Part shown: positions 1 to 64,000 of the stretch, one piece after another
How positions within the stretch are numbered: the first letter of the stretch is position 1
How the letters are laid out: every line of letters starts with the position of its first letter
From: an uncultured Methanosarcinales archaeon
GTDB taxonomy: Archaea; Nanobdellota; Nanobdellia; Woesearchaeales; GW2011-AR9
Length of the DNA: 64,000 nt
Assembly (NCBI GenBank): GCA_964434885.1
Contig: CAYSWQ010000003.1
Location: 6,882-70,881 of the forward strand
Reading direction: 5' to 3'
Program-made: the position numbers and the translations under genes
The notes under the pieces: model-generated
The model's input: the letters and a program-made list of their open reading frames with translations, nothing else
Told to the model about the DNA's origin: nothing
Database searches by the model: none

Positions 1-197
1 GGATTTCTTAAGTAGTTGATCCAGTTTTGTATTTTATCTTTGCCATCATAGAACATAAAGAATGCCGCAGTACAAGCAATCACTGTGCCAATCGTTCCTG
101 AAATTTCAATCGGCAAATTGGTTTTGAAGATGATTAGAAAGATTAGCAGAAACGCTGGAAAAGCATAAGCTAACTGGACAAAAGTTAGGCCAAACAT
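1..197 (-). CDS. Partial membrane protein; N-terminal part only, gene continues beyond window start
   Basis: Minus-strand ATG at 197-195 opens a hydrophobic reading frame that runs to position 1 with no stop. Next gene in the same direction after the 704-aa membrane protein. Confidence 0.3.
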   Translation of the reverse strand, partial: MFGLTFVQLAYAFPAFLLIFLIIFKTNLPIEISGTIGTVIACTAAFFMFYDGKDKIQNWINYLRN

Positions 198-243
198 TAT
201 TTTTTCTTTATGTTTCAGTTCTGGAGGGATATCATACGCCAAC

Positions 244-2319
244 CTAAATCACCATTTTAATATATTTTGCTGCCTGTTGAATATCTTGTTTAATTCCTGA
301 GAAAGCTGATCTCTTCAAAGTAAATTTAATGCTTAACCATAACGTGTAGTCAATTATCAGGAAACAAACAATCATCACCATAATCTTAGTATTAGCAAAT
401 AATGGAATTTTGATAATCATAGAGCAGGCTAAGATTATCAATAAATCAAAAAAAGTGATGAAGATAAAAATACCTAATAAGTGAAGTAGGAATTTACCAT
501 AGCTTCTTAACGGTGGGATAAAATAGCAAAACAAAGCTAAAGGGAAAATCACCACCCCAAAACAAGCTACAATGTATCTCAAGACTAACATTAACGATGT
601 AATTAATAGAGTAAACAAATAAGAACCAGCATAAACAAACTGCAGTCCAATATTAACTATGTTGTCAGCTGTCAACATGAAAAACTTAGGATCAATCAAG
701 TTAATGATTCCACTATTCAGAATCGTGCTTAAACTCAAAACCACATCATAGATGTAAAAGGAGGCTTGAATCAGAATAATCATCAAGAAAGCATCTTTCA
801 ACATGTCCTTAGCATAAGCTCTTTTGACTGGATCAGCATTACTAACTAAGAAAACTGATCCCGCATAGATGAACAGGAAAATGTAGAAGAAACTTAAGAT
901 GTATCTAATTACTGACCATACGCCATGAAAAATATCTATTGAAGGTTCTGCAGTTAATAATTTCTGAACTGCTAGAAGCAGAGGCAACAAAGGAGCATTG
1001 ATTACTACTAAAATATATTCATAAATTTTCTCAGGTAGACAAGAAGCAATATTTGTTATTCCGCATTCTTTTTGTTGCTGCGGACTAGCAGCAATAACAA
1101 CAGGAACACATAATAAGAGAATCAGCAAAACTGGAATAATTATTTTCTTGAACTGTGATCTTGCTAATCTGTAAATAAGATAGATTAATAGAATAAATGT
1201 AAGCAAGTAAAAAAGTAAATTAAGGTCAGCATTTTTCCCATTGATATTTAGCTTGTCAACTTTCTCCTGGTTAACTGTTAAATTACAGCCGGAAGTAAAA
1301 TTGTAAAAGTGGTTAAAAGCAAATAGATTGCACTGGTCAGTGTTTTTGACATAAAAAGTATTTTGGTCTAGATAAACATTATTTTGTGTGACACGGGTGA
1401 AATTATGGCTTCTGAGATAAGCAAGATAATAAGGTTTCTTGTCAAAGACCAAATCATAATAATGGTTTTGAAATGTTAGGTAAGAGTTATTAAAACTCAA
1501 CTTGAAAAAAGCATAATTATTTACTTTTAAAATTCCTTTAGTGGTGTTGTAGTATTGGTTGATGATCCTTAAGTTAGCTGTTGGTTTTACTTTGTAATAC
1601 TCAACCTCCTTTCCCCCAGAAATATTAATGTGGTCTGGCTGGTAGTTAGAATACCAATAATCACAAGTGTAACAATACTTCTTACATTTCTGACCATACC
1701 ATTTGCAACAGTACTTATTCCATTGATAATGATCTACTTTAATGTTGGTGTCAATATCTAACTTGACTTTGATCTTGCCGTCAGAATTAATTGAAATGTT
1801 ACTGAACTTTTTGTTATCTTGATATTGGTTGTTAAAATAGTATTTCAGTTTAGCTTCGTTCTGGATTAACTGGTAAGTTCTTCTACAATCTCCTTGGCTA
1901 GTGTGAGGATAGTAGGGTGATTGATAATTCAAAGGAACATAAACATAATAGTGGAATTCACTCAAGGCTTTAGTTTTGATAGGAACATACAAAGTTTTAT
2001 TTTCATAAACGGAAGGGAAAATTGCTAACAAACTCAACCAGGCACTTCTGATTGTATGAGAATTGTAAACTGTTGTGTTATCAGGTGGGAAGTTAACAAT
2101 TATTCCTGTGTTGTATTTTTCAACAAAAGAATAGTCAGGAATAATACTCTTGTTATAGAGCAAAGAGGAATAAATCTTATCCTTTTGCGATTCGGTTAAG
2201 TTTGAATTGGTTATATTTTGACAATAAACTGGATCATTAGTTAACTGACAGTTAAAAGAAAATACAAATGGGAGCAATAGTAAGACCATTGCTCCCAAAA
2301 TAAAAATTGTTTTCTTCAT
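244..2319 (-). CDS. Large polytopic membrane protein: signal peptide, Cys-rich extracellular N-domain, about 12 C-terminal TM helices (VirB6/CedA-like topology, function unknown)
   Basis: ORF 244..2358. The likely true start is the internal M of MKKTIFILGAMVLLLLP at 2319, which makes an ATGA overlap with the upstream gene's stop. N-terminal half is hydrophilic with many Cys/Tyr/Asn. C-terminal half is almost all hydrophobic helices. Confidence 0.5.
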   Translation of the reverse strand: MKKTIFILGAMVLLLLPFVFSFNCQLTNDPVYCQNITNSNLTESQKDKIYSSLLYNKSIIPDYSFVEKYNTGIIVNFPPDNTTVYNSHTIRSAWLSLLAIFPSVYENKTLYVPIKTKALSEFHYYVYVPLNYQSPYYPHTSQGDCRRTYQLIQNEAKLKYYFNNQYQDNKKFSNISINSDGKIKVKLDIDTNIKVDHYQWNKYCCKWYGQKCKKYCYTCDYWYSNYQPDHINISGGKEVEYYKVKPTANLRIINQYYNTTKGILKVNNYAFFKLSFNNSYLTFQNHYYDLVFDKKPYYLAYLRSHNFTRVTQNNVYLDQNTFYVKNTDQCNLFAFNHFYNFTSGCNLTVNQEKVDKLNINGKNADLNLLFYLLTFILLIYLIYRLARSQFKKIIIPVLLILLLCVPVVIAASPQQQKECGITNIASCLPEKIYEYILVVINAPLLPLLLAVQKLLTAEPSIDIFHGVWSVIRYILSFFYIFLFIYAGSVFLVSNADPVKRAYAKDMLKDAFLMIILIQASFYIYDVVLSLSTILNSGIINLIDPKFFMLTADNIVNIGLQFVYAGSYLFTLLITSLMLVLRYIVACFGVVIFPLALFCYFIPPLRSYGKFLLHLLGIFIFITFFDLLIILACSMIIKIPLFANTKIMVMIVCFLIIDYTLWLSIKFTLKRSAFSGIKQDIQQAAKYIKMVI

Positions 2320-2321
2320 TT

Positions 2322-2645
2322 TCAGAAGATGTATTGAACAACCAAAGGCGCAATCCAAATTACTATCAAACCAATGATAACTCCCACGGCCATGTTCTTG
2401 GCTCGCTCTTTCTTTGCGTTGTCTCCACCAGCAGTCAAAAATGCTACTCCAGCAAATACCAAGACCAAAACCCCGATAACCGTAGCTGCGTACTTAATGA
2501 AGTTGTAAATCTTCATTATTGGACTTAGTATTGCATCAAACTGCTTTTCATCTTCTTTACTTATTGTTCCGTTAAACTCAATCTTAGCTAACACTAAAGG
2601 GGTAGCTAAGATAAGTAACAGAAGCAAAATTGGCGCCAATTTCAT
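2322..2645 (-). CDS. Small secreted/membrane protein, signal peptide plus two hydrophobic segments (TrbC/VirB2-pilin-like topology)
   Basis: MKLAPILLLLLILATPLVLA signal. GGDNAKKERAK loop between two TM helices. 4-nt overlaps with both neighbours. Confidence 0.45.
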   Translation of the reverse strand: MKLAPILLLLLILATPLVLAKIEFNGTISKEDEKQFDAILSPIMKIYNFIKYAATVIGVLVLVFAGVAFLTAGGDNAKKERAKNMAVGVIIGLIVIWIAPLVVQYIF

Positions 2646-2953
2646 TCTGTTTCACCTCCAATATTTTTATCATTTGAGAATAAATTTCTAAAACCAACAA
2701 CTTCGGGTGGGTCAAGTCTTTCGATTTTAGTTTCAGTTTTTAGTTTGGTTTTTGTTCTTCTGAAACGTCTTGGTTTTAACTTGTAGTAAATCAAGGCAAT
2801 TGACAAGTAAATAAATAATACAAAAACCCCTAACAACATCATGACAACTAAGCCTAACTTGTTCATCCCTAATTCATAAGAAAAAATAAGACTTAAAGGT
2901 AAATAAATACAAAGAAATGCCAAACTAACAATTAATTCTTTTGCTGCGTTCAT
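2642..2953 (-). CDS. Small 2-TM membrane protein with basic cytoplasmic tail (VirB3-like size and topology)
   Basis: Two N-terminal TM helices, then KPRRFRRTKTKLK. Start overlaps the methyltransferase stop (ATGA). Confidence 0.4.
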   Translation of the reverse strand: MNAAKELIVSLAFLCIYLPLSLIFSYELGMNKLGLVVMMLLGVFVLFIYLSIALIYYKLKPRRFRRTKTKLKTETKIERLDPPEVVGFRNLFSNDKNIGGETE

Positions 2954-3879
2954 TTTGATTCAACCTCTATGATTTGTTTAGCAATGGCTTCCGCCATCAA
3001 GGGCGGAACAGCATTGCCAATTTGTTTAACCATGTCATTTTTAGGACCACAGAATTCAAAACTATCAGGAAAACTTTGTAATCGAGCAAGTTCACGAGGT
3101 GTTAAGAACCGGTGATAGAAAGGATGAATATAGATCGGACTAGTGACTATAGTCTTACTTTGTCCGTAAGCATAAAGTCTACACCTACAGAAATTAAAAG
3201 TCTTGGACAATCTTCCGCCTTGAGGCAAACATTTGATTTTAGATAAAATTTCAGGAGAAGTATTAAACCAAACATGCCCATTCAAGCCATTTGGTCTTAA
3301 AGGCAAATCTCCGATTGCTTCAATTACGGTTTTCTTCTTACCAAATGGTTTAGGAAACAAATCTAATTTCTTAGCAATGATGATAACTCGTTCACGATTT
3401 TGAGGAACCCCATAATCTGCAGCATTCAAAATTCGGTAACTTACAGAATAATTTAACTTGATTAGTTCGTGAATAATCTTGTTAATAATTTTCTCTTGAT
3501 CATAATCTTTCATTGATAAAATTCCAGTAACATTTTCAATCACCACAATCTTGGGTCTAATAATACTAACAATCCGAAGAAATTCTTTGTACAACTGGTT
3601 TCTTTTATCTTTGGGATTTCTTTTTCCACAGATAGAAAACCCTTGGCATGGTGGACCACCAACAATAATGTCAACTTTACCTTTCAATTCAGAAAGTTCT
3701 TTACTGCCGATACTGGTTATGTCTGCACAAAAGCACTGTGATCCAGGGTGGTTTTTAAGAAATGTTGTTACTGCTGGCTTCCACCATTCCACACAACCAA
3801 GGATGTTGCAACCTGCTCTTTGAAAACCATGACTAAACCCACCGCAGCCTGCGAACAGGTCGAGAACATTTAATGTCAT
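2950..3879 (-). CDS. DNA (cytosine-5)-methyltransferase
   Basis: Motif I LDLFAGCGG. Motif IV GGPPCQGFS. Motif VI ENV. Motif X QIGNAVPP. 309 aa. Confidence 0.9.
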   Translation of the reverse strand: MTLNVLDLFAGCGGFSHGFQRAGCNILGCVEWWKPAVTTFLKNHPGSQCFCADITSIGSKELSELKGKVDIIVGGPPCQGFSICGKRNPKDKRNQLYKEFLRIVSIIRPKIVVIENVTGILSMKDYDQEKIINKIIHELIKLNYSVSYRILNAADYGVPQNRERVIIIAKKLDLFPKPFGKKKTVIEAIGDLPLRPNGLNGHVWFNTSPEILSKIKCLPQGGRLSKTFNFCRCRLYAYGQSKTIVTSPIYIHPFYHRFLTPRELARLQSFPDSFEFCGPKNDMVKQIGNAVPPLMAEAIAKQIIEVESK

Positions 3880-4019
3880 TTGTTTAACCTCTCGTATTCT
3901 CTAAGAATTTGTTCTCGTCTGTTTTTTGAGTATTTGTAGAGATAATACTGAAAACATACTCTACAATACTTCACCTCTTTTTCCCCTAATGGTTTTCCGC
4001 AGATTCGACACTTTGCCAT
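3876..4019 (-). CDS. 47-aa C4 zinc-ribbon protein, translationally coupled to the methyltransferase
   Basis: Hand translation gives MAKCRICGKPLGEKEVKYCRVCFQYYLYKYSKNRREQILREYERLNK with CxxC..CxxC. Its TGA stop overlaps the MTase ATG (ATGA). Not in the ORF track (<60 aa). Confidence 0.4.
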   Translation of the reverse strand: MAKCRICGKPLGEKEVKYCRVCFQYYLYKYSKNRREQILREYERLNK

Positions 4020-4446
4020 AGAATACTTAATAGTGGAGATAATATTTGAATGTCCTTAACATCTGAACTATATCTAATATATATCTTAGAAAAATCTGTG
4101 GGACTATAATTTTCTCAAAAAAGTAATTTTAGAATTTCTTGTACGTAATACGTTTAGAAGCCCGTAAATTGCGTAAAAAAAGAGGTGATTTTATATATTA
4201 CTTAGGCATATTTATATTATATTGGCACGTAAGTTAAGTAAAGTGTCTTACGGGACGCTGTGGGTCGTGCCAATTTTCAGATTTTTGAGTTTTAAGCTTA
4301 GAAACCTAGCCCGTTAACGTGCTTTACTATCATAAAGTGCATTCTTAGGTATTTTGGGGTTTGAGTGGGTTTAAATTAAGATATTTTGATTACCGTAAAG
4401 AGATAAGTTGTAGTTATTTAATGGTGGTTGTTTTTATAAAATGATA

Positions 4447-4474
4447 AGTGGACAAGTGGACAAGTGCAGGTAGA
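4447..4474 (+). promoter_or_regulatory. Tandem direct-repeat promoter element GTGGACAA-GTGGACAA-GTGCAGGTAG immediately upstream of a TATA-like box (hef promoter)
   Basis: Sequence aaGTGGACAAGTGGACAAGTGCAGGTAGaatatataaata. Near-identical elements at 12782-12808 and 14578-14606, each abutting a TATA-like box. Confidence 0.5.
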
Positions 4475-4514
4475 ATATATAAATAAGTTAATTCTCGATA
4501 AGATAACTATAACA

Positions 4515-6713
4515 ATGTTAAAAGATTTTACTCCTCGTTTGTATCAGCAAACTATTTTAGGAACGATTGTGAGAAAGAACACCTTAGTAGTTTTACCAAC
4601 TGGAATGGGAAAAACAGCATTAGCTTTTATGTTAGCGGCGCAAAGATTGAGGCAATATCCAAATTCTAAAATATTGTTGTTGGCCCCAACTAAACCTCTT
4701 TGTGAACAGCACAGGAATAGTTTTCGAAAATACTTAGATATTGAAGAAGAAAGAATTGTTTTATTTACTGGACATGTTAAGCCGGAAAAGAGAGCAGAAT
4801 TATGGAAAACTGCCCAAGTGATTATTAGTACTCCCCAAGGTTTGGAAAATGACATCATCAATAGAAAAATTGATTTGAGAGAAGTTAGTTTGTTAACTTT
4901 AGATGAGATCCATCATGCTACAGGAGATTATAGTTATGTGTGGGTTGCTAAACAATATGTTAAAATGGCTAAATTTCCACGGGTTTTGGGTTTAACTGCT
5001 TCTCCTGGTTCAGATATGGAAAAGATTAAAGAAGTTTGTCAAAACACATATATTGAAGAAGTTGAAGTTAGAACCAATAAAGACCCAGATGTTAAACCTT
5101 ATGTTCAAGAAGTGAAACAAGAATGGGTCAAAGTGAATTTACCTCCAGAGTTTGTGGAGATTAAGAAATTTTTAGAGGATTGTTATAAAAGTAAATTGAA
5201 ACAAATTCTAGAGTTGGGTTATTGTAATCATATAGGTTTAAATAAAATTGAGTTGATTAAATTACAAGGTCATTTGCAAGGAAGAATTTCTAGAGGAGAA
5301 AGAGAAATGCCAATTTTAAAATCGGTTTCTTTGTTAGCGGAAGCATTGAAAGTTCAGCACGGTTTAGAATTGTTAGAAACCCAAGGAGTAAAAGCAGTGT
5401 TTTCTTACTTAAATCGGTTACAAAAAGAATCTTATTCTACTAAAGTGAAAGCAGTTCGTAATTTAGCTAGAGATGTTAATTTTAAATCGGCCTTGGTTTT
5501 GGTCAATAGTTTGGTTGAGAAAAAGATTGAACATCCCAAATTAACTAAATTAAAAGAACTAGTTAGAGAAGAAGTGAAGAGAGATGATGCACGAATAATT
5601 ATCTTTACTCAATTTAGGGATTCTGGTTCTGAGATTGTGGAAGAATTAAATAAAATTGAAAATGTGATGGCCCAATTATTTGTGGGACAAAGTAAAAAAA
5701 GTGGTACTGGATTAAGTCAAAAAAAACAAAAAGAAGTTCTGGATGATTTTCGAGAAGGGCAGTTTAATATCTTGGTGGCTACTTCAGTAGGAGAAGAAGG
5801 CCTAGATGTCCCTTCAGTAGATTTAGTAATTTTTCATGAACCAGTTCCTAGTGCGATTAGAACTATTCAAAGAGCAGGAAGAACTGGTCGTTTAGAAAAA
5901 GGAAGAGTTATGGTCTTGATGACTAAAGGAACAAGAGATGAAGGTTATCGTTGGAGTGCTTTTCATAAAGAAAAAAGAATGTATGGTGATTTGGAAAAGA
6001 TCAAAAAAGGTTTTTCTTTGAAAGAAAACCCAATAGTTACTTTAGAAAAATTCATCCCAAAAGAACAAGAAGTTTTGATTTTAGCAGACCATCGAGAAAA
6101 AGGAGGAAGAGTAGTCAAGGAATTAATTGATTTGGGAATTAATTTAGAATTAAAACAATTAGAAAGTGCAGACTATATCTTAAGTGGTCGGGTGGGGGTA
6201 GAGAAAAAAGGAATTTATGATTTTGTATCTTCAATAGTTGATGGCAGATTGTTGGAACAAGTTAAATATTTAAAACAAAATTTTGAAAAATGTTTGGTGG
6301 TCGTGGAAGGAGAAGAAGATATTTATTCTGTCCGGAAAGTTCATGCTAATGCAATACGTGGGATGTTGGCGGCAATTACTATTGGATATGGGGTTCCTGT
6401 TTTATATACTAAAAATGCTAAAGATACAGCCGGCCTTTTATCTGTTATTGCTAAAAGAGAGCAGGACAAAGGCAGAGATTATTCTTTGCATGAACGTAAA
6501 CCAATTTCTTTGAAAGAACAGCAAGAATTTATTGTTTCTGCTTTTCCTGGAATTGGTTTGAACACAGCAAAGATTTTGTTGGAACATTTTGGAAGTGTTG
6601 AAAAATTAGTTGGTTCTTCTTTAGCAGAATTACGAGAAATAGAAGGGATTGGAGAAAAGATTTCTTGTAAAATAAAAGAAGTTTTAGAAGCAAAATATGT
6701 TGTTGATAAATAA
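4515..6713 (+). CDS. hef: Hef: helicase-associated endonuclease for fork-structured DNA (SF2 helicase + XPF/ERCC4 nuclease + tandem HhH)
   Basis: LPTGMGKT (Walker A). DEIHHATG (DExH). HEPVPSAIRTIQRAGRTGR (motif VI). C-terminal ILADHREKGG (ERCC4 nuclease). FPGIGLNTAKILLEHFGS...IEGIGEKI (HhH2). ORF opens at 4464 but the conserved start is probably MLKDFTPRLYQ at 4515. Confidence 0.85.
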   Translation: MLKDFTPRLYQQTILGTIVRKNTLVVLPTGMGKTALAFMLAAQRLRQYPNSKILLLAPTKPLCEQHRNSFRKYLDIEEERIVLFTGHVKPEKRAELWKTAQVIISTPQGLENDIINRKIDLREVSLLTLDEIHHATGDYSYVWVAKQYVKMAKFPRVLGLTASPGSDMEKIKEVCQNTYIEEVEVRTNKDPDVKPYVQEVKQEWVKVNLPPEFVEIKKFLEDCYKSKLKQILELGYCNHIGLNKIELIKLQGHLQGRISRGEREMPILKSVSLLAEALKVQHGLELLETQGVKAVFSYLNRLQKESYSTKVKAVRNLARDVNFKSALVLVNSLVEKKIEHPKLTKLKELVREEVKRDDARIIIFTQFRDSGSEIVEELNKIENVMAQLFVGQSKKSGTGLSQKKQKEVLDDFREGQFNILVATSVGEEGLDVPSVDLVIFHEPVPSAIRTIQRAGRTGRLEKGRVMVLMTKGTRDEGYRWSAFHKEKRMYGDLEKIKKGFSLKENPIVTLEKFIPKEQEVLILADHREKGGRVVKELIDLGINLELKQLESADYILSGRVGVEKKGIYDFVSSIVDGRLLEQVKYLKQNFEKCLVVVEGEEDIYSVRKVHANAIRGMLAAITIGYGVPVLYTKNAKDTAGLLSVIAKREQDKGRDYSLHERKPISLKEQQEFIVSAFPGIGLNTAKILLEHFGSVEKLVGSSLAELREIEGIGEKISCKIKEVLEAKYVVDK

Positions 6714-6736
6714 AATAAGAAAAGAAAAATAATAAG

Positions 6737-7201
6737 TTATAATTTTTTTATCTTTTTCAAAAAAACTTTTTCTAATTTTTCAATCTCTCCTAGGGTGTTG
6801 AAAAACAAAGGGTGTCTTTTGTTTTTAGTTTCTATTCTTCCACCATGTAAAAATTTATCCAATTTGAATTGGTTGATTTCTCTATAAGGGACGTAAATCT
6901 TTTTTGATTTTTTTCCTGCTTTTTGGTGGATTGAAATTCCGTGAGCAGATAACTGGTATTCTTCTTTTACCGGGTAAACTCTTTTGAACAGAAAGTTTAT
7001 TCCTAAAAAAACAACAATGAAAATCAATGTTACTACAATAGTGGGGATCCAACTTTGATCAAATGTAGCAAATGAAAATAGAATCACTAAAACCAAAAGA
7101 ATGGATAGTAAAATTGTTTCTGGTTTGAGTAAAAAAACTTTTTCATGAGGGCATTCCCATCGATGTAAGTGTGCTTTTCTCTTTTTATTTTTTTTTGCCA
7201 T
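6737..7201 (-). CDS. Hypothetical membrane protein (basic N-terminus, 2 TM)
   Basis: MAKKNKKRKAHLHRWECPHEK followed by two hydrophobic helices. Confidence 0.35.
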   Translation of the reverse strand: MAKKNKKRKAHLHRWECPHEKVFLLKPETILLSILLVLVILFSFATFDQSWIPTIVVTLIFIVVFLGINFLFKRVYPVKEEYQLSAHGISIHQKAGKKSKKIYVPYREINQFKLDKFLHGGRIETKNKRHPLFFNTLGEIEKLEKVFLKKIKKL

Positions 7202-7202
7202 T

Positions 7203-7439
7203 TTATTTTTTTAGTTGTTTGTTTTTTTGAATGGCCATTATTGGGGCTTTAGCCGTGCTAACTAAAGCAGCAGCAAACATCATGGTAAAGATAATCATAC
7301 AAGCCAAGCCAAAATCTGCACTTACGGGGTAAACATAGTAATAAGATAACAACAATCCAAGAATTGCAGTAACCATAAAACTACTTTTTAAAGGTACTGC
7401 TTGCCAATGTGATACTTTTTTCTTTGGAATTCTAATCAC
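7203..7439 (-). CDS. Small hypothetical membrane protein
   Basis: 78 aa, two TM helices, adjacent to and co-directional with 6737..7201. Confidence 0.3.
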   Translation of the reverse strand: MIRIPKKKVSHWQAVPLKSSFMVTAILGLLLSYYYVYPVSADFGLACMIIFTMMFAAALVSTAKAPIMAIQKNKQLKK

Positions 7440-7463
7440 CTCTTTTCTTTAAGAATAATATAT

Positions 7464-8585
7464 TTATTTATAATCTTTTTGTTTATAAAGATATTTGTCG
7501 ATTAATTTTTCAGCTTGAAGTCTTTTCTTTTGGTGGTTGGCTAAGAAAGAATTAATTTTTTCTATCAAAATTGCCTTTAATTCACCACTAAGTAATTTCC
7601 CAGATTTGTAATCTTTGTAAACTTGCTCCAATTTTTTGTCATCTTCTTCAAAATACTTTAGCCATTGATATGAAACATCAATTTTGGGATTACCTCCTTT
7701 TTTGCGGTGTTCTTCAATTGTTGATTGGCCACCAGAGAATGCATGTTTGTTTATTTTCTTTTTAACTACTTTAGGAGTATCAGTAGTCAAGATGGCATGT
7801 TCTGCAGCAGTAGTGCTCATTTTTCCTTCTAGACCAGTGATAGGGGGCATGAATTTAGCGTGAAGAATGGCTGGTTTGTGATGACCTAATTTTTCTACTA
7901 CATCTCTACTAATCCTAAAGTGGGGGTCTTGATCAATACCCAAGGGAATAAGACAGGGTTTTTTGGTGTTATTTAAAACATTAGGAAGAAAAACTGGAAC
8001 TGTTTGCATAGAAGTGTAAAAAATACTACCTATATTATTGGAATCTTTAAATCCAAAAGCTGCTTTGATAGTTGAAAAGGTAATTTTTTTAGCTACTTTA
8101 ATTGCTTCTGGATACATTATTCCGGCATGTTTGGTGTTGATAAGAAAATGGGTTCTTTTGGGATCAAAACCTAAAGCGATAACATCTAGCATGTTTTCTT
8201 TAGTCCACTCTTGAATTTCCTGATAAGATTTTTTTTTGAACAAAAACTTTTCATCATCAGTAAATTGAAACCACAAATCTACTTTGAATGTGTCTTGAAG
8301 CCATTTAGTAAATATCCAAGTAGCAAGATGTCCCAAGTGGATTGGGCCAGAAGGGCCACAACCAGTATAAAGAAAAAACTTGTTGCCTTTTTCATATTCA
8401 TCTAAACACCACTTTAGATCTCGATGAGCAAAAAATATTCCCCTACGTAAATAAGGATGTATTTCTTTAGTTATTTTTTTGATTCGATTTAAATCTTTAG
8501 AATTGATCTTTTGAATACCAAATTCTTTAACAATGCGATCATAATCAATTTTTCCAGAGACTTCATAAGGATTTACTTTAGACAT
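7464..8585 (-). CDS. trpS: Tryptophanyl-tRNA synthetase (archaeal/eukaryotic type)
   Basis: HIGH-type motif GPSGPIHLGHLATW. KMSKS-type motif GKMSTT. 373 aa. N-terminus PYEVSGKIDYDRIVKEFG is typical of archaeal TrpRS. Confidence 0.8.
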   Translation of the reverse strand: MSKVNPYEVSGKIDYDRIVKEFGIQKINSKDLNRIKKITKEIHPYLRRGIFFAHRDLKWCLDEYEKGNKFFLYTGCGPSGPIHLGHLATWIFTKWLQDTFKVDLWFQFTDDEKFLFKKKSYQEIQEWTKENMLDVIALGFDPKRTHFLINTKHAGIMYPEAIKVAKKITFSTIKAAFGFKDSNNIGSIFYTSMQTVPVFLPNVLNNTKKPCLIPLGIDQDPHFRISRDVVEKLGHHKPAILHAKFMPPITGLEGKMSTTAAEHAILTTDTPKVVKKKINKHAFSGGQSTIEEHRKKGGNPKIDVSYQWLKYFEEDDKKLEQVYKDYKSGKLLSGELKAILIEKINSFLANHQKKRLQAEKLIDKYLYKQKDYK

Positions 8586-8600
8586 AATGTAATGAATTTT

Positions 8601-9332
8601 TTATTGTTTATATATCTTTTTGCTCAATTTTTGATAACAATAGTCTGTTATCCACCTAAGGTTTTCAATATCTTCTTTGTTATAATCAATAAGTAATTCT
8701 AGCCATTCTTTATCTCCAGAAGCATGGAACGCTTTCCATAAATCAACAGGGTTGCCTTTTAATTTGGGGTGTCGAGAGATAGAAAGTTTTTTTTCCACTT
8801 CTTTTAATCCTCCAATCAAATTTAAATTAATACAAAGGGGTTTTAGATCCAAATGGGGCATAGGGAAAGTTAAATTTAATTGTTTTTTTAATTTTGGTAA
8901 GTCAAAGGCGCTGCCATTAAAAGTAATTACAAGTTTGTAATGGGCGAGTTGTTTTTGAAGAATGTTGGTGGTTAAATTTGCTCCATGAACAAAGGTTTTA
9001 GTTTGGTATTCATCTGCTAAACCAACTAAAATTACTTTTCCTTTCGAATCCACTTCAATATCCACATAACAAGTTTCTTCTTTAAAATAATTGTATAATC
9101 TCCAAGTTTCTTTTTGGGGTAAATTTTTTTTGAAATAAGAAGTGTTTTCATTTAAAAGTTGGATTTGGGCTTCTTTAATCTGGCGATCGTAATGGTATTT
9201 TCTTAATTGGGAAATACCTTTAATTTTTTTTGTTTGGAGAAAATTTTGCCAGTCTTTGATACCTTGTTGCCAAAGACTTTGCTCTGTTTTAGTTGATATT
9301 TTGTCTAAAAAAATAAAAGAGTTTCTAATCAT
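8601..9332 (-). CDS. DEDDy-type 3'-5' exonuclease (RNase H-fold, DnaQ/PolB-exo-like)
   Basis: Exo I YVDIEVD. Exo II ITFNGSAFDLPKL. Exo III YNKEDIENL. Confidence 0.5.
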   Translation of the reverse strand: MIRNSFIFLDKISTKTEQSLWQQGIKDWQNFLQTKKIKGISQLRKYHYDRQIKEAQIQLLNENTSYFKKNLPQKETWRLYNYFKEETCYVDIEVDSKGKVILVGLADEYQTKTFVHGANLTTNILQKQLAHYKLVITFNGSAFDLPKLKKQLNLTFPMPHLDLKPLCINLNLIGGLKEVEKKLSISRHPKLKGNPVDLWKAFHASGDKEWLELLIDYNKEDIENLRWITDYCYQKLSKKIYKQ

Positions 9333-10402
9333 AAATCAATCGAGAGTTTCTTGTTTTTTAAATCTATCTTTTTTATCTTTTTTTCTTTTTGTAGTGTTGT
9401 TTTAATTTCGTTCCAATTTTTGGTTTTCTTTAATTTCTTGGTAATTTCAAGTAGTTTATTCAATGGTTGATATTTTTCATAAATTAATTCAGCTTTTTGA
9501 TTGTTTTTTTCGATTAGGTTTTTTTGTTTTTTAACAGATTTTTCCTGTTCTTCAATAATCTTTTTTTGAGAAATAATCTTTTTTTCGTAAGGTGATTTTT
9601 TTTGATTAAAATCAATTGTTTCTAATGCTTCTGAATATGTTTTAGTTGTTTTGGTTGGTTGTTGATTAGTCAAAGAAAAAGGAGTAATCTGTTCTAGATA
9701 AATATTTCCGGTTGGTTTTTTTAGTTTTTTTATTAATAAATTGATTGTTTCAATAATTTGTTTTATTTCTTTGGGCAATGTTTCTTGAGAAGTTTTGTTT
9801 TTATCAATTTGACTTAAAATGCAAACTTCTTCTGCATAAAGACCACCTAAACCCAATTCAATAGCTAACGTAGCAGCTAGATTTTTCCTAGTGCTTTGTT
9901 TTAATATTTCGGTAAGTTGATTTGATGTGAGGTTCTTCCAGTTGTTTGTTGAAGGAGGAGGAACATATTTTTCTTTTGGACGGATAAAACGGTCTTTGAA
10001 TCTTTGTTGATGGACAGCAGCTAAAATGATATTGTCTTTGTTAGTGAGAATTAGATTTCCTGGAGCAAATAGTTCGATGATTAAATTAAATTTTTCTTCT
10101 TTTTGAAGTTCTAAAATTAGAATCCGCTCTGAATCTTTTTGTTTGATATTTTTAATAAAAGAGTTGTTTAGATATTTTCTTAATTGTAAACAAAAACCAC
10201 TTGGTCTTAATGCTGATTTTTTTTCTGAAGCCAAATTTATTATTTTTCCCGGGATAATACGGACTATTTTTTTCTCTTTTTTGTGTAATTGAAAAAAGAA
10301 TTCTTCTTCTACTTGGTAAATTTGTGAAATTTTTCCATCTACTAAAAATTGTAATTCTTGTGTTAATGCAGTCAATTCCAAGGAAGCAATTGATTTTTTC
10401 AT
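9329..10402 (-). CDS. NFACT-N domain protein (FbpA/Rqc2/NEMF N-terminal homolog), apparently lacking the C-terminal NFACT-R/DUF814 part
   Basis: N-terminus MKKSIASLELTALTQELQFLVDGKISQIYQ...LHKK matches the NFACT-N consensus. Lys/Glu-rich coiled coil at the C-terminus. 357 aa against about 600 for full-length archaeal homologs. Confidence 0.4.
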   Translation of the reverse strand: MKKSIASLELTALTQELQFLVDGKISQIYQVEEEFFFQLHKKEKKIVRIIPGKIINLASEKKSALRPSGFCLQLRKYLNNSFIKNIKQKDSERILILELQKEEKFNLIIELFAPGNLILTNKDNIILAAVHQQRFKDRFIRPKEKYVPPPSTNNWKNLTSNQLTEILKQSTRKNLAATLAIELGLGGLYAEEVCILSQIDKNKTSQETLPKEIKQIIETINLLIKKLKKPTGNIYLEQITPFSLTNQQPTKTTKTYSEALETIDFNQKKSPYEKKIISQKKIIEEQEKSVKKQKNLIEKNNQKAELIYEKYQPLNKLLEITKKLKKTKNWNEIKTTLQKEKKIKKIDLKNKKLSIDL

Positions 10403-10529
10403 GATTTAATGGTTAATCTAGTTTAATTTAAATATGTTTTTGATAAAATTGATTTGGTTTTGGTGTGATTTGATAAATGAGTGACTAATTTAGTAAAATT
10501 TATAAAAATCTTTCGAATTATACGATTAA

Positions 10530-11561
10530 ATGAGAGTTTTAGCTAGCAATAAAGAAGAACCAAAATTAGATTTGATAGATAAAAAAATATTGTATTTGTT
10601 ATCTGTTAATGCCCGGTTTTCTTATTCTACAATTGCTAAACATGTTAAATTGTCTCGAGAAGCAGTTAAACAAAGAATCAACAAATTACTAAAAAAAGAG
10701 GTTTTATTGGGTTTTCAAACTGCCATCAATCACCCAATATTAGATTATAATTCCTATCATGTTTTTTTGCAATTAAATAAACTTAACAAAAAACGAGAAG
10801 AAGAAATTGTGAAAAAATTGGGGGCCGATTCGGATGTTAATGCTTTATTAGAATACGAAGGCAAATACAATTTTGAGGTTTCTTACTTGTTAAAAGATAT
10901 TCGGGAGTTGAATACTAAATTAAAAGAATTATCTGGCCAAAGTATCAAAGACTATAATTTTTTTATTTTGTTAGATACTGTTGCTGCCCAAACTTACTCT
11001 CAATGTTTGCATAAATTAGATTTAGATGTAAAGAACATTCGACATGATGGCTCTTTTTTTGGTGATCTGAATAAAAAAAGAACTGGAAAGATAAATTTGG
11101 ATGAAAATGATAAACAATTATTGAAATTTATTAGTGAAGATGCAAGAATTAGTATGACTGAACTGGCAACTAAATTAAAATTGAGTGTAGATTCTGTAAT
11201 CTATAGAATTAAAAAATTAATTAGTTGTGGAGTAATTGTTGGTTTTCGCCCAATAATTAATTATGCTAATTTGGGATATAGTGTGTATTGTTTGTTTTTT
11301 AAATTTAAAAATTTAAATAAATCAAATGAAGACAAATTTAATTATTTCTTTAAAACTCATCCGAATGTTTTGTGGTCTGCTAATTGCCTAGGTCCATTTA
11401 ATAATATTTCTTATTTGGTTGTGAAAGATAGTTTTGAATATCACAACGTGATTAATGAAATTAGAGAGAATTTTTTTGAAATTATTGATAATTATGAAAG
11501 CTTATTGGCTTTTGCTGAATATAAGTATGGTTTCTTTCCAGGTGGGTTGTTGGAAAATTAA
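10530..11561 (+). CDS. Transcriptional regulator with two tandem Lrp/AsnC-type HTH modules
   Basis: DKKILYLLSVNARFSYSTIAKHVKLSREAVKQRINKLLKKEVLLGF and DKQLLKFISEDARISMTELATKLKLSVDSVIYRIKKLISCGVIVGF. Confidence 0.6.
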   Translation: MRVLASNKEEPKLDLIDKKILYLLSVNARFSYSTIAKHVKLSREAVKQRINKLLKKEVLLGFQTAINHPILDYNSYHVFLQLNKLNKKREEEIVKKLGADSDVNALLEYEGKYNFEVSYLLKDIRELNTKLKELSGQSIKDYNFFILLDTVAAQTYSQCLHKLDLDVKNIRHDGSFFGDLNKKRTGKINLDENDKQLLKFISEDARISMTELATKLKLSVDSVIYRIKKLISCGVIVGFRPIINYANLGYSVYCLFFKFKNLNKSNEDKFNYFFKTHPNVLWSANCLGPFNNISYLVVKDSFEYHNVINEIRENFFEIIDNYESLLAFAEYKYGFFPGGLLEN

Positions 11562-11947
11562 TAGTATTTTTCTTGCCAAATTTCAGGCAATAGTTGTTTT
11601 AGTGTGGTTTCTTTATCTTCGCTAAGAATTACTTTGGTGTTTAGATTTTCTTTATTTATTTCGTAAATCATTTCTCGGCATCTCCCACAAGGAGGCAAAA
11701 TTTTACCTTCGTTAGAAATAGCCACAATCTTATTTATCTTATATTCTTTGTTAGTCACCATATTAGCAATAGCACTATGTTCAGCACAAAAACCAATTCC
11801 ACAACAAGCAACAATACTAACTCCCAAGTAAATATTTCCTTTATCTGTAATTAAAGCACAACTAACATCTCCTATTGAAACATTTTCAGAAACTTTATTT
11901 AAATGAGATATTTCTTTTGCTTTTTTAATTAATTCTGTTGGTTCCAT
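11558..11947 (-). CDS. cdd: Cytidine/deoxycytidylate deaminase family protein
   Basis: Zinc-binding motifs CAEHSAI (H/C-A-E) and PCGRCREM (PCxxC). 129 aa. Confidence 0.75.
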   Translation of the reverse strand: MEPTELIKKAKEISHLNKVSENVSIGDVSCALITDKGNIYLGVSIVACCGIGFCAEHSAIANMVTNKEYKINKIVAISNEGKILPPCGRCREMIYEINKENLNTKVILSEDKETTLKQLLPEIWQEKYY

Positions 11948-11960
11948 TTAAAAATAATTA

Positions 11961-12049
11961 GCGCGGAGGGAGACTCGAACTCCCGATCAGAGGGTTGCAG
12001 CCTCTTGCCGTGGCCGCTTGTGGGCTTTAGCCGCTTGGCCATCCGCGCT
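11961..12049 (-). tRNA. tRNA-Cys (anticodon GCA), 89 nt, with an extra 15-17 nt insertion in the D-arm region (probable non-canonical intron)
   Basis: Reverse complement GCGCGGA...TCCGCGC acceptor stem. T-arm GGGAG TTCGAGT CTCCC. Anticodon arm AGAGG CTGCAAC CCTCT with U33, GCA, A37. The region between acceptor and anticodon stems is 36 nt instead of about 19 and contains a duplicated CAAGCGGC. Confidence 0.6.
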
Positions 12050-12742
12050 TGAGTTTAATGCGTTAATTAATCTTTGTTGCTTTATTGGATGTTCAAACCC
12101 AACATATTTAAAAAAGTTTCTGAAAGAAGATTTTTCTATATCAATATGAAGACACCTACTCCTACTACCATCTTTCCTGGTATTTAATTTAAAATGACGT
12201 ACTGGTGAAGACTTAACTCCAAACTTAGCCAACATAGATCTTAGTTGTTCAAAATATCTAATTCCAGAATCAATTAATAAACTATTCTTTGCCATTCTAA
12301 AACTTATTCTCCAACGTAATTTCTTTCCCCTAGTGATGTGTATGCTTCCTTCGTTATCAAATAATCCCCTCAAGTAAGAGCTTTGTATTTCTGGTGTGCC
12401 ATTGAAAACCCACTCGGGAACTACAAACGAATTATTGGTTTTATTTCCTACTGGAGTTCCTATCTCTTTCAAAAAAACACAGATTGGTTTTGAAATAATA
12501 AATAATTTATATCGTCTTGTGGAGTTTGGGCTTTTTTTGGAAGTGCTATCATCTACATAAATTCTTCCTTCTATTTCAAATAAATCGAAAAAACGTTGTT
12601 TGACTGCTTTTATTTCTTCTAAATTCTTTGAATAAAAAGAAGCAAGATATCTCCATTTATCAATTTGTAAATGACCATCTCCCGTTAAATCAGCTACAGT
12701 GCGAGCTAGTTTTGGATTTTTCTTTAAGTGTTGCATTTTCAA
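11987..12742 (-). CDS. Double-motif LAGLIDADG homing-endonuclease-like protein, free-standing
   Basis: LARTVADLTGDGHLQ and LRGLFDNEGSIHI motifs about 100 aa apart, Lys/Arg-rich. The last roughly 20 codons overlap the 5' part of tRNA-Cys. Confidence 0.6.
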   Translation of the reverse strand: MKMQHLKKNPKLARTVADLTGDGHLQIDKWRYLASFYSKNLEEIKAVKQRFFDLFEIEGRIYVDDSTSKKSPNSTRRYKLFIISKPICVFLKEIGTPVGNKTNNSFVVPEWVFNGTPEIQSSYLRGLFDNEGSIHITRGKKLRWRISFRMAKNSLLIDSGIRYFEQLRSMLAKFGVKSSPVRHFKLNTRKDGSRSRCLHIDIEKSSFRNFFKYVGFEHPIKQQRLINALNSSADGQAAKAHKRPRQEAATL

Positions 12743-12781
12743 TTACTACTTTAAATGCAACAAGTAAGAAAATATAAAAAT

Positions 12782-12808
12782 CCTACCTGGACTTGTCCAC
12801 TTGTCCAG
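12782..12808 (-). promoter_or_regulatory. Second copy of the tandem GTGGACAA promoter element (minus strand: CTGGACAAGTGGACAAGTCCAGGTAGG), abutting a TATA-like box upstream of the LAGLIDADG gene
   Basis: Followed on the minus strand by atttttatatttt, then the ATG at 12742 about 28 bp further on. Confidence 0.5.
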
Positions 12809-12839
12809 TTGATTTCAAAAAAATTATTTAGAAATAATA

Positions 12840-12979
12840 TGGACCTGAAGGGATTCGAACCCTCGATCTACAGCTTAGAAGGCTCTAGCGGGACAATTTG
12901 TCCTGTCGCCATATTTGACCCACGTTTGGGGCAAGCCCGGGAACTATGTTCCCCGTGTCCAGGCTAGGCTACAGGTCCA
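12840..12979 (-). tRNA. Intron-containing tRNA (about 140 nt; at least two insertions including a hairpin in the D-loop; isotype unresolved)
   Basis: Reverse complement GGACCTG...CAGGTCC-A acceptor. T-arm GAGGG TTCGAAT CCCTT. D-stem GCCT/GGGC interrupted by GGGGAACATAGTTCCC hairpin. About 45 extra nt between the D and T arms. Confidence 0.55.
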
Positions 12980-13046
12980 TATAGAATTGTTAGAAATAAA
13001 GGTTATTTATAAAATTTAGTATTAAAAAAGAAATAAAAGAAAAAAA

Positions 13047-14168
13047 TTAATTAACATCTTTTAAACCCGCAGTTTCTACAAAAAAGCAAACTTCCCCGTC
13101 TGGTAAGGCAGGTGCATCTATTAACTTTGCCACTCTCGATCCTTTCTTACCTTTTCTCAAGTAAATTCGGAAAGTAGAGGCATGAGCCACAATATGTCCT
13201 CCAATAGAAGCAGTAGGATCTCCAAAGAACTGATCTGGTTTGGCCATTACTTGATTGGTAACATAAACACAGATGTTGTGAGTGTTAGCAACTTTAGCCA
13301 AGGCATGCATATGGCGATTTAATTTCTGCTGTCTTTCTGCTAACGTTCCTCGACCAATATATTCTGCTCGAAAATGAGAAGTTAAAGAATCGACTACTAC
13401 CAACATTACTTTTTTGTTTTGTTCGTTGATTAAGCTTTCTACTTTTTCAGCTAGCAACATTTGGTGGTCAGAGTTATATGCCCTAGCAACCATTATTCTG
13501 CTTAATGCATCTTCTGGATTCAAACCTGCTCCTTCTGCTAATTGGGTGATTCTTTCTGGTCGAAATGTGTTTTCTGTATCAATGTAAACCACAGTGGCAT
13601 CAGGATGAACATTTAATGTATTAACTGCAAGGATATGGCCTACTTGGGTTTTTCCAGAACCGAATTCACCAAAACATTCGGTGATTGCTCCAGTTTCAAA
13701 TCCACCTCCCATTAATGTGTTGAAGTTCTCTGAACCGGTGCTTATTTTAGATACTTGTTCTCTTTTCTTCAAAATATCCATTCCTGATTCAAAACCCATT
13801 TTCATGCTATCTCTTGCAGCATTAATCATCTTTCTAGCGACTGATTCAGAAACACCAGTGGTTTCAATCAATTCTCCAATTGTGGCAACTGCCATGGACA
13901 TCATATCTCGATAACCCGCATTGGCTAGTTTTTCGGCAGTGGCGGCCCCCACTCCTGGAAGGTCCTGGAGAGTGGGTTCTTTTTCAATCTCTTTATTGGG
14001 AGTTAGTTCTAAATTTTTTGTTGTTTTTTCTTCAGTGGTTGGTTTAGGTGTTGTTTCTGGTGTTGATTCTGATACTTGTTCTAATGTTGTTTCTGTGTTT
14101 TCAGTATTTGGTTCTGAATTTTGTTCTAAAATTTCAGTGGGTTCTTCAATTATTTTTTCTTTGGTCAT
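13047..14168 (-). CDS. radA: DNA repair and recombination protein RadA
   Basis: N-terminal HhH LQDLPGVGAATAEKLANAGY. Walker A GEFGSGKTQ. RecA-fold core. C-terminal SRVAKLIDAPALPDGE. Unusual roughly 60-aa T/E/P-rich N-terminal extension. Confidence 0.9.
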   Translation of the reverse strand: MTKEKIIEEPTEILEQNSEPNTENTETTLEQVSESTPETTPKPTTEEKTTKNLELTPNKEIEKEPTLQDLPGVGAATAEKLANAGYRDMMSMAVATIGELIETTGVSESVARKMINAARDSMKMGFESGMDILKKREQVSKISTGSENFNTLMGGGFETGAITECFGEFGSGKTQVGHILAVNTLNVHPDATVVYIDTENTFRPERITQLAEGAGLNPEDALSRIMVARAYNSDHQMLLAEKVESLINEQNKKVMLVVVDSLTSHFRAEYIGRGTLAERQQKLNRHMHALAKVANTHNICVYVTNQVMAKPDQFFGDPTASIGGHIVAHASTFRIYLRKGKKGSRVAKLIDAPALPDGEVCFFVETAGLKDVN

Positions 14169-14179
14169 CTTGCTTTCCT

Positions 14180-14467
14180 CTATTGTGCTTTGAATAGTTC
14201 TTGTTCTTTAAGAACTAAATATTCATAAGCTTTCTGTAACACAATACTTGCTTTTGGCAAGTCATTTATTCTTAAAGAATTGGTGTTTTGCCATTCGCCT
14301 TTTTCATCTTTGTAACAACGATCCAGACTTATGGTTCGATATTCGACTGCTTCTCCGGTTTTGTTTTGGCCTTTGTTAGACCAAATAGTGGCCGAAACTG
14401 ATCCGGCACGATACTTTTTTTCAGGTGTGTTACCTGTACTTTGGTTTTGGGTATTCATTGATACCAC
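14180..14467 (-). CDS. PC4/Sub1-like (YdbC-family) ssDNA-binding protein
   Basis: YRAGSVSATIWSNKGQNKTGEAVEYRTISLDRCYKDEKGEWQNTNSLRINDLPKASIVLQKAYEYL fits the PC4 C-terminal-domain pattern (conserved W, GE..EYR.ISL.R.Y.D..G.W). Stop is 12 bp from the radA start. Confidence 0.45.
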   Translation of the reverse strand: MVSMNTQNQSTGNTPEKKYRAGSVSATIWSNKGQNKTGEAVEYRTISLDRCYKDEKGEWQNTNSLRINDLPKASIVLQKAYEYLVLKEQELFKAQ

Positions 14468-14577
14468 CTCGTTTTGCTATTCGCTTTTTATTTCAAACCA
14501 CAACCAATTTTGATTGCAGCGAGGGGTGGCCAATTGCTTGGCTACGTTTAGTTGGAGTGAGAGGTAGTTTAAATAGT

Positions 14578-14606
14578 CTACCTGGAGTTGTCCACTTGTC
14601 CACTAC
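14578..14606 (-). promoter_or_regulatory. Third copy of the tandem GTGGACAA promoter element (minus: GTAGTGGACAAGTGGACAACTCCAGGTAG) abutting TATA-like tatttaaa, about 110 bp upstream of the PC4-like/radA operon
   Basis: Same element and orientation relative to the downstream gene as at 4447 and 12782. Confidence 0.5.
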
Positions 14607-14716
14607 TCTTTTTTTTGGGCCAGTTTTGGGCTTAATTTTCGTTTTGGAGACTGTTTTGTTGTTTTTTTTAAGTAGACAAAATTATTTTTTAAAGTGTCTT
14701 CTATTAAATTTTTCTG

Positions 14717-15178
14717 TTAAATAATAGTTATTGTTTTGATTATCAAAAAAGTAAAGATCAAGGTTTGAATTAATTTTTCTCCCCAACCATTAGTTTTGAA
14801 AAATCCTTTAATTTTGAAAGAAAATGGGTACATGATTGGAAGGCCTTGTTTAGTTAAAGAATCGGCAAGTAAGTGAGATGTAATTCCAATAAAAATTCCC
14901 CAAGCATAATATTCATTGAATACATATTTGGTTGTTAATGTAGTGAGGATTAAAAAAAATAAAGAGTGGAAGAATCCTCGGTGTTTAGAGAAAAAAGAAG
15001 TTATTTGGCCAATTAAACCTGTCCATTGAGTTGCTTTGCTGTGTTTTTCATCAATATCTGGTAGCAAGCTCCCTAACAAAACAAAAATTAGGAGCAGAAT
15101 TTCATTTCCTCCATTTAGGAATGGTTCAAAAAGGAAAAAGGAAAAAAGTCCTATTAAGATGTGGGTTGGAAATAGCAT
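14717..15178 (-). CDS. YdjM/DUF457-like membrane-bound metal-dependent hydrolase
   Basis: MLFPTHILIG...HRGFFHSLFF...TSHLLADSLT motifs. 4 TM helices. Confidence 0.4.
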   Translation of the reverse strand: MLFPTHILIGLFSFFLFEPFLNGGNEILLLIFVLLGSLLPDIDEKHSKATQWTGLIGQITSFFSKHRGFFHSLFFLILTTLTTKYVFNEYYAWGIFIGITSHLLADSLTKQGLPIMYPFSFKIKGFFKTNGWGEKLIQTLIFTFLIIKTITII

Positions 15179-16161
15179 TAATTTACTTTGTTGAGTTCAG
15201 TTGTGGGGTTGGCTTTTTCTACAATTTGGGCAACAAATTCCAACCGATCAAACATCTCATTGCGATTAACCCTACCAATAACTTTGAATTGTTCTCCCAA
15301 AAGTTCGGTTTTTAGATCTTCAAATAATCCCATGTTTTCTTTAAATTTGACCATTTCTTCGTCAGATTTTCCTAACAAATTATTAGTCTGGTTCTTCCAG
15401 AAAACTCCCCGGATAGTTCCAGTTCCATCATCTAAAACTAAATTAAGAACATAGGAGCTAGCAGCTTCTACTTTACTATGTTCATTACAATAGAAACCAT
15501 CTTCTCGTTCATCAACTCTTTTACTACATTCTGGACAAACATTAAAATATCGGGGATCAAAGACTTGAACCACAGTACCCATTAATTCCACTCCCAAATC
15601 TCCTTCTTTTAAGATATCAATTTTTTTTCTTTCACGGAGTGTGGATTTTTGTTTGACAGTACCAATTGTTTCTCCTTCTGGATTGATTGAGACACTGCTA
15701 CGGTCATTTAAATGAAGTTCTACTTGGTTGAAGTTATTTTCTTTAGCATAACCAGAAGAGATTAGAACTACATCTTCTTCTTTTAATTCATTCATAATAT
15801 CTGCTTGGTCATTCCAACAAGCAATTCGAATAGTTCCTGAATCATCACCAATCACAAAAGCACCTATTTTCCCTTGACGTCCATTCTTATCGAATTCTCG
15901 GATTGGAAATTTTTGGGTTACTTTTCCTAGAACTTCAACTTGTTTCATACCCGCATAAATTTTATTGATTTTAAAACGCCCTTCTTCTTCGACAATTTTA
16001 ATTCCCATTTCATTGGCAATTATGTGGGCAGCGCCTTCTTCAGAAATCAAACCAGAGAGTTCATTAATTTTGGCTTTAATTTTTTCATCTAAATCTTCGG
16101 CAGATAAATTAGATCCTTGTTGAATTTTTTCTTTTAATTCTGCGATAGGGACTTTAAACAT
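15178..16161 (-). CDS. rpa: Replication protein A-like ssDNA-binding protein (OB folds + C4 zinc ribbon)
   Basis: OB-fold pattern KIYAGMKQVEVLGKVTQ...AFVIGDDSGTIRIACWN. Zinc ribbon CPECSKRVDEREDGFYCNEH. Second OB GTIRGVFWKNQ. Confidence 0.65.
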   Translation of the reverse strand: MFKVPIAELKEKIQQGSNLSAEDLDEKIKAKINELSGLISEEGAAHIIANEMGIKIVEEEGRFKINKIYAGMKQVEVLGKVTQKFPIREFDKNGRQGKIGAFVIGDDSGTIRIACWNDQADIMNELKEEDVVLISSGYAKENNFNQVELHLNDRSSVSINPEGETIGTVKQKSTLRERKKIDILKEGDLGVELMGTVVQVFDPRYFNVCPECSKRVDEREDGFYCNEHSKVEAASSYVLNLVLDDGTGTIRGVFWKNQTNNLLGKSDEEMVKFKENMGLFEDLKTELLGEQFKVIGRVNRNEMFDRLEFVAQIVEKANPTTELNKVN

Positions 16162-16272
16162 TTTTTACACCTCTAACTCATTTTTTGGAAAGAAGATTTA
16201 TTTATAAGAATTTGTATTGTTTAGTATTATTGTTTGGTGAGGTTGTTGAGTAGTATTGTTGAATGGTGTTAT

Positions 16273-17073
16273 TTAAGTTGATTGGGTGGCAAAATCTAAA
16301 GCAAAATAATATTTTATGGGCATTAGTTGTTTATTTTTGTAAGCTGAATTTTTGCTTTCTACACAAAAAGCCACTTTTCTAGCTTCGGAATAAAACTTGT
16401 TGGTGCATTCTGAAAATTTCCATTTTGTTAATTTTTTATTTTTAATGTGGTTTTTGATACAGGTTTCTAAGTTTGATTTTTTATTACAAGCAGCCACTAA
16501 ATTGTTGGCAATTTTTCTTAATAAGTTGTATTCTTCTTGTAAATCAAAACCGAGATCAATCTCGAAATCAAGATCATAAGTATAAAGGGCATAATATTTA
16601 TCTGTTTTTGTAGATTTAATTGTTTTTTGATTTGCTTTTCCAAGAATAAAATTCTTTTCTAATTTAAGTGTATTATAATTCTTTTTGGGGCTTTTTTTAT
16701 TTACTCTTTCAGTTAAATCAGTTATAAAATCTTTTGAAAGTGAGGGAGCACAAGAAGCAAAATCTTTTTTCTTATTCCAAACAACATAATGTCTTGTTTG
16801 TGGGCCAATTTTGCCGCAAGGAATTTTATTTATAAATCCTGCGTTTGTGGCTAGTCGATGAATTGAATCTCCAGCTGCTTGTTTAACTAAAAAGTCTGAA
16901 TTGATTAAATCTTGTTCGGCTAAAAAATAATAATTATTAAGAAAATCTATCTGCCAAGTTCCTTTTGGTTCTAAGTTTAAATTAGTTGTTTGGCTGAAAT
17001 AAAAAAATACACCCAAAGCTATAAAAAATCCAAAAACAATGATCCAATGAAAAATTAATGCTTTTTTGTTCAT
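16273..17073 (-). CDS. Pilin-like/secreted protein with class III-type signal (MNKKA + hydrophobic helix)
   Basis: MNKKALIFHWIIVFGFFIALGVFF N-terminus. Last gene of the coupled minus-strand block. Confidence 0.4.
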   Translation of the reverse strand: MNKKALIFHWIIVFGFFIALGVFFYFSQTTNLNLEPKGTWQIDFLNNYYFLAEQDLINSDFLVKQAAGDSIHRLATNAGFINKIPCGKIGPQTRHYVVWNKKKDFASCAPSLSKDFITDLTERVNKKSPKKNYNTLKLEKNFILGKANQKTIKSTKTDKYYALYTYDLDFEIDLGFDLQEEYNLLRKIANNLVAACNKKSNLETCIKNHIKNKKLTKWKFSECTNKFYSEARKVAFCVESKNSAYKNKQLMPIKYYFALDFATQST

Positions 17074-17076
17074 TTT

Positions 17077-17580
17077 TTAAGTTATCTTAAACCCGGTGGC
17101 TGCTTTGTACCGGGCTTGGCCCTCGCTTGTTTTTTCCTCACCTACAATTGTAACAGAAATGGGTTGTTTTTTTCCAATGATCTCTGCACTGGCATAATTT
17201 GATGTTAACCCTCCCCCAACAACAATTGGATAGTACAATTTTTCACCAGGGTATTTGATGATAATGCCTTTAAAAAAAGGGTCTTTTGAATCTAAAAATA
17301 TTTTCTTTACATTTTTTTCTAAACTTGGTTTCAAAGAAGGATTGTTTTCAGTAGCAACGATTAATTCTGTCAAGGTTAATCCATTTTCAGTCGGAGCTCT
17401 TAAATAATTAAACAAAACTTGTTTGGATCTAATTTCATCTAAATTAGAGATTGATGTCAAGTCATTTTTTTTTAAACTCCCATTCAAAATAATACTTGTA
17501 AAAAAGAAAAAAAATACTAAGAGTATAATAATAGTTAACAAATCAATTGCGTCTCCAAATTGGGCTTTCTTATTTCTCAT
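17077..17580 (-). CDS. Archaeal type IV pilin-like protein (class III signal peptide)
   Basis: MRNKKAQ|FGDAIDLLTIIILLVFFFF. 167 aa. Confidence 0.45.
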   Translation of the reverse strand: MRNKKAQFGDAIDLLTIIILLVFFFFFTSIILNGSLKKNDLTSISNLDEIRSKQVLFNYLRAPTENGLTLTELIVATENNPSLKPSLEKNVKKIFLDSKDPFFKGIIIKYPGEKLYYPIVVGGGLTSNYASAEIIGKKQPISVTIVGEEKTSEGQARYKAATGFKIT

Positions 17581-18029
17581 GTTTTTACTTGAACTCCAAC
17601 TTCCAACAAGGCGGGCTGGATTTGGTCTCCTTTTTTTACTAAAATATTTTTGTAGATAGTATAATCTCGGTTATTGAGATAATATTTAGTTGTGGTTATT
17701 TCTTGATTAATATTTGTTAATTTCAAACCAAAATTTGGTTCTTTTTTATCATCCACGGGATAACATTCCCTTAATTTTGTTTCAGTAAATTTTTTGGGAT
17801 CTATAATTCCAGGATAAGTTCGATCTCCTTTTTGATAGGCTAAACAATCAGGAGAATTGATGAATCGATCAATAATGAATGTTGTTTTTATTTGATCGGG
17901 AACGTCGACTACATTTTTTTGAAAATTAAAAATTTGTATAGCGAAGCCGATAATAGCAATTGTAAATACAGTCGATAGAATCATCCAAAAGATAGTTTTT
18001 CTTAGTTCATATTGGGCTTTTTTGTTCAT
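17577..18029 (-). CDS. Archaeal type IV pilin-like protein
   Basis: MNKKAQ|YELRKTIFWMILSTVFTIAIIGFAI. ATGA overlap with neighbour. Confidence 0.45.
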   Translation of the reverse strand: MNKKAQYELRKTIFWMILSTVFTIAIIGFAIQIFNFQKNVVDVPDQIKTTFIIDRFINSPDCLAYQKGDRTYPGIIDPKKFTETKLRECYPVDDKKEPNFGLKLTNINQEITTTKYYLNNRDYTIYKNILVKKGDQIQPALLEVGVQVKT

Positions 18030-18439
18030 TGGTTAACCTCTTTGTCTTTGCATTTACGAATAGTTATGGTTTTGTCTTTTTTTTCTAAACAAAGGGTTTT
18101 TGGTTTTTCTATTGCGCTGTTGGCAAAATAACCCGAAGGTAAATAAAAAGATTTTTGGTTCCTTAGTTTTTCAGATTCCCCTGGTTCAAATACTGAAATT
18201 GTACCTTGTCTCATAACAAAATTGTATTTGCTGATATTATAAGGGTATTGTACTACTGCATCTCCTGGAACACTTACTAAAACATCAATCATCATTTTGA
18301 TATCTTGAGCAGTTCTAATTTTGCTATTATTTTCTGAGGTCGCTAAATTCTTAGCATAGCTAACCAAAATAAAAATAAGAGCCAAAACAGCCAAAACTTC
18401 AAAAATCATTACTAAGATACTGGCAGCTTTTTTGTTCAT
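18026..18439 (-). CDS. Archaeal type IV pilin-like protein
   Basis: MNKKAAS|ILVMIFEVLAVLALIFILV. Confidence 0.45.
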   Translation of the reverse strand: MNKKAASILVMIFEVLAVLALIFILVSYAKNLATSENNSKIRTAQDIKMMIDVLVSVPGDAVVQYPYNISKYNFVMRQGTISVFEPGESEKLRNQKSFYLPSGYFANSAIEKPKTLCLEKKDKTITIRKCKDKEVNQ

Positions 18440-18454
18440 TTTGATAAATCTTAA

Positions 18455-19267
18455 TTATTGATTAATTAACCCATATACAGGTAATTGTTTGCCTTTTACC
18501 ATTTTGTAGGTGACTTTAAGTTCATTACATTTTGGATCCAAACAAATAAAAATTTTATTTTCTTTATTTAGTAGATAAATTGCATTTCTACGATAACCTA
18601 AATTAAAGGAAAAAGGAAAATTGTTTAAAGGCAATAGTTGGTGTCCGGCAGAATCTCTTCCGAGGAAAAATCCTCCTTTTAAGGTATATTCTTCTTTGTT
18701 TGTTCCTTCTATTGCCAACCAATCAGTAAAAGGAATAGTTCTCATTTTGGTGATATCTACTCGGAGTTCTTTTTGGGTTCCAAGATTTATTTTTCCGATT
18801 CCTTTGCATTTAGATTTTGTGTATTTGATAATTGGCTTCCAATTTTTTTGTTTATCATAGAATGAAGATACTGATTTGAAAAGACAGATACAGGCCTGTT
18901 CTTTACAATCTTTTGCTTCAGGATTAGACCAAGAAACACACCCTTCTTTTTGATTGGGTAAAGTTAAACTCTTAGCACAAGCTTCTACTTTAGCTGCCCC
19001 TTGACTAAAACCCACAATTGTTGTTTTGTCATCTAAAATTAAATTGGTTATTTCTGTTTGATCTTTGTTTTTTTCAAAAGTTATGATTTTTTTAACAAAT
19101 TTATCAAAACTGTCTTCGGCTTGAGAAGGACCAATAAATTTGGCTACGAACATAATGGTAGGAACAAACACCATGAAAGTTAAAACTATCATTACTAGTG
19201 CTTTGAGGACTAATTGTGCTTTTTTCATTGAATTAAATTTATGTTTGTTTACTCTTTTTAGTATCAC
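18455..19267 (-). CDS. Pilin-like protein (probable start at internal MKKAQ, position 19228)
   Basis: MKKAQLVLKALVMIVLTFMVFV. Cys-containing globular domain. Confidence 0.4.
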   Translation of the reverse strand: MILKRVNKHKFNSMKKAQLVLKALVMIVLTFMVFVPTIMFVAKFIGPSQAEDSFDKFVKKIITFEKNKDQTEITNLILDDKTTIVGFSQGAAKVEACAKSLTLPNQKEGCVSWSNPEAKDCKEQACICLFKSVSSFYDKQKNWKPIIKYTKSKCKGIGKINLGTQKELRVDITKMRTIPFTDWLAIEGTNKEEYTLKGGFFLGRDSAGHQLLPLNNFPFSFNLGYRRNAIYLLNKENKIFICLDPKCNELKVTYKMVKGKQLPVYGLINQ

Positions 19268-19592
19268 AATCTTTGTTAAGTTCGGTTACTTTTGCATCAG
19301 TAGTAGTAGTACTTGGACAACCAGGGAACTCTTTGTTTTTAGTTGTTCCTGCATCACAAGGACATTTATCAAATAAGTCACCAATATTATCATTGTCATA
19401 ATCTCCTAATGCACTAATTTTTTCTCCTAGGTTTCCATAAGCACCTTCTCCGCCTTTCTGGAACCAAATGATTACTAAAGTAACAACAACAACTGCTAAG
19501 ATTGCTAGAACCAATTGTTGCCAAGTCATGGCTTTTTTATTGAATAACATTTTATCACCATTAATTTTTTTATTTTCCTGCAATATCTCCAC
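19239..19592 (-). CDS. Pilin-like protein with thrombospondin-type-3-like Ca-binding repeat
   Basis: MLFNKKAMTWQQLVLAILAVVVVTLVII. DYDNDNIGDLFDKCPCD. Confidence 0.4.
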   Translation of the reverse strand: MEILQENKKINGDKMLFNKKAMTWQQLVLAILAVVVVTLVIIWFQKGGEGAYGNLGEKISALGDYDNDNIGDLFDKCPCDAGTTKNKEFPGCPSTTTTDAKVTELNKDCDTKKSKQT

Positions 19593-20484
19593 TAAAACAA
19601 TTTTTTTGTGCGGTTTTCAAATCACTCAAATAAATTGTGCTGGTATCTCTTTCTGTGTAGAGGTTTTTGTAGATATCGGCGGCGGCACTGAGAGATTGTT
19701 GGGTTGCACCAGCCGCTCCACTTCCAGCCAAATATAATCCTGGGCCAGCAAAAATACCACTCTTCAACATAATTACTCCTCCGGCTGCTACGGCCAGGTT
19801 TCCGAAAGCCCGACCTCCTTTTTTGAGAATTGTTTCCCAAGAAACTTTTTTGTTCTTAGCACCAAAACTAATCCCATAAGCATGGTTAGGTTTAATATCT
19901 GCTTGAATAACGACTCTACCTGGACCTCCGTGGCTTTGAAAATATTCTATGTATTTTTTGCCTGCCTTATCATAAGGATTATTAAGAAGATATTTATAAA
20001 AATCATTAAAAGAAATTTGGTCTCCTTTCTCAAAACCATCGGTATTTTTAATAAAAAGAGAATAACATAAAAAACAATCATTTTTTTTACTAAATTCAGG
20101 TAAAACTGTTTTGGTTGCCCCTTCTTCAACTGCTTCTGATGCTAAGTCTTTCTTAAGTATTTCTTCGTATCGACCTTCCCCAAACATCCACCAACATTGA
20201 GCCATGCTATCTGCGATCTGTTTTTTTACTTTTTCTTTATCTTCTTTGATATCTTGATCACAAGTTTTACATAATAAAGGAGAAGTGTGGATGTCTTGGT
20301 TATCTATTTGAATAGTGGTAGTGGTAGCTCTTAAGTTGACACTCCATTGACAAATCTCTTCTGCTTTTTTACAATCATCAGTAGTACTAAAATTAATAAC
20401 TATGGGGGCCAAAACTAGAAAAGAAACAATGGTAATGATTGCCCCAACTAAAAAAGAGGAGGCTTCTACTGCTCGTTTATTCAT
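19570..20484 (-). CDS. Pilin-like/secreted protein (304 aa)
   Basis: MNKRAVEASSFLVGAIITIVSFLVLAPIV N-terminus. First gene of the 20.5-16.3 kb block. Confidence 0.4.
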   Translation of the reverse strand: MNKRAVEASSFLVGAIITIVSFLVLAPIVINFSTTDDCKKAEEICQWSVNLRATTTTIQIDNQDIHTSPLLCKTCDQDIKEDKEKVKKQIADSMAQCWWMFGEGRYEEILKKDLASEAVEEGATKTVLPEFSKKNDCFLCYSLFIKNTDGFEKGDQISFNDFYKYLLNNPYDKAGKKYIEYFQSHGGPGRVVIQADIKPNHAYGISFGAKNKKVSWETILKKGGRAFGNLAVAAGGVIMLKSGIFAGPGLYLAGSGAAGATQQSLSAAADIYKNLYTERDTSTIYLSDLKTAQKNCFSGDIAGK

Positions 20485-20597
20485 CTATCTAACCTCTTAA
20501 TTATAATTAAAGAAGTAGCATATAAAAAACTTGTGTTTGATTTTAATAATTGCATAATCTTTAAATATTATTATTTATCAGTAGTTATTGATTTAAG

Positions 20598-21512
20598 ATG
20601 AAATTTTGGTTCAAAAAAATGTTTCCTTACTTAGCAGCGGGAATAATGGTGGTAAGTAGCTGTAAGAAGGAAGAAGACGATAAAAATGTACTTCAATCAT
20701 TAGATAAAATAGTACAAGAAGAAGCTCTAACTCCTGTGCCTTGGCATTTTCATAAAAAAATAACTAAATACATGGTTCGAGAAATTAATAAAGATGAATC
20801 AAGGGAATGTATCTTGACCGAATATGTTAAAGAAGATTTGGATCGAAGATCAGAAGAGTTAATTTATGTTTTGAAGAAAGTCCCCAAAGTGGGAGATGGT
20901 TTAGGTGATTTTTTTTCTAGTACAAAAAAAATGTTAATTGATTATCCTCAACACATAACCACTCAACTAGAAAAAAAAGGGGTGCTCAAAGATACTTGTC
21001 CAGCATTGGTGACTTGGCAAGGTGATCCTCTTATCTGGAATATCTCTCCTAGTTTGTCATTAAGAATATATCGGTGTATGAAAGAAGTTCCAGTAGAAAA
21101 GTGTACAGATGGCATAGACAATGATTGTGATGGAGAAGAAGATTTTGGAGATAGTGATTGTCATAAAACCTCTCCAAAAATACAAGAACCCAAATGCAAT
21201 TATTCTGTTTTTATGTCAAAATCAAAAAAAAGAATTAGTCAATATTTAGGAATTTTTCCTAGCCAAATTACTTTTGAAAAAGGCGAATTTAGACCAGGAA
21301 AAGGGGTTTCGGTAGCAATATCTACACCTAATGGGGATGCTTTATTTGGAAAAATTCTGCCGATTTTAGAAAAAAAATTAGGTAGGGGATCTGGTCGAAT
21401 TGTAAAAATGTGGAGCCATATTGATGGGGGCCCAATGGCTAATGGGTGTTATGTCAATCTGCAAAGATATGATCGCTTGGTGAGAATCCAGGTTTTTTCA
21501 GATATTTATTAA
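20598..21512 (+). CDS. Putative lipoprotein with MopE-like CxDGxDNDCDG metal-binding motif
   Basis: Signal + VVSSCKKEED lipobox-like. CTDGIDNDCDGEEDFGDSDC. Only plus-strand gene inside the pilin-like region, convergent with a 4-nt overlap onto 21509..22882. Confidence 0.4.
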   Translation: MKFWFKKMFPYLAAGIMVVSSCKKEEDDKNVLQSLDKIVQEEALTPVPWHFHKKITKYMVREINKDESRECILTEYVKEDLDRRSEELIYVLKKVPKVGDGLGDFFSSTKKMLIDYPQHITTQLEKKGVLKDTCPALVTWQGDPLIWNISPSLSLRIYRCMKEVPVEKCTDGIDNDCDGEEDFGDSDCHKTSPKIQEPKCNYSVFMSKSKKRISQYLGIFPSQITFEKGEFRPGKGVSVAISTPNGDALFGKILPILEKKLGRGSGRIVKMWSHIDGGPMANGCYVNLQRYDRLVRIQVFSDIY

Positions 21513-22882
21513 CTTGCTTCCCAACGGTATTTTTTAGTTGATATTTCTCGACAAGTTACTGTAATTTTTCGTATTGGGTTTTCCGATCCAGCAAAATAAT
21601 TATTCAATTCTAATTTTTTTCCTTTAGATAACTCATTACATTCATACCAATAGCGATCCGGTCCACAAACCAAAGGATAATTATCAGAAATGTGCCATTG
21701 AAAATCTTTCTCCCAAAAATTTTTAGCTAAATTCTTTTGATCTGCAGTGTCAGCTGGAATGCTGCGAATGGTTTCAACTATTCTCTTTTTACCAAGCCCT
21801 TGTAGTGGTCGGAAGAGTTTCCAATCAGAACGAGAAATAAGACTGCCAATCTTTGCTTCTCCAGTAGCACAATGTTTTTGTGAAGTATCTGTTGCTAACA
21901 AGGCACACCCTTTGAGTTGACTGGGTGTTAATTTATTGCACTGGCTTTGATAAGTATGACAGGCTAAACCACCAGGACATTTTCCTCTAATAGGTAATTT
22001 TTTTGGATTTTCACCATCTCCCATTAATTCTACCCACCAATATTTTTTCCACTCTCCTTCTTTTCCACAAAGTTTTAGATTTCCAGTAGATACTTGATAA
22101 CCAATTGAATTCTTAGTATTTTGGTCGTCCCCTAAATAATTATTGTTTAAGCCATCTTCTGTATTCCCTCTTTTAACAGAAGGGAAAAAACAAATAGATC
22201 TATCTTTTGATAAATAAAGCCAACCCCCATCTTCTAAACCAGAAGTTTTTTTCTCTGTTTTTCCATCTTTGGTGATGGGATAATCAATCCGATTATGATT
22301 AAAACCCAAAGTTGGAGCCGAATAATACAAGCTTAACCAACCAACATTCTGATGATATTTTGAAGGATTTGGTTTCTTATTGGTAGCTAGATATTTAAAA
22401 TAAAAATTAGCAGAAATTGGGTTGTTCTGATCATCTTCTCCAGCAATGACACAGGGTTTAAATCCTTTGATATCTTTATTTAATTTTTTAGTTAATTCGA
22501 TATCAATTTGTTTACCACCTAAACTTTCAATCCCAATAGAATCTTTAGATAATGAAATTACTGTACCTTTTTCTTGTAAAATTGGTAATCCTGAACGACT
22601 ATAATCTTTAACTCGATAATTCATAAAACATTCTGTTCTCTTACTTTCAAGCATACTTTTGATGGTGGAGACTAATTTAGTAATTGCTTTGTTGTGTTCT
22701 ACTGGAACTTGAACTTTTTTTCCGGCAATCTTATCTTTGCCTACTTCAAAATCAGGAACATATCCCTTTAATCCTTCTTTTATCCCACTCAAATCATCAA
22801 AACCCCCCGACATCCAGATTAAAGAAAGAACGAGAGCTACTGAAGCAATAATCATAATGGTTAATGTTCGGGAAGCAACCAT
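21509..22882 (-). CDS. Membrane-anchored extracellular protein (457 aa, N-terminal TM, Cys-rich)
   Basis: MVASRTLTIMIIASVALVLSLIW anchor. Many Cys/Gly/Trp in the ectodomain. Confidence 0.4.
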   Translation of the reverse strand: MVASRTLTIMIIASVALVLSLIWMSGGFDDLSGIKEGLKGYVPDFEVGKDKIAGKKVQVPVEHNKAITKLVSTIKSMLESKRTECFMNYRVKDYSRSGLPILQEKGTVISLSKDSIGIESLGGKQIDIELTKKLNKDIKGFKPCVIAGEDDQNNPISANFYFKYLATNKKPNPSKYHQNVGWLSLYYSAPTLGFNHNRIDYPITKDGKTEKKTSGLEDGGWLYLSKDRSICFFPSVKRGNTEDGLNNNYLGDDQNTKNSIGYQVSTGNLKLCGKEGEWKKYWWVELMGDGENPKKLPIRGKCPGGLACHTYQSQCNKLTPSQLKGCALLATDTSQKHCATGEAKIGSLISRSDWKLFRPLQGLGKKRIVETIRSIPADTADQKNLAKNFWEKDFQWHISDNYPLVCGPDRYWYECNELSKGKKLELNNYFAGSENPIRKITVTCREISTKKYRWEAS

Positions 22883-23025
22883 TATCTATTTCCTCCAAAC
22901 TTAGAAAGCAAGCCTTGAAGAAAACTACCTAAATCATTATACCAAATAACTACTAAGATTAACAAAACAATTGCTAAAATCATTAAAACTAAAATCCACA
23001 TTTCCATTCCTTTTTTTCCTTTCAT
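22882..23025 (-). CDS. 47-aa single-TM peptide (hand-translated; not in ORF track)
   Basis: MKGKKGMEMWILVLMILAIVLLILVVIWYNDLGSFLQGLLSKFGGNR. TAATG overlap with the downstream gene and ATGA overlap with the upstream one. Confidence 0.3.
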   Translation of the reverse strand: MKGKKGMEMWILVLMILAIVLLILVVIWYNDLGSFLQGLLSKFGGNR

Positions 23026-23168
23026 GGCAATAACCTTCCTCTTAGTTTAAAGATGTAGAATAACAAAGCCAAACCCATAATCACAACCAAAATAATTACC
23101 ACGAGGTAAGTGGTGCTAATGTGTTGGGCCTTGTGGTTGTTAAAAAGAGACTTTAATTGAGTAAACAT
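23022..23168 (-). CDS. 48-aa single-TM peptide (hand-translated; not in ORF track)
   Basis: MFTQLKSLFNNHKAQHISTTYLVVIILVVIMGLALLFYIFKLRGRLLP. Coupled to both neighbours. Confidence 0.3.
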   Translation of the reverse strand: MFTQLKSLFNNHKAQHISTTYLVVIILVVIMGLALLFYIFKLRGRLLP

Positions 23169-23171
23169 TTT

Positions 23172-23513
23172 TCATGTTTTTTTCTTAATGCCCAGACAGC
23201 AAACTGACTTTTTGGTTGTGTCGGTAGAAGGTTTACAAGTGAAAGCAGACGAAAAACGGCATTCGGAAAAACCTACCCCTGCTCCACTACCACAAGCAGC
23301 ACTACATGCTTTACTGGCAGTGTTTGTTCCTTGGGTTGTGCAAAAACCACCTTTACTTTCACAATTAAGTAATCCAGATTCTAAAGTGCCAGTTTTCCCA
23401 GTGAAAATTAAAAGCAAGATTACTAAAACCACCAAAGCAATAATGGCAGTAATAACAATCCAAAAAGTGTTACCTTGGGCTTTCTTCATTTTATTTCCAC
23501 GCGCAAGTAGCAC
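23172..23513 (-). CDS. Archaeal type IV pilin-like protein with Cys-rich C-terminus
   Basis: MKKAQ|GNTFWIVITAIIALVVLVILLLIF. C-terminus CESKGGFCTTQG...CSAACGSG...CCLG. Confidence 0.45.
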   Translation of the reverse strand: MLLARGNKMKKAQGNTFWIVITAIIALVVLVILLLIFTGKTGTLESGLLNCESKGGFCTTQGTNTASKACSAACGSGAGVGFSECRFSSAFTCKPSTDTTKKSVCCLGIKKKT

Positions 23514-23847
23514 TTAAACAATTAGTTTGAGTGGAATAAGCCTTACATCTCGATATTTCTTGTTTAAGTGTGCTAGCAGCAGTATCTTTAGCTGTGTCTG
23601 TCTTTGCTGCACCCATGGCTGTTCTAAACGCATTTTCTTTAGATGTGGTTGGATGACAACTCCCATAATTTATTTTTAATTTAATTAATTCAGCATCACC
23701 AGCTTGACTTACACCAGTCTTAAAAATTCCAATTCTACCTGTAAAAATCATTACTAAAAGCACCAAAACAATTAAAGCGATAGCCGCCACAATTATTACA
23801 TTTAAAGAAAGACCTTGTCCTTTTTTATTAAATCTCATCATCTTCAC
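23491..23847 (-). CDS. Archaeal type IV pilin-like protein
   Basis: MRFNKKGQ|GLSLNVIIVAAIALIVLVLLVMIF. Confidence 0.45.
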   Translation of the reverse strand: MKMMRFNKKGQGLSLNVIIVAAIALIVLVLLVMIFTGRIGIFKTGVSQAGDAELIKLKINYGSCHPTTSKENAFRTAMGAAKTDTAKDTAASTLKQEISRCKAYSTQTNCLSATCAWK

Positions 23848-23988
23848 CTCAATACAAATATATCTTTCTAAAAAAGAATTAATCTATATAAATCTTACCT
23901 TTCGTTTAAGTTTATTTAAGAGAAAGAAGGTAAAAATATATTTAATACTTGTTGTCTAATTTTTTAAACTATGTTTTTAATATTGCTA

Positions 23989-24531
23989 TTAATCACACAA
24001 TTTAAGAATGCTGATTACTTGTCCAGCGTTAGTGGGGAGAGGAAATGCGCCAGAAGAATCTGTGTCTTTCTTGCGACAACCGCGCCCACCTTCGTCTATT
24101 AAATAAATTAATTCAATTTCGTTTTGGTTTTGTAATAAGTAAGATTTAAATTCATATCTTTTGTTGAGTTTTCCTTTTCCAAGAGTTTTATTTAACAAAG
24201 CCCCAATAGTTTTGTTTAAAAAATCACAAGAATGTAAATTATTACATTGATATTCGGAATTTGTGTTTTTGTATAACGCACAATCTTCTAATAACTCATT
24301 TTGAATAAACAAAGGTTCTTTAATGAAATTTCCATAATAATCTTGGTGTTCACAAAGGGCACTGGTTTTCATTAATGCCCCCATCGCACTAGATGCTAAA
24401 AACTCTCGGGCAATTACTTTTTTAGTAGTATCTTCAACTAAAGAAAATTTAGCCATAAACAAAATTCCAAGAGTAGCCAAAATAACAATAATTACTAAGC
24501 CAATTAATTCTATTTGTCCTTTGGAATTCAT
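23989..24531 (-). CDS. Archaeal type IV pilin-like protein
   Basis: MNSKGQ|IELIGLVIIVILATLGILFMA. Confidence 0.45.
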   Translation of the reverse strand: MNSKGQIELIGLVIIVILATLGILFMAKFSLVEDTTKKVIAREFLASSAMGALMKTSALCEHQDYYGNFIKEPLFIQNELLEDCALYKNTNSEYQCNNLHSCDFLNKTIGALLNKTLGKGKLNKRYEFKSYLLQNQNEIELIYLIDEGGRGCRKKDTDSSGAFPLPTNAGQVISILKLCD

Positions 24532-25058
24532 GAAAAAACCTCCACAGTTAACATTCCAAATTTATATTCTCCTTGTTTTTCTTTGCCTTTGACAGAATCT
24601 TTTAAAGTTAATAAGAAATGGGTTGATTCTTTTTGTTTGCTACCAACCAAGGTACCATTAGCTAATTTTACTTTTTTTGGTTTATTATATAATACCCAGC
24701 TCTCATTCCCAGGATAAATTTCTGAAACAGTAATTTTAGTGAATGGAAATAAATCAAAATAATAGTCTCCAAAATTGTTTTTAAATGTTTTTTGTGCTTG
24801 TTTAACTTTCAGAAGATCTAAACAATAGAGTTCTGGTTCTGCTTCTCCACGACTACAAATTAATTCTGGGAGAAAAATAGTTTTAGAAGTTATCTCGACT
24901 GCTTTTTTGCCCATTTTTTCGGCTTGTTTCTCTTGAAAAGCCACTTCACTATATTTAGTGTAAAAAATAATTCCAAAAAGAATTAAGACAAAGAAAATAA
25001 ACATAACTCCAATTGTTTCCATCATCCTCATTTGAGCTTTTTTTGTCTTGTATTTCAT
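24528..25058 (-). CDS. Archaeal type IV pilin-like protein
   Basis: MKYKTKKAQ|MRMMETIGVMFIFFVLILFGIIF. ATGA coupling. Confidence 0.45.
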   Translation of the reverse strand: MKYKTKKAQMRMMETIGVMFIFFVLILFGIIFYTKYSEVAFQEKQAEKMGKKAVEITSKTIFLPELICSRGEAEPELYCLDLLKVKQAQKTFKNNFGDYYFDLFPFTKITVSEIYPGNESWVLYNKPKKVKLANGTLVGSKQKESTHFLLTLKDSVKGKEKQGEYKFGMLTVEVFS

Positions 25059-25083
25059 TTTAGTATTTTAGTTTAAGGTTTAG

Positions 25084-26235
25084 TTAATACAATTGGATAC
25101 AACTTTTTGATTGTAATTCTTTGTTTAATCTTTTCAACTCTTGGGCTGGTTTTAAAACATCTGAACAAGTGGAATAACCACTAACAATACAAGTTGAGGT
25201 GGCACCTTTAATTCTTTGTAATATATTTTGTATGTTGGTGGTTTTCTGTTTGTGTAAAATTAGTTGGCATTCATTTTTATTCTCGGCTGTTGGTTTTTGA
25301 TAATAACTCAAAATCTCTTTTAATTTTCCTCCCACTGAACCAGTGGTCCCACCATAAATTTCATTTAAATATTGCATTCTACGAAAAACTTTCATCATAT
25401 TGCATTGATAGCTTTTCCCATTCTCAGAAAAAATAGCGGCGAATTTAGCAGAATCTGGTTGGTCTCCAAGAGAAATTATTTTAGTAGTATCAATTTTTTC
25501 CCAGAACCGACCTTTCTTTTGATAATAAGTTGCAGTAATCCCTCCAACAAAACTAACAGCAGTAACTTGGGAATCTGCTAGTTTGATTAGTGGAGTGGGA
25601 ACTAATCCTTTATCTTGAATATATGTTCCAACTAAATCAACAATTCTTATTTGGTTAGTTTTTCCAGGAACTAATGTAGTTAAATCTTTAACAAATTCAA
25701 CATTGAAAAAATTTTGAGAAGTTTTCTTTTCTGATTTAATGGCTTTTTCTAATCTATTCCAAAAAGGGCTGGAACTACCCACTACAAAATATTTGTTATT
25801 ACTTGAACTAACAATTAATAAATCCATTATTTTATATGGGAAGTGATACGGTAAAGACCACAACAACAATTTAGTAGTTTGAATATTTTTAGGAGCAAAA
25901 ATAGGTTGTAATTTGGTTGATTTGGAGTTTCTTCCTTTAATTCCAAAGTTAGAAATTCCTTCTTCACATTTGAATTCAAAAACATAATTGGAGAGACCGC
26001 TTGTTTTAATGGAACTCATTGTCTTTTCAGAAACAGAAGCCCCGATTAAGATTGATTCTAAAACATCAACAACATCTCTTTGGAGATCTTCTTCAGCAGC
26101 AGATTTTTGTTTAACAACAATCCCGACAAAAAACATTAAAATTACTGCCCCAGCAATTAAAATATAAACCCAATTAAAAGCAACTTGAACTTGAGCAGAT
26201 TTAGATAACTGAAAAAGATTTTGTTTTGATGACAT
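25084..26235 (-). CDS. Pilin-like/membrane-anchored protein (383 aa)
   Basis: MSSKQNLFQLSKSAQVQVAFNWVYILIAGAVILMFFVGIVV N-terminus. Confidence 0.35.
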   Translation of the reverse strand: MSSKQNLFQLSKSAQVQVAFNWVYILIAGAVILMFFVGIVVKQKSAAEEDLQRDVVDVLESILIGASVSEKTMSSIKTSGLSNYVFEFKCEEGISNFGIKGRNSKSTKLQPIFAPKNIQTTKLLLWSLPYHFPYKIMDLLIVSSSNNKYFVVGSSSPFWNRLEKAIKSEKKTSQNFFNVEFVKDLTTLVPGKTNQIRIVDLVGTYIQDKGLVPTPLIKLADSQVTAVSFVGGITATYYQKKGRFWEKIDTTKIISLGDQPDSAKFAAIFSENGKSYQCNMMKVFRRMQYLNEIYGGTTGSVGGKLKEILSYYQKPTAENKNECQLILHKQKTTNIQNILQRIKGATSTCIVSGYSTCSDVLKPAQELKRLNKELQSKSCIQLY

Positions 26236-26236
26236 T

Positions 26237-26749
26237 TTAAGTGTCTGCAGACAATTCTGTTCTATCTCCTTTTCCTTCTAAGACTAGTTTAAATCTACCT
26301 TTGTTAATAGGTAGGCAAAGATAATCATTAGTCATACTAATCTCATATACTTTAAGGGGAATTTCCGATGCAGGTTTTAAAAATACATTTCGATCTGATT
26401 TGCTCCATCCTCCTCCTTGAGCGGCAGCAGTTTTCCAAGTATCGCAAGCAAAAACACCTAGTTTAGAGAGACAATCTGCAGGTGGTTTTTTACTCAAATC
26501 AATAAAACACACTTGAGAATATTTAGGAGGGAGAGTAAATGTTTTAATTCTAACTGAACCATATTCTGTGTAGATTTTCTTAACATTGGATTCTAGGTCA
26601 GTTTTAAATCTTGTAAATTCAACTTTTTCACCTTTATCTAAAAAATCATTTACTGCCTTGAAACCAAAAATGACAATCAAAGCGAAGGTAATTGCGGCCA
26701 CCATAAAGATAAAGACTTGACCAATAGCCATGGCTTTTTTATTTTTCAT
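26237..26749 (-). CDS. Archaeal type IV pilin-like protein
   Basis: MKNKKAMAIGQVFIFMVAAITFALIVIFG. Start overlaps the giant gene's stop. Confidence 0.45.
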   Translation of the reverse strand: MKNKKAMAIGQVFIFMVAAITFALIVIFGFKAVNDFLDKGEKVEFTRFKTDLESNVKKIYTEYGSVRIKTFTLPPKYSQVCFIDLSKKPPADCLSKLGVFACDTWKTAAAQGGGWSKSDRNVFLKPASEIPLKVYEISMTNDYLCLPINKGRFKLVLEGKGDRTELSADT

Positions 26750-29700
26750 TTTTTCCTCTCATCACTAATTTTTTTTAATTTATCGAAGATGCTTTTGGCT
26801 TCTCCTTTAGAAACTACTTCGTGAACAGGTTTGTCTTGAGTTTTGGTAGCAATGTTTTCTAATTTTGCAAAAACACCTTTTTCTCCGTGTTTTAAACCAG
26901 GCCGAATAGTTTCTTTCTTTTCAACATATTTTTGAGCTAATTGACCCACTCTTTCTTGGTGAGGAATTTCTTTATTTAATAAAGGATTAAGGTGAGGGAT
27001 TGTTTTAGATTCTTGGCTAAATTCTCCAAAAAGCGATTTTCTAACTTGGGTTTTTTCTTTTTTGGCTCTAACTCTTCGTAAACCAAAAATCTTGTGTTTC
27101 CAAGAAGTGATGGTTGGTTTTGGTTTTTGACTAACTGAAGGGGGGGCTGGTCCTCTAAATTTAGCAGGCATTGGTTTTCCTGGACCATGAACAGATTCAT
27201 AATAAAAGACCAAGTAACCACTTCCTCCAAGAACCAAGATAATTCCTAAGGATAAAATTATCCATGCTAACAAACTAGATTTGGAGGTTTTGGTTGTAGT
27301 TTTAGTTGTGGTTGGTTTGGTTGTAGTGGTTGGTTTTTTAGTAATAGTTTTCTTTGGAGCATCAGCATAACAAGGATCATAATATCCAGAATATTCTTCG
27401 TAATTCGAATAATTATCGGTATCATAATCTTCTTTGTCATCTGTTATTCCATCTCCATCAGAATCTTTTTTGAGATAGTCTAAATAACATTTAGTACTTT
27501 GGTCATTATATAATTTTTCCCAAGAATCAGGTAAACCATCTCCATCAGTATCTGCAGAAGATTGGGAAGTTGTGGTTTGTCCAGATGCACATCCAGTTGA
27601 ATCGACATATTTGCCGGCAGTAGTACTGGCACATTTATCACAACTATCTGTAACTCCATCTCCATCAGAATCTTTGAAAGTTATTTTTGTTGTTCTAGTT
27701 TTGTTGTTACCTTTTGGATCAGCAACATAATAACAAATCCATTCAGTTCGTTTTAATGAAATCTTTTGACCATTATAATTAAATGCGGGTTTACAACTAC
27801 CTTCAACAGAACTTTGATAATAATCAAACTTGTCGCAACTTGTTTCGTCAGTACATTTCATCTCTACTTCTACTGCACTACAAGTATCATTAGTTTGAAA
27901 AGAGACAACTGGAGCAGTGACATCTTTATTACATTCAGAATATTTACTATCAACTGCTAAGAAACCATCACTCTCTACTAAAGTTCCAGTGTTTCCGGCT
28001 TTATCAGTTGCTTTTACTTTAATGAAATACTTTCCATTTTTAGTTAATTTGTATTTTATTTTGAAAGGTGAAGTAGCAGCCAAAGAGCCTTTAGAAACTA
28101 TTTTTTTAACAGAGCTATTAGTAACTTCATATAATTCATAATAATAACTAGAGAGGTTTCCTTCATCAGTATAAACATATATCTTTGGAGTATCACTCAA
28201 ACCACAAGAATATTTTTGATCATTGACACTAGTTATTTTTGGTGGGGTTTGATCAACAATAAATTCTATTTTGCCTTCTCTTTTTTCACCCGCAATATTA
28301 CATTTTATTAGATAATAATATTTGCCTTCTGTTAATTTTCCTAAAGAGTGTTGGTGTTTAGTAGAACCAGTAGTTTTGAAAGTAGTGGTATTATATTTAC
28401 AAATTGCTCTCTTGTTAGTTGTTGCTCCTAATTTAACTGCTGTTCCAGAAACATATCCTTTGGGAGAAGTAGAGAGAATATTTCCTTGAACAGAATAATC
28501 TACAGTAAAAGTGATATTTTTTGGTTCAGAAACATTACCTGCTCCATTTTTACATTGAGTAACAAGATTGTATGTTTTTTTAGTCCCACCAAATGAAATT
28601 CTGAACCAAGTGGTGTGTTTGGTATTTAATGTTTTATTATTGACTCCTGGAAAAGGATATATCATGGAGGAATAAGTTGCCTTACCATCATTGTATTTAC
28701 AAATAGTTTTATCGTCGGTCTCAATAAATAAATTAGTGCCTACTCCTTCATTAACAGAAGCTGGTTGAGCATAGGCTTTTTTAATTACTGGTTTGGTGGG
28801 ATCATATTCTAAATTAATTTTCTGAACTGGCCCTAATTTATTACCTAAATCTTTGCACTTAACAAAAATTGTTTTAATTCCTCCTTTTTTGTTGTAGGTA
28901 GAAATAACCTTGCCGGGGAATTTACTTGTTCCATCATTATAATAATAATTTCCTCCAGATTTTGTTTTCTTTAGTTTTTGATGAGAAGGCACTTTTTCAT
29001 AATTAAAAATAGGGTTGAAATCAAAACGACAACTGCTAGTTGGTACTTTGGTGGAAATAACTAAACTGAAATTTGGGTGATAACTAATACCCCATTTTTC
29101 TCCATTATAAGAATAAGGAGTGGGACTGACTAAATTGATTCCAAACCCTTCAATAGATACTTGACCACAATTAGGAGGGGTTTCTTTGTTTCCTCCAGTA
29201 TCTACAGAATAATAACAAACTTGAGTAGATTTATTTAAACTAACTGGTTTAGTGAATTCTTTATATCCGGAAGAAAACTGAGAAGCACAACCAGAACCCA
29301 AACAATAAAAGGTTTTGTTGTAACCAAAACCAGAAACAGAATATTTGAAACTACTAATTTTGGCAGAATCTACAAAAATAGATTTCCAACCTTTAGTAGA
29401 TTGAATTACGGTTCTATTTCCTTCAGTTAAAACTATGTTAGTTTTTGGGCCCGAAATATCAATTTGAAAAATAAAAAAATCTTCTTTAATTTTTTGAGTT
29501 AAAAGATCTTTACAAATGGCTTTGTATGTTCCACTATAATTTCCTGTTTTTAAGGAAAGAGATTTAGTTTTATGTTTTTTATTTGTGGTATCAGCAGTAA
29601 AGTCTGCTACTTTTAAATTTTTGGCGTCGTATAAGCTACAAGTTGCTTTGGTAGCTGTCTTTAATTGGAAATAAGGGGAAGTGGTAGTTATTGGTCCTTT

Positions 29701-32700
29701 TGGATAAATGATATCTATGGCTGGTTCTAAATCAAAAACAAATTGTTTATTTTGAGTATTTTTATTATTGTAATCATCTATACAATTAATAGTTAAGTTG
29801 TAAATTATCCCCGGTAAACTTTTGAAGATGGCTTGTTTATTTTTCTCTTGACGAGTTATTTTTTTGGTTTGTAATGTGCTTTTAGGAAGTAAAGGATCTA
29901 ATTTAAATTCACAACCCATTGGTTCATTGATGCCAGTTAAATAAATTGTTAAATCTGTTTTATCGATTGTAGTAGTATAATTACTTTTGATTTGAAATTG
30001 AGGTTTTTCAGTGTCAATAAAAATAAATTCTTCGCGAACAGTTTCTTGATTAAAATATCTATCTTTAGAATAATATCTGAGGCGATAGGTTTCCCCTTTA
30101 ATGATTTTTCCTTGTAGCGCTTTTACAATATCGGCGGAAGCAATTTCAGTATTTAATTTACCGGGGTATTTTGTCTCTTGGAAAGAAGTACATTTTGGTG
30201 TATTGGATTTAGAATCAGCAAGACAATAACCCAATACCCCTAAGCGGCTTTCATTGTCTGTGCCTTGGAAAGTTAAATTTGTTTGTGATAAAGAAACAAT
30301 TTTTACTTTTCCGGCTGGAAGGATACTTGTAGTTGGAGCCTGATTATCTATTTGACAAAGAGTTGTTTCTCCTGCCGTAAACTGAGAACAATCATCTTTG
30401 CCATCACCATCTCCATCTTTGATGCATCCATGTTCGTCAAACTTTTTTGCTTGACCTTTCCAAACACATTTGCCCCAACCACATTGATCTTTGGAAGAAG
30501 TGATGGTTCCAAGTGAATTTTTTAAAGGTTGATCTCCAACACATTCAGTTTGAGTACTATAAGAATAACAATTGTGAGTTTTGTCTGGTTGAGTACCACA
30601 AGATTTACATTCAGTTAAGTCGTAATAAGAGAAACACCTTCCTAATTGAGAACAAACGGAAGAAGTACAATAATAATTTTCAAAAAGAGAGGAAGAGGCA
30701 CTACAACTTTTACATTGGTCATCTTTTTTATAGTCTTTTTCAACACAATAACCATGGCCAGTTTCTTCCAAGATTGGTAAAGAAAGAATATTTTCAAAAT
30801 TTTTATAGATATTTAACCCCGTGCCAGCTGAAACCCAATTACAAGTAGTACCTAAACAATTATTGATATCACAAGCATCTTTGCTTTGATAATCAAAACA
30901 AGATTTGATGTTAGCACAGCTATCACATTTGTTGACTACGGATTGAGTGTAATCATAATAACAGTAGTTTGTAGGTTCTCCTGATTTAATAGTAGTTGAT
31001 TTAACTCCATAACAAGTTTGACGATTGTAATATAAACCAAAAGGAGTAGCTGCTTGTGGAATCAAACTACATTTTCCAGCATCTTTACATGTGGCAGTAG
31101 TAGAAGTTATTTCAGCACAATAATAAGCACTACCTTTTGTATCTAAAACAGAACAATCTTTAGAAAGGGTTTTTTTATTTTGATTATTACAAGACCACAT
31201 TTTCTTTCTATCTTTTAAATCGTTAGAACAAAAAGTGGCCCATCCTGCTTTTTCTGAATATTGATTCTCACAGATTTGATCTCCCATTGTTACTGAGATT
31301 TTAACAGGGGTAGAAAACCTAGTTTTAACATCAGTATAGACTGCAGTGATTTGATAACTATATTTGCCACCCCATTCTACTTGATCATCTAAATAAGAGA
31401 ACATGGCAGGAGAAGCAGAAAATTGAGCAACTTGTTTGCCATTTTTAAACTTAACAATTTGATAGGCACTAACTTCAGGACAAGGTTTAGTCCATTGTAA
31501 GGAAATTTTCTTAACTCCTTTAATATGATTAGCAGTAAACTTTTCTACACTTTTAGATTGATTTTTTCCACCATAACTACATTGACCAATATATTTAGTA
31601 AGAAGAAGGTCTTGGGTTTTTGTTTCTCCAGATTGTAAATTTATTTTTAATTTCTTTTTCAATTCATAATCCGAATACGTAGCAGAGATTTCTTGCGATC
31701 CAGTAGATAATTCTAATTGGTAATAACCCAAAGGAGAATATTGGGAGTAACTTTTGAATATTCCATTGACAGAAATACTAGCACCATATATTTTTTCATC
31801 TCCAATATTATCTCCATCTTTATCTAACCAAACATAACCTTTAATCCCTTGTAATTTGGTTGTTTCTAAGAGAAAATTTTTCTTGTCGTCTTGTGTTTTG
31901 AGAGTATAACTTTGGTCTTTGGTAGTGTAACCATATTTAGCAAGAGTAAAAATATATTTTTCTTTTGGGACTAGATTTTTAGCAGTGTAAAAACCATTTT
32001 TATCAGATAGAACTGAACCTGATGTAGAGGTGCTTTTCCAAGAAATTAGAACTCTATTAAGTGGTTTGCCATCTTTGTCTTTAACATAACCAGATAGTTG
32101 GGCAGTACCTACTAATTTTTTTAGGGTGAAGTTTAATTCTGTAGTTTGGTTGGTTTTGAGTGTGATTGGTTGATTGATTGTAATATATCCGGATTTTATT
32201 AGTTTGATTAAATGAGTTCCAGGATCATTTTGGAAAGAATAAATTCCAGTTGAAGATGTTGTTTGTGTTTTTCCTTTTAATTCAATTTTAACGCCAGAGA
32301 GAGGGTTTTTGTTTTGGTCGAGTATGGTCCCTTTTAAAGTAACTTGGTTTGTCTTTACTCCACAAGATTGAGAACATTTTGTTGAATCCATTGTGGGGTC
32401 TGTTAGTTTGGTAATCCAAGATTCAAAAGTGGTTAAACCTTCTTTTTTAGCAATATTAAGACAATTCCACTTTGTACCTCCACTTTGTTGATAATAACAA
32501 GTGTTAGAAACTTTACAACACCCAGCAGAACACCAATCATTATAATTTGTTTCAGTTACTTCTTGCCAGCCAGTTTCTTTACCTTTATCTTGTTTTTCAG
32601 CTTCTAACTGACATTCCCCTTGGGTCATGGTTTGACAGTTTACACTACAAGTGATTGATTTACAGGTGGGAATTCCGGAACAATCTTTTCCTGGGTTGAA

Positions 32701-32895
32701 AAAAGAAGTGTATTGTTTAGTTTCTCCAAGGGCTTTGATTTTGTAATCTGCTAGTGCTTTTTCTTCGGTGATTTTCTGACAATAGAGGCTTTTTGAGGAT
32801 TTGGGATAATAATAACATCCATCTAAAGCAAAAGCAGAACTAATTAAAACTAGGAAAATTATAATACTAATTACAGCTACACCTCTTTTTTTCAT
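26746..32895 (-). CDS. Giant (2049 aa) type-I membrane surface protein / putative adhesin. Domain order: signal peptide, N-terminal Cys-rich domain, carboxypeptidase-regulatory-like and other beta-rich domains, thrombospondin-type-3-like Ca-binding repeats, Thr/Lys-rich stalk, TM helix, about 150-aa cytoplasmic tail
   Basis: MKKRGVAVISIIIFLVLISSAFA signal. CSAGCCK and WNCLNIAKKEGLTTF in the N-domain. GVKIELKGKTQTTSSTGIYSF (CarbopepD_reg-like). DSDGDGVTDSCDKC / DTDGDGLPDSW / DSDGDGITDD. TTTKPTTTKTTTKTSK stalk. LLAWIILSLGIILVLGGSGYLVFYY TM. Confidence 0.7.
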   Translation of the reverse strand: MKKRGVAVISIIIFLVLISSAFALDGCYYYPKSSKSLYCQKITEEKALADYKIKALGETKQYTSFFNPGKDCSGIPTCKSITCSVNCQTMTQGECQLEAEKQDKGKETGWQEVTETNYNDWCSAGCCKVSNTCYYQQSGGTKWNCLNIAKKEGLTTFESWITKLTDPTMDSTKCSQSCGVKTNQVTLKGTILDQNKNPLSGVKIELKGKTQTTSSTGIYSFQNDPGTHLIKLIKSGYITINQPITLKTNQTTELNFTLKKLVGTAQLSGYVKDKDGKPLNRVLISWKSTSTSGSVLSDKNGFYTAKNLVPKEKYIFTLAKYGYTTKDQSYTLKTQDDKKNFLLETTKLQGIKGYVWLDKDGDNIGDEKIYGASISVNGIFKSYSQYSPLGYYQLELSTGSQEISATYSDYELKKKLKINLQSGETKTQDLLLTKYIGQCSYGGKNQSKSVEKFTANHIKGVKKISLQWTKPCPEVSAYQIVKFKNGKQVAQFSASPAMFSYLDDQVEWGGKYSYQITAVYTDVKTRFSTPVKISVTMGDQICENQYSEKAGWATFCSNDLKDRKKMWSCNNQNKKTLSKDCSVLDTKGSAYYCAEITSTTATCKDAGKCSLIPQAATPFGLYYNRQTCYGVKSTTIKSGEPTNYCYYDYTQSVVNKCDSCANIKSCFDYQSKDACDINNCLGTTCNWVSAGTGLNIYKNFENILSLPILEETGHGYCVEKDYKKDDQCKSCSASSSLFENYYCTSSVCSQLGRCFSYYDLTECKSCGTQPDKTHNCYSYSTQTECVGDQPLKNSLGTITSSKDQCGWGKCVWKGQAKKFDEHGCIKDGDGDGKDDCSQFTAGETTLCQIDNQAPTTSILPAGKVKIVSLSQTNLTFQGTDNESRLGVLGYCLADSKSNTPKCTSFQETKYPGKLNTEIASADIVKALQGKIIKGETYRLRYYSKDRYFNQETVREEFIFIDTEKPQFQIKSNYTTTIDKTDLTIYLTGINEPMGCEFKLDPLLPKSTLQTKKITRQEKNKQAIFKSLPGIIYNLTINCIDDYNNKNTQNKQFVFDLEPAIDIIYPKGPITTTSPYFQLKTATKATCSLYDAKNLKVADFTADTTNKKHKTKSLSLKTGNYSGTYKAICKDLLTQKIKEDFFIFQIDISGPKTNIVLTEGNRTVIQSTKGWKSIFVDSAKISSFKYSVSGFGYNKTFYCLGSGCASQFSSGYKEFTKPVSLNKSTQVCYYSVDTGGNKETPPNCGQVSIEGFGINLVSPTPYSYNGEKWGISYHPNFSLVISTKVPTSSCRFDFNPIFNYEKVPSHQKLKKTKSGGNYYYNDGTSKFPGKVISTYNKKGGIKTIFVKCKDLGNKLGPVQKINLEYDPTKPVIKKAYAQPASVNEGVGTNLFIETDDKTICKYNDGKATYSSMIYPFPGVNNKTLNTKHTTWFRISFGGTKKTYNLVTQCKNGAGNVSEPKNITFTVDYSVQGNILSTSPKGYVSGTAVKLGATTNKRAICKYNTTTFKTTGSTKHQHSLGKLTEGKYYYLIKCNIAGEKREGKIEFIVDQTPPKITSVNDQKYSCGLSDTPKIYVYTDEGNLSSYYYELYEVTNSSVKKIVSKGSLAATSPFKIKYKLTKNGKYFIKVKATDKAGNTGTLVESDGFLAVDSKYSECNKDVTAPVVSFQTNDTCSAVEVEMKCTDETSCDKFDYYQSSVEGSCKPAFNYNGQKISLKRTEWICYYVADPKGNNKTRTTKITFKDSDGDGVTDSCDKCASTTAGKYVDSTGCASGQTTTSQSSADTDGDGLPDSWEKLYNDQSTKCYLDYLKKDSDGDGITDDKEDYDTDNYSNYEEYSGYYDPCYADAPKKTITKKPTTTTKPTTTKTTTKTSKSSLLAWIILSLGIILVLGGSGYLVFYYESVHGPGKPMPAKFRGPAPPSVSQKPKPTITSWKHKIFGLRRVRAKKEKTQVRKSLFGEFSQESKTIPHLNPLLNKEIPHQERVGQLAQKYVEKKETIRPGLKHGEKGVFAKLENIATKTQDKPVHEVVSKGEAKSIFDKLKKISDERKK

Positions 32896-33020
32896 TTTTT
32901 TCGTTTTAAAAGCTTGATTATAACTTCTTCATAACTCTGCCTGGGATGAATTTTTAATTTATTGAGCGCTTTGACTGTCTCTTTGGAAAGTTTGATAGTA
33001 GTGATTTGTTTTTGTTTCAT
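32892..33020 (-). CDS. 42-aa ribbon-helix-helix (CopG/MetJ-like) DNA-binding protein, translationally coupled (ATGA) to the giant surface protein gene
   Basis: Hand translation MKQKQITTIKLSKETVKALNKLKIHPRQSYEEVIIKLLKRKK. Beta-strand (TTIKLSKET) followed by two helices in RHH register. Not in ORF track. Confidence 0.45.
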   Translation of the reverse strand: MKQKQITTIKLSKETVKALNKLKIHPRQSYEEVIIKLLKRKK

Positions 33021-33042
33021 CTTATTTTAAGCTTATTTCTTA

Positions 33043-33054
33043 TGGTATACCTAA
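33043..33054. promoter_or_regulatory. Palindromic box tGGTATACCtaa (copy 1), about 24 bp upstream of the RHH gene start
   Basis: GGTATACC is a perfect 8-bp palindrome. An identical 12-mer recurs 90 bp further upstream. Confidence 0.35.
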
Positions 33055-33132
33055 GTATCTTTTTGTATATTTATGTATCTTTTATTATATTTTGGTGTCG
33101 TTTGATATGCTTTATTATAATAAAGTATTCTG

Positions 33133-33144
33133 TGGTATACCTAA
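33133..33144. promoter_or_regulatory. Palindromic box tGGTATACCtaa (copy 2)
   Basis: Identical 12-mer to 33043-33054. Both lie in the 300-bp intergenic region ahead of the RHH/giant-protein operon. Confidence 0.35.
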
Positions 33145-33194
33145 AGAATTTAAAAAGGTTTTGGTTGGAGAAAGGACGAGAAAAAATGAAAAAA

Positions 33195-34403
33195 TTACTT
33201 ACGATCAACGATTTCTTTTAAGCGGTGGAAAATGGCTTGGGCTTCTTTTTCACCAATTTTTTTGATTTCTTCGGTTTTTAATTTAGCAATATTTTTTTCA
33301 ACTTCCTGAAAGAAATCTCTCTCTTTTTGGGATTTTTTCCAGTGGGTTTTCTTTAATTCATGGATATGGGCTACTTTTTCTAGTAAATCAACATATGTTT
33401 TTTTGTGGTGGGTTGGTTCACCAAAAATATCAAACAATTCTTTTTTTTTCTTTTCAATGTGATGTTTTCTTTTAATGTGGTGTTCTTCGGGTTTTGAATA
33501 TGAAGGGATCTTAAAAAGTGGTTTTTTAGTAAGGGTTGGTTTTTTTATTTTGGGAATTGGTTGTTTGTTTCTTTGATGAGCTATATATAAGAAGGCAGCA
33601 ATTAGGATTAACACTAATAAGAACCAAAACCACAATCTAGAAGAATTTTTTTTGGGTGTTTGTGTTGAAGTTGATTTAATAGTTGTTTGAGTTTTTGGTT
33701 TTGTTGTGGTTTGTGAAGAAGTTGTTGTTTTTGAAGTAGATGTTAGTTGTGTTATAGTGCTTGCTTGAGAAGATGTTGTTTGGGTAGCTAAACCAGTAGT
33801 TGTTGGTGTTTTTTGAGTTGAAGAAGTAGTTGGTTGTTGAGCAGTTGAAGTTGTTGTTTTTGGTGTTGTGATTGATGAAGTAGGTTTTGCTGTAGTTGAT
33901 GGGTAAGTTGTTGCTTGAGTGGTTGTGCTTTGAGTACATAAAGAACTACAAGCTGTTTTTGTTGTTTTAGAATCAAAATTAAATGTAGTAATACCTTTGT
34001 TTTTAGCAGCGATTTCACAAGACCATTGATTTTTTTGATAAGTACATGATTTTTGATTATTATAAGTGAATTGACAACAACCTGGACTACACCAAGAATA
34101 TTCTTTGCCGCTGGGAATTGGACCACCAAGACATTTACCTTGGTATTGATAATCACAGGTGCTTTTACAATAAATTTCTTGACATTGAGGAAAGTAAATA
34201 GAATTTTCACATTTTTGATTAGAGAAAAAAGATTCTTTAAAATTACAAGTACTATAAGTAGAACATTCATCTTGAGCATCTGTTTTTTCTAAGTCATAAC
34301 AATATAATGCGCTGCTTTTGAAAGTGAAACAACCTTCTTCAGCTAAAATAAAAGGAATTGAGATTAGGAAAAGAATACCAATTATTAAACCTCTTTGATT
34401 CAT
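33195..34403 (-). CDS. Surface protein paralogous to the giant protein: signal peptide, same N-terminal Cys-rich domain, mucin-like Thr/Ser/Gln stalk, TM helix, same conserved cytoplasmic tail
   Basis: N-domain CSPGCCQ and WSCEIAAKNKGITTF match CSAGCCK and WNCLNIAKKEGLTTF of the giant. About 100-aa T/S/Q-rich stalk. TM RLWFWFLLVLILIAAFLYIAH. C-terminus EKEAQAIFHRLKEIVDRK against EAKSIFDKLKKISDERKK in the giant. Confidence 0.6.
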   Translation of the reverse strand: MNQRGLIIGILFLISIPFILAEEGCFTFKSSALYCYDLEKTDAQDECSTYSTCNFKESFFSNQKCENSIYFPQCQEIYCKSTCDYQYQGKCLGGPIPSGKEYSWCSPGCCQFTYNNQKSCTYQKNQWSCEIAAKNKGITTFNFDSKTTKTACSSLCTQSTTTQATTYPSTTAKPTSSITTPKTTTSTAQQPTTSSTQKTPTTTGLATQTTSSQASTITQLTSTSKTTTSSQTTTKPKTQTTIKSTSTQTPKKNSSRLWFWFLLVLILIAAFLYIAHQRNKQPIPKIKKPTLTKKPLFKIPSYSKPEEHHIKRKHHIEKKKKELFDIFGEPTHHKKTYVDLLEKVAHIHELKKTHWKKSQKERDFFQEVEKNIAKLKTEEIKKIGEKEAQAIFHRLKEIVDRK

Positions 34404-34498
34404 ATAACTTATTAATTATTATTTGTTTATAATTATTTTGTTATAGTTTTGTTAAAAAAACAAATAAAATTATAATATATTAGGTAATTATTGTTAAA

Positions 34499-35038
34499 AT
34501 GAAAACAAATTTGGTCTTGATGGAAGAAAGTAAAATTGATTCTTTGGGTTTTGATAGAACTTTGTTTTTGGGGAAGGATTTTGTTTTGGTTGTTGGGGAA
34601 AATAAGAAAGAGTTGTTGAAAAAGATTAGTAAAGCTAAACAACAAGGGTTGAAAGTTGTTGTTAGAGTTAGTTCTGAAGAAATTTTGAGGTTTGTTGTTG
34701 AAAAAACTGCTGTTAATATGATTATTGGTCAAGAAAAAATTAATTTAAAAGATTCTGTTCATTTTCTTCGAGGAGGATTAGATCAAGTTAGTTGTAAAAT
34801 TTGTGCTGAGAAAGGAATTATTGTTGGTTTTAGTTTTGGAGATATTTTAAGTTTGAATGGGGTTGCTAGAAGTAAGTTGTTGGGTCGGATGAAATTTAAT
34901 ATTAAATTATGTAAAAAATATGGTGTTAAATGTTATTTTGGAAGTTTTGCTGATGATTTTTTTGGATTGAGAAGTAGTCATGATTTGCAGAATTTTTGGG
35001 AAGTTTTGGGTGGAATTGGGAATTGTTTAGAGATTTGA
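34499..35038 (+). CDS. Possible RNase P protein subunit Rpp30-like (TIM-barrel)
   Basis: 179 aa. The C-terminal FGSFADDFFGLRSSHDLQNFWEVLG resembles the Rpp30 SSGA..LR.P.D motif. Weak. Confidence 0.3.
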   Translation: MKTNLVLMEESKIDSLGFDRTLFLGKDFVLVVGENKKELLKKISKAKQQGLKVVVRVSSEEILRFVVEKTAVNMIIGQEKINLKDSVHFLRGGLDQVSCKICAEKGIIVGFSFGDILSLNGVARSKLLGRMKFNIKLCKKYGVKCYFGSFADDFFGLRSSHDLQNFWEVLGGIGNCLEI

Positions 35039-35097
35039 TTTTCTTGTCGAGATGTAGCAATATTTATAAATAAAAAAGAATTGCTTTATAGTTATAT

Positions 35098-38000
35098 ATG
35101 AATATAAAAAGAGGGATGTGGTTTATCGTATTAATAGTTCTAGTTATTTTTTTGAGTGGAATTGTTTTTGGAGCTACTTGTAAAACAGGAGAAACAGATT
35201 GTAGTGGAACTTGTGTAGATATCAAAACAAGTTCAAGTAATTGTGGTGCTTGTGGTACTGCTTGTAAAACAGGAGAGTCTTGTTCTAGTGGAAAATGTGT
35301 AACAAGTAGTAGTGGAAATACCTGTGATTCAGATAGTGAATGTGGAAAAGGAAGTAATTGTGTGGCAGGAGTGTGTAAAGCTAAAAGTGCTGGAACTACT
35401 AATTCAGGAAAGTTGCCTGTAAATACAGATCGAACTCAGGTATTGGGAGCAAATGTTGAGGCCCCAGCTGCATTATCTGCGTGTGATTATGAGAATGAAG
35501 GAGATCATTTGGATTGTTTTAGAGACGCATCTCCTGCTGGTTCTTATTTATATGGAGGTAGTGGATATGTTGGGATAGATGATTCTGATAGAGCAGGAAT
35601 TGTATTGAAACCAAAAGGAATTGATGCAGGAGATTGTACATTGGCAAGTGTAATGCTTAATAAAAAACAACCAGGAGCAAAAGGGTGTAAAATTGTAATA
35701 GTTGAAGATGATTCAGCAGAGGTTGTGGATGATGATGATGGGGCAATGGGAGAAGTTAAAAAAGGGTTTGTTTTAAGTTATGATTATGATCGTGTAGTAT
35801 CATCACAAAAAAAATATGATGAATTTATTGAAATATATGGTCAATTTGAATTCACTAGGGTGCTTTGTGATGCTGATGATGCGAGAGATGCTCTTGAAGA
35901 AGCATATTTTCAAACAGAATTTCCATATATTTGTGCGGATGATGTTTATTGGCATAAATGTGAGACCAAAGGAAAGATAACTTGGGCCAATGATTATTTA
36001 TATAATTGTACTGACGACGAAAATCTTAATTTATATTGGGATATTAGAGGTATTGATAAAGATCACGATGGTTATACTGATGATAAAGATTGTGCTGATG
36101 ATCCTCATGGAGAAGGAATGCAATTAGTTGGTTGTCCAACAGATTTAAGTAAAGAAGTATGTGATCCAGTAAAACATTCTCGTTGTGCAATTTGTATTAA
36201 TCCAGGAAGACCAGAAACGTGTGGAGATGGATTAAATAATGATTGTGATTTAGGGAAAAAATCATTAAAACAATTAGATGGTCTTACTAAAGATAATTGT
36301 CATTTAAATAGATATGCTTGTGAAAAGAAACAAGGGATTGATAAAGATGGAATAGAATATGGTCCTACTCACACCAATATTTTTGGAGAAACATTATCTT
36401 GGAAGGAAGTAAAAAATTCTAAAGGGAAAGATGGATATTGTTGTGGTTTTGAAGGGGCCAAAGATTTAGGGAAAATTGCTACTGGAAAAGAAGGTAATTT
36501 TATTTGTTTGAATCGGAACAAACAACTAACTGGAAGTGCCACTGGAAAAATTCCTGGATGGGATACTAAAATTTGTGGAGATACTTGGTGTTGGATTTGG
36601 GCTACTGGTGCTGCTGCTTTTCAAATAACAACAGTTAAAAAACCAGGAGAGCAGCCATATGATATTGTTTCCAATAATAAAGAATGGCATGAATGTAAAG
36701 CCAACTTAAAAGATCAGAAATTACCTTTTACTCTTTCAAAAAGCAAAACATTAGATTATGAGTGGTTAGAAAAAATTACTAATAGATTTAGGTGTTATCA
36801 AGAAGGAAATCATTGGTCTTGGACAGAATGCTATGGGAAAAATGATAAACCCCAAAATAAGAATGCTAAAGGAAGAGTAGCAGGAGATGGTGTTTATTCT
36901 CTTTTTATTGATGTTAAAGGAGAAAAAATAGGTTCAACAATTGAATTAAAATCAAGTGATTATTCTTTATTTTATGGAAAAAATTATGCTTATGATTTTA
37001 GTGGATATGATAATTTGGAATTTATGTTAAGGTTTGTAGATAAAAGTGGAAAACCAGTTGGAAAAGATAAATTAACTTTGCCGGCGAATGTAAGGATGTT
37101 AATTTATGGACCAAAACAAGTAGATGAAAAAGGAAAAACTTCTGATTTATTATATCTAGATCAAAATGTTTTAGGTTATGTAATAAATGGTCCTCATTTT
37201 AGTGATCAAAATTGGATGCATGTAAAAGTTCCAATTCTCAACTTAAAAGGAGTTCAAAGTATTATTTTAAAAAGTGCTCGTGAACAAGACAAGATTGCAG
37301 TAAAAAATGTTTATTTGAGTAAAGGAAATTCTTCTTTAACTCCTTTATGTTCGGGTAAAGATACTAGAGATTATAACTCATGGATAAGTAATATTGATCA
37401 AGCTGATAAAACCAATCCCATTACAGGAGAAGAAATTTGTAAAGATCATTATGGTGCAAATTCTTGGTTAGGTAGTTATGGGAAAAAAGAAGTGGAAACA
37501 ATTACAGCTAGTTGTTGTGGAAATAGTCCAAAAGAATATTATGGAAAAAATTCGAAGAACAATTATGGTTGTTGGAATTCTCAATCAATTAAACCCGGAG
37601 CAACAATAATGAATACTAAATTTACTGTAATTTCTCAAGAAACACAAGTGGAAATGAATTATCCAGAGATTAGTTTTGATTATGTTTTGGAAGTAGAAAA
37701 CCCACTAAGTAACCAAGAAGTGCTTAGTGTATCTACAGAACCAAAAACAGATTGTGATAAAAGTAAAAAAGATAAGATTGCAATTTATAAAGGATATATT
37801 TACAAATGTAGTGGATTACAATGGAAAAGAACAGAAGATAGAATATTGGATTATAATTTACAATCCAAAAAAGTTGATGAAGATATAAAAAAATTAGCTC
37901 AAAAACAAACAAAAACAGATAAAATAAGTATTACTTCTGGACCAATTAAACTTTTGAATTGGAGTGGTGAAATTAAAAATGTGGTTCCTTTTATTAATAT

Positions 38001-40437
38001 TTTAAATCGCTATTGGGACACTCCAAAAAAATTAACTCTTAATTTTACTCATAAAACTACAAACAAAAATGACCAGAAAATGATTAAGTTGAAGATAATA
38101 GATAGTAATTCTTTAACGGAATATGAAGAATCAGTAGATTTATTAAAATTAAAAGGAACAAAAGCAGATTTCTTTTTGATGGCAGAAATAACAGATTATT
38201 ATTCAATTAAAAAGAAAATAGATATTAATAAAACCTCAAAACCAATTACTAAAGAATATACTTGTGATCAAGAAGAATGTCTTTTTCCTTTGCCTGGTTT
38301 TCCCCCTTATACTATAACTAATCCTTACCCAGAATTGTATGAATTATATTTTGTAGATAATACTGGAGAAACATTAGTTACTAAAACCAACAACAAGTTT
38401 ACTAAATCAGGAAATTTGAAAGCTAAAAAAGTTTCACAACAAGTAATTTTTATTAATCAAAAAGATGATTCTTCATTAAATAAAACCCAAGATCAAGGTT
38501 TTTATGGTTGTCAAGCAGCTAAGTTTATTGAAGATGTGGAAGTTGATAAAAAGAAACTCTTAACAAATTTACCTTATTGTTCAGTTAAAGGAAATTATTT
38601 TTGTAGTTTTAGTGTGCCTCATACTAAAAACCAAGAAAAATATAATACAATTAATGCATGGAGTAAAGAAGATTTAACTCAAATTGGTTATTCTCCTTTA
38701 ACTGCGAAAGAAAGTGTACCTACTTATTTTTCATTAATTAAAAATTCAAAAATATCTCCTACTAAAAGAAATTATTCTTCTAGTGTGGTGCCTGGAAAAA
38801 ATTTTGTTTCAAATCCAGAATTTAGTTTTCAAGGTAAAATTTTACCTCATTGGGAAATTTTTAAGAATAATAAATTAGAAACCGATGAAAAACAATATTT
38901 AAAATCAGATAAAGAAACATTACTAATTCCCACTGGAGTAATCTTAAAATCAGAAAAAATTGCAATTCCAAAAAACCAAGATTTATCTTTTTCCCAAAAT
39001 AAAAGTGGAAAAGTAATTATTTCTTTAGTAAATAAAGATGGTAAAATCACCCCAGTTACAAGTAATTTAAAATTCAACACTGGAAAAAATTCTTATTTAT
39101 TTTTAGAATTTACTGGTGAAGTAAATAAACCTTTTTTACAAGTTGTGGATGAATTGGGAAGAGCTGATTATAAATACAATACTAATTACTTAGCTAGAAG
39201 TGGTTCAGCTTGTTGTCCAGATAATTATTGTTGGAATGGGTATGCTTGTATCAAACCAATGGATACTTATAGTTATATGACAGAAAAAATTGGGAAAGGG
39301 AGAGAATATAGGTGTTTACAAGGGGCTTGGAAATATCTTCCTCCTCAATGGGATTGGAATTATAACCAATATGGTTTTTGTAATCAACCAAAACAATGTT
39401 TTGTTTTAAGTAGTTTATCAGGAGGGAATTCAAAATATTTAGCTAATGATTTCTATGAAGGAAAAATTCCTAGTTGTGTTAATAATGAAGAGTATATTTT
39501 TGATAATTATTGTGAGAATGGAAACTGGACTTCAAGAACCAAATATCTTGCAGACACATTAATTAATTTTGCAGAAAGTGATGAATATGTGTTGTATTGT
39601 ACTGATTATAAAGGAACATTAATTGATTATCGGACTTCAGAAAATTATATTGGTGGTTCGGTTTCAGCTAAAATTAACAAGTCTGTTACATTAGGTAGTG
39701 CAATTGAAAATAAAACTGTGGTAGAATCTTCAAAGGCTTGTTTCCCAAAATTGTTAGGTGGGACTGGAGAAAAATTAATTGCTGAAAAAGATAATACATG
39801 CATTAATAATGTTTGTGTCTTACGTTTTAAGGAAGGAGGGAAATTTAAAACTGCTTTTGCTACTTCATTAAATAAAAAATTAAATGATACTAGTTCTTTT
39901 CTAAGAGCAATGAATTTAGATCCAAAGAAAGTTGTTTGTCCAACTGGAAAAGATTTTGTAAAATGTACAAGTAGTTTAACAGGAGATTTGTGGTATAATA
40001 ATCAAACCAATAGTATAATCTATGGGAAAGAAGGAATTAAAGTAAGTGGAACAGTATGGGGTAAAGTTAAGAAATGGTTTAGTTCATTATTTGGTGGACC
40101 AAAAATTACTCAAGAGAAAAAAATGGTACAGAAAGGAACAGTTTTTAGAGAATTATTTTTATTAAATAAAGATAAGAAAAAAATTCGGGCAGTACAAGAA
40201 ATTTTTCCTAAGAAAAAAGCATTAATAGTAGAATATGAAGGATTTAAATCTCCTGTGTGTGATTATCTAAATCACTTAAAAGTTCCTTTAGCGGCCCAAT
40301 CAGAAGTTCTAGAGAGTGCTTCTGGATTACAGAAATTAAATTGTACAACTAACGGAACCATTCAGAAATTTGTGGCAGTAGAAAGTTTAGATTATTGGTG
40401 GCCACAATTGACAGGAATGTTGAGAGTTGGGAAGTAA
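35098..40437 (+). CDS. Giant (1779 aa) secreted Cys-rich protein with MopE-like and TSP3-like metal-binding motifs, no membrane anchor
   Basis: Signal MNIKRGMWFIVLIVLVIFLSGIVFGA. Repeated CxxGxxxC modules (TCKTGETDCSGTCVDIKTSSSNCGACGTACKTGESCSSGKCV). DKDHDGYTDDKDCADD. CGDGLNNDCDLG. No C-terminal TM helix. Confidence 0.6.
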   Translation: MNIKRGMWFIVLIVLVIFLSGIVFGATCKTGETDCSGTCVDIKTSSSNCGACGTACKTGESCSSGKCVTSSSGNTCDSDSECGKGSNCVAGVCKAKSAGTTNSGKLPVNTDRTQVLGANVEAPAALSACDYENEGDHLDCFRDASPAGSYLYGGSGYVGIDDSDRAGIVLKPKGIDAGDCTLASVMLNKKQPGAKGCKIVIVEDDSAEVVDDDDGAMGEVKKGFVLSYDYDRVVSSQKKYDEFIEIYGQFEFTRVLCDADDARDALEEAYFQTEFPYICADDVYWHKCETKGKITWANDYLYNCTDDENLNLYWDIRGIDKDHDGYTDDKDCADDPHGEGMQLVGCPTDLSKEVCDPVKHSRCAICINPGRPETCGDGLNNDCDLGKKSLKQLDGLTKDNCHLNRYACEKKQGIDKDGIEYGPTHTNIFGETLSWKEVKNSKGKDGYCCGFEGAKDLGKIATGKEGNFICLNRNKQLTGSATGKIPGWDTKICGDTWCWIWATGAAAFQITTVKKPGEQPYDIVSNNKEWHECKANLKDQKLPFTLSKSKTLDYEWLEKITNRFRCYQEGNHWSWTECYGKNDKPQNKNAKGRVAGDGVYSLFIDVKGEKIGSTIELKSSDYSLFYGKNYAYDFSGYDNLEFMLRFVDKSGKPVGKDKLTLPANVRMLIYGPKQVDEKGKTSDLLYLDQNVLGYVINGPHFSDQNWMHVKVPILNLKGVQSIILKSAREQDKIAVKNVYLSKGNSSLTPLCSGKDTRDYNSWISNIDQADKTNPITGEEICKDHYGANSWLGSYGKKEVETITASCCGNSPKEYYGKNSKNNYGCWNSQSIKPGATIMNTKFTVISQETQVEMNYPEISFDYVLEVENPLSNQEVLSVSTEPKTDCDKSKKDKIAIYKGYIYKCSGLQWKRTEDRILDYNLQSKKVDEDIKKLAQKQTKTDKISITSGPIKLLNWSGEIKNVVPFINILNRYWDTPKKLTLNFTHKTTNKNDQKMIKLKIIDSNSLTEYEESVDLLKLKGTKADFFLMAEITDYYSIKKKIDINKTSKPITKEYTCDQEECLFPLPGFPPYTITNPYPELYELYFVDNTGETLVTKTNNKFTKSGNLKAKKVSQQVIFINQKDDSSLNKTQDQGFYGCQAAKFIEDVEVDKKKLLTNLPYCSVKGNYFCSFSVPHTKNQEKYNTINAWSKEDLTQIGYSPLTAKESVPTYFSLIKNSKISPTKRNYSSSVVPGKNFVSNPEFSFQGKILPHWEIFKNNKLETDEKQYLKSDKETLLIPTGVILKSEKIAIPKNQDLSFSQNKSGKVIISLVNKDGKITPVTSNLKFNTGKNSYLFLEFTGEVNKPFLQVVDELGRADYKYNTNYLARSGSACCPDNYCWNGYACIKPMDTYSYMTEKIGKGREYRCLQGAWKYLPPQWDWNYNQYGFCNQPKQCFVLSSLSGGNSKYLANDFYEGKIPSCVNNEEYIFDNYCENGNWTSRTKYLADTLINFAESDEYVLYCTDYKGTLIDYRTSENYIGGSVSAKINKSVTLGSAIENKTVVESSKACFPKLLGGTGEKLIAEKDNTCINNVCVLRFKEGGKFKTAFATSLNKKLNDTSSFLRAMNLDPKKVVCPTGKDFVKCTSSLTGDLWYNNQTNSIIYGKEGIKVSGTVWGKVKKWFSSLFGGPKITQEKKMVQKGTVFRELFLLNKDKKKIRAVQEIFPKKKALIVEYEGFKSPVCDYLNHLKVPLAAQSEVLESASGLQKLNCTTNGTIQKFVAVESLDYWWPQLTGMLRVGK

Positions 40438-40500
40438 TTGTTTATTATTATTCTTAAAAATAGTAAAACATATAAAAAAGAGAATAAAATTAAGAATAAA

Positions 40501-41136
40501 ATGACAAAAACTATTCTTTTTGATTTTTGGGGAACACTGGTAGAACAAGGAGTTTGGAGTCCGGTAAAACAAGTAAGAAATGTTTTAGGTATAGGGATGC
40601 CTTTTGCAGAATATATTACTAGAATGGAAACTGCTTTTATGACTCAATCTTTTCCTAGTTTAAAAGAAGGGTTTGAAAATGTATTTTTTGAATTTGGTCT
40701 TTCTCCTCAAGAAGAAAAAATTGAAAATTTAATTGGAATGTGGAATAAATCTTGGATGTTAGCTGAACCATATCCAGAAACGAAAGAAGTGTTAAAAAAA
40801 TTAAGAGAAAATCATAAATTAATTTTGGTTTGTAATGCAGATAATTTTTCAGTAAATCAAGTTTTAGATAAATTTGGTTTAAGAGAACTTTTTGATAATA
40901 TTTTTTTCTCTTATGAGCTTGGTTTGATAAAAACAAACAAACTCTTTTTTCAGACTATTCTTAAACAGCTTAATCTTACTCCAGAAGAATGTATTTTGGT
41001 AGGAGATAGTATTCAAAGTGATATTATTCCTGGTCGTCGCGCTGATTTAGAAGTAGTTTTGGTTGATAGAAAAAATCATCGAGATTTCCATCCTAAAATT
41101 AAAAGTTTGGAAGACTTGGAAAAAATAATTTCTTAA
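40501..41136 (+). CDS. HAD-superfamily hydrolase
   Basis: Motif I LFDFWGTLV. Motif IV VGDSIQSDI. ORF opens at 40438 but the likely start is MTKTILFDF at 40501. Confidence 0.55.
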   Translation: MTKTILFDFWGTLVEQGVWSPVKQVRNVLGIGMPFAEYITRMETAFMTQSFPSLKEGFENVFFEFGLSPQEEKIENLIGMWNKSWMLAEPYPETKEVLKKLRENHKLILVCNADNFSVNQVLDKFGLRELFDNIFFSYELGLIKTNKLFFQTILKQLNLTPEECILVGDSIQSDIIPGRRADLEVVLVDRKNHRDFHPKIKSLEDLEKIIS

Positions 41137-41143
41137 TTGAAAG

Positions 41144-41225
41144 AGTGGCTTTGCACTTTAAACTTTCTTGATGGAAAGTAATAAAGTGGCTTTGCACTTT
41201 AAACTTTCTTGATGGAAAGTAATAA
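41144..41225. repeat. Perfect 41-bp tandem duplication (2 copies), each unit carrying TTTAAA plus the inverted repeat ACTTTC-ttgatg-GAAAGT
   Basis: agtggctttgcactttaaactttcttgatggaaagtaataa appears twice back-to-back, immediately upstream of rnz. Confidence 0.8.
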
Positions 41226-41253
41226 AAAGTAATTATCTTTTCTAATATTTATA

Positions 41254-42147
41254 ATGGAAATTACTATTTTGGGTACTGCTTGTATGCAACCTACAAAAGA
41301 TAGAAACCACGTAGGCATTTTACTTAGTTATGGGAAGGAAAAAATATTATTTGATTGTGGAGAAAATATTCAAAGACAATTAAGAATTGCTGGTTTAAAG
41401 CCTGCCAAAATAACCAAACTCTTTATTTCTCATTGGCATGGAGATCATGTTTTGGGAGTTCCTGGTTTAATGAGTAGCATGGGTGCAGATAATGCTGCAG
41501 GAAAACTACTCATTTATGGTCCTAAAGGAACTAAAAAAAGAATTGAATATCTAAGAAAAGCATTTGAAAGCAAACATATGGTGGATTATGAAGTTCATGA
41601 AATTGTACCTGTTGGTAAAAAAGTTAAAAAAATTGAATTTGATAATTATTTCTTTGAAGTTCGTAATTTAGAACATGGTGTTGGTTGTTTAGGATATAGA
41701 ATGGTTGAAAAAGATAAATTAAAAATTAAACCTAAATTTGTTAAAAAAATTCCAGGTATTTTGTTGGGAAACTTACAAAAAGGAAAAAATATTGAATTTG
41801 AAGGAAAGAAAATCAAATCTCCTGAAGCAACTTATTTGGTTCCTGGTAAAAAGATAGTTATTTTAATGGATACTCGGCCATGTACTACTTTTGTTAAATT
41901 AGCCCAAGAAGCTGATTTATTAATTACAGAAGCGACTTATTTAGATGAACATAAAGATAAAGCAGAAGAATATTTACATTTAACTGCAAAAGAAGCAGGT
42001 ATGTTGGCAAACCAAGCCAATGTTAAGAAATTAATATTATTACACTTTAGTTCTCGGTATAAAGATATTTCTTTGATTAGAGAAGAAGCAAAAGAAGTTT
42101 TTGAAGATGTTGTTTGTGCTGAAGATTTTATGAAATTTAAAATATGA
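41254..42147 (+). CDS. rnz: Ribonuclease Z (tRNA 3'-processing endonuclease, metallo-beta-lactamase fold)
   Basis: HxHxDH motif SHWHGDHVLGVPGL. 297 aa. Confidence 0.8.
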   Translation: MEITILGTACMQPTKDRNHVGILLSYGKEKILFDCGENIQRQLRIAGLKPAKITKLFISHWHGDHVLGVPGLMSSMGADNAAGKLLIYGPKGTKKRIEYLRKAFESKHMVDYEVHEIVPVGKKVKKIEFDNYFFEVRNLEHGVGCLGYRMVEKDKLKIKPKFVKKIPGILLGNLQKGKNIEFEGKKIKSPEATYLVPGKKIVILMDTRPCTTFVKLAQEADLLITEATYLDEHKDKAEEYLHLTAKEAGMLANQANVKKLILLHFSSRYKDISLIREEAKEVFEDVVCAEDFMKFKI

Positions 42148-42539
42148 ATACTAAAGCCAAAGGAACAAAAGGAGAAAGAGATTTGATTAAATTATTCAAT
42201 GAAGCTGGATGGAGTGCAATTAGAAGTGCTGGTTCTGGTTCTCAAAGTTATCCTTCTCCTGATTTATTAGTAGGAAATGCTGTTCGTAGATTAGCAATTG
42301 AATGTAAAGTAACTAAAAATAAGAAAAAATATTTTTATTCTTCAGAAATTGAACAATTAAAAGAATTTTCCCAGAATTTTGGAGCAGAAAGTTGGATAGG
42401 AGTTAAATTTCCCCAAGAAAAGTGGTATTTTTTGATTTTAGAAGATTTAGAATGTACTGGTACTTGTTTAGCTATTTCTTTAGAACAAGCAAAATTAAAA
42501 GGTTTATTGATAGAAGAATTAATTAATAAAGATATTTAA
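42144..42539 (+). CDS. hjc: Holliday junction resolvase Hjc
   Basis: KGTKGERDLIKLFNEAGWSAIRSAGSGS...DLLVGNAVRRLAIECKVTK matches the archaeal Hjc catalytic core (E..D..E-x-K). ATGA overlap with rnz. Confidence 0.8.
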   Translation: MNTKAKGTKGERDLIKLFNEAGWSAIRSAGSGSQSYPSPDLLVGNAVRRLAIECKVTKNKKKYFYSSEIEQLKEFSQNFGAESWIGVKFPQEKWYFLILEDLECTGTCLAISLEQAKLKGLLIEELINKDI

Positions 42540-42618
42540 GCCTATAAAAAGAAAGATTTAAAATATAAAAGAAACGAAAGATTTAAAAGTGTTACTTACC
42601 AATGATTCTTATTTATAA

Positions 42619-43266
42619 ATGAAATTAACTCAAAATAAAATTGATGAAATTGTTTTAGAAATTATTGGAGATGAAGGTCTACGTTTAGTGAAAGCACTAA
42701 AAGGAAAAGAAAATATCTCTGAATTCACTTTAGCTACTAAACTAAGAAGAGATATTAAATTAGTTAGACACATGTTATATAAATTACATAATTTTAATTT
42801 GGTTAGTTCTACTAGAAAAAAAGATAAACAAAAAGGATGGTATGTTTATTATTGGACAATCATCCCAGAAAATATTAAATTTTTATATTTAAAGAAAAGA
42901 AGTAAATTATTAGAAAAGTTAAAAATTAAATTAAAAAAAGAAGAAACAGATCATTTTTTTACTTGTAATAAAAAATGTGTCCGTTTAGATTTTGATCAAT
43001 CTTTAGATTTTGAGTTTCATTGTCCAGAATGTGGAGAATTAGTTTCTCAAGATAAGAATACTACAAGAATTAATCAATTAATGAAAAAAATTGAAAAATT
43101 AGAAAAAGAATTAGAAGAAGAAAAGAAAAATAAAATAATTCAACTTAAAAAAGAAGCAAAAAAAAGAGAACTTGAAAAGAAAAAAGAGGTTGTAAAGAAA
43201 ATAACAGTTAAAAAAAAAGTTATTAAAAAAACCAGTAAATCAAAAACAAAAGTTAAAAAGAAATAA
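42619..43266 (+). CDS. tfe: Transcription factor E (TFE/TFIIE-alpha homolog): winged helix + zinc ribbon + Lys/Glu-rich tail
   Basis: N-terminal wH LRLVKALKGKENISEFTLATKLRRDIKLVRHMLYKLHNFNLV. Zinc ribbon CNKKC...CPECGELV. Confidence 0.6.
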   Translation: MKLTQNKIDEIVLEIIGDEGLRLVKALKGKENISEFTLATKLRRDIKLVRHMLYKLHNFNLVSSTRKKDKQKGWYVYYWTIIPENIKFLYLKKRSKLLEKLKIKLKKEETDHFFTCNKKCVRLDFDQSLDFEFHCPECGELVSQDKNTTRINQLMKKIEKLEKELEEEKKNKIIQLKKEAKKRELEKKKEVVKKITVKKKVIKKTSKSKTKVKKK

Positions 43267-43268
43267 AA

Positions 43269-43466
43269 TTATTTTCTTTTACGTTTTTTAACTGCTTTTT
43301 GAATTTTCATTTCTTCTTTTAAAATTCTTCCAGTTAATCTTTGAATATTGGATTCCATTCCAGCTACTCTTCTTTCTAAAATTAATAATACTCTTAAAGA
43401 ATAAACTATTGCTGCTAATGTACCAATAATAACTGCTAAAATAAAATTTTCCATCTGTAATACCAT
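43269..43466 (-). CDS. Small single-TM protein with basic tail
   Basis: ILAVIIGTLAAIVYSLRVLLIL TM, then KAVKKRKRK. Confidence 0.25.
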   Translation of the reverse strand: MVLQMENFILAVIIGTLAAIVYSLRVLLILERRVAGMESNIQRLTGRILKEEMKIQKAVKKRKRK

Positions 43467-43564
43467 TTTGATTCACCTCTTTTTGAATATCTTAATTAAA
43501 TTTTAAAAATATATAAATCTATCGTTAAGTTGAGAATAAAAAAGTTTGTTATGTTGGATATGAG

Positions 43565-43590
43565 ACCCCTTGATTTCCTATGGAGAAGGT
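43565..43590 (+). promoter_or_regulatory. ORB-like origin recognition box 1 (gaCCCcTTgATTTCCTATGGagaagg)
   Basis: Core TTCCTATGGA resembles the mini-ORB TTCCAGTGGAAA. G/C-rich in an AT-rich context. Confidence 0.5.
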
Positions 43591-43807
43591 GTTTTGATTT
43601 TGTTGTAGGTTTTGTTTTTGAATTAAATTAAGAAAGATTATTTTTTGAAATATAATAAATTAATTTTTAATTTAATAAATAAATATAAAATTGAAAAGGA
43701 TATTATATTTTGATGAACCAATAAAATTAAATTTTTTATTAAAAATAATTAATGATTTTATTTGATTTATTTTTCTTCATTTTTTTATTTTAATATAATA
43801 TAATATG

Positions 43808-43847
<40 letters not shown>

Positions 43848-44171
43848 TAGAAAATAAATAATAAATAAAATTGATTTTTGATTATATTAATTTATTTTAT
43901 ATTAAAGAAAGAAGAGAAAGAAAAGTAGTTTATTTAATTTTGAAAAGAATTTTTTTAATGAAAAAGATTAAATATTATTATTTGAAATTATTTTTCTTTT
44001 ATTATTTTTAATATGATTATATTTATTTTAATTTGTTTTTATATTATTAAAAAGAATATTATTTATTTTTGTTAATATTTTAATGTTGTTTTAGATTAAA
44101 TTTTGTTTTAGTTTATCTTAATTATTATTTTGTTTTTTATCTTTTTTTAGATAACCAATTAAATTTTAATG

Positions 44172-44189
44172 TTCCATAGGAAATAAAGG
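44172..44189 (-). promoter_or_regulatory. ORB-like box 2, inverted orientation (reverse complement CCTTTATTTCCTATGGAA)
   Basis: Forms an inverted pair with box 3, about 63 bp apart. Confidence 0.5.
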
Positions 44190-44252
44190 TGAGTCTGTAG
44201 GAGAAGAACAAAAATGTGTTTTTTGATATCTATTTTAGATAATTCTTATTTA

Positions 44253-44274
44253 GACCCTTATTTCCTATAGAAAA
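44253..44274 (+). promoter_or_regulatory. ORB-like box 3 (gaCCCTTATTTCCTATAGaaaa)
   Basis: Same orientation and near-identical sequence to box 1. About 90 bp upstream of the cdc6 ATG. Confidence 0.5.
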
Positions 44275-44362
44275 TATTATTTTACTTACTAAAGTAACAC
44301 CAAAAAGATTAAATAGTAGTTCCACAAGAAATGAAGGTGTATCTGTAATAAGATGAAGGTGA

Positions 44363-45565
44363 ATGATGAAAATAGGTAATTTTTTTGATAATTTTTTGAA
44401 AAAAGATTCAATTTTTTTAGATAAAACTATTTTACAATCTTCTTATTTACCAAATAATGTTTTGTATAGAGAAGAACAAATTATGGAAATTGCAAATGTT
44501 TTAGCTCCTGCTTTGAGATTAGAGAAACCTTCTAATTTATTTTTATTTGGAAAAACAGGAACTGGAAAAACATTAACAACAAAACATTTGTTGAATTCCA
44601 TGAAAGAAACTGCTAGAGCTAATAATATTCCTTTGAAAACCGTTTTCATAAATTGTAAGTTAAAAAGAGTAGCAGATACAGAATATAGATTGATTGCACA
44701 ATTAATTAGAGAATTTAAACAACAGGTTCCTCCAACAGGTTTACCCACAGATGAAGTATATAATATATTTTATGGATTATTAGATAGACAAAAACAAGTA
44801 GTAATTTTAGTTTTAGATGAAATAGATCAATTAACTAATAAAATAGGAGATGAAGTATTATATAATTTAACTCGGATTAATTCTGAATTAAAAAATGCAC
44901 AATTATGTTTAATTGGAATTTCAAATCGTTTAATTTTTTCTGACAATTTAGATCCTCGGATAAAAAGTTCATTAAGTCAGGAAGAAATAATTTTTCCTCC
45001 TTATAATGCTTTACAAATTCAAACAATTTTGAATGAGAGAGCAGTTAAAGCATTTAAAGAAGATATTATTGAAGCAGGAGTGGTTGAAAAATGTGCTGCA
45101 TATGCAGCTAGAGATCATGGTGATGCAAGAAGAGCAATTGATTTGTTAAGAATTGCAGGAGAATTAGCAGATAGGTCAGGTTCAGAAATAATTAAAATAA
45201 ATCATTTAGATGAAGCAGAGAAGAAAATTGAAAGAGATAGAATTATTAATTCAGTAGTTGGTCAACCAAAACAATTTCAAGGAGTTTTATACTCTGTTAT
45301 TTTAATTGCACAACAAAAGAATATTTTTTTTACAGGAGAAATTTATGATATTTACAAAAAAATATGTCAACAAGTTAGATTTAGTGTATTAACACAAAGA
45401 AGAGTAAGTGATATTGTGGCAGAATTAGATATGTTGGGATTAATTAATGCAAAAATTATTTCTAAAGGAAGATATGGAAGAACAAGAGAAATTTCTTTAG
45501 CAATTAGTGAAGATATTTTGATAAAATTAAGAGAATTGCTAGAAAAATCATTAGGTATTTCTTAA
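44363..45565 (+). CDS. cdc6: Cdc6/Orc1 origin recognition / replication initiator protein
   Basis: AAA+ Walker A LFGKTGTGKT. Walker B VLDEIDQL. C-terminal winged helix. 400 aa. Confidence 0.9.
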   Translation: MMKIGNFFDNFLKKDSIFLDKTILQSSYLPNNVLYREEQIMEIANVLAPALRLEKPSNLFLFGKTGTGKTLTTKHLLNSMKETARANNIPLKTVFINCKLKRVADTEYRLIAQLIREFKQQVPPTGLPTDEVYNIFYGLLDRQKQVVILVLDEIDQLTNKIGDEVLYNLTRINSELKNAQLCLIGISNRLIFSDNLDPRIKSSLSQEEIIFPPYNALQIQTILNERAVKAFKEDIIEAGVVEKCAAYAARDHGDARRAIDLLRIAGELADRSGSEIIKINHLDEAEKKIERDRIINSVVGQPKQFQGVLYSVILIAQQKNIFFTGEIYDIYKKICQQVRFSVLTQRRVSDIVAELDMLGLINAKIISKGRYGRTREISLAISEDILIKLRELLEKSLGIS

Positions 45566-45566
45566 G

Positions 45567-47102
45567 ATGGATCAAGTAGGTTTGATTAAACAAGGTTTTG
45601 AAAAGAAGGTTTTATTAAATAGAGAAATGTTAGATTCTCAATTATTTCAAAAAGATACTTTTTGGAATAATTTTAATGGAAAAGAATCTTTTTTGATATT
45701 AAATGAAGACAATTTTTATTTTTTGAAAAATTTTTCAAAAGAATCATCTTTTGAGTATGATAAATTGAGGGTTGATTTAGAAAAAAAAGATGAAATAGAA
45801 GAATATATTTCTTTTTTAAGAGGATTGAAAAAAGAACAACAAAGATTTCCTTTGGTTGTTGAAAATTCTTTTGAAAATATTCCTAAGAAATATGAGATAA
45901 GAGATTTTACTAAGTTTTTTGTTTCTCGATATAAATTTATGGAGAAATTATTACGACCACGACAAGAATTAAATGGAGTATTATCTATAAGTAAAATTGT
46001 TGCTAAAAAAGACAGAGAAAATGTTTCTTTAATTGGAGTAGTTGTAGATATTAGTCAAACAAGAAATAATAATTTTATTATTACTTTAGAAGATTTAACT
46101 GGTCAAGTTAAAATATTAATTAATCAAGATAAACAAGATTTATGCAATTTAGCAAAAACAATTGTAGTTGATGAAGTTTTAGGTGTAACAGGGATGTGGG
46201 GAGGAGAAATAATTTTTGCAGATAATTTGATTTGGCCAGATATTCCTTTAACCAATCCTTTGAAGAAATTTTCAGAAGATATTTATACTGTTTTTCTTTC
46301 TGATATTCATGTTGGAAGTACTAATTTTTTAGGGAAAGAATTTGGAAAATTTTTAGATTGGTTAAATGGAAAAATTGGTGATTCTAAACAACAAGAGTTA
46401 GCTAATAAAATTAAATATGTTTTTATTGTTGGAGATTTAGTAGATGGAATTGGTATTTATCCTGGACAAGATAAAGAATTAGATATTAAAGATATTTATG
46501 AACAGTATCAAGAAGCAGCTAGGTTGTTAGATAAGATACCTAAAACGGTACAAATTATAATTTGTCCGGGAAATCACGATGCGTTACATTTAGCTGAACC
46601 ACAACCTGCATTCAATCCAAAATATGTTCAACCCCTTATGGAAATATCTAATGTGATGTTGGTTTCAAATCCAGGAGTTGTGAATATTTGTGAAGGAAAT
46701 GGTTTTTCTGGTTTTAATGTTTTGTTGTACCATGGATATAGTTTTGATTATTATGTGGCTAATGTTGATTCAATTAGAAACCAAGGAGGATATAATCGGG
46801 CAGATTTGATTATGAAATTTTTGTTAAAACGTCGACATTTAGCACCTTCTTTTACTTCTACACCTTATTTACCTTTACATGCAGAAGACCCGTTATTGAT
46901 TAAGAGAATTCCAGATTTTTTTATTACAGGACATATTCATTATGCAATTGCAGCTAATTATCGAAATGTAACAATGATTAGTGGCTCTTGTTGGCAAAGT
47001 AAAACAGATTTTCAAGAAAAAGTTGGACACGAACCAGAACCAGCTAGAGTACCGATGGTGAATTTAAAGACGAGAGAGATAAAGATTGTGAAGTTTGAGT
47101 GA
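45567..47102 (+). CDS. DNA polymerase II (PolD) small subunit DP1 (calcineurin-like phosphoesterase, 3'-5' exonuclease)
   Basis: N-terminal OB region. Phosphoesterase motifs FLSDIHVGS, GDLVDG, GNHD, GHIH. Start 2 nt after the cdc6 stop. Confidence 0.85.
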   Translation: MDQVGLIKQGFEKKVLLNREMLDSQLFQKDTFWNNFNGKESFLILNEDNFYFLKNFSKESSFEYDKLRVDLEKKDEIEEYISFLRGLKKEQQRFPLVVENSFENIPKKYEIRDFTKFFVSRYKFMEKLLRPRQELNGVLSISKIVAKKDRENVSLIGVVVDISQTRNNNFIITLEDLTGQVKILINQDKQDLCNLAKTIVVDEVLGVTGMWGGEIIFADNLIWPDIPLTNPLKKFSEDIYTVFLSDIHVGSTNFLGKEFGKFLDWLNGKIGDSKQQELANKIKYVFIVGDLVDGIGIYPGQDKELDIKDIYEQYQEAARLLDKIPKTVQIIICPGNHDALHLAEPQPAFNPKYVQPLMEISNVMLVSNPGVVNICEGNGFSGFNVLLYHGYSFDYYVANVDSIRNQGGYNRADLIMKFLLKRRHLAPSFTSTPYLPLHAEDPLLIKRIPDFFITGHIHYAIAANYRNVTMISGSCWQSKTDFQEKVGHEPEPARVPMVNLKTREIKIVKFE

Positions 47103-47180
47103 GTTTGTGGAGTTTAAAATGCTCTGTTCTACCCCAACAATATTTATATAGTCTTGTTCTTCTGAAATTGTTGAGGAAAA

Positions 47181-50100
47181 ATGGCTGAAACAGTTGCTTC
47201 TAAAAGAGTACACAAATATTTTAACCAAATAGAAGAAGGAATTACTGAAAGTTATAGGGTTGCAGGAGAGATGAGGAAGAAAGGATTAGATCCAGAAGAT
47301 AGAGTTGATATTCCTTTGGCCCGAAATATGGCAGAAAGAGTCACAGGTTTAATTTCTATTGCGGCACCAGAGTTGGCTGATGAGAAAATCAAAGCAACCG
47401 TTTCTAATCGAATCCAAGAACTAGAAAAAGAATATGCTTTGTTAGATTGGAGGGTGGCTTTGAAAATTGGAGAAGAAGTTGCGAAAGAGAAATTTTGTAA
47501 ATTTAAAGACAAACTAGAAGCAATGGAAATTGGTATCCGAATGGGATTTGCATATTTGACCTTAGGAATTGTTTCTGCTCCTTTAGAAGGATTTATTGGT
47601 TTGAAAATAAAAAAAAGAAAAGATGGAAAAGAATATTTGGCACTACAATATGCTGGTCCAGTAAGGGGTGCAGGGGGAACGGCTTCAGCAACTTCTGTAA
47701 TTTTAGGAGATTACATTAGAACAGTAATGGGTTATGCAAAATATGATCCAGATGAAAAAGAAGTTAATCGTTGGGCAGCAGAAATTCATGATTATCATGA
47801 TAGAGTTACCAATTTACAATATCACCCTTCAGATGAAGAATTAAAATTTATTGCCCAACATATTCCAATTGAGATCGATGGAGACCCAACAGAAAAATTT
47901 GAAGTCTCTAATTATAAGGATTTACCAAGGATTGAAACTAATAGGTTGAGGGGAGGTTTTTGCTTGGTGTTGGCAGAAGGAGTTTCTCAAAAATCACCTA
48001 AACTTTGGAAAAGATTGAGTAAATGGGGAAAAGAATTTGGTTTAGAATGGGATTTCTTAGAGGAATTTTTAGAATTACAGAAAAAAGTAAAAGCGAAAGG
48101 AAAAACTTCAAAAGATTCAGACGAAAAAATTAAACCAAATTATACTTATATCAAAGACATTGTGGCAGGTAGACCTGTTTTAGCACACCCTTTGGCAGCA
48201 GGAGGATTTCGATTAAGATATGGACGAGCAAGAACTACTGGGTTTTCTGCAGCGGCCCTACACCCTTCTACATTGCTTTGTTTAAATAAATATATTGCAA
48301 TTGGAACACAAATTAAGGTTGAGCGTCCTGGTAAAGCAGCATCTATTTCAATTTGTGATTCTATTGAAGGACCAATTGTTAGATTAGAAGACCAAACAGT
48401 AATTCAGTTAAATAGTTTAACCAAAGCTAAAGAAGTATATAATCAAATTGAAAAAGTATTATTTTTAGGAGATATTTTGTTTAATTATGGGGATTTTTCT
48501 GAAAATGGACATAGTTTGGTTCCAGTAGGATATTGTCCAGAGTGGTGGGTTTTGGAGTTAGAGAAAGCAATAGTAGATACTTTTGGTAATTTGGATTTTG
48601 AAAAATTTAGTAATTTGGTTGGTATTGATCTAGAAAGGTTGAGAACTTTTTTTGAGCAACCTTTGTTTAATTTTCCAACAATTGAAGAAGCAATTAAAAT
48701 TTCAGAAGAAATGAAAATACCTTTGCATCCAGAATTTACATATCATTGGAAATTAATTTCTGGTCAAGAATTGGCTTTGTTGAAAGAATGGTTAATTTCT
48801 GGAAGTTTCAAAAAAGAAGGAGAAAATTTCTTAAAAATTATTTTACCTTTAAATGAAGAAACCAAAAAAATAAAAGAGATTATGGAGAAGATAGGAGTAA
48901 TTCATTTAGTAAGTAATAAAGAAAATGTGGTTTTAGATGCCCAGAACAGTGCAATTTTTTCTTATTGTCTTAATTTTCAAACACCAGAAGATTTGAAAAA
49001 AAATAATTTTCCTGAAGGAAAAAACGCGTTAGAAATTATTAATCAAATTAGTAAGGTTTTTTTAAGAGATAAAAGTGGAACATTTATTGGAGCGCGGATG
49101 GGACGTCCAGAAAAGGCCAAAATGAGAAAAATGACTGGTTCACCACATGGAATGTTTCCAGTAGGAGCAGAAGGAGATAGATTAAGGTGTTTTCAATCAG
49201 CATTACAAGCAGGAAAAATTAGGGCCGATTTTCCTTTGTTTTTTTGTAATAATTGTTCAAAAAAAACAATTTATCGAAGATGTGAAAGATGTGATGAAAA
49301 AACTGAACCACAATATTTTTGTCGTTTTTGTGGAGATTTAAAAGAAAATTCTTGTAACCATGGAGAACCACAAAAATATAAAACACAAGATTTGGAGATA
49401 AAACATTATTTTGATAGTGCATTAAAAAAACTTGGAACACGAACATTTCCAGATTTAATTAAAGGTGTGAGAGGAACAGCTAATAACAGCCACATTACTG
49501 AAAATTTAATTAAACCTATTTTAAGAGCTAAACATGAAATTTTTGTTAATAAAGAAGGGACCACCCGTTATGATTGTACTGAACAACCAATTACTCATTT
49601 CAAACCTAAAGAAATACATACTTCGGTAGAAAAATTAAAAGAATTAGGATATGACCAAGATATTTTAGGAAAAGAATTGGTTGATGAAAATCAAGTTTTA
49701 GAATTATTTCCTCAAGATGTTGTGCTTCCAGGATATGATGATTTAGAAGGCTCAGCACCAAGGGTTCTTTTTCAAACTGCTAATTTTTTAGATGAATTAA
49801 TGGTTAAATTTTATGATGCTAAACCATTTTATAATTTAAAATCAAAAGAAGATTTGGCGGGCCATTTGGTAGTGGGGTTAGCACCACATACTTCTGCTGG
49901 ATTAGTGGGAAGAATTATTGGATATTCACAAACCCAGGGGTTGTTGGCACACCCAATGTATCATGCAGGTTTACGTCGAGATTGCGATGGAGATGAAGCA
50001 GCAGTGATGTTGTTATTAGATGCGTTGCTTAATTTTTCTCGACAATTTTTACCAGAAGCAAGAGGAAGTAAAACAATGGATGCGGCATTAGTATTAACTG

Positions 50101-50732
50101 GGATTTTAGTTCCTTCAGAAGTTGATGATCAAGTTTTAGGGATGGATACTGTTTGGAAATATCCTTTAGAAATGTATGAGGCAGCCATGGAATATAAAAA
50201 CCCATGGGATATTAAAGTAGAACAATTGGCTAACCGGTTAGATAAAGAAAACCAATATGAAGATTTTGGTTTTACACACCCAGTAGGAAATATCAATAAT
50301 GGAATTTTGTGTTCTGCTTATAAAACACTTCCTTCGATGGCTGAGAAATTGGAAGGCCAAATGGAAATTGCGACACGAGTTATGGCGGTAAAAACAGGAG
50401 ATGTTGCGCGATTAGTAATTGAAAAACATTTTATGAAAGACATTAAAGGAAATTTAAGAAAATTTTCAATGCAACAATTTAGATGTGTAAAGTGTAACGA
50501 GAAATATCGTCGGCCACCTTTGATGAATAAATGTTCTAAATGTAATAATCGTTTGTTGTTTACTATCTCTCAAGGTTCGGTAGTTAAATATCTAAAACCA
50601 AGTTTAAAATTATCGGAGAAATTTGAATTTTCCCCTTATTTAAAACAATCTTTGGAATTGGTTGAAGATAATGTTAATTTGGTATTTGGTAAGGAGAAAG
50701 ATAAACAAGTTGGGTTGGCTGGGTTTATTTAA
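47181..50732 (+). CDS. DNA polymerase II (PolD) large catalytic subunit DP2, intein-free
   Basis: 1183 aa. Internal Cys clusters (CNNCSKKTIYRRCERCDEKTEPQYFCRFCG). C-terminal zinc finger QFRCVKCNEKYRRPPLMNKCSKCNN. Layout characteristic of DP2. Confidence 0.85.
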   Translation: MAETVASKRVHKYFNQIEEGITESYRVAGEMRKKGLDPEDRVDIPLARNMAERVTGLISIAAPELADEKIKATVSNRIQELEKEYALLDWRVALKIGEEVAKEKFCKFKDKLEAMEIGIRMGFAYLTLGIVSAPLEGFIGLKIKKRKDGKEYLALQYAGPVRGAGGTASATSVILGDYIRTVMGYAKYDPDEKEVNRWAAEIHDYHDRVTNLQYHPSDEELKFIAQHIPIEIDGDPTEKFEVSNYKDLPRIETNRLRGGFCLVLAEGVSQKSPKLWKRLSKWGKEFGLEWDFLEEFLELQKKVKAKGKTSKDSDEKIKPNYTYIKDIVAGRPVLAHPLAAGGFRLRYGRARTTGFSAAALHPSTLLCLNKYIAIGTQIKVERPGKAASISICDSIEGPIVRLEDQTVIQLNSLTKAKEVYNQIEKVLFLGDILFNYGDFSENGHSLVPVGYCPEWWVLELEKAIVDTFGNLDFEKFSNLVGIDLERLRTFFEQPLFNFPTIEEAIKISEEMKIPLHPEFTYHWKLISGQELALLKEWLISGSFKKEGENFLKIILPLNEETKKIKEIMEKIGVIHLVSNKENVVLDAQNSAIFSYCLNFQTPEDLKKNNFPEGKNALEIINQISKVFLRDKSGTFIGARMGRPEKAKMRKMTGSPHGMFPVGAEGDRLRCFQSALQAGKIRADFPLFFCNNCSKKTIYRRCERCDEKTEPQYFCRFCGDLKENSCNHGEPQKYKTQDLEIKHYFDSALKKLGTRTFPDLIKGVRGTANNSHITENLIKPILRAKHEIFVNKEGTTRYDCTEQPITHFKPKEIHTSVEKLKELGYDQDILGKELVDENQVLELFPQDVVLPGYDDLEGSAPRVLFQTANFLDELMVKFYDAKPFYNLKSKEDLAGHLVVGLAPHTSAGLVGRIIGYSQTQGLLAHPMYHAGLRRDCDGDEAAVMLLLDALLNFSRQFLPEARGSKTMDAALVLTGILVPSEVDDQVLGMDTVWKYPLEMYEAAMEYKNPWDIKVEQLANRLDKENQYEDFGFTHPVGNINNGILCSAYKTLPSMAEKLEGQMEIATRVMAVKTGDVARLVIEKHFMKDIKGNLRKFSMQQFRCVKCNEKYRRPPLMNKCSKCNNRLLFTISQGSVVKYLKPSLKLSEKFEFSPYLKQSLELVEDNVNLVFGKEKDKQVGLAGFI

Positions 50733-51049
50733 TTCTCTGCTAAGTAAACTTCAGCATGAGGGATTTTTTCTACAATTAAAATTCTATCTTTGTTGATTAA
50801 ATCTGAAAAAAGTTGAATAGAATGTTCGCCAGTTAAATGTAAAATGTAAGCGCTTTTGGCTAGTTCTTTTATTTGGTTGGGTTCTTTTTCTTCACCTTGG
50901 TAGAATTCTTTAGTTAAATCTAATTGTAAGTTGTTTTCTAGAAATTTTTTACCCAAAATCTCTTTGTCTGTAACGACTAAGATATTTCCATGTGGTCCTT
51001 GGTGGGTTTTAACTATGAATTTCATTTTCTGGTCTAAGATACCATTCAT
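50729..51049 (-). CDS. DUF424-like archaeal protein
   Basis: VVTDKEILGKKF...FYQGEE pattern. 106 aa. Confidence 0.35.
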   Translation of the reverse strand: MNGILDQKMKFIVKTHQGPHGNILVVTDKEILGKKFLENNLQLDLTKEFYQGEEKEPNQIKELAKSAYILHLTGEHSIQLFSDLINKDRILIVEKIPHAEVYLAEN

Positions 51050-51449
51050 CTAGGGCAGCAGTTTGTTCAGTTAAAAGATCTAATGTTGAATTTAACCCAC
51101 CCAATGCAAATGCGAAATCATCGGTTCTAATCCTTCCTTGGGTGATGTGTTTCCCGACTTCTTCAAAATATCTGTGATATTGCAAATATGTTTCTTGGCA
51201 TCTTCCTTCATAAGGTATTGTTCCAGTAGGACCCATTCCTGAAATTTTTCCAAAATTTTCGAAAAAAGACCTACATTCATCGGAAAGAACATATAATAAA
51301 ACATCTCCCCATTTCATTTTCACTTTCGTTGGAGAAATGGGTTCTTCTCTTAATAGACTAGTTAACCCAGGGATAAATTGTTTAATTTTTTGTGGTGGTA
51401 AGAGATCAGTCATTTTATTTGAAACTTTTAACTGGTTTTTTAGTACCAC
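51009..51449 (-). CDS. Hypothetical protein (probable start MTDLLPP, position 51413)
   Basis: No motif recognised. Overlaps the aIF2-beta stop region when the longest ORF is taken. Confidence 0.3.
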   Translation of the reverse strand: MVLKNQLKVSNKMTDLLPPQKIKQFIPGLTSLLREEPISPTKVKMKWGDVLLYVLSDECRSFFENFGKISGMGPTGTIPYEGRCQETYLQYHRYFEEVGKHITQGRIRTDDFAFALGGLNSTLDLLTEQTAALDEWYLRPENEIHS

Positions 51450-51834
51450 AAGCCATACATTTTAGATAACTAATTCCTTCAATATCTATTAATTGAGTAT
51501 CTGGTTTACCACATTCAGAACAAACCACAAATTCACTAAGATATTTCTTGATTTTTTTATTAATTAAAGAAGCAGGTAATTTTGATCCAAAAATAACTCG
51601 ACTACCAATAATTTTTCCAGGAGTAGCCAATTCACGAAATAAAAATTTTAATAAATGATGTACATCTCTTTCTAATTGTTTAGCGATTTGTTTTAAATTA
51701 ATAATAATTGTTTTGTTTCCTTCTAAATGACCTTTAACTTTGTCTAATTTAAATCTTTGATAATCTACTGCTTTTTCAGGAATTTCTTTTTCGGCCTTTG
51801 CTAAAAGTTTTTCATAATCCATTTTTATTTTCAT
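51415..51834 (-). CDS. Translation initiation factor aIF2 beta subunit
   Basis: MDYEKLLAKAEKEIPE. TIIINLKQIAKQLERDVHHLLKFLFRELATPG. C-terminal zinc ribbon CSECGKPDTQLI...CMACGTKKPV. Confidence 0.8.
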   Translation of the reverse strand: MKIKMDYEKLLAKAEKEIPEKAVDYQRFKLDKVKGHLEGNKTIIINLKQIAKQLERDVHHLLKFLFRELATPGKIIGSRVIFGSKLPASLINKKIKKYLSEFVVCSECGKPDTQLIDIEGISYLKCMACGTKKPVKSFK

Positions 51835-51928
51835 AATTTGAAGATTTTATAAATCTTTAGTAAATATTGGTGTTTTACACGAGTAATTAAATAAATACAT
51901 TTATAAATTAAAAAGATTTCTTTAAGAT

Positions 51929-52768
51929 ATGGTGTTAGAGGCTCTGATAAATCCTTTTGCTTTGAGAAAAAGACCTTGGGAGATGTTTATTGGTGGTTTT
52001 TTTTATTCAGTGATTGGTTTATTTCTTTCATATTTGGTATTTCGTGAAGTGTCAGGAATATTGATGGTATTTTTAGTAGTAATGGCCACATTTCCTCTTT
52101 TATATACTGTAATTAAGAGAGAAGAAGAAATTGATTTAAAATATAAAAAAGAATGGGCAATTTTAAAAGAACATTCCCATGTGATTCTTTTTTTGATTTT
52201 TTTGTTTTTAGGGATTACAACTGCTTTTGTATTATGCTATGTTTTTTTACCTGCAACAATGGTTAATACTATTTTTTCATTACAAACCAAAGCAATCCAT
52301 GAAGTTAATGTTAAAGTAGTAGGGAATGTTACTGCGTTCGGTTTGTTTAAAAGAATCTTTTTTAATAATATTAAAGTGTTGTTTTTTTGTTTAGCTTTTG
52401 CATTTATATATGGGGCGGGAGCAATTTTTATTTTAACTTGGAATGCTTCTGTAATTGCAGCAGCAATTGGAAGTTTAATTAAAACAGAACTAGCACAAAC
52501 TGCTTCTTATGTAGGAATGGCTTCCATCTCATCTTATTTTGGAATAGCAGCGTTTAGTTTTATGAGGTATATGACGCACGGGATATTTGAAATAGCAGCT
52601 TATTTTATTGCTGGATTAGCAGGAAGTATAATTTCGATTGCTGTAATCAGACATAACCTAGATAATAATCAAGTGGTTTATGATGCCACAGAATTAATTA
52701 TTTTGAGTTTAGCAGTGTTAGTAATTGCAGCAGTGATTGAAGTTTTTGTAACACCTGTCTTTTTTTAG
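51929..52768 (+). CDS. Polytopic membrane protein (DUF95/SpoIIM-like)
   Basis: 6-7 TM helices. NNIKVLFFCLAFAFIYGAGAIFILTWNAS. Confidence 0.35.
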   Translation: MVLEALINPFALRKRPWEMFIGGFFYSVIGLFLSYLVFREVSGILMVFLVVMATFPLLYTVIKREEEIDLKYKKEWAILKEHSHVILFLIFLFLGITTAFVLCYVFLPATMVNTIFSLQTKAIHEVNVKVVGNVTAFGLFKRIFFNNIKVLFFCLAFAFIYGAGAIFILTWNASVIAAAIGSLIKTELAQTASYVGMASISSYFGIAAFSFMRYMTHGIFEIAAYFIAGLAGSIISIAVIRHNLDNNQVVYDATELIILSLAVLVIAAVIEVFVTPVFF

Positions 52769-53397
52769 AGAACTTTTACTTTTCCAGGTAAATTTTGAAA
52801 GATTTCTCCTTCTTTTAACATTTTATCAATTAGTTCATCAACTTGATTAATTTCAGCTTTGCTTTTAATTACTTCAATAAGAACACCTTCACCAGAATCT
52901 AACTCTCGAATCAATTCTATAATTTGTTGATTGTCAGATTCAAATTCTTGGGATTGATTTTTTTCTTCAGTTGGTGGTTTTTCTTCTGGTTCTTTAAGAG
53001 GGAGAACATTAAGCAATTCAGCACGTCGAACTTTTAACCATTCTTGATCAATTTTTTTGATAATTTCTGGGGCAATATATTTTTCATCATTATAGACGCG
53101 AATTTTTCCAATAATTAAGATTGCTGTTCCCAAAGCAAGGGAATTACTGTTTTTTATTTCTTCAAAACTACGAAGTTTAATGCTGCCAGAACCATCATCT
53201 ACACTAAAATTTACCATTGCCCCATTAACTTCTTTATCAATAATAACTCCCATCAAATTAACTCGAGAAATTTTTTGGTTGTTTTTAGTTAATAAATAAT
53301 TAGGTTTCCAACCTTCTTCTGTAAAATATTTTCCATTTTGAAGGGTTTCAATGTTAGTTTTGACAGCTACTTGTCTTTCTTGAATTTCTTCTGCCAT
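52765..53397 (-). CDS. RPA32-like protein: OB fold + C-terminal winged helix, co-operonic with mcm
   Basis: OB pattern SRVNLMGVIIDKE...VDDGSGSIKLRSF...ILIIGKIRVYNDEKYIAPEII. Acidic linker. C-terminal NQQIIELIRELDSGEGVLIEVIKSK (wH). Probable start MAEE at 53397, 2 nt after the mcm stop. Confidence 0.45.
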   Translation of the reverse strand: MAEEIQERQVAVKTNIETLQNGKYFTEEGWKPNYLLTKNNQKISRVNLMGVIIDKEVNGAMVNFSVDDGSGSIKLRSFEEIKNSNSLALGTAILIIGKIRVYNDEKYIAPEIIKKIDQEWLKVRRAELLNVLPLKEPEEKPPTEEKNQSQEFESDNQQIIELIRELDSGEGVLIEVIKSKAEINQVDELIDKMLKEGEIFQNLPGKVKVL

Positions 53398-53398
53398 T

Positions 53399-55420
53399 TT
53401 AGAGTTTTTGGATGAATCCTCTTCGCGGTTCAAAAAGATCTCCTCCCCTTCTTAGTTTTTCAATTACCTCTTCCACATCACTGGTTTTAATTCCTTTGCT
53501 TTCTGCTCTTTCAGTAACTGCTTCTAATGGAATCACTTTCCCCATTTCATTTTCTAAAGTATCTATAATTTCTCTAACAACACTGATTTTGCTTCTTTCT
53601 TTAGCAGGAATACCAGAACTAATTCGATCAATATCAATCACGCCTGTTTCTGAGTCTTTAGCGATTTGACCTAAACAGAAATCAACCATTTCAACTGCCT
53701 TTTCAGCATCACGTTTTAACACTTTTTTTGATAATCTTATTTTAGCAGAAGCTTCAGCTAATCTAACCAATGCTTCTAATTGTCGAGCAGTGATAGGAAC
53801 ACTTTTGATTCCTGCTTCATCTCCTTGACCAGAATTTCTCATTTGAACATAATATCTTTGTAGTTCGTCAATAGCTTCTTCAGTAAGAACTGGTTTTATA
53901 CTAGTTCTAACATAAGTAATATATTTTTTTAATAAGTCGGTATCAATTTCTACTTCTTTACCTTCTGGATTTTGATGAAGGTTTAAAATGTGTCTAGCAA
54001 GAAGTTCATCTTTTGTTTTATCTGGAAGATCTTTAATAGGAAAAATAAGATCAAATCTATTGATTAATGCAGGAGGTAAATTGATTTGTTCAGCAACCAA
54101 ACCATAAGGATCAAATCTTCCAAATTTTGGGTTAGCGGCCGCTAAGACTGTTGTTTCACATCTTAATGTGGCTTGAATGTTAGCTTTACTGATGCTTACA
54201 GATTGTTGTTCTAATGCTTCGTGCATCGCAGAACGATCTTCTTTACTCATCTTATCCATTTCATCAATCATTACGAATCCTTTGTTAGCAAGAACCAATG
54301 CACCTGCTTCTAAGCTCCATCCTCCAAGAAATTCATCTTTTACTACAGATGCCGTTAATCCGGCCCCAGATACACCTTTACCGCTAACATATCTCGATTT
54401 GGGAGCGATCTTAGTAATTCTTTTTAATAATTGAGACTTTGCTGCACCAGGATCTCCAATTAAAAGAACGTGCATGTCTCCCCTAGTGATGGCTCCATCT
54501 TTTCTTTTCTTTCTAACTCCACCTACTAGTTGTAGAATAAGGGCTTCTTTGATTTTATCATGACCAAAAATAGAGGGGGCGCTACTATTGACTAATTTTG
54601 AATAAATGTTTGGGTCTTGGCTTAATTCCTTAATTTGTTCAGTTTCTTCGGGAGTTATTTCTAAAGAACTAAAATCATCTTGGACTGGTTCAATAAAATT
54701 AGCTTCGATAATTAAATCAAATTTAGTTGATTTTCCTCCCGACCTTAGATTAATAGGGACTTCAGTAACCCAACCAACCACCCTTACTTTGTTTCCTGGA
54801 CTTGTTTTTCTATCAGTCATTGGGCTAACTAAATCATTTTTTAGAAAAACATTCATTCTTTTTGGTTGAACTCCCCCTTCTAAGTCCTCTGGAGCTTCTT
54901 CTAAGACTATTCCTTGACCATCTACAAGTTCTTTAGTTAATTCTTTGAATTTGCCTTTTCGACCACAACCACAACGAGAAGGTTCACGATATTTGCTTTC
55001 TAATTGCAAAACGGTAAGAATATTTCCACAACTAGGACATTCAAATCGAGCAGTTAGAACATGAGGACGAACATCACTTTTTTGTCTAACAATACCTTCC
55101 ATCCAGAGTAGTTTAGTAAGGTGCTTGCTTCTAATTTCACTAATAAGGATTTTTTGACTTTCGGGTAAATTGATGAATCTTAAATGGAAACGAGATACTT
55201 TTTTGGGTAAATCAAAATCTTTGATTGCTAATTCTCCCGCCTTGAGAATTTCTTCTGGATGTTCTAATAATTCTTCGGCTAATTCTGGATTAAATTTAGT
55301 TAATTCAAAGAAATCAAAAATCATGTGGTTGTTTCCTTTTCTAACAGTTTCTAATAATTCAGGTTCATAACTAGCTTCAATAAATTCTCTGAAAATTTTT
55401 ATTTGTTCATTAACTTCCAT
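53399..55420 (-). CDS. mcm: MCM replicative helicase
   Basis: Zn finger CPSCGN...CGCG. Walker A LLIGDPGAAKSQLL. Walker B IDEMDKM. Arginine finger SRFDLIF. C-terminal wH. 673 aa. Confidence 0.9.
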   Translation of the reverse strand: MEVNEQIKIFREFIEASYEPELLETVRKGNNHMIFDFFELTKFNPELAEELLEHPEEILKAGELAIKDFDLPKKVSRFHLRFINLPESQKILISEIRSKHLTKLLWMEGIVRQKSDVRPHVLTARFECPSCGNILTVLQLESKYREPSRCGCGRKGKFKELTKELVDGQGIVLEEAPEDLEGGVQPKRMNVFLKNDLVSPMTDRKTSPGNKVRVVGWVTEVPINLRSGGKSTKFDLIIEANFIEPVQDDFSSLEITPEETEQIKELSQDPNIYSKLVNSSAPSIFGHDKIKEALILQLVGGVRKKRKDGAITRGDMHVLLIGDPGAAKSQLLKRITKIAPKSRYVSGKGVSGAGLTASVVKDEFLGGWSLEAGALVLANKGFVMIDEMDKMSKEDRSAMHEALEQQSVSISKANIQATLRCETTVLAAANPKFGRFDPYGLVAEQINLPPALINRFDLIFPIKDLPDKTKDELLARHILNLHQNPEGKEVEIDTDLLKKYITYVRTSIKPVLTEEAIDELQRYYVQMRNSGQGDEAGIKSVPITARQLEALVRLAEASAKIRLSKKVLKRDAEKAVEMVDFCLGQIAKDSETGVIDIDRISSGIPAKERSKISVVREIIDTLENEMGKVIPLEAVTERAESKGIKTSDVEEVIEKLRRGGDLFEPRRGFIQKL

Positions 55421-55522
55421 CTGTAAAACCCACCCAAGGTTAGTTTCTAGAATTGTTATTTTTATTTAAAATTATATGTTCGGGAGAACATATTGAAAAG
55501 AATTAAGAAAAAAAAGATAAAT

Positions 55523-56074
55523 TTATTTTTTATCTAATACTTTTTTAAGGACTTCAATCAGTTTGTCTGTAGTTTCATTAACTTCTTCTTCAGTTTTAGT
55601 TCCAGTACAAACAATCTTTCCATTACTAAATAACAAGAAAGTAGCGTTGGTTCCTTTTAATTTGTGTACTAACCCAGGAAATTGTTCTGGTTCATATTCG
55701 GTGTGTGGTAATTTAATTCCTAAAATATTTAGGTTTAGATCCATTCCAACACTACCAGAAGCAACAATGTTTTGTACTTTAATTTCTGGAGTAACAGTAA
55801 CCACAATATTTAGTTTTTTTACTGATTTGATGATAGCTAAGATTGCCTTATCAACATCTTTCATATTTCTTGCTCCAGTACAAACAATTTTTCCAGAACT
55901 AAAAACCAAAGCAGTTGTTTTAGGTTCTTTAATTCTTAATACCAGACCTGGAAATTGTTCTGGATTATATTCGGTGTTTGACAGAGTTGCTGCCATCTTT
56001 TCTAAAGGAATGTCTTTTTTTAAATCAGAACTAATAACAATATTTACAATTTCAATTTCTTTCTTTTTAGCCAT
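55523..56074 (-). CDS. tbp: TATA-box binding protein
   Basis: Two direct repeats IVNIV(I/A)S..L...L......EY(N/E)PEQFPGLV..(I/L)K.......LFS.GKIVCTG. 183 aa. Confidence 0.9.
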   Translation of the reverse strand: MAKKKEIEIVNIVISSDLKKDIPLEKMAATLSNTEYNPEQFPGLVLRIKEPKTTALVFSSGKIVCTGARNMKDVDKAILAIIKSVKKLNIVVTVTPEIKVQNIVASGSVGMDLNLNILGIKLPHTEYEPEQFPGLVHKLKGTNATFLLFSNGKIVCTGTKTEEEVNETTDKLIEVLKKVLDKK

Positions 56075-56323
56075 TATAATCCCCCCGATAATTTACTATT
56101 GACTAGTGTTTTCATTTATAAAGCAATGTTCTTTTTAAATATTTCCTTTATAAATGAAGAAATTTGTGTTTTGGTTTTTATTTTTAAAGGAGTATTTTTA
56201 TTCTTTAAAAATACACACCCCCTTGTTTCCGATGGAATTAATGACGTGAAAAATTGTTTTTTGTTTTCTATGAGAAATTGGGGTTGTGTGATTGTGTTGA
56301 TTTAATAAAAGATAAAATAAAAA

Positions 56324-56656
56324 TTAATAAGCTAAACAACTACATAATTTGTAACCTTTGTTTAATGCTTCAGTTTTGTTTTTGAAGATCTTTCGATTTT
56401 CTTTTTTAATATTCTGGGCATGTAAACAATTAGAAACATGTAATTTTTTTCCTGTTTTTGAAACAACATATGTTTTGTTTTTTGTTTTGGTGGTTGTTGG
56501 TTTGTTTTTAACTAAAAGTAAATGTAATTGTTTATTTTCTTTTTCTAAGTGGTTTATTCTATCTAAGATATAATTAATATTGGTTTGGATGTTAATTACA
56601 TCAGTTTTAACGTTTTGAAATGAAATTGCTAATTTTTCTTTTTCTTTATAGTTCAT
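56324..56656 (-). CDS. Small protein with N-terminal coiled coil and Ada-like metal-binding C-terminal domain
   Basis: YVVSKTGKKLHVSNCLHAQNIKKENRKIFKNKTEALNKGYKLCSC resembles the Ada_Zn_binding pattern (Y..TG...C.........N...F...EA...GY.PC..C). Confidence 0.3.
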   Translation of the reverse strand: MNYKEKEKLAISFQNVKTDVINIQTNINYILDRINHLEKENKQLHLLLVKNKPTTTKTKNKTYVVSKTGKKLHVSNCLHAQNIKKENRKIFKNKTEALNKGYKLCSCLAY

Positions 56657-56788
56657 TTTGGTTTCCTCCTTTTTGTTTAATTATGTTTATTCTTTAAATA
56701 TTTTTTGTTTATTTGTTACTTTAAAGTGCTAAATTAATTGGTTATTTTAAAACAAATCTTTTTATACTTGTAGTTAATTTATTGTTAA

Positions 56789-57808
56789 ATGACACCCGAA
56801 CAAAAATTAGAATTGTTGAAGAGGAATACTCAAGAGATTGTAACTGAAGAAGAGATGTTGAAATTATTACAGACTAAGAAGCAGCCGGTTGTTTATTTGG
56901 GAACAGCGATTACTGGTAGACCACATATTGGTTATTTTGTTTGGGTTTTGAAGATGGCTGATTTTTTGAAAGCCGGTTTTAAAGTTAAAGTTTTATTGGC
57001 AGACCTACATGGCGCATTAGATAATTGTCCTTGGGAAGTTTTGGAAAAAAGATACAAATATTATACTAAAATTATTCCTTTGATGTTTAAAGCAGTAGGG
57101 GCCGATGTTGGTAATTTAGAATTAATAAAAGGATCTGATTTTCAATTAGAAAAAGAATATATTTTAGATACATTAAAAGTAGCTACTAAAGTTTCTATCA
57201 ATGATGCCAAACGAGCGGCTTCAGAAGTAGTTAAGTTTGGAGAAAACCCAAAATTAAGTGGGTTAATATATCCAATTATGCAGTCTTTAGATGAAGAATA
57301 TTTGAAAGTAGATGTGCAATATGGTGGGATTGATCAAAGGAAGATTTTGATGTTTGCTCGGGAAAACCTACCTAAAATTGGATATAAAGCAAGAGTAGAA
57401 TTTATGACTCCTTTGATGCCTGGGTTGATTGGGAAAAAAATGAGTGCTTCTGATCCAAAATCTAAAGTTGATTTGTTAGATGATCCAAAAACTGTGCAGA
57501 AAAAAATTAATGGGGCCCATTGTGAAGCAGGAGTAGTAGAAGATAATGGTGTTTTGTCTTTTTTGAAATATGTAGTAATGACTTTGAAAGATGATGCTGG
57601 TGAGAAATTTGTGATTGAAAGACCAGAGAAGTTTGGAGGTAATTTAACTTTTGATAATTATGAAGCAGTAGAAGAAGCTTTTGTTAAGAAAGAATTACAC
57701 CCTTTGGATTTGAAAATGGCTTTAGCTAAAGAAATTAGTAAGTTGTTAGAACCTTTTCAGAAACAAAAAGAGAAATTGGAGAAAGTTGTTGAGGAAGGAT
57801 ATTCTTAA
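56789..57808 (+). CDS. tyrS: Tyrosyl-tRNA synthetase (archaeal type)
   Basis: MTPEQKLELLKRNTQEIVTEEE. HIGH-type GRPHIGY. KMSAS in GKKMSASDPKSK. 339 aa. Confidence 0.85.
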   Translation: MTPEQKLELLKRNTQEIVTEEEMLKLLQTKKQPVVYLGTAITGRPHIGYFVWVLKMADFLKAGFKVKVLLADLHGALDNCPWEVLEKRYKYYTKIIPLMFKAVGADVGNLELIKGSDFQLEKEYILDTLKVATKVSINDAKRAASEVVKFGENPKLSGLIYPIMQSLDEEYLKVDVQYGGIDQRKILMFARENLPKIGYKARVEFMTPLMPGLIGKKMSASDPKSKVDLLDDPKTVQKKINGAHCEAGVVEDNGVLSFLKYVVMTLKDDAGEKFVIERPEKFGGNLTFDNYEAVEEAFVKKELHPLDLKMALAKEISKLLEPFQKQKEKLEKVVEEGYS

Positions 57809-57813
57809 TTTTT

Positions 57814-58302
57814 TTGATAATTTTTTTAAATGGTTTGCTTTTTTTAAATAAAATGGAAAATTGTGCAACTGCAAGAAGAATGGACCCAAGCGATATTTAT
57901 GACGGAACAAATCAGAACGAGTTGTATCTAGATTATATTTTGAATACAGATCCTTTTCAAAGACTAAGTTTATCTCATACTTCTGATTTTGGACACGGGT
58001 TTTTGGAACAAAATCCAAATAGACCAAAAAAAGAACACGATACATTAATTTTATCTTTAGATAGTTTAAAAGAAAGAGATTTGGAAGTATTTAATCATTT
58101 ATTAGAAAATATTGCTAGAAATACTTGGTATGATCATATGCAACTTAATTTTCAAGATCAAGGGGTTTTGAAAAATTCACAACAAAGAGTATTTCATGAA
58201 GAACTAGGTAGTTATATGATCGGAGAAAATTCAATGAATTACTCTCATAAAATTAGAATTCTAAGGTATCATTTGGGTTTAGATAAATTAGCTAGAGGAT
58301 AA
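57814..58302 (+). CDS. Hypothetical protein
   Basis: No recognisable motif. 162 aa. Confidence 0.25.
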   Translation: MIIFLNGLLFLNKMENCATARRMDPSDIYDGTNQNELYLDYILNTDPFQRLSLSHTSDFGHGFLEQNPNRPKKEHDTLILSLDSLKERDLEVFNHLLENIARNTWYDHMQLNFQDQGVLKNSQQRVFHEELGSYMIGENSMNYSHKIRILRYHLGLDKLARG

Positions 58303-58304
58303 TT

Positions 58305-59507
58305 TTAAGAACCTTCAACTATTGCTAAACAATAATTTTTGAAGTATTTTTTTATTACGCGTTTTATATCTTTAGTGGATACTTTTTTTATTTTTTTGAT
58401 ATATTGTGTTATTTGTTCAGCTTTTTCAACTTGTTCCCAGAAGACCAATGCATCCGCTAGTTTTTGATTGTCTTCGGTTTCTAATAAATAATTACCTTCT
58501 AAGTAGGTTTTTGATTCGTTTAGTTCTTTTTCAGAGAGATTATTTAGGTCGTTAAGTTTTTTCAAAACTGCTTTTTTAGCAATAGGAACTTTCTTGCGAT
58601 CAGTACTTAGATAGATAGCAAAGTAACCATAATCTCCATCACAAGCGTGTTGAGTGCCAACTTCATAAGCTAAGCCTAACTTACTACGAATCTCTTGAAA
58701 CATCCAACCAGATTGTCCGCGTCCTAAAATACCACTAATAACATCCAAGGTATAGCTATCTGGATGTTTTCGGGAAATAGTTTTATATCCTAAAACAAAA
58801 TAAGTATTTGTGATTTTTCTTTTTTCTTTTTTGATTTTGTTTTTCTTAGACAATGGTTCTTTAGTGCTGGGCAAAGTGATTGTTTTTTGAGCTGAACGAG
58901 TGAATTTTTGTTCAACTTTTTTCCGCCAGTTAGGAATATTACCAACAATAGAAAGGACGATATTATTGGGGTTGTAATATTTATTATAATAATCTAAAAC
59001 TTTTTTCCGAGTTAGTTGTTGGATTACTTTTTTATCTCCATATGTTGGAAATTTGGCGGGATGAAGGTCGAAAATATTTTTTTCAAATAAAATCCATTGA
59101 TAGAAGCGTGGTTCGTCATTAACCATATCAATTTCTTTGATAACAATTTTCTTTTCTTTTTCAATTCCTTTTTCAGAAAAAAGAGGATTTTGTAAAATAT
59201 CTGTTAACACATCCAAACCAATATCAAAATGTTTATTGAGAACTTTTACAAAGAAACAAGTTCTTTCACTAGAGGTATAAGCATTTAAGTCTCCACCAAT
59301 CTTTTCTATTTCATTAGCAATTTCTTGACTGGTAGGTCTTTTTTTAGTCCCTTCGAAAACCATATGTTCAAGGAAGTGAGAGATTCCTCTTTCAGATTTG
59401 GTTTCGTTATTGCTTCCAACTTTGACTAGAAATTCAATTGCTACAGAATTGGTTTCTTTTTTTTGATATATTACAGTGAGACCATTTTTGAGTTTAATTT
59501 TTTGCAT
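58305..59507 (-). CDS. M16-family zinc metallopeptidase (pitrilysin-like)
   Basis: Inverted zinc motif HxxEH in GISHFLEHMVFEGT, plus the downstream E. 400 aa. Confidence 0.75.
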   Translation of the reverse strand: MQKIKLKNGLTVIYQKKETNSVAIEFLVKVGSNNETKSERGISHFLEHMVFEGTKKRPTSQEIANEIEKIGGDLNAYTSSERTCFFVKVLNKHFDIGLDVLTDILQNPLFSEKGIEKEKKIVIKEIDMVNDEPRFYQWILFEKNIFDLHPAKFPTYGDKKVIQQLTRKKVLDYYNKYYNPNNIVLSIVGNIPNWRKKVEQKFTRSAQKTITLPSTKEPLSKKNKIKKEKRKITNTYFVLGYKTISRKHPDSYTLDVISGILGRGQSGWMFQEIRSKLGLAYEVGTQHACDGDYGYFAIYLSTDRKKVPIAKKAVLKKLNDLNNLSEKELNESKTYLEGNYLLETEDNQKLADALVFWEQVEKAEQITQYIKKIKKVSTKDIKRVIKKYFKNYCLAIVEGS

Positions 59508-59606
59508 CCAAGGAGTAATTTATTTTTGTTTATAATGGTTTCTGAGAAAAGCAATTAAATCGAAAAGAAACAAAATAATTATAAACAATCAAAATTTAAT
59601 AATTCT

Positions 59607-60653
59607 ATGAAACTTCCGGAATTACAAAAAGAGTTGCGGAAAAAGAAGATATCTTATTTGTTATTGACTAATAAAGACCCTAATTTTACTTATTTTACTG
59701 GATTGAAAGGAACTTCTTTTGCCTTGTTGTTTGTTCCGCGGAAAGGAAAACCTTTCTTGTTTGTTACTTCTTTAGATAAAGAGAAAACTAATTCTTCTAC
59801 TGAGAATGTGTTAATTGAGAAACCATGGGAAGTAAATTTGAAGAAAAAGATTAAACCAAAAGTGTTAGGTTATAATGCACAGACAATGACAGTTTATGCT
59901 TATAAGAAATTTAAGAAGATTTTTCCAAAAGTTAAATTTGTTGATTGGTCAAAATATTTGTGTTGTTTAAGAATTGAAAAAACTAAACAAGAATTAAGTA
60001 GTCCGCGGAAAGCAGCAAAATTAACAGTGTTGGCTTTTGAAGGGATAATTAAAGGGTTGAAGAAAAAGAGATTTAAGACAGAAAACGACATAAAGTTTTA
60101 TTTAGAGAAATTTGCGTTAGATAATAATACAGAATTGTCTTTCCCCCCAATTGTAGCTTCTGGGAAAAACACTAGAAATCCTCATCATCAGACTTCTAAT
60201 CAAAATTTGAAGAAAGGTTTTTTGTTATTGGATTTTGGGATTTCTTATCAAAATTATTGTTCAGATATGACTCGGATGGTATATTTGGGAAAACCTGGGC
60301 CGCGGGAATTGGCCATGTATAATTTTTTATTAGATGTGCAAGTTAAGACAATAAAGAATTTGAAATTAGGAAAAACAGCAGGACAGATAGAAGCTCAGGC
60401 GCGTAAGGATTTGGGAAAGTATTCTTCTTATTTCATTCATGGATTAGGACATGGAACCGGAATTGAGATTCATGAATTACCAAGTTTGAGTCCAGATTCG
60501 GAAGACAAAATTAAGAAAAATCAAGTTTTTACTATAGAACCAGGGATTTATTTCAAAGATTTTGGGTTACGGATTGAAGATACAATTTTGATGAAAGAAA
60601 AACCAGTGATTTTAACTAAATGTACAAAAGAATTGGTATGTGTTAGTTGGTAA
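59607..60653 (+). CDS. M24-family Xaa-Pro aminopeptidase/dipeptidase
   Basis: HGLGHGTGIEIHE. FTIEPGIY. DFGISYQNYCSDMTR metal ligands. 348 aa. Confidence 0.8.
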   Translation: MKLPELQKELRKKKISYLLLTNKDPNFTYFTGLKGTSFALLFVPRKGKPFLFVTSLDKEKTNSSTENVLIEKPWEVNLKKKIKPKVLGYNAQTMTVYAYKKFKKIFPKVKFVDWSKYLCCLRIEKTKQELSSPRKAAKLTVLAFEGIIKGLKKKRFKTENDIKFYLEKFALDNNTELSFPPIVASGKNTRNPHHQTSNQNLKKGFLLLDFGISYQNYCSDMTRMVYLGKPGPRELAMYNFLLDVQVKTIKNLKLGKTAGQIEAQARKDLGKYSSYFIHGLGHGTGIEIHELPSLSPDSEDKIKKNQVFTIEPGIYFKDFGLRIEDTILMKEKPVILTKCTKELVCVSW

Positions 60654-60744
60654 AAAGTAGTTTTTATTCTTAAAATAATGGTTTATTATTATAATTTCTT
60701 ACTTTAGAGTAATTATATTCCGAAACATTTATATAATAGTCGAT

Positions 60745-61890
60745 GTGTTACTACTAAAAAATAATATTTTATTAAAATTTAAGCGAGGGAAATATAAAAT
60801 GGTATTAAGAAATTTGCGTGATTTTTTGGTTTCTACTGTAGCTGCAGGAAGTATGTTGGCAGCTGTAAGTTGTACGGAAGTAAATACTAACACTTATGTT
60901 GGTTATCCTGATAAAGGACAAAGAGCAGACATTGAGATGTCTGATGCTTCTCGAGATAATGATTTGAAAGTTAGTGTTGATGCTGGTGTTGCTCCAGATT
61001 ACAAAGTAACTGCTGATTTGGGATTAGATAGCAAAGTATTAGATTCTAAAGCTGATACTTTGAAAGCTGATGCTAAGACTTCAGATATTTTGGTTGCAGA
61101 TAAATCATTACCTGATGCTCAAACACCTGATACTAAAGTTGATGCTAGTGCACCAGACAACAAAGTACCTGATCAAAAATTACTAGATTCTCAAACACCA
61201 GATATGGCAGTGGCAGATTTGAGTGTAGATAAAACATCACCTGATACTTACAAAGCACCAGATAGCAAAGTAGCAACCCCAGATAGTACATTGGCAGATT
61301 TGAATGTTGCAGATAAATCATTGCCCGATACTTCTTACAAAGCAGATATGGCTGTTGCAAAACCAGACACATTAACAGCTGATGCAACTTCACCTGATTA
61401 CCAAATAGCTAAAGATGGTGCAGTTGTTAAAGATATGGCCCAAGATGGAACTGTTGTTATCTTTAAAGACGGTGCGACAGCAGATAGTGGAAAAGGCTGT
61501 ACTAGTTTGGAAAAAGCTTTAACTTGTTTAGGAACTAAATATCAAACATTAACAACTCCAGGATGGGCAGCTTATGAAGCTAAGCAAAATGGATATAAAA
61601 ATGTTATAACTGATGAAAATAAGTTTAAACAAGGAGTAGCTGCAGGAAACCCATGTACTGCTTCAAAAATATTTAATAATCAGACTTGTGCAGATTATTT
61701 GAAGAAAGCTACACCTGGTTCTGCTGTTGTTGAATTAAAAGATTCAAACAATATTAGAATTACTGGTTATTTGCCATTCGATCAAGCAATGGGATTAGAA
61801 GCTTTAGCTAAAGGTAAATTAAAAGGAGTAAAGTGTGCTATCTATGGTACATCATTACCTACTGCTAAAATTACTTGCTTTAATAAATAA
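60745..61890 (+). CDS. Surface (lipo)protein with about 15 tandem degenerate PDxKV/ADxKS repeats
   Basis: Signal + AAVSC. Repeats APDYKVTADLGLDSKVLDSKADTLKADAKTSDILVADKSLPDAQTPDTKV. Globular C-terminal domain. Confidence 0.45.
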   Translation: MLLLKNNILLKFKRGKYKMVLRNLRDFLVSTVAAGSMLAAVSCTEVNTNTYVGYPDKGQRADIEMSDASRDNDLKVSVDAGVAPDYKVTADLGLDSKVLDSKADTLKADAKTSDILVADKSLPDAQTPDTKVDASAPDNKVPDQKLLDSQTPDMAVADLSVDKTSPDTYKAPDSKVATPDSTLADLNVADKSLPDTSYKADMAVAKPDTLTADATSPDYQIAKDGAVVKDMAQDGTVVIFKDGATADSGKGCTSLEKALTCLGTKYQTLTTPGWAAYEAKQNGYKNVITDENKFKQGVAAGNPCTASKIFNNQTCADYLKKATPGSAVVELKDSNNIRITGYLPFDQAMGLEALAKGKLKGVKCAIYGTSLPTAKITCFNK

Positions 61891-61906
61891 TGTGAGGAAA
61901 TACAAA

Positions 61907-63805
61907 ATGTTAAAAAAAATATTTTTTTTGTTTGTGTTGGTTTTGTTAACTGCATCTATCGTTCCGTCCGGATTAGCTGTGACTAATGATGAAGCATTAT
62001 TACAATATCAATTACAATCATTGACACAGTCAAGTACATTACTTACTCTAGAGTTTAAGAGTGTAAATACCAATTACAAATCTCAAGGGCCTGTTAAAAG
62101 TGTTTTGTTAGCAATGGTTAACTTAGAACAAGCTTTTGCTGGTCAAGTAACAGAGATTCAAAAACACAAAGCAAAAGCAACGTCTTTAGGATATACTGCT
62201 TTAGCTACCGGTTTTGATAGTTTGTTGTTTGCTGATCAAGCAACTTATAATTATTTGAAAGGACAATTAGATGTTGTAGATATCGACAGAGATGGAATCG
62301 CCACATCTAAAGACAATTGTCCTAACAAAGCCAATGCTGATCAGAAAGATGATGACAAGGACGGTATTGGAGATGTATGTGATGCTGTTGTTAATCAAGA
62401 TCCTGTTTTGACTGTTACTGGAACTACAAGCGTAGTGGCTGGTCAAAAAATAACTTTGACTTTAAAAGCAACAGATAAAGATAATAATAAATTGGTTTTG
62501 GCAGTAGCTGAATCACATTCTGGACCAAGTAAATTAACTTTGACTGATAAATTTAAAGATAATGGAGATGGAACAGGAACTTTTACTTGGACTACTACAG
62601 ATAAAGATTTTGGAGATTATCCTTTAGTTTTCAGTGTGAATGATGGTAAAGTTAATATTTATTCATATGTTACTTTGAAAGTTTCCAAAAGTTTTCCAGT
62701 TCCAGTATTAGACAAGATTTTACCTCAAAAAATTGAAGAAGGTAAGAAATTGGAATTTATTGTTAAAGCAACTGATCCAAAAAACGATAAGCTTGTTTTA
62801 ACAACTAGTGCCTTACCAACAGGAGCAGTGTTTAAAGATAATGGGGATGGAACTGGTAAGTTTACTTGGACTCCAACTTATAGTCAAGCTAAGACTTACA
62901 CCATTACATTTACAGCTAAGAACACCATTCCTTTGTCTTCTTACACGCCTGTGAAAATTGAAGTTGTTGATGTTCCTACTACTGGAAACAAAAAACCAGT
63001 TTTCAATACTATTGGCACTAAGACTGTAAAAGAAGGAGTTAAGTTAGAGTTTACAGTAAGTGCTACTGATGCTGATACAGCAGATACTTTGGTTTATTCA
63101 ACAGGAGTTTTACCAACAGGAGCTACTTTTGATAAAACAACTAAGAAGTTTACTTGGACTCCATCTTACACTCAAGCTACAACTTACACAGTTGTTTTTA
63201 AAGTAACTGATGGAAAAGAGACAGTTGAACAAAAAGTAACAATTAAGGTAACAGAATCATCTGCTAATGAAGCAAGTTATGATGCTTTGAAGAAGAAGTA
63301 TGATAATTATGTTGATGAATATGATGATTACGAAGAAGATTTAGAAGATGCTAAAGATGATAAAGACAAAGATGATATCAAAGATGCTAAAGATGATCTA
63401 GATGATTTGAAAGATGATCTAGATGATCTAGATGATGATATTGATACCTTACAGAAGAAAGTTACTGATTCTTCTTTGAAGAAGAAGTTGAATGATTTAG
63501 AAGATGATGTCAAAGATTTGATTGATGACATTAAATATCTTTTAAAAGATTCTAGTAGCAGTTCATCTTCAAGTACAAGTACTGTGTCTTCTTATACACC
63601 AACCAAAACAACTTCAACTGGAACAACTACAACTCCTGGTGTCGTAGTAAATAATTTGAAAACTCCTGCTTTAACCGGAGCAACTACAACCACCACAACT
63701 GGAACTAGTTGGGATGATATTAGATTAGTTGTTTGGGTAGTAGCAGGAATTATCATCTTGCTAGCAGTGATCATCTTTTTGATCAAGTTGTTGTTAAGAC
63801 CTTAG
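61907..63805 (+). CDS. Cell-surface protein: signal peptide, TSP3-like Ca-binding repeat, three cadherin/He_PIG-like Ig repeats, acidic coiled coil, Ser/Thr stalk, C-terminal TM anchor
   Basis: DIDRDGIATSKDNCPNKANADQKDDDKDGIGDVCD. Three repeats of the form L.LT.....T..DNGDGTG.FTWTPTY.QA.TY. DDLKDDLDDLDDDIDTLQKK. SSSSSSST. VVWVVAGIIILLAVIIFLIKLLLRP. Confidence 0.55.
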   Translation: MLKKIFFLFVLVLLTASIVPSGLAVTNDEALLQYQLQSLTQSSTLLTLEFKSVNTNYKSQGPVKSVLLAMVNLEQAFAGQVTEIQKHKAKATSLGYTALATGFDSLLFADQATYNYLKGQLDVVDIDRDGIATSKDNCPNKANADQKDDDKDGIGDVCDAVVNQDPVLTVTGTTSVVAGQKITLTLKATDKDNNKLVLAVAESHSGPSKLTLTDKFKDNGDGTGTFTWTTTDKDFGDYPLVFSVNDGKVNIYSYVTLKVSKSFPVPVLDKILPQKIEEGKKLEFIVKATDPKNDKLVLTTSALPTGAVFKDNGDGTGKFTWTPTYSQAKTYTITFTAKNTIPLSSYTPVKIEVVDVPTTGNKKPVFNTIGTKTVKEGVKLEFTVSATDADTADTLVYSTGVLPTGATFDKTTKKFTWTPSYTQATTYTVVFKVTDGKETVEQKVTIKVTESSANEASYDALKKKYDNYVDEYDDYEEDLEDAKDDKDKDDIKDAKDDLDDLKDDLDDLDDDIDTLQKKVTDSSLKKKLNDLEDDVKDLIDDIKYLLKDSSSSSSSSTSTVSSYTPTKTTSTGTTTTPGVVVNNLKTPALTGATTTTTTGTSWDDIRLVVWVVAGIIILLAVIIFLIKLLLRP

Positions 63806-63881
63806 GGTTTTATTTTTTTTCTTTTATTTTCTAGTAAGTTTTAAAAATAAGAAGTTATTAATCAGATTGGTGAGGTTCAAA

Positions 63882-64000
63882 TGGCAAAAAAACAAGAAGC
63901 GGAAATGTCTAACGAAGAGAAGATGGGTTTTCATAAAGGGAGCTTAGCTACTTTAACGAAAGAAAGAGAAGAAATGTTAAGAATATTACAAATTGTTGAA
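63882..64000 (+). CDS. Partial CDS (runs off window end), hypothetical
   Basis: MAKKQEAEMSNEEKMGFHKGSLATLTKEREEMLRILQIVE with no stop before the window end. Confidence 0.25.

What the first reader, a model, noticed from the sequence alone, without database searches (positions are those of the whole stretch)
26746..34403. Two paralogous type-I surface proteins (2049 aa and 402 aa) share both an N-terminal Cys-rich ectodomain and a conserved cytoplasmic tail
Proteins 26746..32895 and 33195..34403 align at the N-terminus: GC..SS.LYC, CSAGCCK against CSPGCCQ, WNCLNIAKKEGLTTF against WSCEIAAKNKGITTF. After unrelated middle regions (giant beta-rich body against mucin-like T/S/Q stalk) and a single TM helix, they align again in the last roughly 80 cytoplasmic residues: LFGEF against LFDIFGE, KYVEKKET against EKVAHIHELKKT, EAKSIFDKLKKISDERKK against EKEAQAIFHRLKEIVDRK. 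A conserved cytoplasmic tail on otherwise divergent surface proteins implies a shared intracellular partner for sorting, anchoring or signalling that I cannot assign to any described system.
Basis: seen in the sequence. Interest (0 to 1): 0.65.

Follow-up and report, generated by a model that had tools for sequence, protein, structure and literature searches.

The report
Paired archaeal surface proteins sharing head and tail
Two neighbouring genes of an uncultivated Woesearchaeota-type (DPANN) archaeon encode a giant and a small membrane-anchored surface protein that really do share a new cysteine-rich outer domain and a new folded cytoplasmic tail domain, and the pair sits at the head of a conserved pilin-like gene cluster whose function is unknown.

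Summary
On the minus strand, A (26746-32895, 2049 aa) and B (33195-34403, 402 aa) are paralogs. The N-terminal similarity is clear pairwise (E 6e-12, shuffle z 12.6). The tail similarity is borderline pairwise, and single-family HMMs miss it. Tails-only profile-profile comparison is decisive: 97% probability, E 1e-10, score 63 against at most 36 in 400 column or block shuffles.

An exhaustive profile search of 1.84 billion proteins finds the tail in only 120 clusters, always at the extreme C-terminus. The complete proteins among them fall into two classes, about 2000-2300 aa and about 340-410 aa. AlphaFold gives a confident disulfide-rich head (pLDDT 91) and a compact helical tail domain (pLDDT 89-96). 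Neither matches Pfam, NCBIfam or the PDB.

In about 25 Woesearchaeota/Nanoarchaeota loci the pair sits in fixed order ahead of roughly 12 conserved families with type IV pilin-like N-termini. A overlaps the first of them. Some lineages keep only TM plus tail in the small paralog.

The tail is therefore not a general sorting signal. It is a dedicated cytoplasmic module of one apparatus, and its partner is unknown. I rate it a new variant of the known pilin-locus adhesin theme, of moderate interest.

The parts
33195..34403 (-). Gene B, small paralog (402 aa): signal peptide, Cys-rich head, T/S/Q-rich stalk, TM helix, cytoplasmic tail
   Evidence: ORF. Orthologs P0001-P0010 conserve both the head and the tail. 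No Pfam, NCBIfam or PHROG family matches.
33930..34340 (-). B head domain (aa 22-158, 16 Cys)
   Evidence: Aligns to the A head at E 6e-12. 13 Cys columns are invariant across 50 sequences of both families.
33639..33929 (-). B low-complexity stalk (aa 159-255, 60% T+S)
   Evidence: Composition. This is the least conserved region, with mean pairwise identity 0.09. In orthologs it is acidic rather than T-rich.
33576..33638 (-). B transmembrane helix (aa 256-276)
   Evidence: Hydrophobicity scan.
33198..33575 (-). B cytoplasmic tail (aa 277-402). Motifs: LFxxFG, YVDLLEKVA..HELKK, E(R/E)DxFxEVE, EAxxIFxRLKxI
   Evidence: Conserved in the B family. Profile-profile match to the A-family tail at 97% probability, E 1e-10.
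32892..33020 (-). Small ribbon-helix-helix ORF (42 aa, DUF7557) between B and A. Its stop codon overlaps the ATG of A.
   Evidence: Sequence. Pfam DUF7557 scores 30.3 bits against a cut-off of 25. It is present only in this species and in L003/L004, and absent from the 22 GTDB loci.
33043..33144 (-). Two exact copies of TTAGGTATACCA (palindromic core GGTATACC), 90 nt apart, upstream of the RHH ORF
   Evidence: One search finds 2 matches where 0 are expected by chance. A role as operator is inferred only.
26746..32895 (-). Gene A, giant paralog (2049 aa)
   Evidence: ORF. Pfam finds CarboxypepD_reg x2 (E 2e-25), Big_13, PEGA and TSP3_bac. Orthologs P0011-P0018 are 39-42% identical over the full length.
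32356..32826 (-). A head domain (aa 24-180, 14 Cys)
   Evidence: AF2 model of aa 24-185 has pLDDT 91 and pTM 0.80, with an alpha/beta fold. Foldseek finds no PDB match at E below 1.
27361..32355 (-). A body (aa 181-1845): beta-rich and Cys-rich domains, then TSP3-like acidic repeats. Absent from B.
   Evidence: Pfam hits. Conservation profile. phmmer finds no PDB sequence relative.
27199..27360 (-). A T-rich stalk (aa 1846-1873) and TM helix (aa 1874-1899, with the LGGxGYLxYYY motif)
   Evidence: The TM helix is the most conserved of the 14 regions compared in the giant family, at 0.55 against 0.36 overall; two 50-residue windows of the body reach 0.53-0.57.
26749..27198 (-). A cytoplasmic tail (aa 1900-2049): disordered linker, long basic helix, then a compact helical C-domain carrying two copies of E-[EA]-K-x-I-F-x-K-L-x-x-I
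   Evidence: AF2 gives pLDDT 89-96 for the last ~70 residues. The C-domain has identity 0.49. The internal repeat scores z 7.7. No PDB fold or sequence match.
23989..26749 (-). Four pilin-like ORFs (170, 383, 176 and 180 aa; families 1-4) directly downstream of A. Junctions: 4-nt overlap, 1-nt gap, 25-nt gap, 4-nt overlap.
   Evidence: ORFs. These families lie immediately downstream of the giant gene in 22-24 of 25 loci. They have [KR][GAS]-hydrophobic N-termini.
16273..23847 (-). Ten further ORFs with class-III-like N-termini (families 5, 7-12)
   Evidence: Sequences. Their order is conserved across Woesearchaeota loci. N-terminal motifs. No Pfam hits.
35098..40437 (+). 1779-aa secreted Cys-rich protein (family 13). 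It neighbours the cluster in other genomes but is inverted here.
   Evidence: (weak Stig1 hit).

Best explanation
A and B are ancient paralogs. Each is a single-pass type-I membrane protein built from the same modules: a Sec-type signal peptide, a novel disulfide-rich head domain, a low-complexity stalk, one TM helix, and a novel cytoplasmic tail. The tail consists of a basic helix followed by a ~70-residue helical bundle made of two repeats. A differs from B only by a ~1650-residue beta-rich body inserted between head and stalk.

The two genes lead a conserved Woesearchaeota gene cluster, and A is translationally coupled to four type IV pilin-like genes. About ten more pilin-like genes follow.

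Inferred mechanism: A and B are the membrane-anchored subunits of one cell-surface (probably cell- or host-contact) apparatus. The head is presented distally. The folded tail docks both proteins to the same site on the cytoplasmic face. That site could be each other, or the assembly machinery of the pilin-like system. Either way, the external structure would be tied to an internal component.

Shown: homology of the modules, the topology features, the restriction of the tail to two families, the synteny, and the conservation. Inferred: physical association of A and B, and the identity and role of the tail's partner.
For: - Head homology.
- Tail homology with shuffle controls.
- Both modules are conserved in each family.
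- The tail is found in only 120 of 1.84e9 representative proteins and always ends at or within about 15 residues of the C-terminus. Among the full-length hits there are 47 giants and 10 small proteins with the head. The giants that miss the head HMM still show GC..LYC and CxPGCC motifs.
- The tail C-domain (identity 0.49) and the TM helix (0.55) are among the most conserved parts of the giant, against 0.36 overall and 0.28 for the head.
- AF2 predicts folded modules: head pLDDT 91, tail C-domain pLDDT 89-96.
- Topology: 74 and 16 Cys outside, 0 Cys in the tails, tails net +19 and +16.
- Synteny: the small gene lies directly upstream of the giant in about 20 of 24 evaluable loci, followed by families 1-4 and then 5, 7-12 in fixed order.
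- Gene junctions fit co-translation.
- In L008, L009, L015 and L029 the small paralog keeps only TM plus tail. This points to the tail as its conserved business end.
Against: - No partner was identified. No cytosolic protein, ATPase or platform gene lies in the cluster.
- Tail homology is not detectable by single-family HMMs, so it rests on profile-profile comparison plus colinearity.
- Two related MAGs (L014, L022) have no small paralog at this position. B may therefore not be obligatory, or it may lie elsewhere in those genomes.
- Several B orthologs have strongly diverged tails, with no tail-HMM hit at 1e-4.
- The N-termini (KKRG followed by a hydrophobic stretch) cannot be formally told apart from class III signals with these tools.
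- The AF2 tail model has a low global pTM (0.47).
Confidence: 0.5

Rival explanations
1. The tails, together with the TM helices, bind each other. A and B would form a hetero-oligomer, or homo-oligomers, through the repeated amphipathic helices. No third cytoplasmic partner would exist, and B would act as a small accessory subunit of A.
For: - The genes are adjacent and their co-occurrence is conserved.
- Tail-only versions of B are retained in some lineages.
- The TM helix of A is very strongly conserved (0.55).
- The internal two-helix repeat is a typical packing surface.
Against: - L014 and L022 lack B next to A.
- The B tail and TM helix are much less conserved than those of A. That is unexpected for an obligate co-evolving interface.
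- No complex prediction could be run.
Confidence: 0.25
2. A is a PilY1-like priming or tip adhesin of a type IV filament. The four co-translated pilin-like proteins would be its minor-pilin complex. The tail would be the handle by which the cytoplasmic ATPase or platform recognises the priming complex.
For: - The operon layout, with a giant non-pilin gene followed by four pilin-like genes in 22-24 of 25 loci, mirrors bacterial fimU-pilVWXY1 (the bacterial operon is from my own knowledge).
- Archaeal type IV filament loci are reported to carry large adhesin-like proteins, including a remote PilY homolog (bioRxiv 10.64898/2026.04.22.720090; PMC6393860).
Against: - A has no detectable PilY1/PilC domain.
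- It is anchored by a C-terminal TM helix, which does not fit a position on the tip of an extended filament.
- No ATPase or platform gene lies within 10 kb in any locus.
Confidence: 0.15
3. The tail is a general C-terminal sorting or anchoring signal, like PGF-CTERM with archaeosortase or LPXTG with sortase, and is read by a housekeeping machine.
For: It is C-terminal, follows a TM helix, and is basic.
Against: - Such signals mark many unrelated cargo proteins per genome. This tail marks only two paralogous families in 1.84e9 proteins, and only two ORFs in this window.
- It is 125-170 aa long with a predicted folded domain, not a short basic stub.
- There is no PGF-type motif before the TM helix.
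Confidence: 0.04
4. The tail similarity is a compositional artefact of K/E-rich helical sequence.
For: Composition-corrected tblastn and single-family HMMs fail to link the two tails.
Against: - The profile-profile score of 63 compares with at most 20 for column shuffles, at most 36 for block shuffles, and 12.7 for the reversed profile.
- The match is colinear, with four motifs in the same order and ending at both C-termini.
- F, F, F, E-A, F and L are invariant across both families.
Confidence: 0.02
5. The tail is a signalling device. Either it sequesters the small RHH regulator encoded between B and A, or its C-terminal helix acts as a MIM1-like motif for a Vps4/CdvC-type ATPase.
For: - The RHH ORF overlaps the start of A, and two palindromic repeats lie upstream.
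- The terminal helix IFxKLxxI resembles the hydrophobic core of the MIM1 motif LxxRLxxL. This resemblance comes from my own knowledge and was not tested.
Against: - The RHH ORF is absent from all 22 GTDB loci that carry the pair.
- The acidic first position of MIM1 is not matched.
- No MIT-domain protein was looked for or found.
Confidence: 0.04

Closest known systems
Large adhesin-like proteins encoded in archaeal type IV filament (TFF/T4P) loci, including DPANN 'dark matter' pilin islands (PMC6393860; bioRxiv 10.64898/2026.04.22.720090)
   Same: A giant Ig-like or beta-rich surface protein is encoded next to many fast-evolving proteins with class-III-type N-termini. The loci are largely without Pfam annotation.
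   Different: - Here the giant protein has a C-terminal TM anchor and a folded cytoplasmic domain.
- It has a small paralog that shares head and tail.
- No ATPase or platform gene is adjacent.
- Neither shared module belongs to a described family.
Bacterial minor-pilin/PilY1 operon (fimU-pilVWXY1E) and the T2SS pseudopilus tip complex
   Same: One large non-pilin protein is encoded with about four pilin-like proteins in one operon.
   Different: - PilY1 is not membrane-anchored and has a beta-propeller (Pfam Neisseria_PilC). No such domain is detected in A.
- This is an analogy only, drawn from my own knowledge.
Mycoplasma adhesin pairs (M. genitalium P140/P110, M. pneumoniae P1/P40-P90)
   Same: Wall-less, host-dependent cells carry two co-encoded, structurally related type-I adhesins. 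Each has a large ectodomain, one TM helix and a cytoplasmic tail tied to an internal structure.
   Different: - There is no sequence or fold relationship, and the domain of life differs.
- Here the size asymmetry is extreme (2049 against 402 aa).
- This is an analogy from my own knowledge.
Archaeal S-layer glycoproteins with a Thr-rich stalk and C-terminal anchor (Haloferax SLG/PGF-CTERM) and the SlaA/SlaB large-plus-small pair
   Same: Beta-sandwich ectodomains are followed by a Thr-rich, probably glycosylated stalk just outside a C-terminal TM helix. The large and small genes are adjacent.
   Different: - S-layer anchors have no long folded cytoplasmic domain.
- The PGF-CTERM motif is absent.
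- SlaA and SlaB are not paralogs that share termini.
Eukaryotic integrin alpha/beta heterodimers
   Same: These are paired type-I receptors whose short conserved cytoplasmic tails recruit intracellular adaptors.
   Different: There is no homology. The comparison is purely conceptual.

Membership tests
Pfam CarboxypepD_reg (PF13620) containing surface proteins | Match to the domain model above the gathering score | tested here: met
   A matches at 89.2 bits against a cut-off of 32.3, in two stretches at aa 186-260 and beyond. B has no match.
PGF-CTERM / archaeosortase-type sorting signal | Signature motif, then a TM helix, then only a few basic residues at the extreme C-terminus | tested here: not met
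   The tails after the TM helix are 150 aa (A) and 126 aa (B). No PGF motif lies ahead of the TM helix.
PGF-CTERM / archaeosortase-type sorting signal | The signal is shared by many unrelated cargo proteins | tested here: not met
   Only two paralogous families carry the tail among 1.84e9 representative proteins.
Archaeal type IV pilins (class III signal peptide) | [KR][GAS] cleavage site followed by a hydrophobic helix of at least ~20 residues that continues into the mature protein, with no C-terminal anchor | tested here: inconclusive
   A and B start with KKRG or QRG followed by 16-19 hydrophobic residues. An AxA-like site then comes immediately before the first Cys strand (AFA|LDGC, ILA|EEGC), and both proteins have a C-terminal TM helix. 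This reads as a Sec signal, but no cleavage predictor was available. The 14 downstream ORFs do fit the pilin pattern, although they match no Pfam or NCBIfam pilin model.
PilY1/PilC tip adhesins | C-terminal beta-propeller domain (Pfam Neisseria_PilC) | tested here: not met
   No such Pfam hit in A. phmmer finds no PDB relative.
PilY1/PilC tip adhesins | Encoded in one operon with core minor pilins | tested here: met
   A is followed by four pilin-like genes with overlapping or near-abutting junctions. This holds in 22-24 of 25 loci.
ESCRT-III MIM1 motif | (D/E)xxLxxRLxxL(K/R) at the C-terminus, binding an MIT domain | tested here: inconclusive
   By eye, the consensus EAKDIFxKLKxIS fits the I/K-L/I core but not the acidic first position or the basic last position. 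The presence of an MIT-domain partner was not tested.
DUF7557 ribbon-helix-helix proteins (the ORF between B and A) | Match above the Pfam gathering score | tested here: met
   30.3 bits against a cut-off of 25.
Any described domain family, for the shared head and the shared tail | Significant match in Pfam, NCBIfam, PHROGs, PDB sequences or PDB folds | tested here: not met
   - No hits for B in Pfam, NCBIfam or PHROGs.
- The tail profile against PDB sequences gives a best E of 0.17.
- Foldseek against the PDB gives a best E of 1.4 for the head and 2.3 for the tail.

The most novel reading that the evidence does not exclude
The tail is a dedicated transmembrane coupling module. Through it, a giant adhesin and its small paralog would be mechanically or allosterically linked to a cytoplasmic machine, such as the ATPase or platform of the pilin-like system or a cytoskeletal or division protein. 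Contact with a host cell at the disulfide-rich head would then be transmitted inward, or assembly would be driven outward. This would be an integrin- or mycoplasma-Nap-like outside-in/inside-out link in an episymbiotic DPANN archaeon, forming part of a previously undescribed ~25-30 kb, roughly 18-gene host-contact apparatus conserved across Woesearchaeota.
Probability: 0.15. Interest if true: 0.8.

Novelty: new variant of a known kind. Interest (0 to 1): 0.5.

Why it matters
DPANN archaea are thought to live attached to other cells, yet the molecules that make and regulate that contact are almost unknown, especially in the very widespread Woesearchaeota.

This work defines two new, confidently folded domains: a roughly 8-disulfide head and a two-repeat cytoplasmic helical domain. 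It shows that they always travel together on a giant and a small membrane protein. It also places the pair at the head of a strictly syntenic cluster of about a dozen pilin-like families.

The cytoplasmic domain and the TM helix are among the most conserved parts of a 2000-residue surface protein. That is a concrete handle for experiments, for example using the tail as bait to find the intracellular side of the apparatus.

If the partner turns out to be trivial, or the tails simply self-associate, the result is still a useful annotation of a conserved 'dark matter' island. It would not then be a new principle.

Tried and rejected
- Pairwise and single-family tests of the tail were too weak alone. 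This covers tblastn with composition correction, the B-family HMM against A (E 0.04-0.15) and the A-family HMM against B (no hit). They were replaced by profile-profile comparison with shuffle controls.
- Looking for further copies of either module in the window found none.
- Pfam, NCBIfam, PHROGs and PDB-sequence searches found nothing for the shared modules.
- The head-domain profile search in the 5.8-billion word-indexed database scored only 557 candidates and returned 4 fragments. It is uninformative about other architectures.
It was redone with the giant-family tail alignment.
- The RHH protein was rejected as a general partner because it is absent from the 22 GTDB loci.
- The MIM1/ESCRT idea was only a partial motif resemblance and was not pursued.
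- Three literature searches were run and two papers read for this pair or its domains. They turned up only general statements about pilin islands and large adhesins in archaeal TFF loci.

Full report
**Setting.** The window is a low-GC (about 31%) archaeal chromosome segment. It carries RNase P p30, RadA, RPA, Orc1/Cdc6, PolD, MCM, TBP, TFE and Hjc. Exact copies of the small protein lie on JGI metagenome contigs of up to 109 kb. Relatives are titled Nanoarchaeota or Candidatus Woesearchaeota MAGs. The organism is therefore a Woesearchaeota-type DPANN archaeon.

**The two ORFs.** Both are on the minus strand: A at 26746-32895 (2049 aa) and B at 33195-34403 (402 aa). Each begins with a basic n-region (KKRG in A, QRG in B). 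This is followed by 16-19 hydrophobic residues and an AxA-like site directly before the first cysteine.
- The ectodomains hold 74 Cys (A) and 16 Cys (B).
- A T-rich stalk precedes a single TM helix in each.
- The tails are 150 and 126 aa, contain no Cys, and carry net charges of +19 and +16.
- A type-I topology is thus well supported by sequence features, although no signal-peptide predictor was available.

**Check of the head similarity.** BLASTP aligns aa 1-178 of A with aa 1-156 of B at 55.5 bits, E 6e-12. Shuffling gives z 12.6. An HMM of B-family heads, built without the window sequence, finds A at E 7e-10. In a 50-sequence alignment of both families, 13 cysteine columns are invariant. 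AlphaFold2 on that alignment gives a confident alpha/beta model (pLDDT 91, pTM 0.80). Foldseek finds no PDB match better than E 1.4.

**Check of the tail similarity.** Pairwise evidence is only suggestive.
- The BLASTP HSP (32 bits, E 1e-4) includes the stalk and the TM helix.
- Tails alone give z 4.2, and the last 60 residues give z 5.1.
- Composition-corrected tblastn finds nothing.
- The B-family HMM scores A only at E 0.04-0.15, although A is the best non-self ORF.
- The A-family HMM misses B.

The family alignments settle the question. Both tails are conserved among orthologs. hhalign of tails only gives 96-97% probability and E 4e-10 to 1e-10, over 86-103 colinear columns that end at both C-termini.

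The real score of 63.3 compares with 12.7 for the reversed profile. Column shuffles give 11.9 +/- 3.1 (max 20.3). Shuffles of 7-column blocks give 22.2 +/- 3.5 (max 36.4).

The shared motifs occur in the same order in both families:
- LFxxF(G)
- [HY][LV]DxL..(A)
- E(E/R)(K/D)xIFxK(L/V)E
- EAKxIFxKLKx(I/L)

**Anatomy of the tail.** AF2 on a 40-sequence alignment predicts these elements in order:
- the TM helix;
- a disordered linker;
- a long basic helix;
- a compact helical domain over the last ~70 residues, with pLDDT 89-96.

Global pTM is 0.47 because the segments are flexibly connected. The last two main helices are an internal repeat, E-[EA]-K-x-I-F-x-K-L-x-x-I, with the copies 27 residues apart. 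Each copy is the other's best match among about 2000 windows of the giant-family profile (z 7.7, with the next best score far lower). The same holds in the small family (z 5.1). No PDB fold or sequence relative was found.

**Distribution.** A profile of both tails was run with HMMER against 1.84 billion representative proteins. It returned only 120 hits at E <= 1e-3, and in every hit the matched stretch ends at or within about 15 residues of the C-terminus.
- 47 hits are full-length giants of 1979-3268 aa.
- 10 are small proteins of about 340-410 aa with the head.
- The rest are mostly shorter proteins without a signal peptide, apparently fragments.
- Every full-length giant has the head. The 12 that miss the HMM threshold still show the GC..LYC and CxPGCC signatures.

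So the head and the tail travel together on two protein families and nowhere else that could be detected.

**Constraint.** Across 53 giants the mean pairwise identity is 0.36 overall. It is 0.55 in the TM helix and 0.49 in the tail C-domain. It is 0.28 in the head and 0.11 in both the stalk and the tail linker. For a surface protein, having the membrane and cytoplasmic parts among its most conserved regions points to specific interactions there.

**Genomic context.** Loci were recovered through exact-protein look-ups and through a GTDB genome scan with the giant-tail alignment. The scan gave 22 loci in Woesearchaeota/Nanoarchaeota MAGs, several of them mislabelled Methanosarcinales. ORF clustering across these loci shows one conserved order:
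- [1700-aa Cys-rich secreted protein] - [~850-aa protein] - [small paralog] - [giant] - families 1, 2, 3, 4, 5, 5, 5, 7, 5, 8, 9, 10, 11, 12.
- All families downstream of the giant, and the ~850-aa family, begin with [KR][GAS] followed by a long hydrophobic stretch. This is the pattern of archaeal class III (type IV pilin-like) signals. None of them matches a Pfam or NCBIfam pilin model.
- In the window, A overlaps family 1 by 4 nt, families 1 and 2 are 1 nt apart, and families 3 and 4 overlap by 4 nt.
- No ATPase, platform protein or evidently cytosolic protein lies inside the cluster.

The small paralog sits directly upstream of the giant in about 20 of 24 evaluable loci. In L008, L009, L015 and L029 it is reduced to an N-terminal TM helix plus the tail. 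In L014 and L022 it is missing at that position. Many B orthologs have diverged tails, but they keep the E(L/F)(L/F)xxFG, FxKLxxL and terminal LKK(I/L)xxKK elements.

**Interpretation.** The shown facts are:
- paralogy of all modules except the body;
- predicted type-I topology;
- folded, unannotated head and tail domains;
- restriction of the tail to two families;
- strong conservation of the TM helix and tail;
- fixed synteny with pilin-like genes.

From these I infer that A and B are the membrane-anchored subunits of one surface apparatus. I also infer that the tail is a dedicated cytoplasmic docking or assembly domain rather than a general sorting tag.

What the tail touches cannot be decided here. 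It could be the other paralog, the assembly machinery of the pilin-like system, or something else. The layout of one giant protein plus four pilin-like genes resembles the bacterial minor-pilin/PilY1 operon. Published surveys note large adhesin-like proteins in archaeal type IV filament loci and unannotated pilin islands in DPANN (PMC6393860; bioRxiv 10.64898/2026.04.22.720090). However, A has no PilY1 domain and is TM-anchored.

The small RHH gene between B and A is lineage-specific, so it is not the general partner. A resemblance of the terminal helix to the ESCRT-III MIM1 core is only partial and was not tested.

The pair is a new variant of a known theme, namely large adhesin-like proteins in archaeal pilin loci. 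What is new is two undescribed domains, a giant/small paralog arrangement, and a conserved folded cytoplasmic domain. I found no description of it in the literature held here.

Interest is moderate at 0.5. This is a clean and testable handle on a conserved DPANN surface machine, but there is as yet no evidence for a new principle.

Noticed in passing
window 32892-33020 (-) and 33043-33054, 33133-33144: A 42-aa ribbon-helix-helix ORF (DUF7557) has a stop codon that overlaps the ATG of the giant gene. Upstream lie two exact TTAGGTATACCA repeats with a palindromic GGTATACC core, 90 nt apart, where 0 are expected by chance. They may be an operator pair. The ORF occurs only in this species and in L003/L004.
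   Followed up: partly
window 16273-26749 (-): Fourteen consecutive ORFs have class-III (type IV pilin-like) N-termini. They fall into about 12 families that keep the same order across roughly 25 Woesearchaeota loci. None is annotated in Pfam or NCBIfam, and no ATPase or platform gene is nearby.
   Followed up: partly
window 35098-40437 (+); L001 476-5578; L014 126-1325: A 1700-1800-aa secreted Cys-rich protein (weak Stig1 hit) ends in a conserved ...[FW]WPQ[LM]T[GA]xLR[VI]G motif. It neighbours the cluster in other genomes but is inverted here, next to RNase P p30.
   Followed up: no
window 43300-44360: A very AT-rich intergenic region (GC 0.21-0.24) lies upstream of orc1/cdc6 (44363-45565). 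It contains inverted copies of TTCCATAGGAAAT-like elements (43568-43584, 44157-44190, 44254-44287). This is probably the replication origin with ORB-like boxes.
   Followed up: partly
window 244-3879 (-): A TrbC/VirB2-type T4SS pilin (2322-2645) sits between an unannotated 704-aa ORF and a C5 cytosine methyltransferase (2950-3879). This could be a remnant of a conjugative or integrated element in a DPANN genome.
   Followed up: no
window 26749-26961 (-), A aa 1979-2049; B aa 360-402: The tail C-domain is an internal duplication. The helix motif E-[EA]-K-x-I-F-x-K-L-x-x-I occurs twice, 27 residues apart, in both families (z 7.7 and 5.1).
   Followed up: yes
L008 3138-3749, L009 3350-3931, L015 3472-3969, L029 3201-3770; L014 and L022: In some MAGs the small paralog has lost its whole ectodomain and is only an N-terminal TM helix plus the tail (165-203 aa). 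In two MAGs no small paralog lies upstream of the giant.
   Followed up: partly
window 27199-27276 (-), A aa 1874-1899: The TM helix of the giant carries a strongly conserved LGGxGYL(V/I)YYY motif. It is the most conserved of the 14 regions compared in the protein (identity 0.55), which suggests a specific intramembrane contact.
   Followed up: no
window 7464-8585 (-) and 56789-57808 (+): Two separate class-I Trp/Tyr-type tRNA synthetase genes (Pfam tRNA-synt_1b) lie in one 64-kb window. They are presumably TrpRS and TyrRS, but this was not examined.
   Followed up: no
loci L009, L011, L012, L017, L019, L022, L029: Several GTDB-listed MAGs that carry this Woesearchaeota-specific cluster are titled 'uncultured Methanosarcinales archaeon'. 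This is probably a taxonomic mislabel in the records.
   Followed up: no

What the first reader, a model, noticed from the sequence alone, without database searches (positions are those of the whole stretch)
32892..33194. Mini RHH regulator with twin GGTATACC palindromes, translationally coupled to the giant adhesin gene
A 42-aa ORF absent from the ORF track (MKQKQITTIKLSKETVKALNKLKIHPRQSYEEVIIKLLKRKK) has a beta-strand then two helices in CopG/MetJ ribbon-helix-helix register. Its TGA stop overlaps the ATG of the 2049-aa gene. The 300-bp leader upstream carries two identical 12-mers, tGGTATACCtaa (33043 and 33133), each containing a perfect 8-bp palindrome, spaced 90 bp apart. One overlaps the predicted TATA/BRE region of the RHH gene. 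This looks like an autoregulated switch controlling the whole surface-appendage operon.
Basis: partly seen in the sequence, partly recalled or inferred. Interest (0 to 1): 0.6.

Follow-up and report, generated by a model that had tools for sequence, protein, structure and literature searches.

The report
Mini DNA-binding repressor heading giant-protein operon

Summary
A 42-aa ORF (32892-33020, minus strand) overlaps the 2049-aa gene by ATGA. Two tGGTATACCtaa 12-mers lie 90 bp apart, and they hold the only GTATAC sites in 64 kb.

The ORF is a real gene. It passes the Pfam DUF7557 threshold, has weaker RHH and VapB-antitoxin-like matches, and its AF2 model (pLDDT 91) shows an extended strand plus two helices. 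At least 958 relatives exist in Woese-/Pace-/Nanoarchaeota, and pN/pS is 0.18 with saturated synonymous sites.

The two palindromes are the perfect end units of a ten-unit, 10-bp-period array (33043-33144; consensus TARGTATACYTA). It lies between a BRE/TATA element and the start codon. About 40 diverged genomes keep the same layout of TATA, then 1-10 GTATAC units, then ATG. Relatives with a different beta-strand lack the sites.

In the close relatives, the gene that follows overlaps the mini-gene and is large, most often about 2000 aa. Natural variants include single-chain double-RHH proteins and in-frame fusions of the RHH to the N-terminus of the large membrane protein.

Best reading: a CopG/Arc-type autorepressor of a surface-protein operon with pilin-like genes. 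This rests on comparative inference. Binding, repression and any "switch" behaviour are untested. It is a new variant of a known kind.

The parts
32892..33020 (-). Gene for a 42-aa minimal ribbon-helix-helix protein (Pfam DUF7557). Predicted layout: beta-strand around I6-S12 (ITTIKLS), helix A 13-22, loop KIHPRQS, helix B 30-41.
   Evidence: ORF. DUF7557 30.4 bits against a cutoff of 25; VAPB_antitox E 9e-4; RHH_1 E 0.019. All 58 first-round homologues hit DUF7557, 50 hit VAPB_antitox and 8 hit RHH_1. AF2 pLDDT 90.8 with an extended N-terminus and two helices. pN/pS 0.18 with pS about 0.78. The gene is called on 4 public contigs.
32892..32895 (-). ATGA stop/start overlap between the RHH gene and the 2049-aa gene. 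No Shine-Dalgarno-like sequence lies upstream, so termination-reinitiation coupling is inferred.
   Evidence: Sequence. A 4-nt overlap is conserved in 11 distinct loci: L001, L005, L009, L010, L013, L015, L017, L020, L021, L022 and L051.
33043..33144 (-). Predicted operator: ten head-to-tail 10-bp units. In gene orientation they read GGTATACCAC AGAATACTTT ATTATAATAA AGCATATCAA ACGACACCAA AATATAATAA AAGATACATA AATATACAAA AAGATACTTA GGTATACCAT. Mismatches of each core to GTATAC are 0-1-2-2-3-2-2-1-2-0.
   Evidence: 10-bp periodicity z +4.5, +5.5 and +4.5 at shifts 10, 20 and 30. TRF period 10/20. Unit table. Consensus TARGTATACYTA from 45 strong sites. Homologous arrays of 1-10 units lie before the start codon in about 40 loci.
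33147..33163 (-). Candidate archaeal promoter, in gene orientation CAAAACC-TTTTTAAATT (BRE-like plus TATA-like). It lies 6 nt upstream of the first operator core.
   Evidence: Read from the sequence. A matching element (aaaac..TTTTTAAA, TTTATATA or TTTAAATA) lies 8-22 nt upstream of the first unit in most homologous loci. Similar TATA elements precede other transcription units of the window. The transcription start site is not mapped.
33176..33194 (-). Two oligo-T runs (TTTTTTCATTTTTTC in gene orientation) directly after the stop of the upstream 402-aa gene. This is a likely archaeal terminator, so the RHH gene would start a new transcription unit.
   Evidence: Sequence. The terminator function is inferred from general knowledge of oligo-T termination in archaea.
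26746..32895 (-). Gene for a 2049-aa surface protein. It has a Sec-type signal peptide (MKKRGVAVISIIIFLVLISSAFA), a Cys-rich N-domain, CarboxypepD_reg repeats, Big_13, a C-terminal TM helix and a cytoplasmic tail of about 150 aa.
   Evidence: Orthologues of 2016-2135 aa follow the mini-gene in L005, L009, L013, L017 and L051.
23989..26749 (-). Four tightly packed downstream genes (170, 383, 176 and 180 aa). Each has a short basic N-terminus followed by a hydrophobic segment (for example MNSKGQIELIGLVIIVIL), which looks pilin-like. They are probably the rest of the operon. A 141-nt gap with its own TATA element follows.
   Evidence: ORF spacing. Sequences. Upstream regions. The same gene order of about 170-190 aa then about 340-370 aa occurs in L005, L009 and L051. 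No Pfam hits.

Best explanation
The 42-aa ORF encodes a minimal ribbon-helix-helix (RHH) DNA-binding protein of the uncharacterised family DUF7557. It is the first gene of an operon of about 9 kb in a DPANN (Woesearchaeota-like) archaeon. The operon order is RHH, then a 2049-aa surface protein, then four small pilin-like membrane proteins.

Proposed mechanism, all inferred:
1. The protein dimerises through its N-terminal strand (ITTIKLS) into a two-stranded ribbon. The ribbon reads the palindromic core GTATAC.
2. Dimers load side by side at 10-bp spacing, one helical turn apart, so they line one face of the DNA. They occupy an array of ten sites that begins 6 nt downstream of the TATA element and runs towards the start codon. 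The two perfect end sites (GGTATACC) act as strong anchors, and the eight degenerate inner sites fill cooperatively.
3. Occupancy of the region between the TATA element and the transcription start, and of the initially transcribed region, blocks RNA polymerase recruitment or escape. The operon therefore represses itself.
4. The ATGA overlap makes the repressor and the giant protein from the same message in a coupled way, which gives negative feedback on output.

Shown here: the gene is real and under purifying selection. It has an RHH-like fold. The array is periodic. The motif, its position and the gene order are conserved.

Inferred, not shown: dimerisation, binding, cooperativity, repression, and the coupling mechanism.
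For: Fold and family:
- DUF7557 is above the Pfam cutoff, with sub-threshold VAPB_antitox and RHH_1 hits in 50 and 8 of 58 members.
- The AF2 model has pLDDT 90.8 with an extended strand and two helices.
- Natural tandem-duplicated relatives (83-105 aa) make up most of the top profile hits. One folds as strand-helix-helix, linker, strand-helix-helix, with both strands in a sheet (pTM 0.68).
- The best PDB fold matches of that model are F-plasmid relaxosome chains and the archaeal-virus regulator AvtR, although with weak E-values.

Real gene:
- 58 relatives in the first search and at least 958 in the profile search.
- pN/pS is 0.18 and synonymous sites are saturated.

Operator:
- GTATAC occurs only twice in 64 kb, both times here.
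- The 10-bp periodicity has z of +4 to +7 in the window and in 4 other loci.
- In about 40 non-redundant loci, units of GTATAC(C/T) 10 bp apart lie between a TATA element and the start codon.
- In 461 kb of these loci, 32 of 37 motif pairs fall within 200 bp upstream of the called RHH start. Two more do so once mis-called starts are corrected.
- Because synonymous sites are saturated, this non-coding conservation is not simply recent ancestry.
- Relatives that keep the HPRQSY helix but have a different beta-strand (L039, L178) lack GTATAC. All TTIK-bearing relatives except L038 have it.

Geometry:
- In 2-unit loci such as L016, the operator exactly fills the space between the TATA element and a leaderless start. 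Archaeal repressors classically bind in this position.

Coupling and operon:
- An overlap with a large secreted protein gene recurs in at least 11 loci.

RNA alternative:
- The leader has no RNA structure signal (z -0.25).
Against: - No binding, footprint, start-site or expression data exist. Everything functional is comparative inference.
- RHH_1 itself is below its Pfam cutoff (15.4 against 20.5).
- Sequence searches of solved structures found nothing meaningful, and Foldseek E-values are not significant.
- With the distal TATA element, most of the ten-unit array would be transcribed as a leader of about 115 nt. This is unusual beside the short leaders of other genes in the window. A second promoter inside the array cannot be excluded.
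- Eight of the ten units are degenerate, one of them with 3 of 6 core mismatches.
- A metagenome-wide scan for the pair motif alone returned mostly unrelated contigs (1 of 80 followed by an RHH gene). The motif is therefore only diagnostic within these archaea.
- In-frame fusions of the RHH to the giant membrane protein hint at a role beyond a free cytoplasmic repressor.
- L038 keeps the TTIK strand but has no GTATAC upstream.
Confidence: 0.72

Rival explanations
1. The protein binds the array but activates or architecturally organises the promoter instead of repressing it. Ten phased dimers could bend or wrap about 100 bp of DNA and help TBP/TFB loading, or could set the level of a downstream internal promoter.
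For: In giant-gene loci the array is long, at 5-10 units, and far exceeds what is needed to occlude a start site. The units themselves contain TATA-like sequence, such as AAATATAC and AATATAATAA. CopG-type RHH proteins bound in phase are known to bend DNA (general knowledge).
Against: In the many 2-3-unit loci the sites sit between the TATA element and the start codon, on top of the expected start site. That is a repressor geometry. Small RHH proteins without extra domains are usually repressors (general knowledge of Arc, Mnt, CopG, MetJ and omega).
Confidence: 0.12
2. The small protein works mainly through the giant protein rather than through DNA. It could be a cytoplasmic partner or escort, or a detachable N-terminal module of the secreted protein. 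On this view the GTATAC array is bound by something else, or is simply promoter architecture.
For: At least five independent in-frame fusions join the RHH, through a basic linker, to a hydrophobic anchor and a large extracellular protein: L012, L018, P0161, P0162 and P0163, at 42-71% identity. The stop/start overlap is strictly conserved. The downstream partner is nearly always a signal-peptide protein.
Against: The fused genes still carry GGTATACC pairs directly before their start codons. The beta-strand co-occurs with GTATAC, and both are lost together in L039 and L178. Distant family members with no giant gene downstream keep the operator. The most conserved residues are those expected to face DNA: the TTIK strand and the RQS helix cap.
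Confidence: 0.1
3. It is the antitoxin of a toxin-antitoxin pair, as some databases label relatives ('predicted CopG family antitoxin').
For: There are sub-threshold matches to Pfam VAPB_antitox (E 9e-4; 50 of 58 members). JGI uses this name for several relatives.
Against: No toxin gene is adjacent. The next gene is a 2049-aa secreted protein with CarboxypepD_reg and Ig-like domains, and the upstream gene is its 402-aa paralogue. The same is true in all syntenic loci. The 42-aa protein ends right after helix B, so it has no toxin-binding tail.
Confidence: 0.03
4. It is a chance ORF with chance palindromes in AT-rich intergenic DNA.
For: The window has 31% G+C, and short ORFs are plentiful.
Against: There are at least 958 conserved relatives with invariant TTIK and HPRQ.Y.E motifs. 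pN/pS is 0.18. The motif and its periodicity are conserved across genomes.
Confidence: 0.01

Closest known systems
CopG (RepA) of plasmid pMV158, and the Arc/Mnt repressors of phage P22
   Same: These are about 45-53-aa RHH proteins made of little more than the fold. Dimers read a (pseudo)palindrome with a beta-ribbon. Several dimers bind in phase on one DNA face, about one helical turn apart, and repress the promoter of their own operon. This comparison rests on general knowledge. Here the RHH_1 (CopG family) match is only sub-threshold.
   Different: This protein is archaeal and chromosomal. The array has up to ten sites rather than 2-4. The promoter is of the TATA/BRE type. The regulated genes encode surface proteins rather than replication or lysogeny functions. 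There is no significant sequence match to solved RHH structures.
Omega repressor (pSM19035) and ParG (TP228): RHH proteins that bind arrays of short tandem repeats
   Same: Both are RHH dimers that polymerise cooperatively on 7-12 contiguous short repeats placed in front of the operons they repress (general knowledge).
   Different: Their repeat units are 7 bp or 4+4 bp, not 10 bp. They have flexible N-terminal tails that talk to ParA-type ATPases, and they double as centromere binders. No ParA gene lies near this locus.
AvtR (Acidianus filamentous virus 6) and TraY (F plasmid): natural tandem-RHH single chains
   Same: Many DUF7557 relatives are tandem double-RHH chains. The AF2 model of one has AvtR (4hv0) and F-relaxosome chains as its top fold matches. 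I infer, but did not verify, that those relaxosome chains are TraY.
   Different: The fold-match E-values are weak (0.1-1). The protein in the window is the single-repeat form. Sequence identity is 12-17%.
CdrS, the small archaeal RHH co-transcribed with ftsZ2
   Same: It is a single-domain RHH protein of about 55 aa in archaea, encoded directly upstream of the gene it regulates and co-transcribed with it (PMC7439475).
   Different: CdrS belongs to RHH_1 (PF01402), is linked to cell division, and was reported absent from DPANN (PMC7439475). The family here is DUF7557, is DPANN-centred, and is linked to secreted giant proteins.
Archaeal VapB-like 'CopG family antitoxins' (Pfam PF02697)
   Same: This is the closest named sequence family after DUF7557, and it is the source of the database label.
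   Different: No adjacent toxin gene and no C-terminal toxin-binding extension.

Membership tests
Pfam DUF7557 (PF24434) | Score at or above the curated gathering threshold of the family HMM | tested here: met
   30.4 bits against a cutoff of 25. All 58 first-round homologues match.
Ribbon-helix-helix (MetJ/Arc/CopG) superfamily | Strand, helix, helix topology in about 40-45 residues | tested here: met
   The AF2 model of the 42-mer has pLDDT 90.8, with residues 1-12 extended, H13-22 and H30-41. The tandem relative has E5-11/H12-21/H29-37 and E55-61/H62-71/H79-94.
Ribbon-helix-helix (MetJ/Arc/CopG) superfamily | Two chains (or two repeats) pair their N-terminal strands into an antiparallel ribbon | tested here: inconclusive
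   In the single-chain tandem relative, DSSP assigns both strands to a sheet (pTM 0.68). I infer that they pair with each other, because no other strands exist in the model. No dimer prediction of the 42-mer could be run.
Ribbon-helix-helix (MetJ/Arc/CopG) superfamily | Significant sequence or fold match to established RHH families or structures | tested here: inconclusive
   RHH_1 scores 15.4 bits against a cutoff of 20.5, and VAPB_antitox 20.4 against 27.9. There are no PDB sequence hits. The Foldseek top hits are RHH-like (the SeqA N-domain; AvtR; relaxosome chains) but have E >= 0.1.
Ribbon-helix-helix (MetJ/Arc/CopG) superfamily | Sequence-specific binding to palindromic or tandemly repeated operator DNA | not testable with these tools
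   Only comparative support is available. GTATAC units 10 bp apart are conserved before the gene in about 40 loci, and they are absent where the beta-strand differs.
Type II toxin-antitoxin antitoxin (VapB/CopG type) | A cognate toxin gene (PIN/VapC, RelE, etc.) adjacent in the same operon | tested here: not met
   The neighbours are a 2049-aa secreted protein and a 402-aa paralogue, with no toxin domains. The same holds in syntenic loci.
Type II toxin-antitoxin antitoxin (VapB/CopG type) | A C-terminal extension that binds the toxin | tested here: not met
   The protein ends at residue 42, immediately after helix B.
CdrS-type archaeal RHH | RHH_1 family member encoded upstream of ftsZ2 | tested here: not met
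   No ftsZ gene is adjacent. RHH_1 is sub-threshold. CdrS was reported absent from DPANN (PMC7439475).
ParG/omega-type centromere-binding RHH | Encoded next to a ParA/Walker-type partition ATPase | tested here: not met
   Pfam scans of 28 window proteins found no ParA-type domain in any of them.
Archaeal type IV pilus-like locus (as the regulated target) | Pilin-like proteins with class III signal peptides, plus a PilB/T2SSE ATPase and a PilC/T2SSF platform protein | tested here: inconclusive
   At least 10 downstream genes start with KKAQ or KKGQ followed by a hydrophobic segment. I judged this by eye and ran no predictor. No T2SSE or T2SSF gene was found in the window. In relative L010 the operon runs into T2SSE and T2SSF genes.

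The most novel reading that the evidence does not exclude
The repressor may be physically tied to export of the protein it regulates.

In one clade the RHH is fused in frame, through a short basic linker ending in KKG, to the hydrophobic signal/anchor segment of the large surface protein. There it would be either a membrane-tethered transcription factor or a cytoplasmic 'leader' that is set free when the signal segment is processed. The amount of free repressor would then report how much giant protein has been inserted or processed. This would be an export-coupled feedback loop built from a 40-residue DNA-binding module.

In the window the two parts are separate genes held together by the ATGA overlap. 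The junction CGA-AAA-AAA-TGA contains an A_AAA_AAA slippery heptamer. A -1 shift there would read straight into the giant ORF and recreate the fusion.
Probability: 0.15. Interest if true: 0.8.

Novelty: new variant of a known kind. Interest (0 to 1): 0.55.

Why it matters
- **A function for a domain of unknown function.** DUF7557 has at least 958 sequence clusters. The analysis gives it a concrete, testable role, a DNA motif (TARGTATACYTA at 10-bp spacing) and a target class (giant secreted proteins and pilin-like genes).
- **A handle on DPANN surface genes.** DPANN archaea are mostly uncultivated episymbionts, and their huge surface proteins are thought to mediate host contact. How these genes are controlled is essentially unknown. 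This is a simple cis/trans pair conserved across Woese-, Pace- and Nanoarchaeota.
- **Easy to test.** The protein is short enough to synthesise chemically, so binding can be tested without culturing the organism.
- **A compact example of RHH evolution.** The family contains single, tandem, paired-gene and membrane-fused versions.
- **A possible new mechanism.** If the fusions are functional, they would be a rare case of an RHH tethered to, or released from, a secreted protein.

Tried and rejected
1. **Solved structures.** Sequence searches with the 42-mer and with the family profile gave only chance hits.
3. **Reverse test.** I scanned metagenome contigs for GGTATACCNNNGTATACC. Most hits were unrelated, higher-GC contigs, many from one sample. 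The motif pair alone is not diagnostic outside these archaea, and the test says nothing about a regulon.
4. **Regulon inside the window.** None was found. GTATAC occurs nowhere else in the 64 kb.
5. **RNA-level function of the leader.** There is no structure signal (z -0.25) and no Rfam hit.
6. **Bacterial promoter/terminator scan.** It is not applicable to an archaeon and was uninformative.
7. **Toxin-antitoxin reading.** Rejected on gene context.
8. **Mobile or viral origin.** Only 6 distant relatives occur in viral contigs. The window carries core chromosomal genes (Cdc6, PolD, MCM).
9. **Programmed -1 frameshifting as a general feature.** The slippery heptamer is not conserved at the junctions of L005, L009, L010 or L013.
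10. **Literature.** No paper mentions DUF7557. No RHH regulator is described in surveys of archaeal type IV pili loci or of DPANN dark matter.
Full report
**1. The observation**

Its TGA overlaps the ATG of the 2049-aa ORF (26746..32895) as ATGA. TGGTATACCTAA occurs at 33043 and 33133, 90 bp apart.

GGTATACC occurs nowhere else in the 64 kb. Shuffles expect 0.29, and 4 of 100 reach two copies. The 6-mer GTATAC also occurs only at these two places, against 6.2 expected.

Three details need correcting:
- The non-coding stretch is 174 bp (33021-33194), not 300 bp, because a 402-aa gene ends at 33195.
- JGI gene callers did call the ORF on the source contig.
- The palindromes are part of a larger repeat, described in section 4.

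**2. Where the window comes from**

The window matches JGI metagenome contig Ga0115649_1000524, which is 109 kb. It encodes RNase P p30, TFIIE, Hjc, Cdc6, PolD, MCM and a RadA-like protein. It is therefore an archaeal chromosome with 31% G+C. Relatives of the small gene come from MAGs labelled Woesearchaeota, Pacearchaeota and Nanoarchaeota. The host is most likely a DPANN archaeon, but this is an inference.

**3. The small ORF is a real RHH-type gene**

Family and sequence:
- It scores 30.4 bits on Pfam DUF7557, whose cutoff is 25. Weaker hits are VAPB_antitox (E 9e-4) and RHH_1/CopG (E 0.019).
- All 58 first-round homologues hit DUF7557, 50 hit VAPB_antitox and 8 hit RHH_1.
- A profile search finds at least 958 clusters.
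- The invariant residues are T7 T8 I9, K23, H25 P26 R27 Q28, Y30, E32 and V33. These fall on the N-terminal strand and on the loop and N-cap of helix B, which are the DNA-facing parts of an RHH (general knowledge).

Selection:
- Across 13 orthologues, pS is about 0.78 (saturated) and pN is about 0.14, giving pN/pS of 0.18.

Fold:
- AF2 gives pLDDT 90.8, with residues 1-12 extended and helices at 13-22 and 30-41.
- Many relatives are natural tandem duplications of 83-105 aa. One folds as strand-helix-helix, linker, strand-helix-helix, with both strands in a sheet (pTM 0.68). That is a single-chain RHH dimer.
- Its top PDB fold matches are F-plasmid relaxosome chains and the tandem-RHH archaeal virus regulator AvtR, at weak E-values of 0.1-1. 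I infer that the relaxosome chains are TraY, a natural tandem RHH.
- The monomer model matches the RHH-like SeqA N-domain at E of about 1.
- Sequence searches of the PDB found nothing.

**4. The operator is a ten-unit array, not two palindromes**

Read in gene orientation, the region from the distal to the proximal palindrome is ten head-to-tail 10-bp units. Their cores differ from GTATAC by 0,1,2,2,3,2,2,1,2,0 mismatches.

Self-similarity is significant at shifts of 10, 20 and 30 (z +4.5, +5.5 and +4.5) and absent at 9 and 11. TRF also reports period 10/20. Strong sites pooled from all loci give the 12-bp palindromic consensus TA(G/A)GTATAC(C/T)TA.

**5. Comparative evidence**

I fetched 5 loci through exact-protein look-ups, 39 genome loci and 6 viral loci.

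- Essentially every relative that keeps the TTIK strand has GTATAC(C/T) units, usually two or more and 10 bp apart, directly before its start codon. They are preceded 8-22 nt upstream by a BRE/TATA-like element such as aaaac-TTTTTAAA, TTTATATA or TTTAAATA.
- Array length is 5-10 units in loci with genes of about 2000 aa, 2-4 units in tandem-RHH loci and 1-3 units in a distant, longer subfamily.
- In 461 kb of non-redundant loci, 32 of 37 motif pairs lie within 200 bp upstream of the called RHH start. Two more do so once mis-called starts in L018 and L036 are corrected.
- Synonymous sites are saturated, so this non-coding conservation implies constraint.
- Two relatives keep the HPRQSY helix but have other beta-strands: L039 (SIKIKEDT) and L178 (RVVQLNES). 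Both lack GTATAC. This is what one expects if the ribbon reads the motif.
- The one exception is L038, which has TTIK but no upstream GTATAC.

**6. Promoter geometry**

In the window the best BRE/TATA candidate is CAAAACC-TTTTTAAATT (33147-33163), 6 nt upstream of unit 1. Other transcription units in the window have similar TATA elements about 27-40 nt before their start codons.

In 2-unit loci such as L016, the operator exactly fills the gap between the TATA element and a leaderless start. That is the classical position of an archaeal repressor (general knowledge).

In the window, the same promoter would give a leader of about 115 nt containing units 2-10. Alternatively, a TATA-like unit such as ATAAATATAC could act as an internal promoter. 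I cannot decide between these. The leader shows no RNA structure (z -0.25). Two oligo-T runs after the upstream gene's stop (33176-33194) suggest that the RHH gene starts a new transcription unit.

**7. Coupling and the operon**

- A 4-nt ATGA overlap with the next gene is found in 11 distinct loci, and larger overlaps occur in others.
- The next gene is 2016-2135 aa where it is complete (L005, L009, L013, L017, L051). It has a signal peptide and a GCYYYP- or GCC-type Cys-rich start.
- In the window it carries CarboxypepD_reg repeats, Big_13, a C-terminal TM helix and a cytoplasmic tail.
- Four tightly packed genes follow, of 170, 383, 176 and 180 aa. Further genes down to about 17 kb also have a basic N-terminus followed by a hydrophobic segment, which looks pilin-like by eye.
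- In L010 the operon continues into T2SSE and T2SSF genes. None is found in the window.
- No Shine-Dalgarno-like sequence precedes the giant ORF in the window, so reinitiation coupling is plausible but inferred.

**8. Fusions**

In L012 and L018 the RHH is in frame with the large protein. The order is RHH, a basic linker ending in KKG, a hydrophobic segment, then a large extracellular region. A search with that N-terminus found three more such proteins (P0161-P0163, 42-71% identical), all truncated by short contigs. The fused genes keep GGTATACC pairs before their start codons. L016, from the same clade, instead has two separate mini-genes followed by the large gene.

These fusions argue for a tight functional link and raise the export-coupled reading given as the novel case. 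In the window, the junction CGA AAA AAA TGA is an A_AAA_AAA heptamer whose -1 frame is the giant ORF. The heptamer is not conserved elsewhere, so I treat frameshifting as speculation.

**9. Comparison with known systems**

- It works like CopG/Arc/Mnt: minimal RHH autorepressors bound in phase.
- It also resembles omega and ParG, which are RHH proteins on tandem-repeat arrays.
- Its tandem relatives resemble AvtR and TraY.
- CdrS is the closest archaeal small RHH encoded upstream of its target. It belongs to RHH_1, is linked to ftsZ2 and was reported absent from DPANN.
- The 'CopG family antitoxin' label fails on gene context.
- No paper mentions DUF7557. Surveys of archaeal type IV pili loci and of DPANN dark matter do not describe such a regulator.

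**10. Verdict**

The operator is an array of ten phased sites, and the TATA element is adjacent to it rather than overlapped. Function remains inferred. It is a new variant of a known kind. Interest is 0.55.

Noticed in passing
window 33195-34403 (-): The 402-aa gene just upstream is a short paralogue of the giant protein. It shares the Cys-rich N-domain (31% identity over 183 aa, E 5e-12) and the C-terminal TM helix plus cytoplasmic tail (E 5e-4), joined by a Thr/Ser-rich stalk. It has no GTATAC sites of its own.
   Followed up: partly
window 32889-32900 (-): The gene junction CGA-AAA-AAA-TGA is an A_AAA_AAA slippery heptamer. A -1 shift there would read AAA-AAA-ATG-AAA and so fuse the RHH to the full giant protein, which mimics the natural fusions in L012 and L018. 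The heptamer is not conserved at the junctions of L005, L009, L010 or L013.
   Followed up: partly
window 17077-26749 (-): A run of at least 10 genes begins with a short basic N-terminus (KKAQ, KKGQ or KKAM) followed by a hydrophobic segment. By eye these look like class III (prepilin-type) signal peptides. None has a Pfam hit, and no pilus ATPase or platform gene is in the window.
   Followed up: partly
L034-L049, about 60-130 nt upstream of the RHH-like gene: The distant, longer subfamily (63-110 aa, with the C-terminal extension ILNxCKxNPExA) shares a conserved non-coding block, aaatttagttaaa ... tttataaactttatggtgaYaac. The block sits between a divergent gene and the GTATAC pair. Its nature is unknown.
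   Followed up: no
L037 8210 and L038 3343: In two distant relatives a GTATAC pair sits at the 3' end of the RHH gene rather than before it (or as well as before it). It may be an operator for the next gene.
   Followed up: no
L053, L058-L061, L068, L072, L086, L091, L102, L112, L121, L126 (sample Ga0126342): A perfectly palindromic GGTATACCNNGGTATACC pair recurs on many unrelated contigs (about 40-46% G+C) from one metagenome. None has an RHH gene next to it. It looks like a different repeated element.
   Followed up: no
window 35098-40437 (+): A second giant Cys-rich secreted protein (1779 aa, weak Stig1 hit) is encoded divergently, beyond the RNase P p30 gene. It has an ordinary TATA element and no mini-RHH gene or GTATAC sites.
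   Followed up: no
L016 900-1300: One relative carries two separate mini-RHH genes in a row before the large gene. Its clade-mates carry the RHH fused to the large protein, and other clades carry a tandem RHH-RHH single chain. The family therefore contains all four arrangements.
   Followed up: partly
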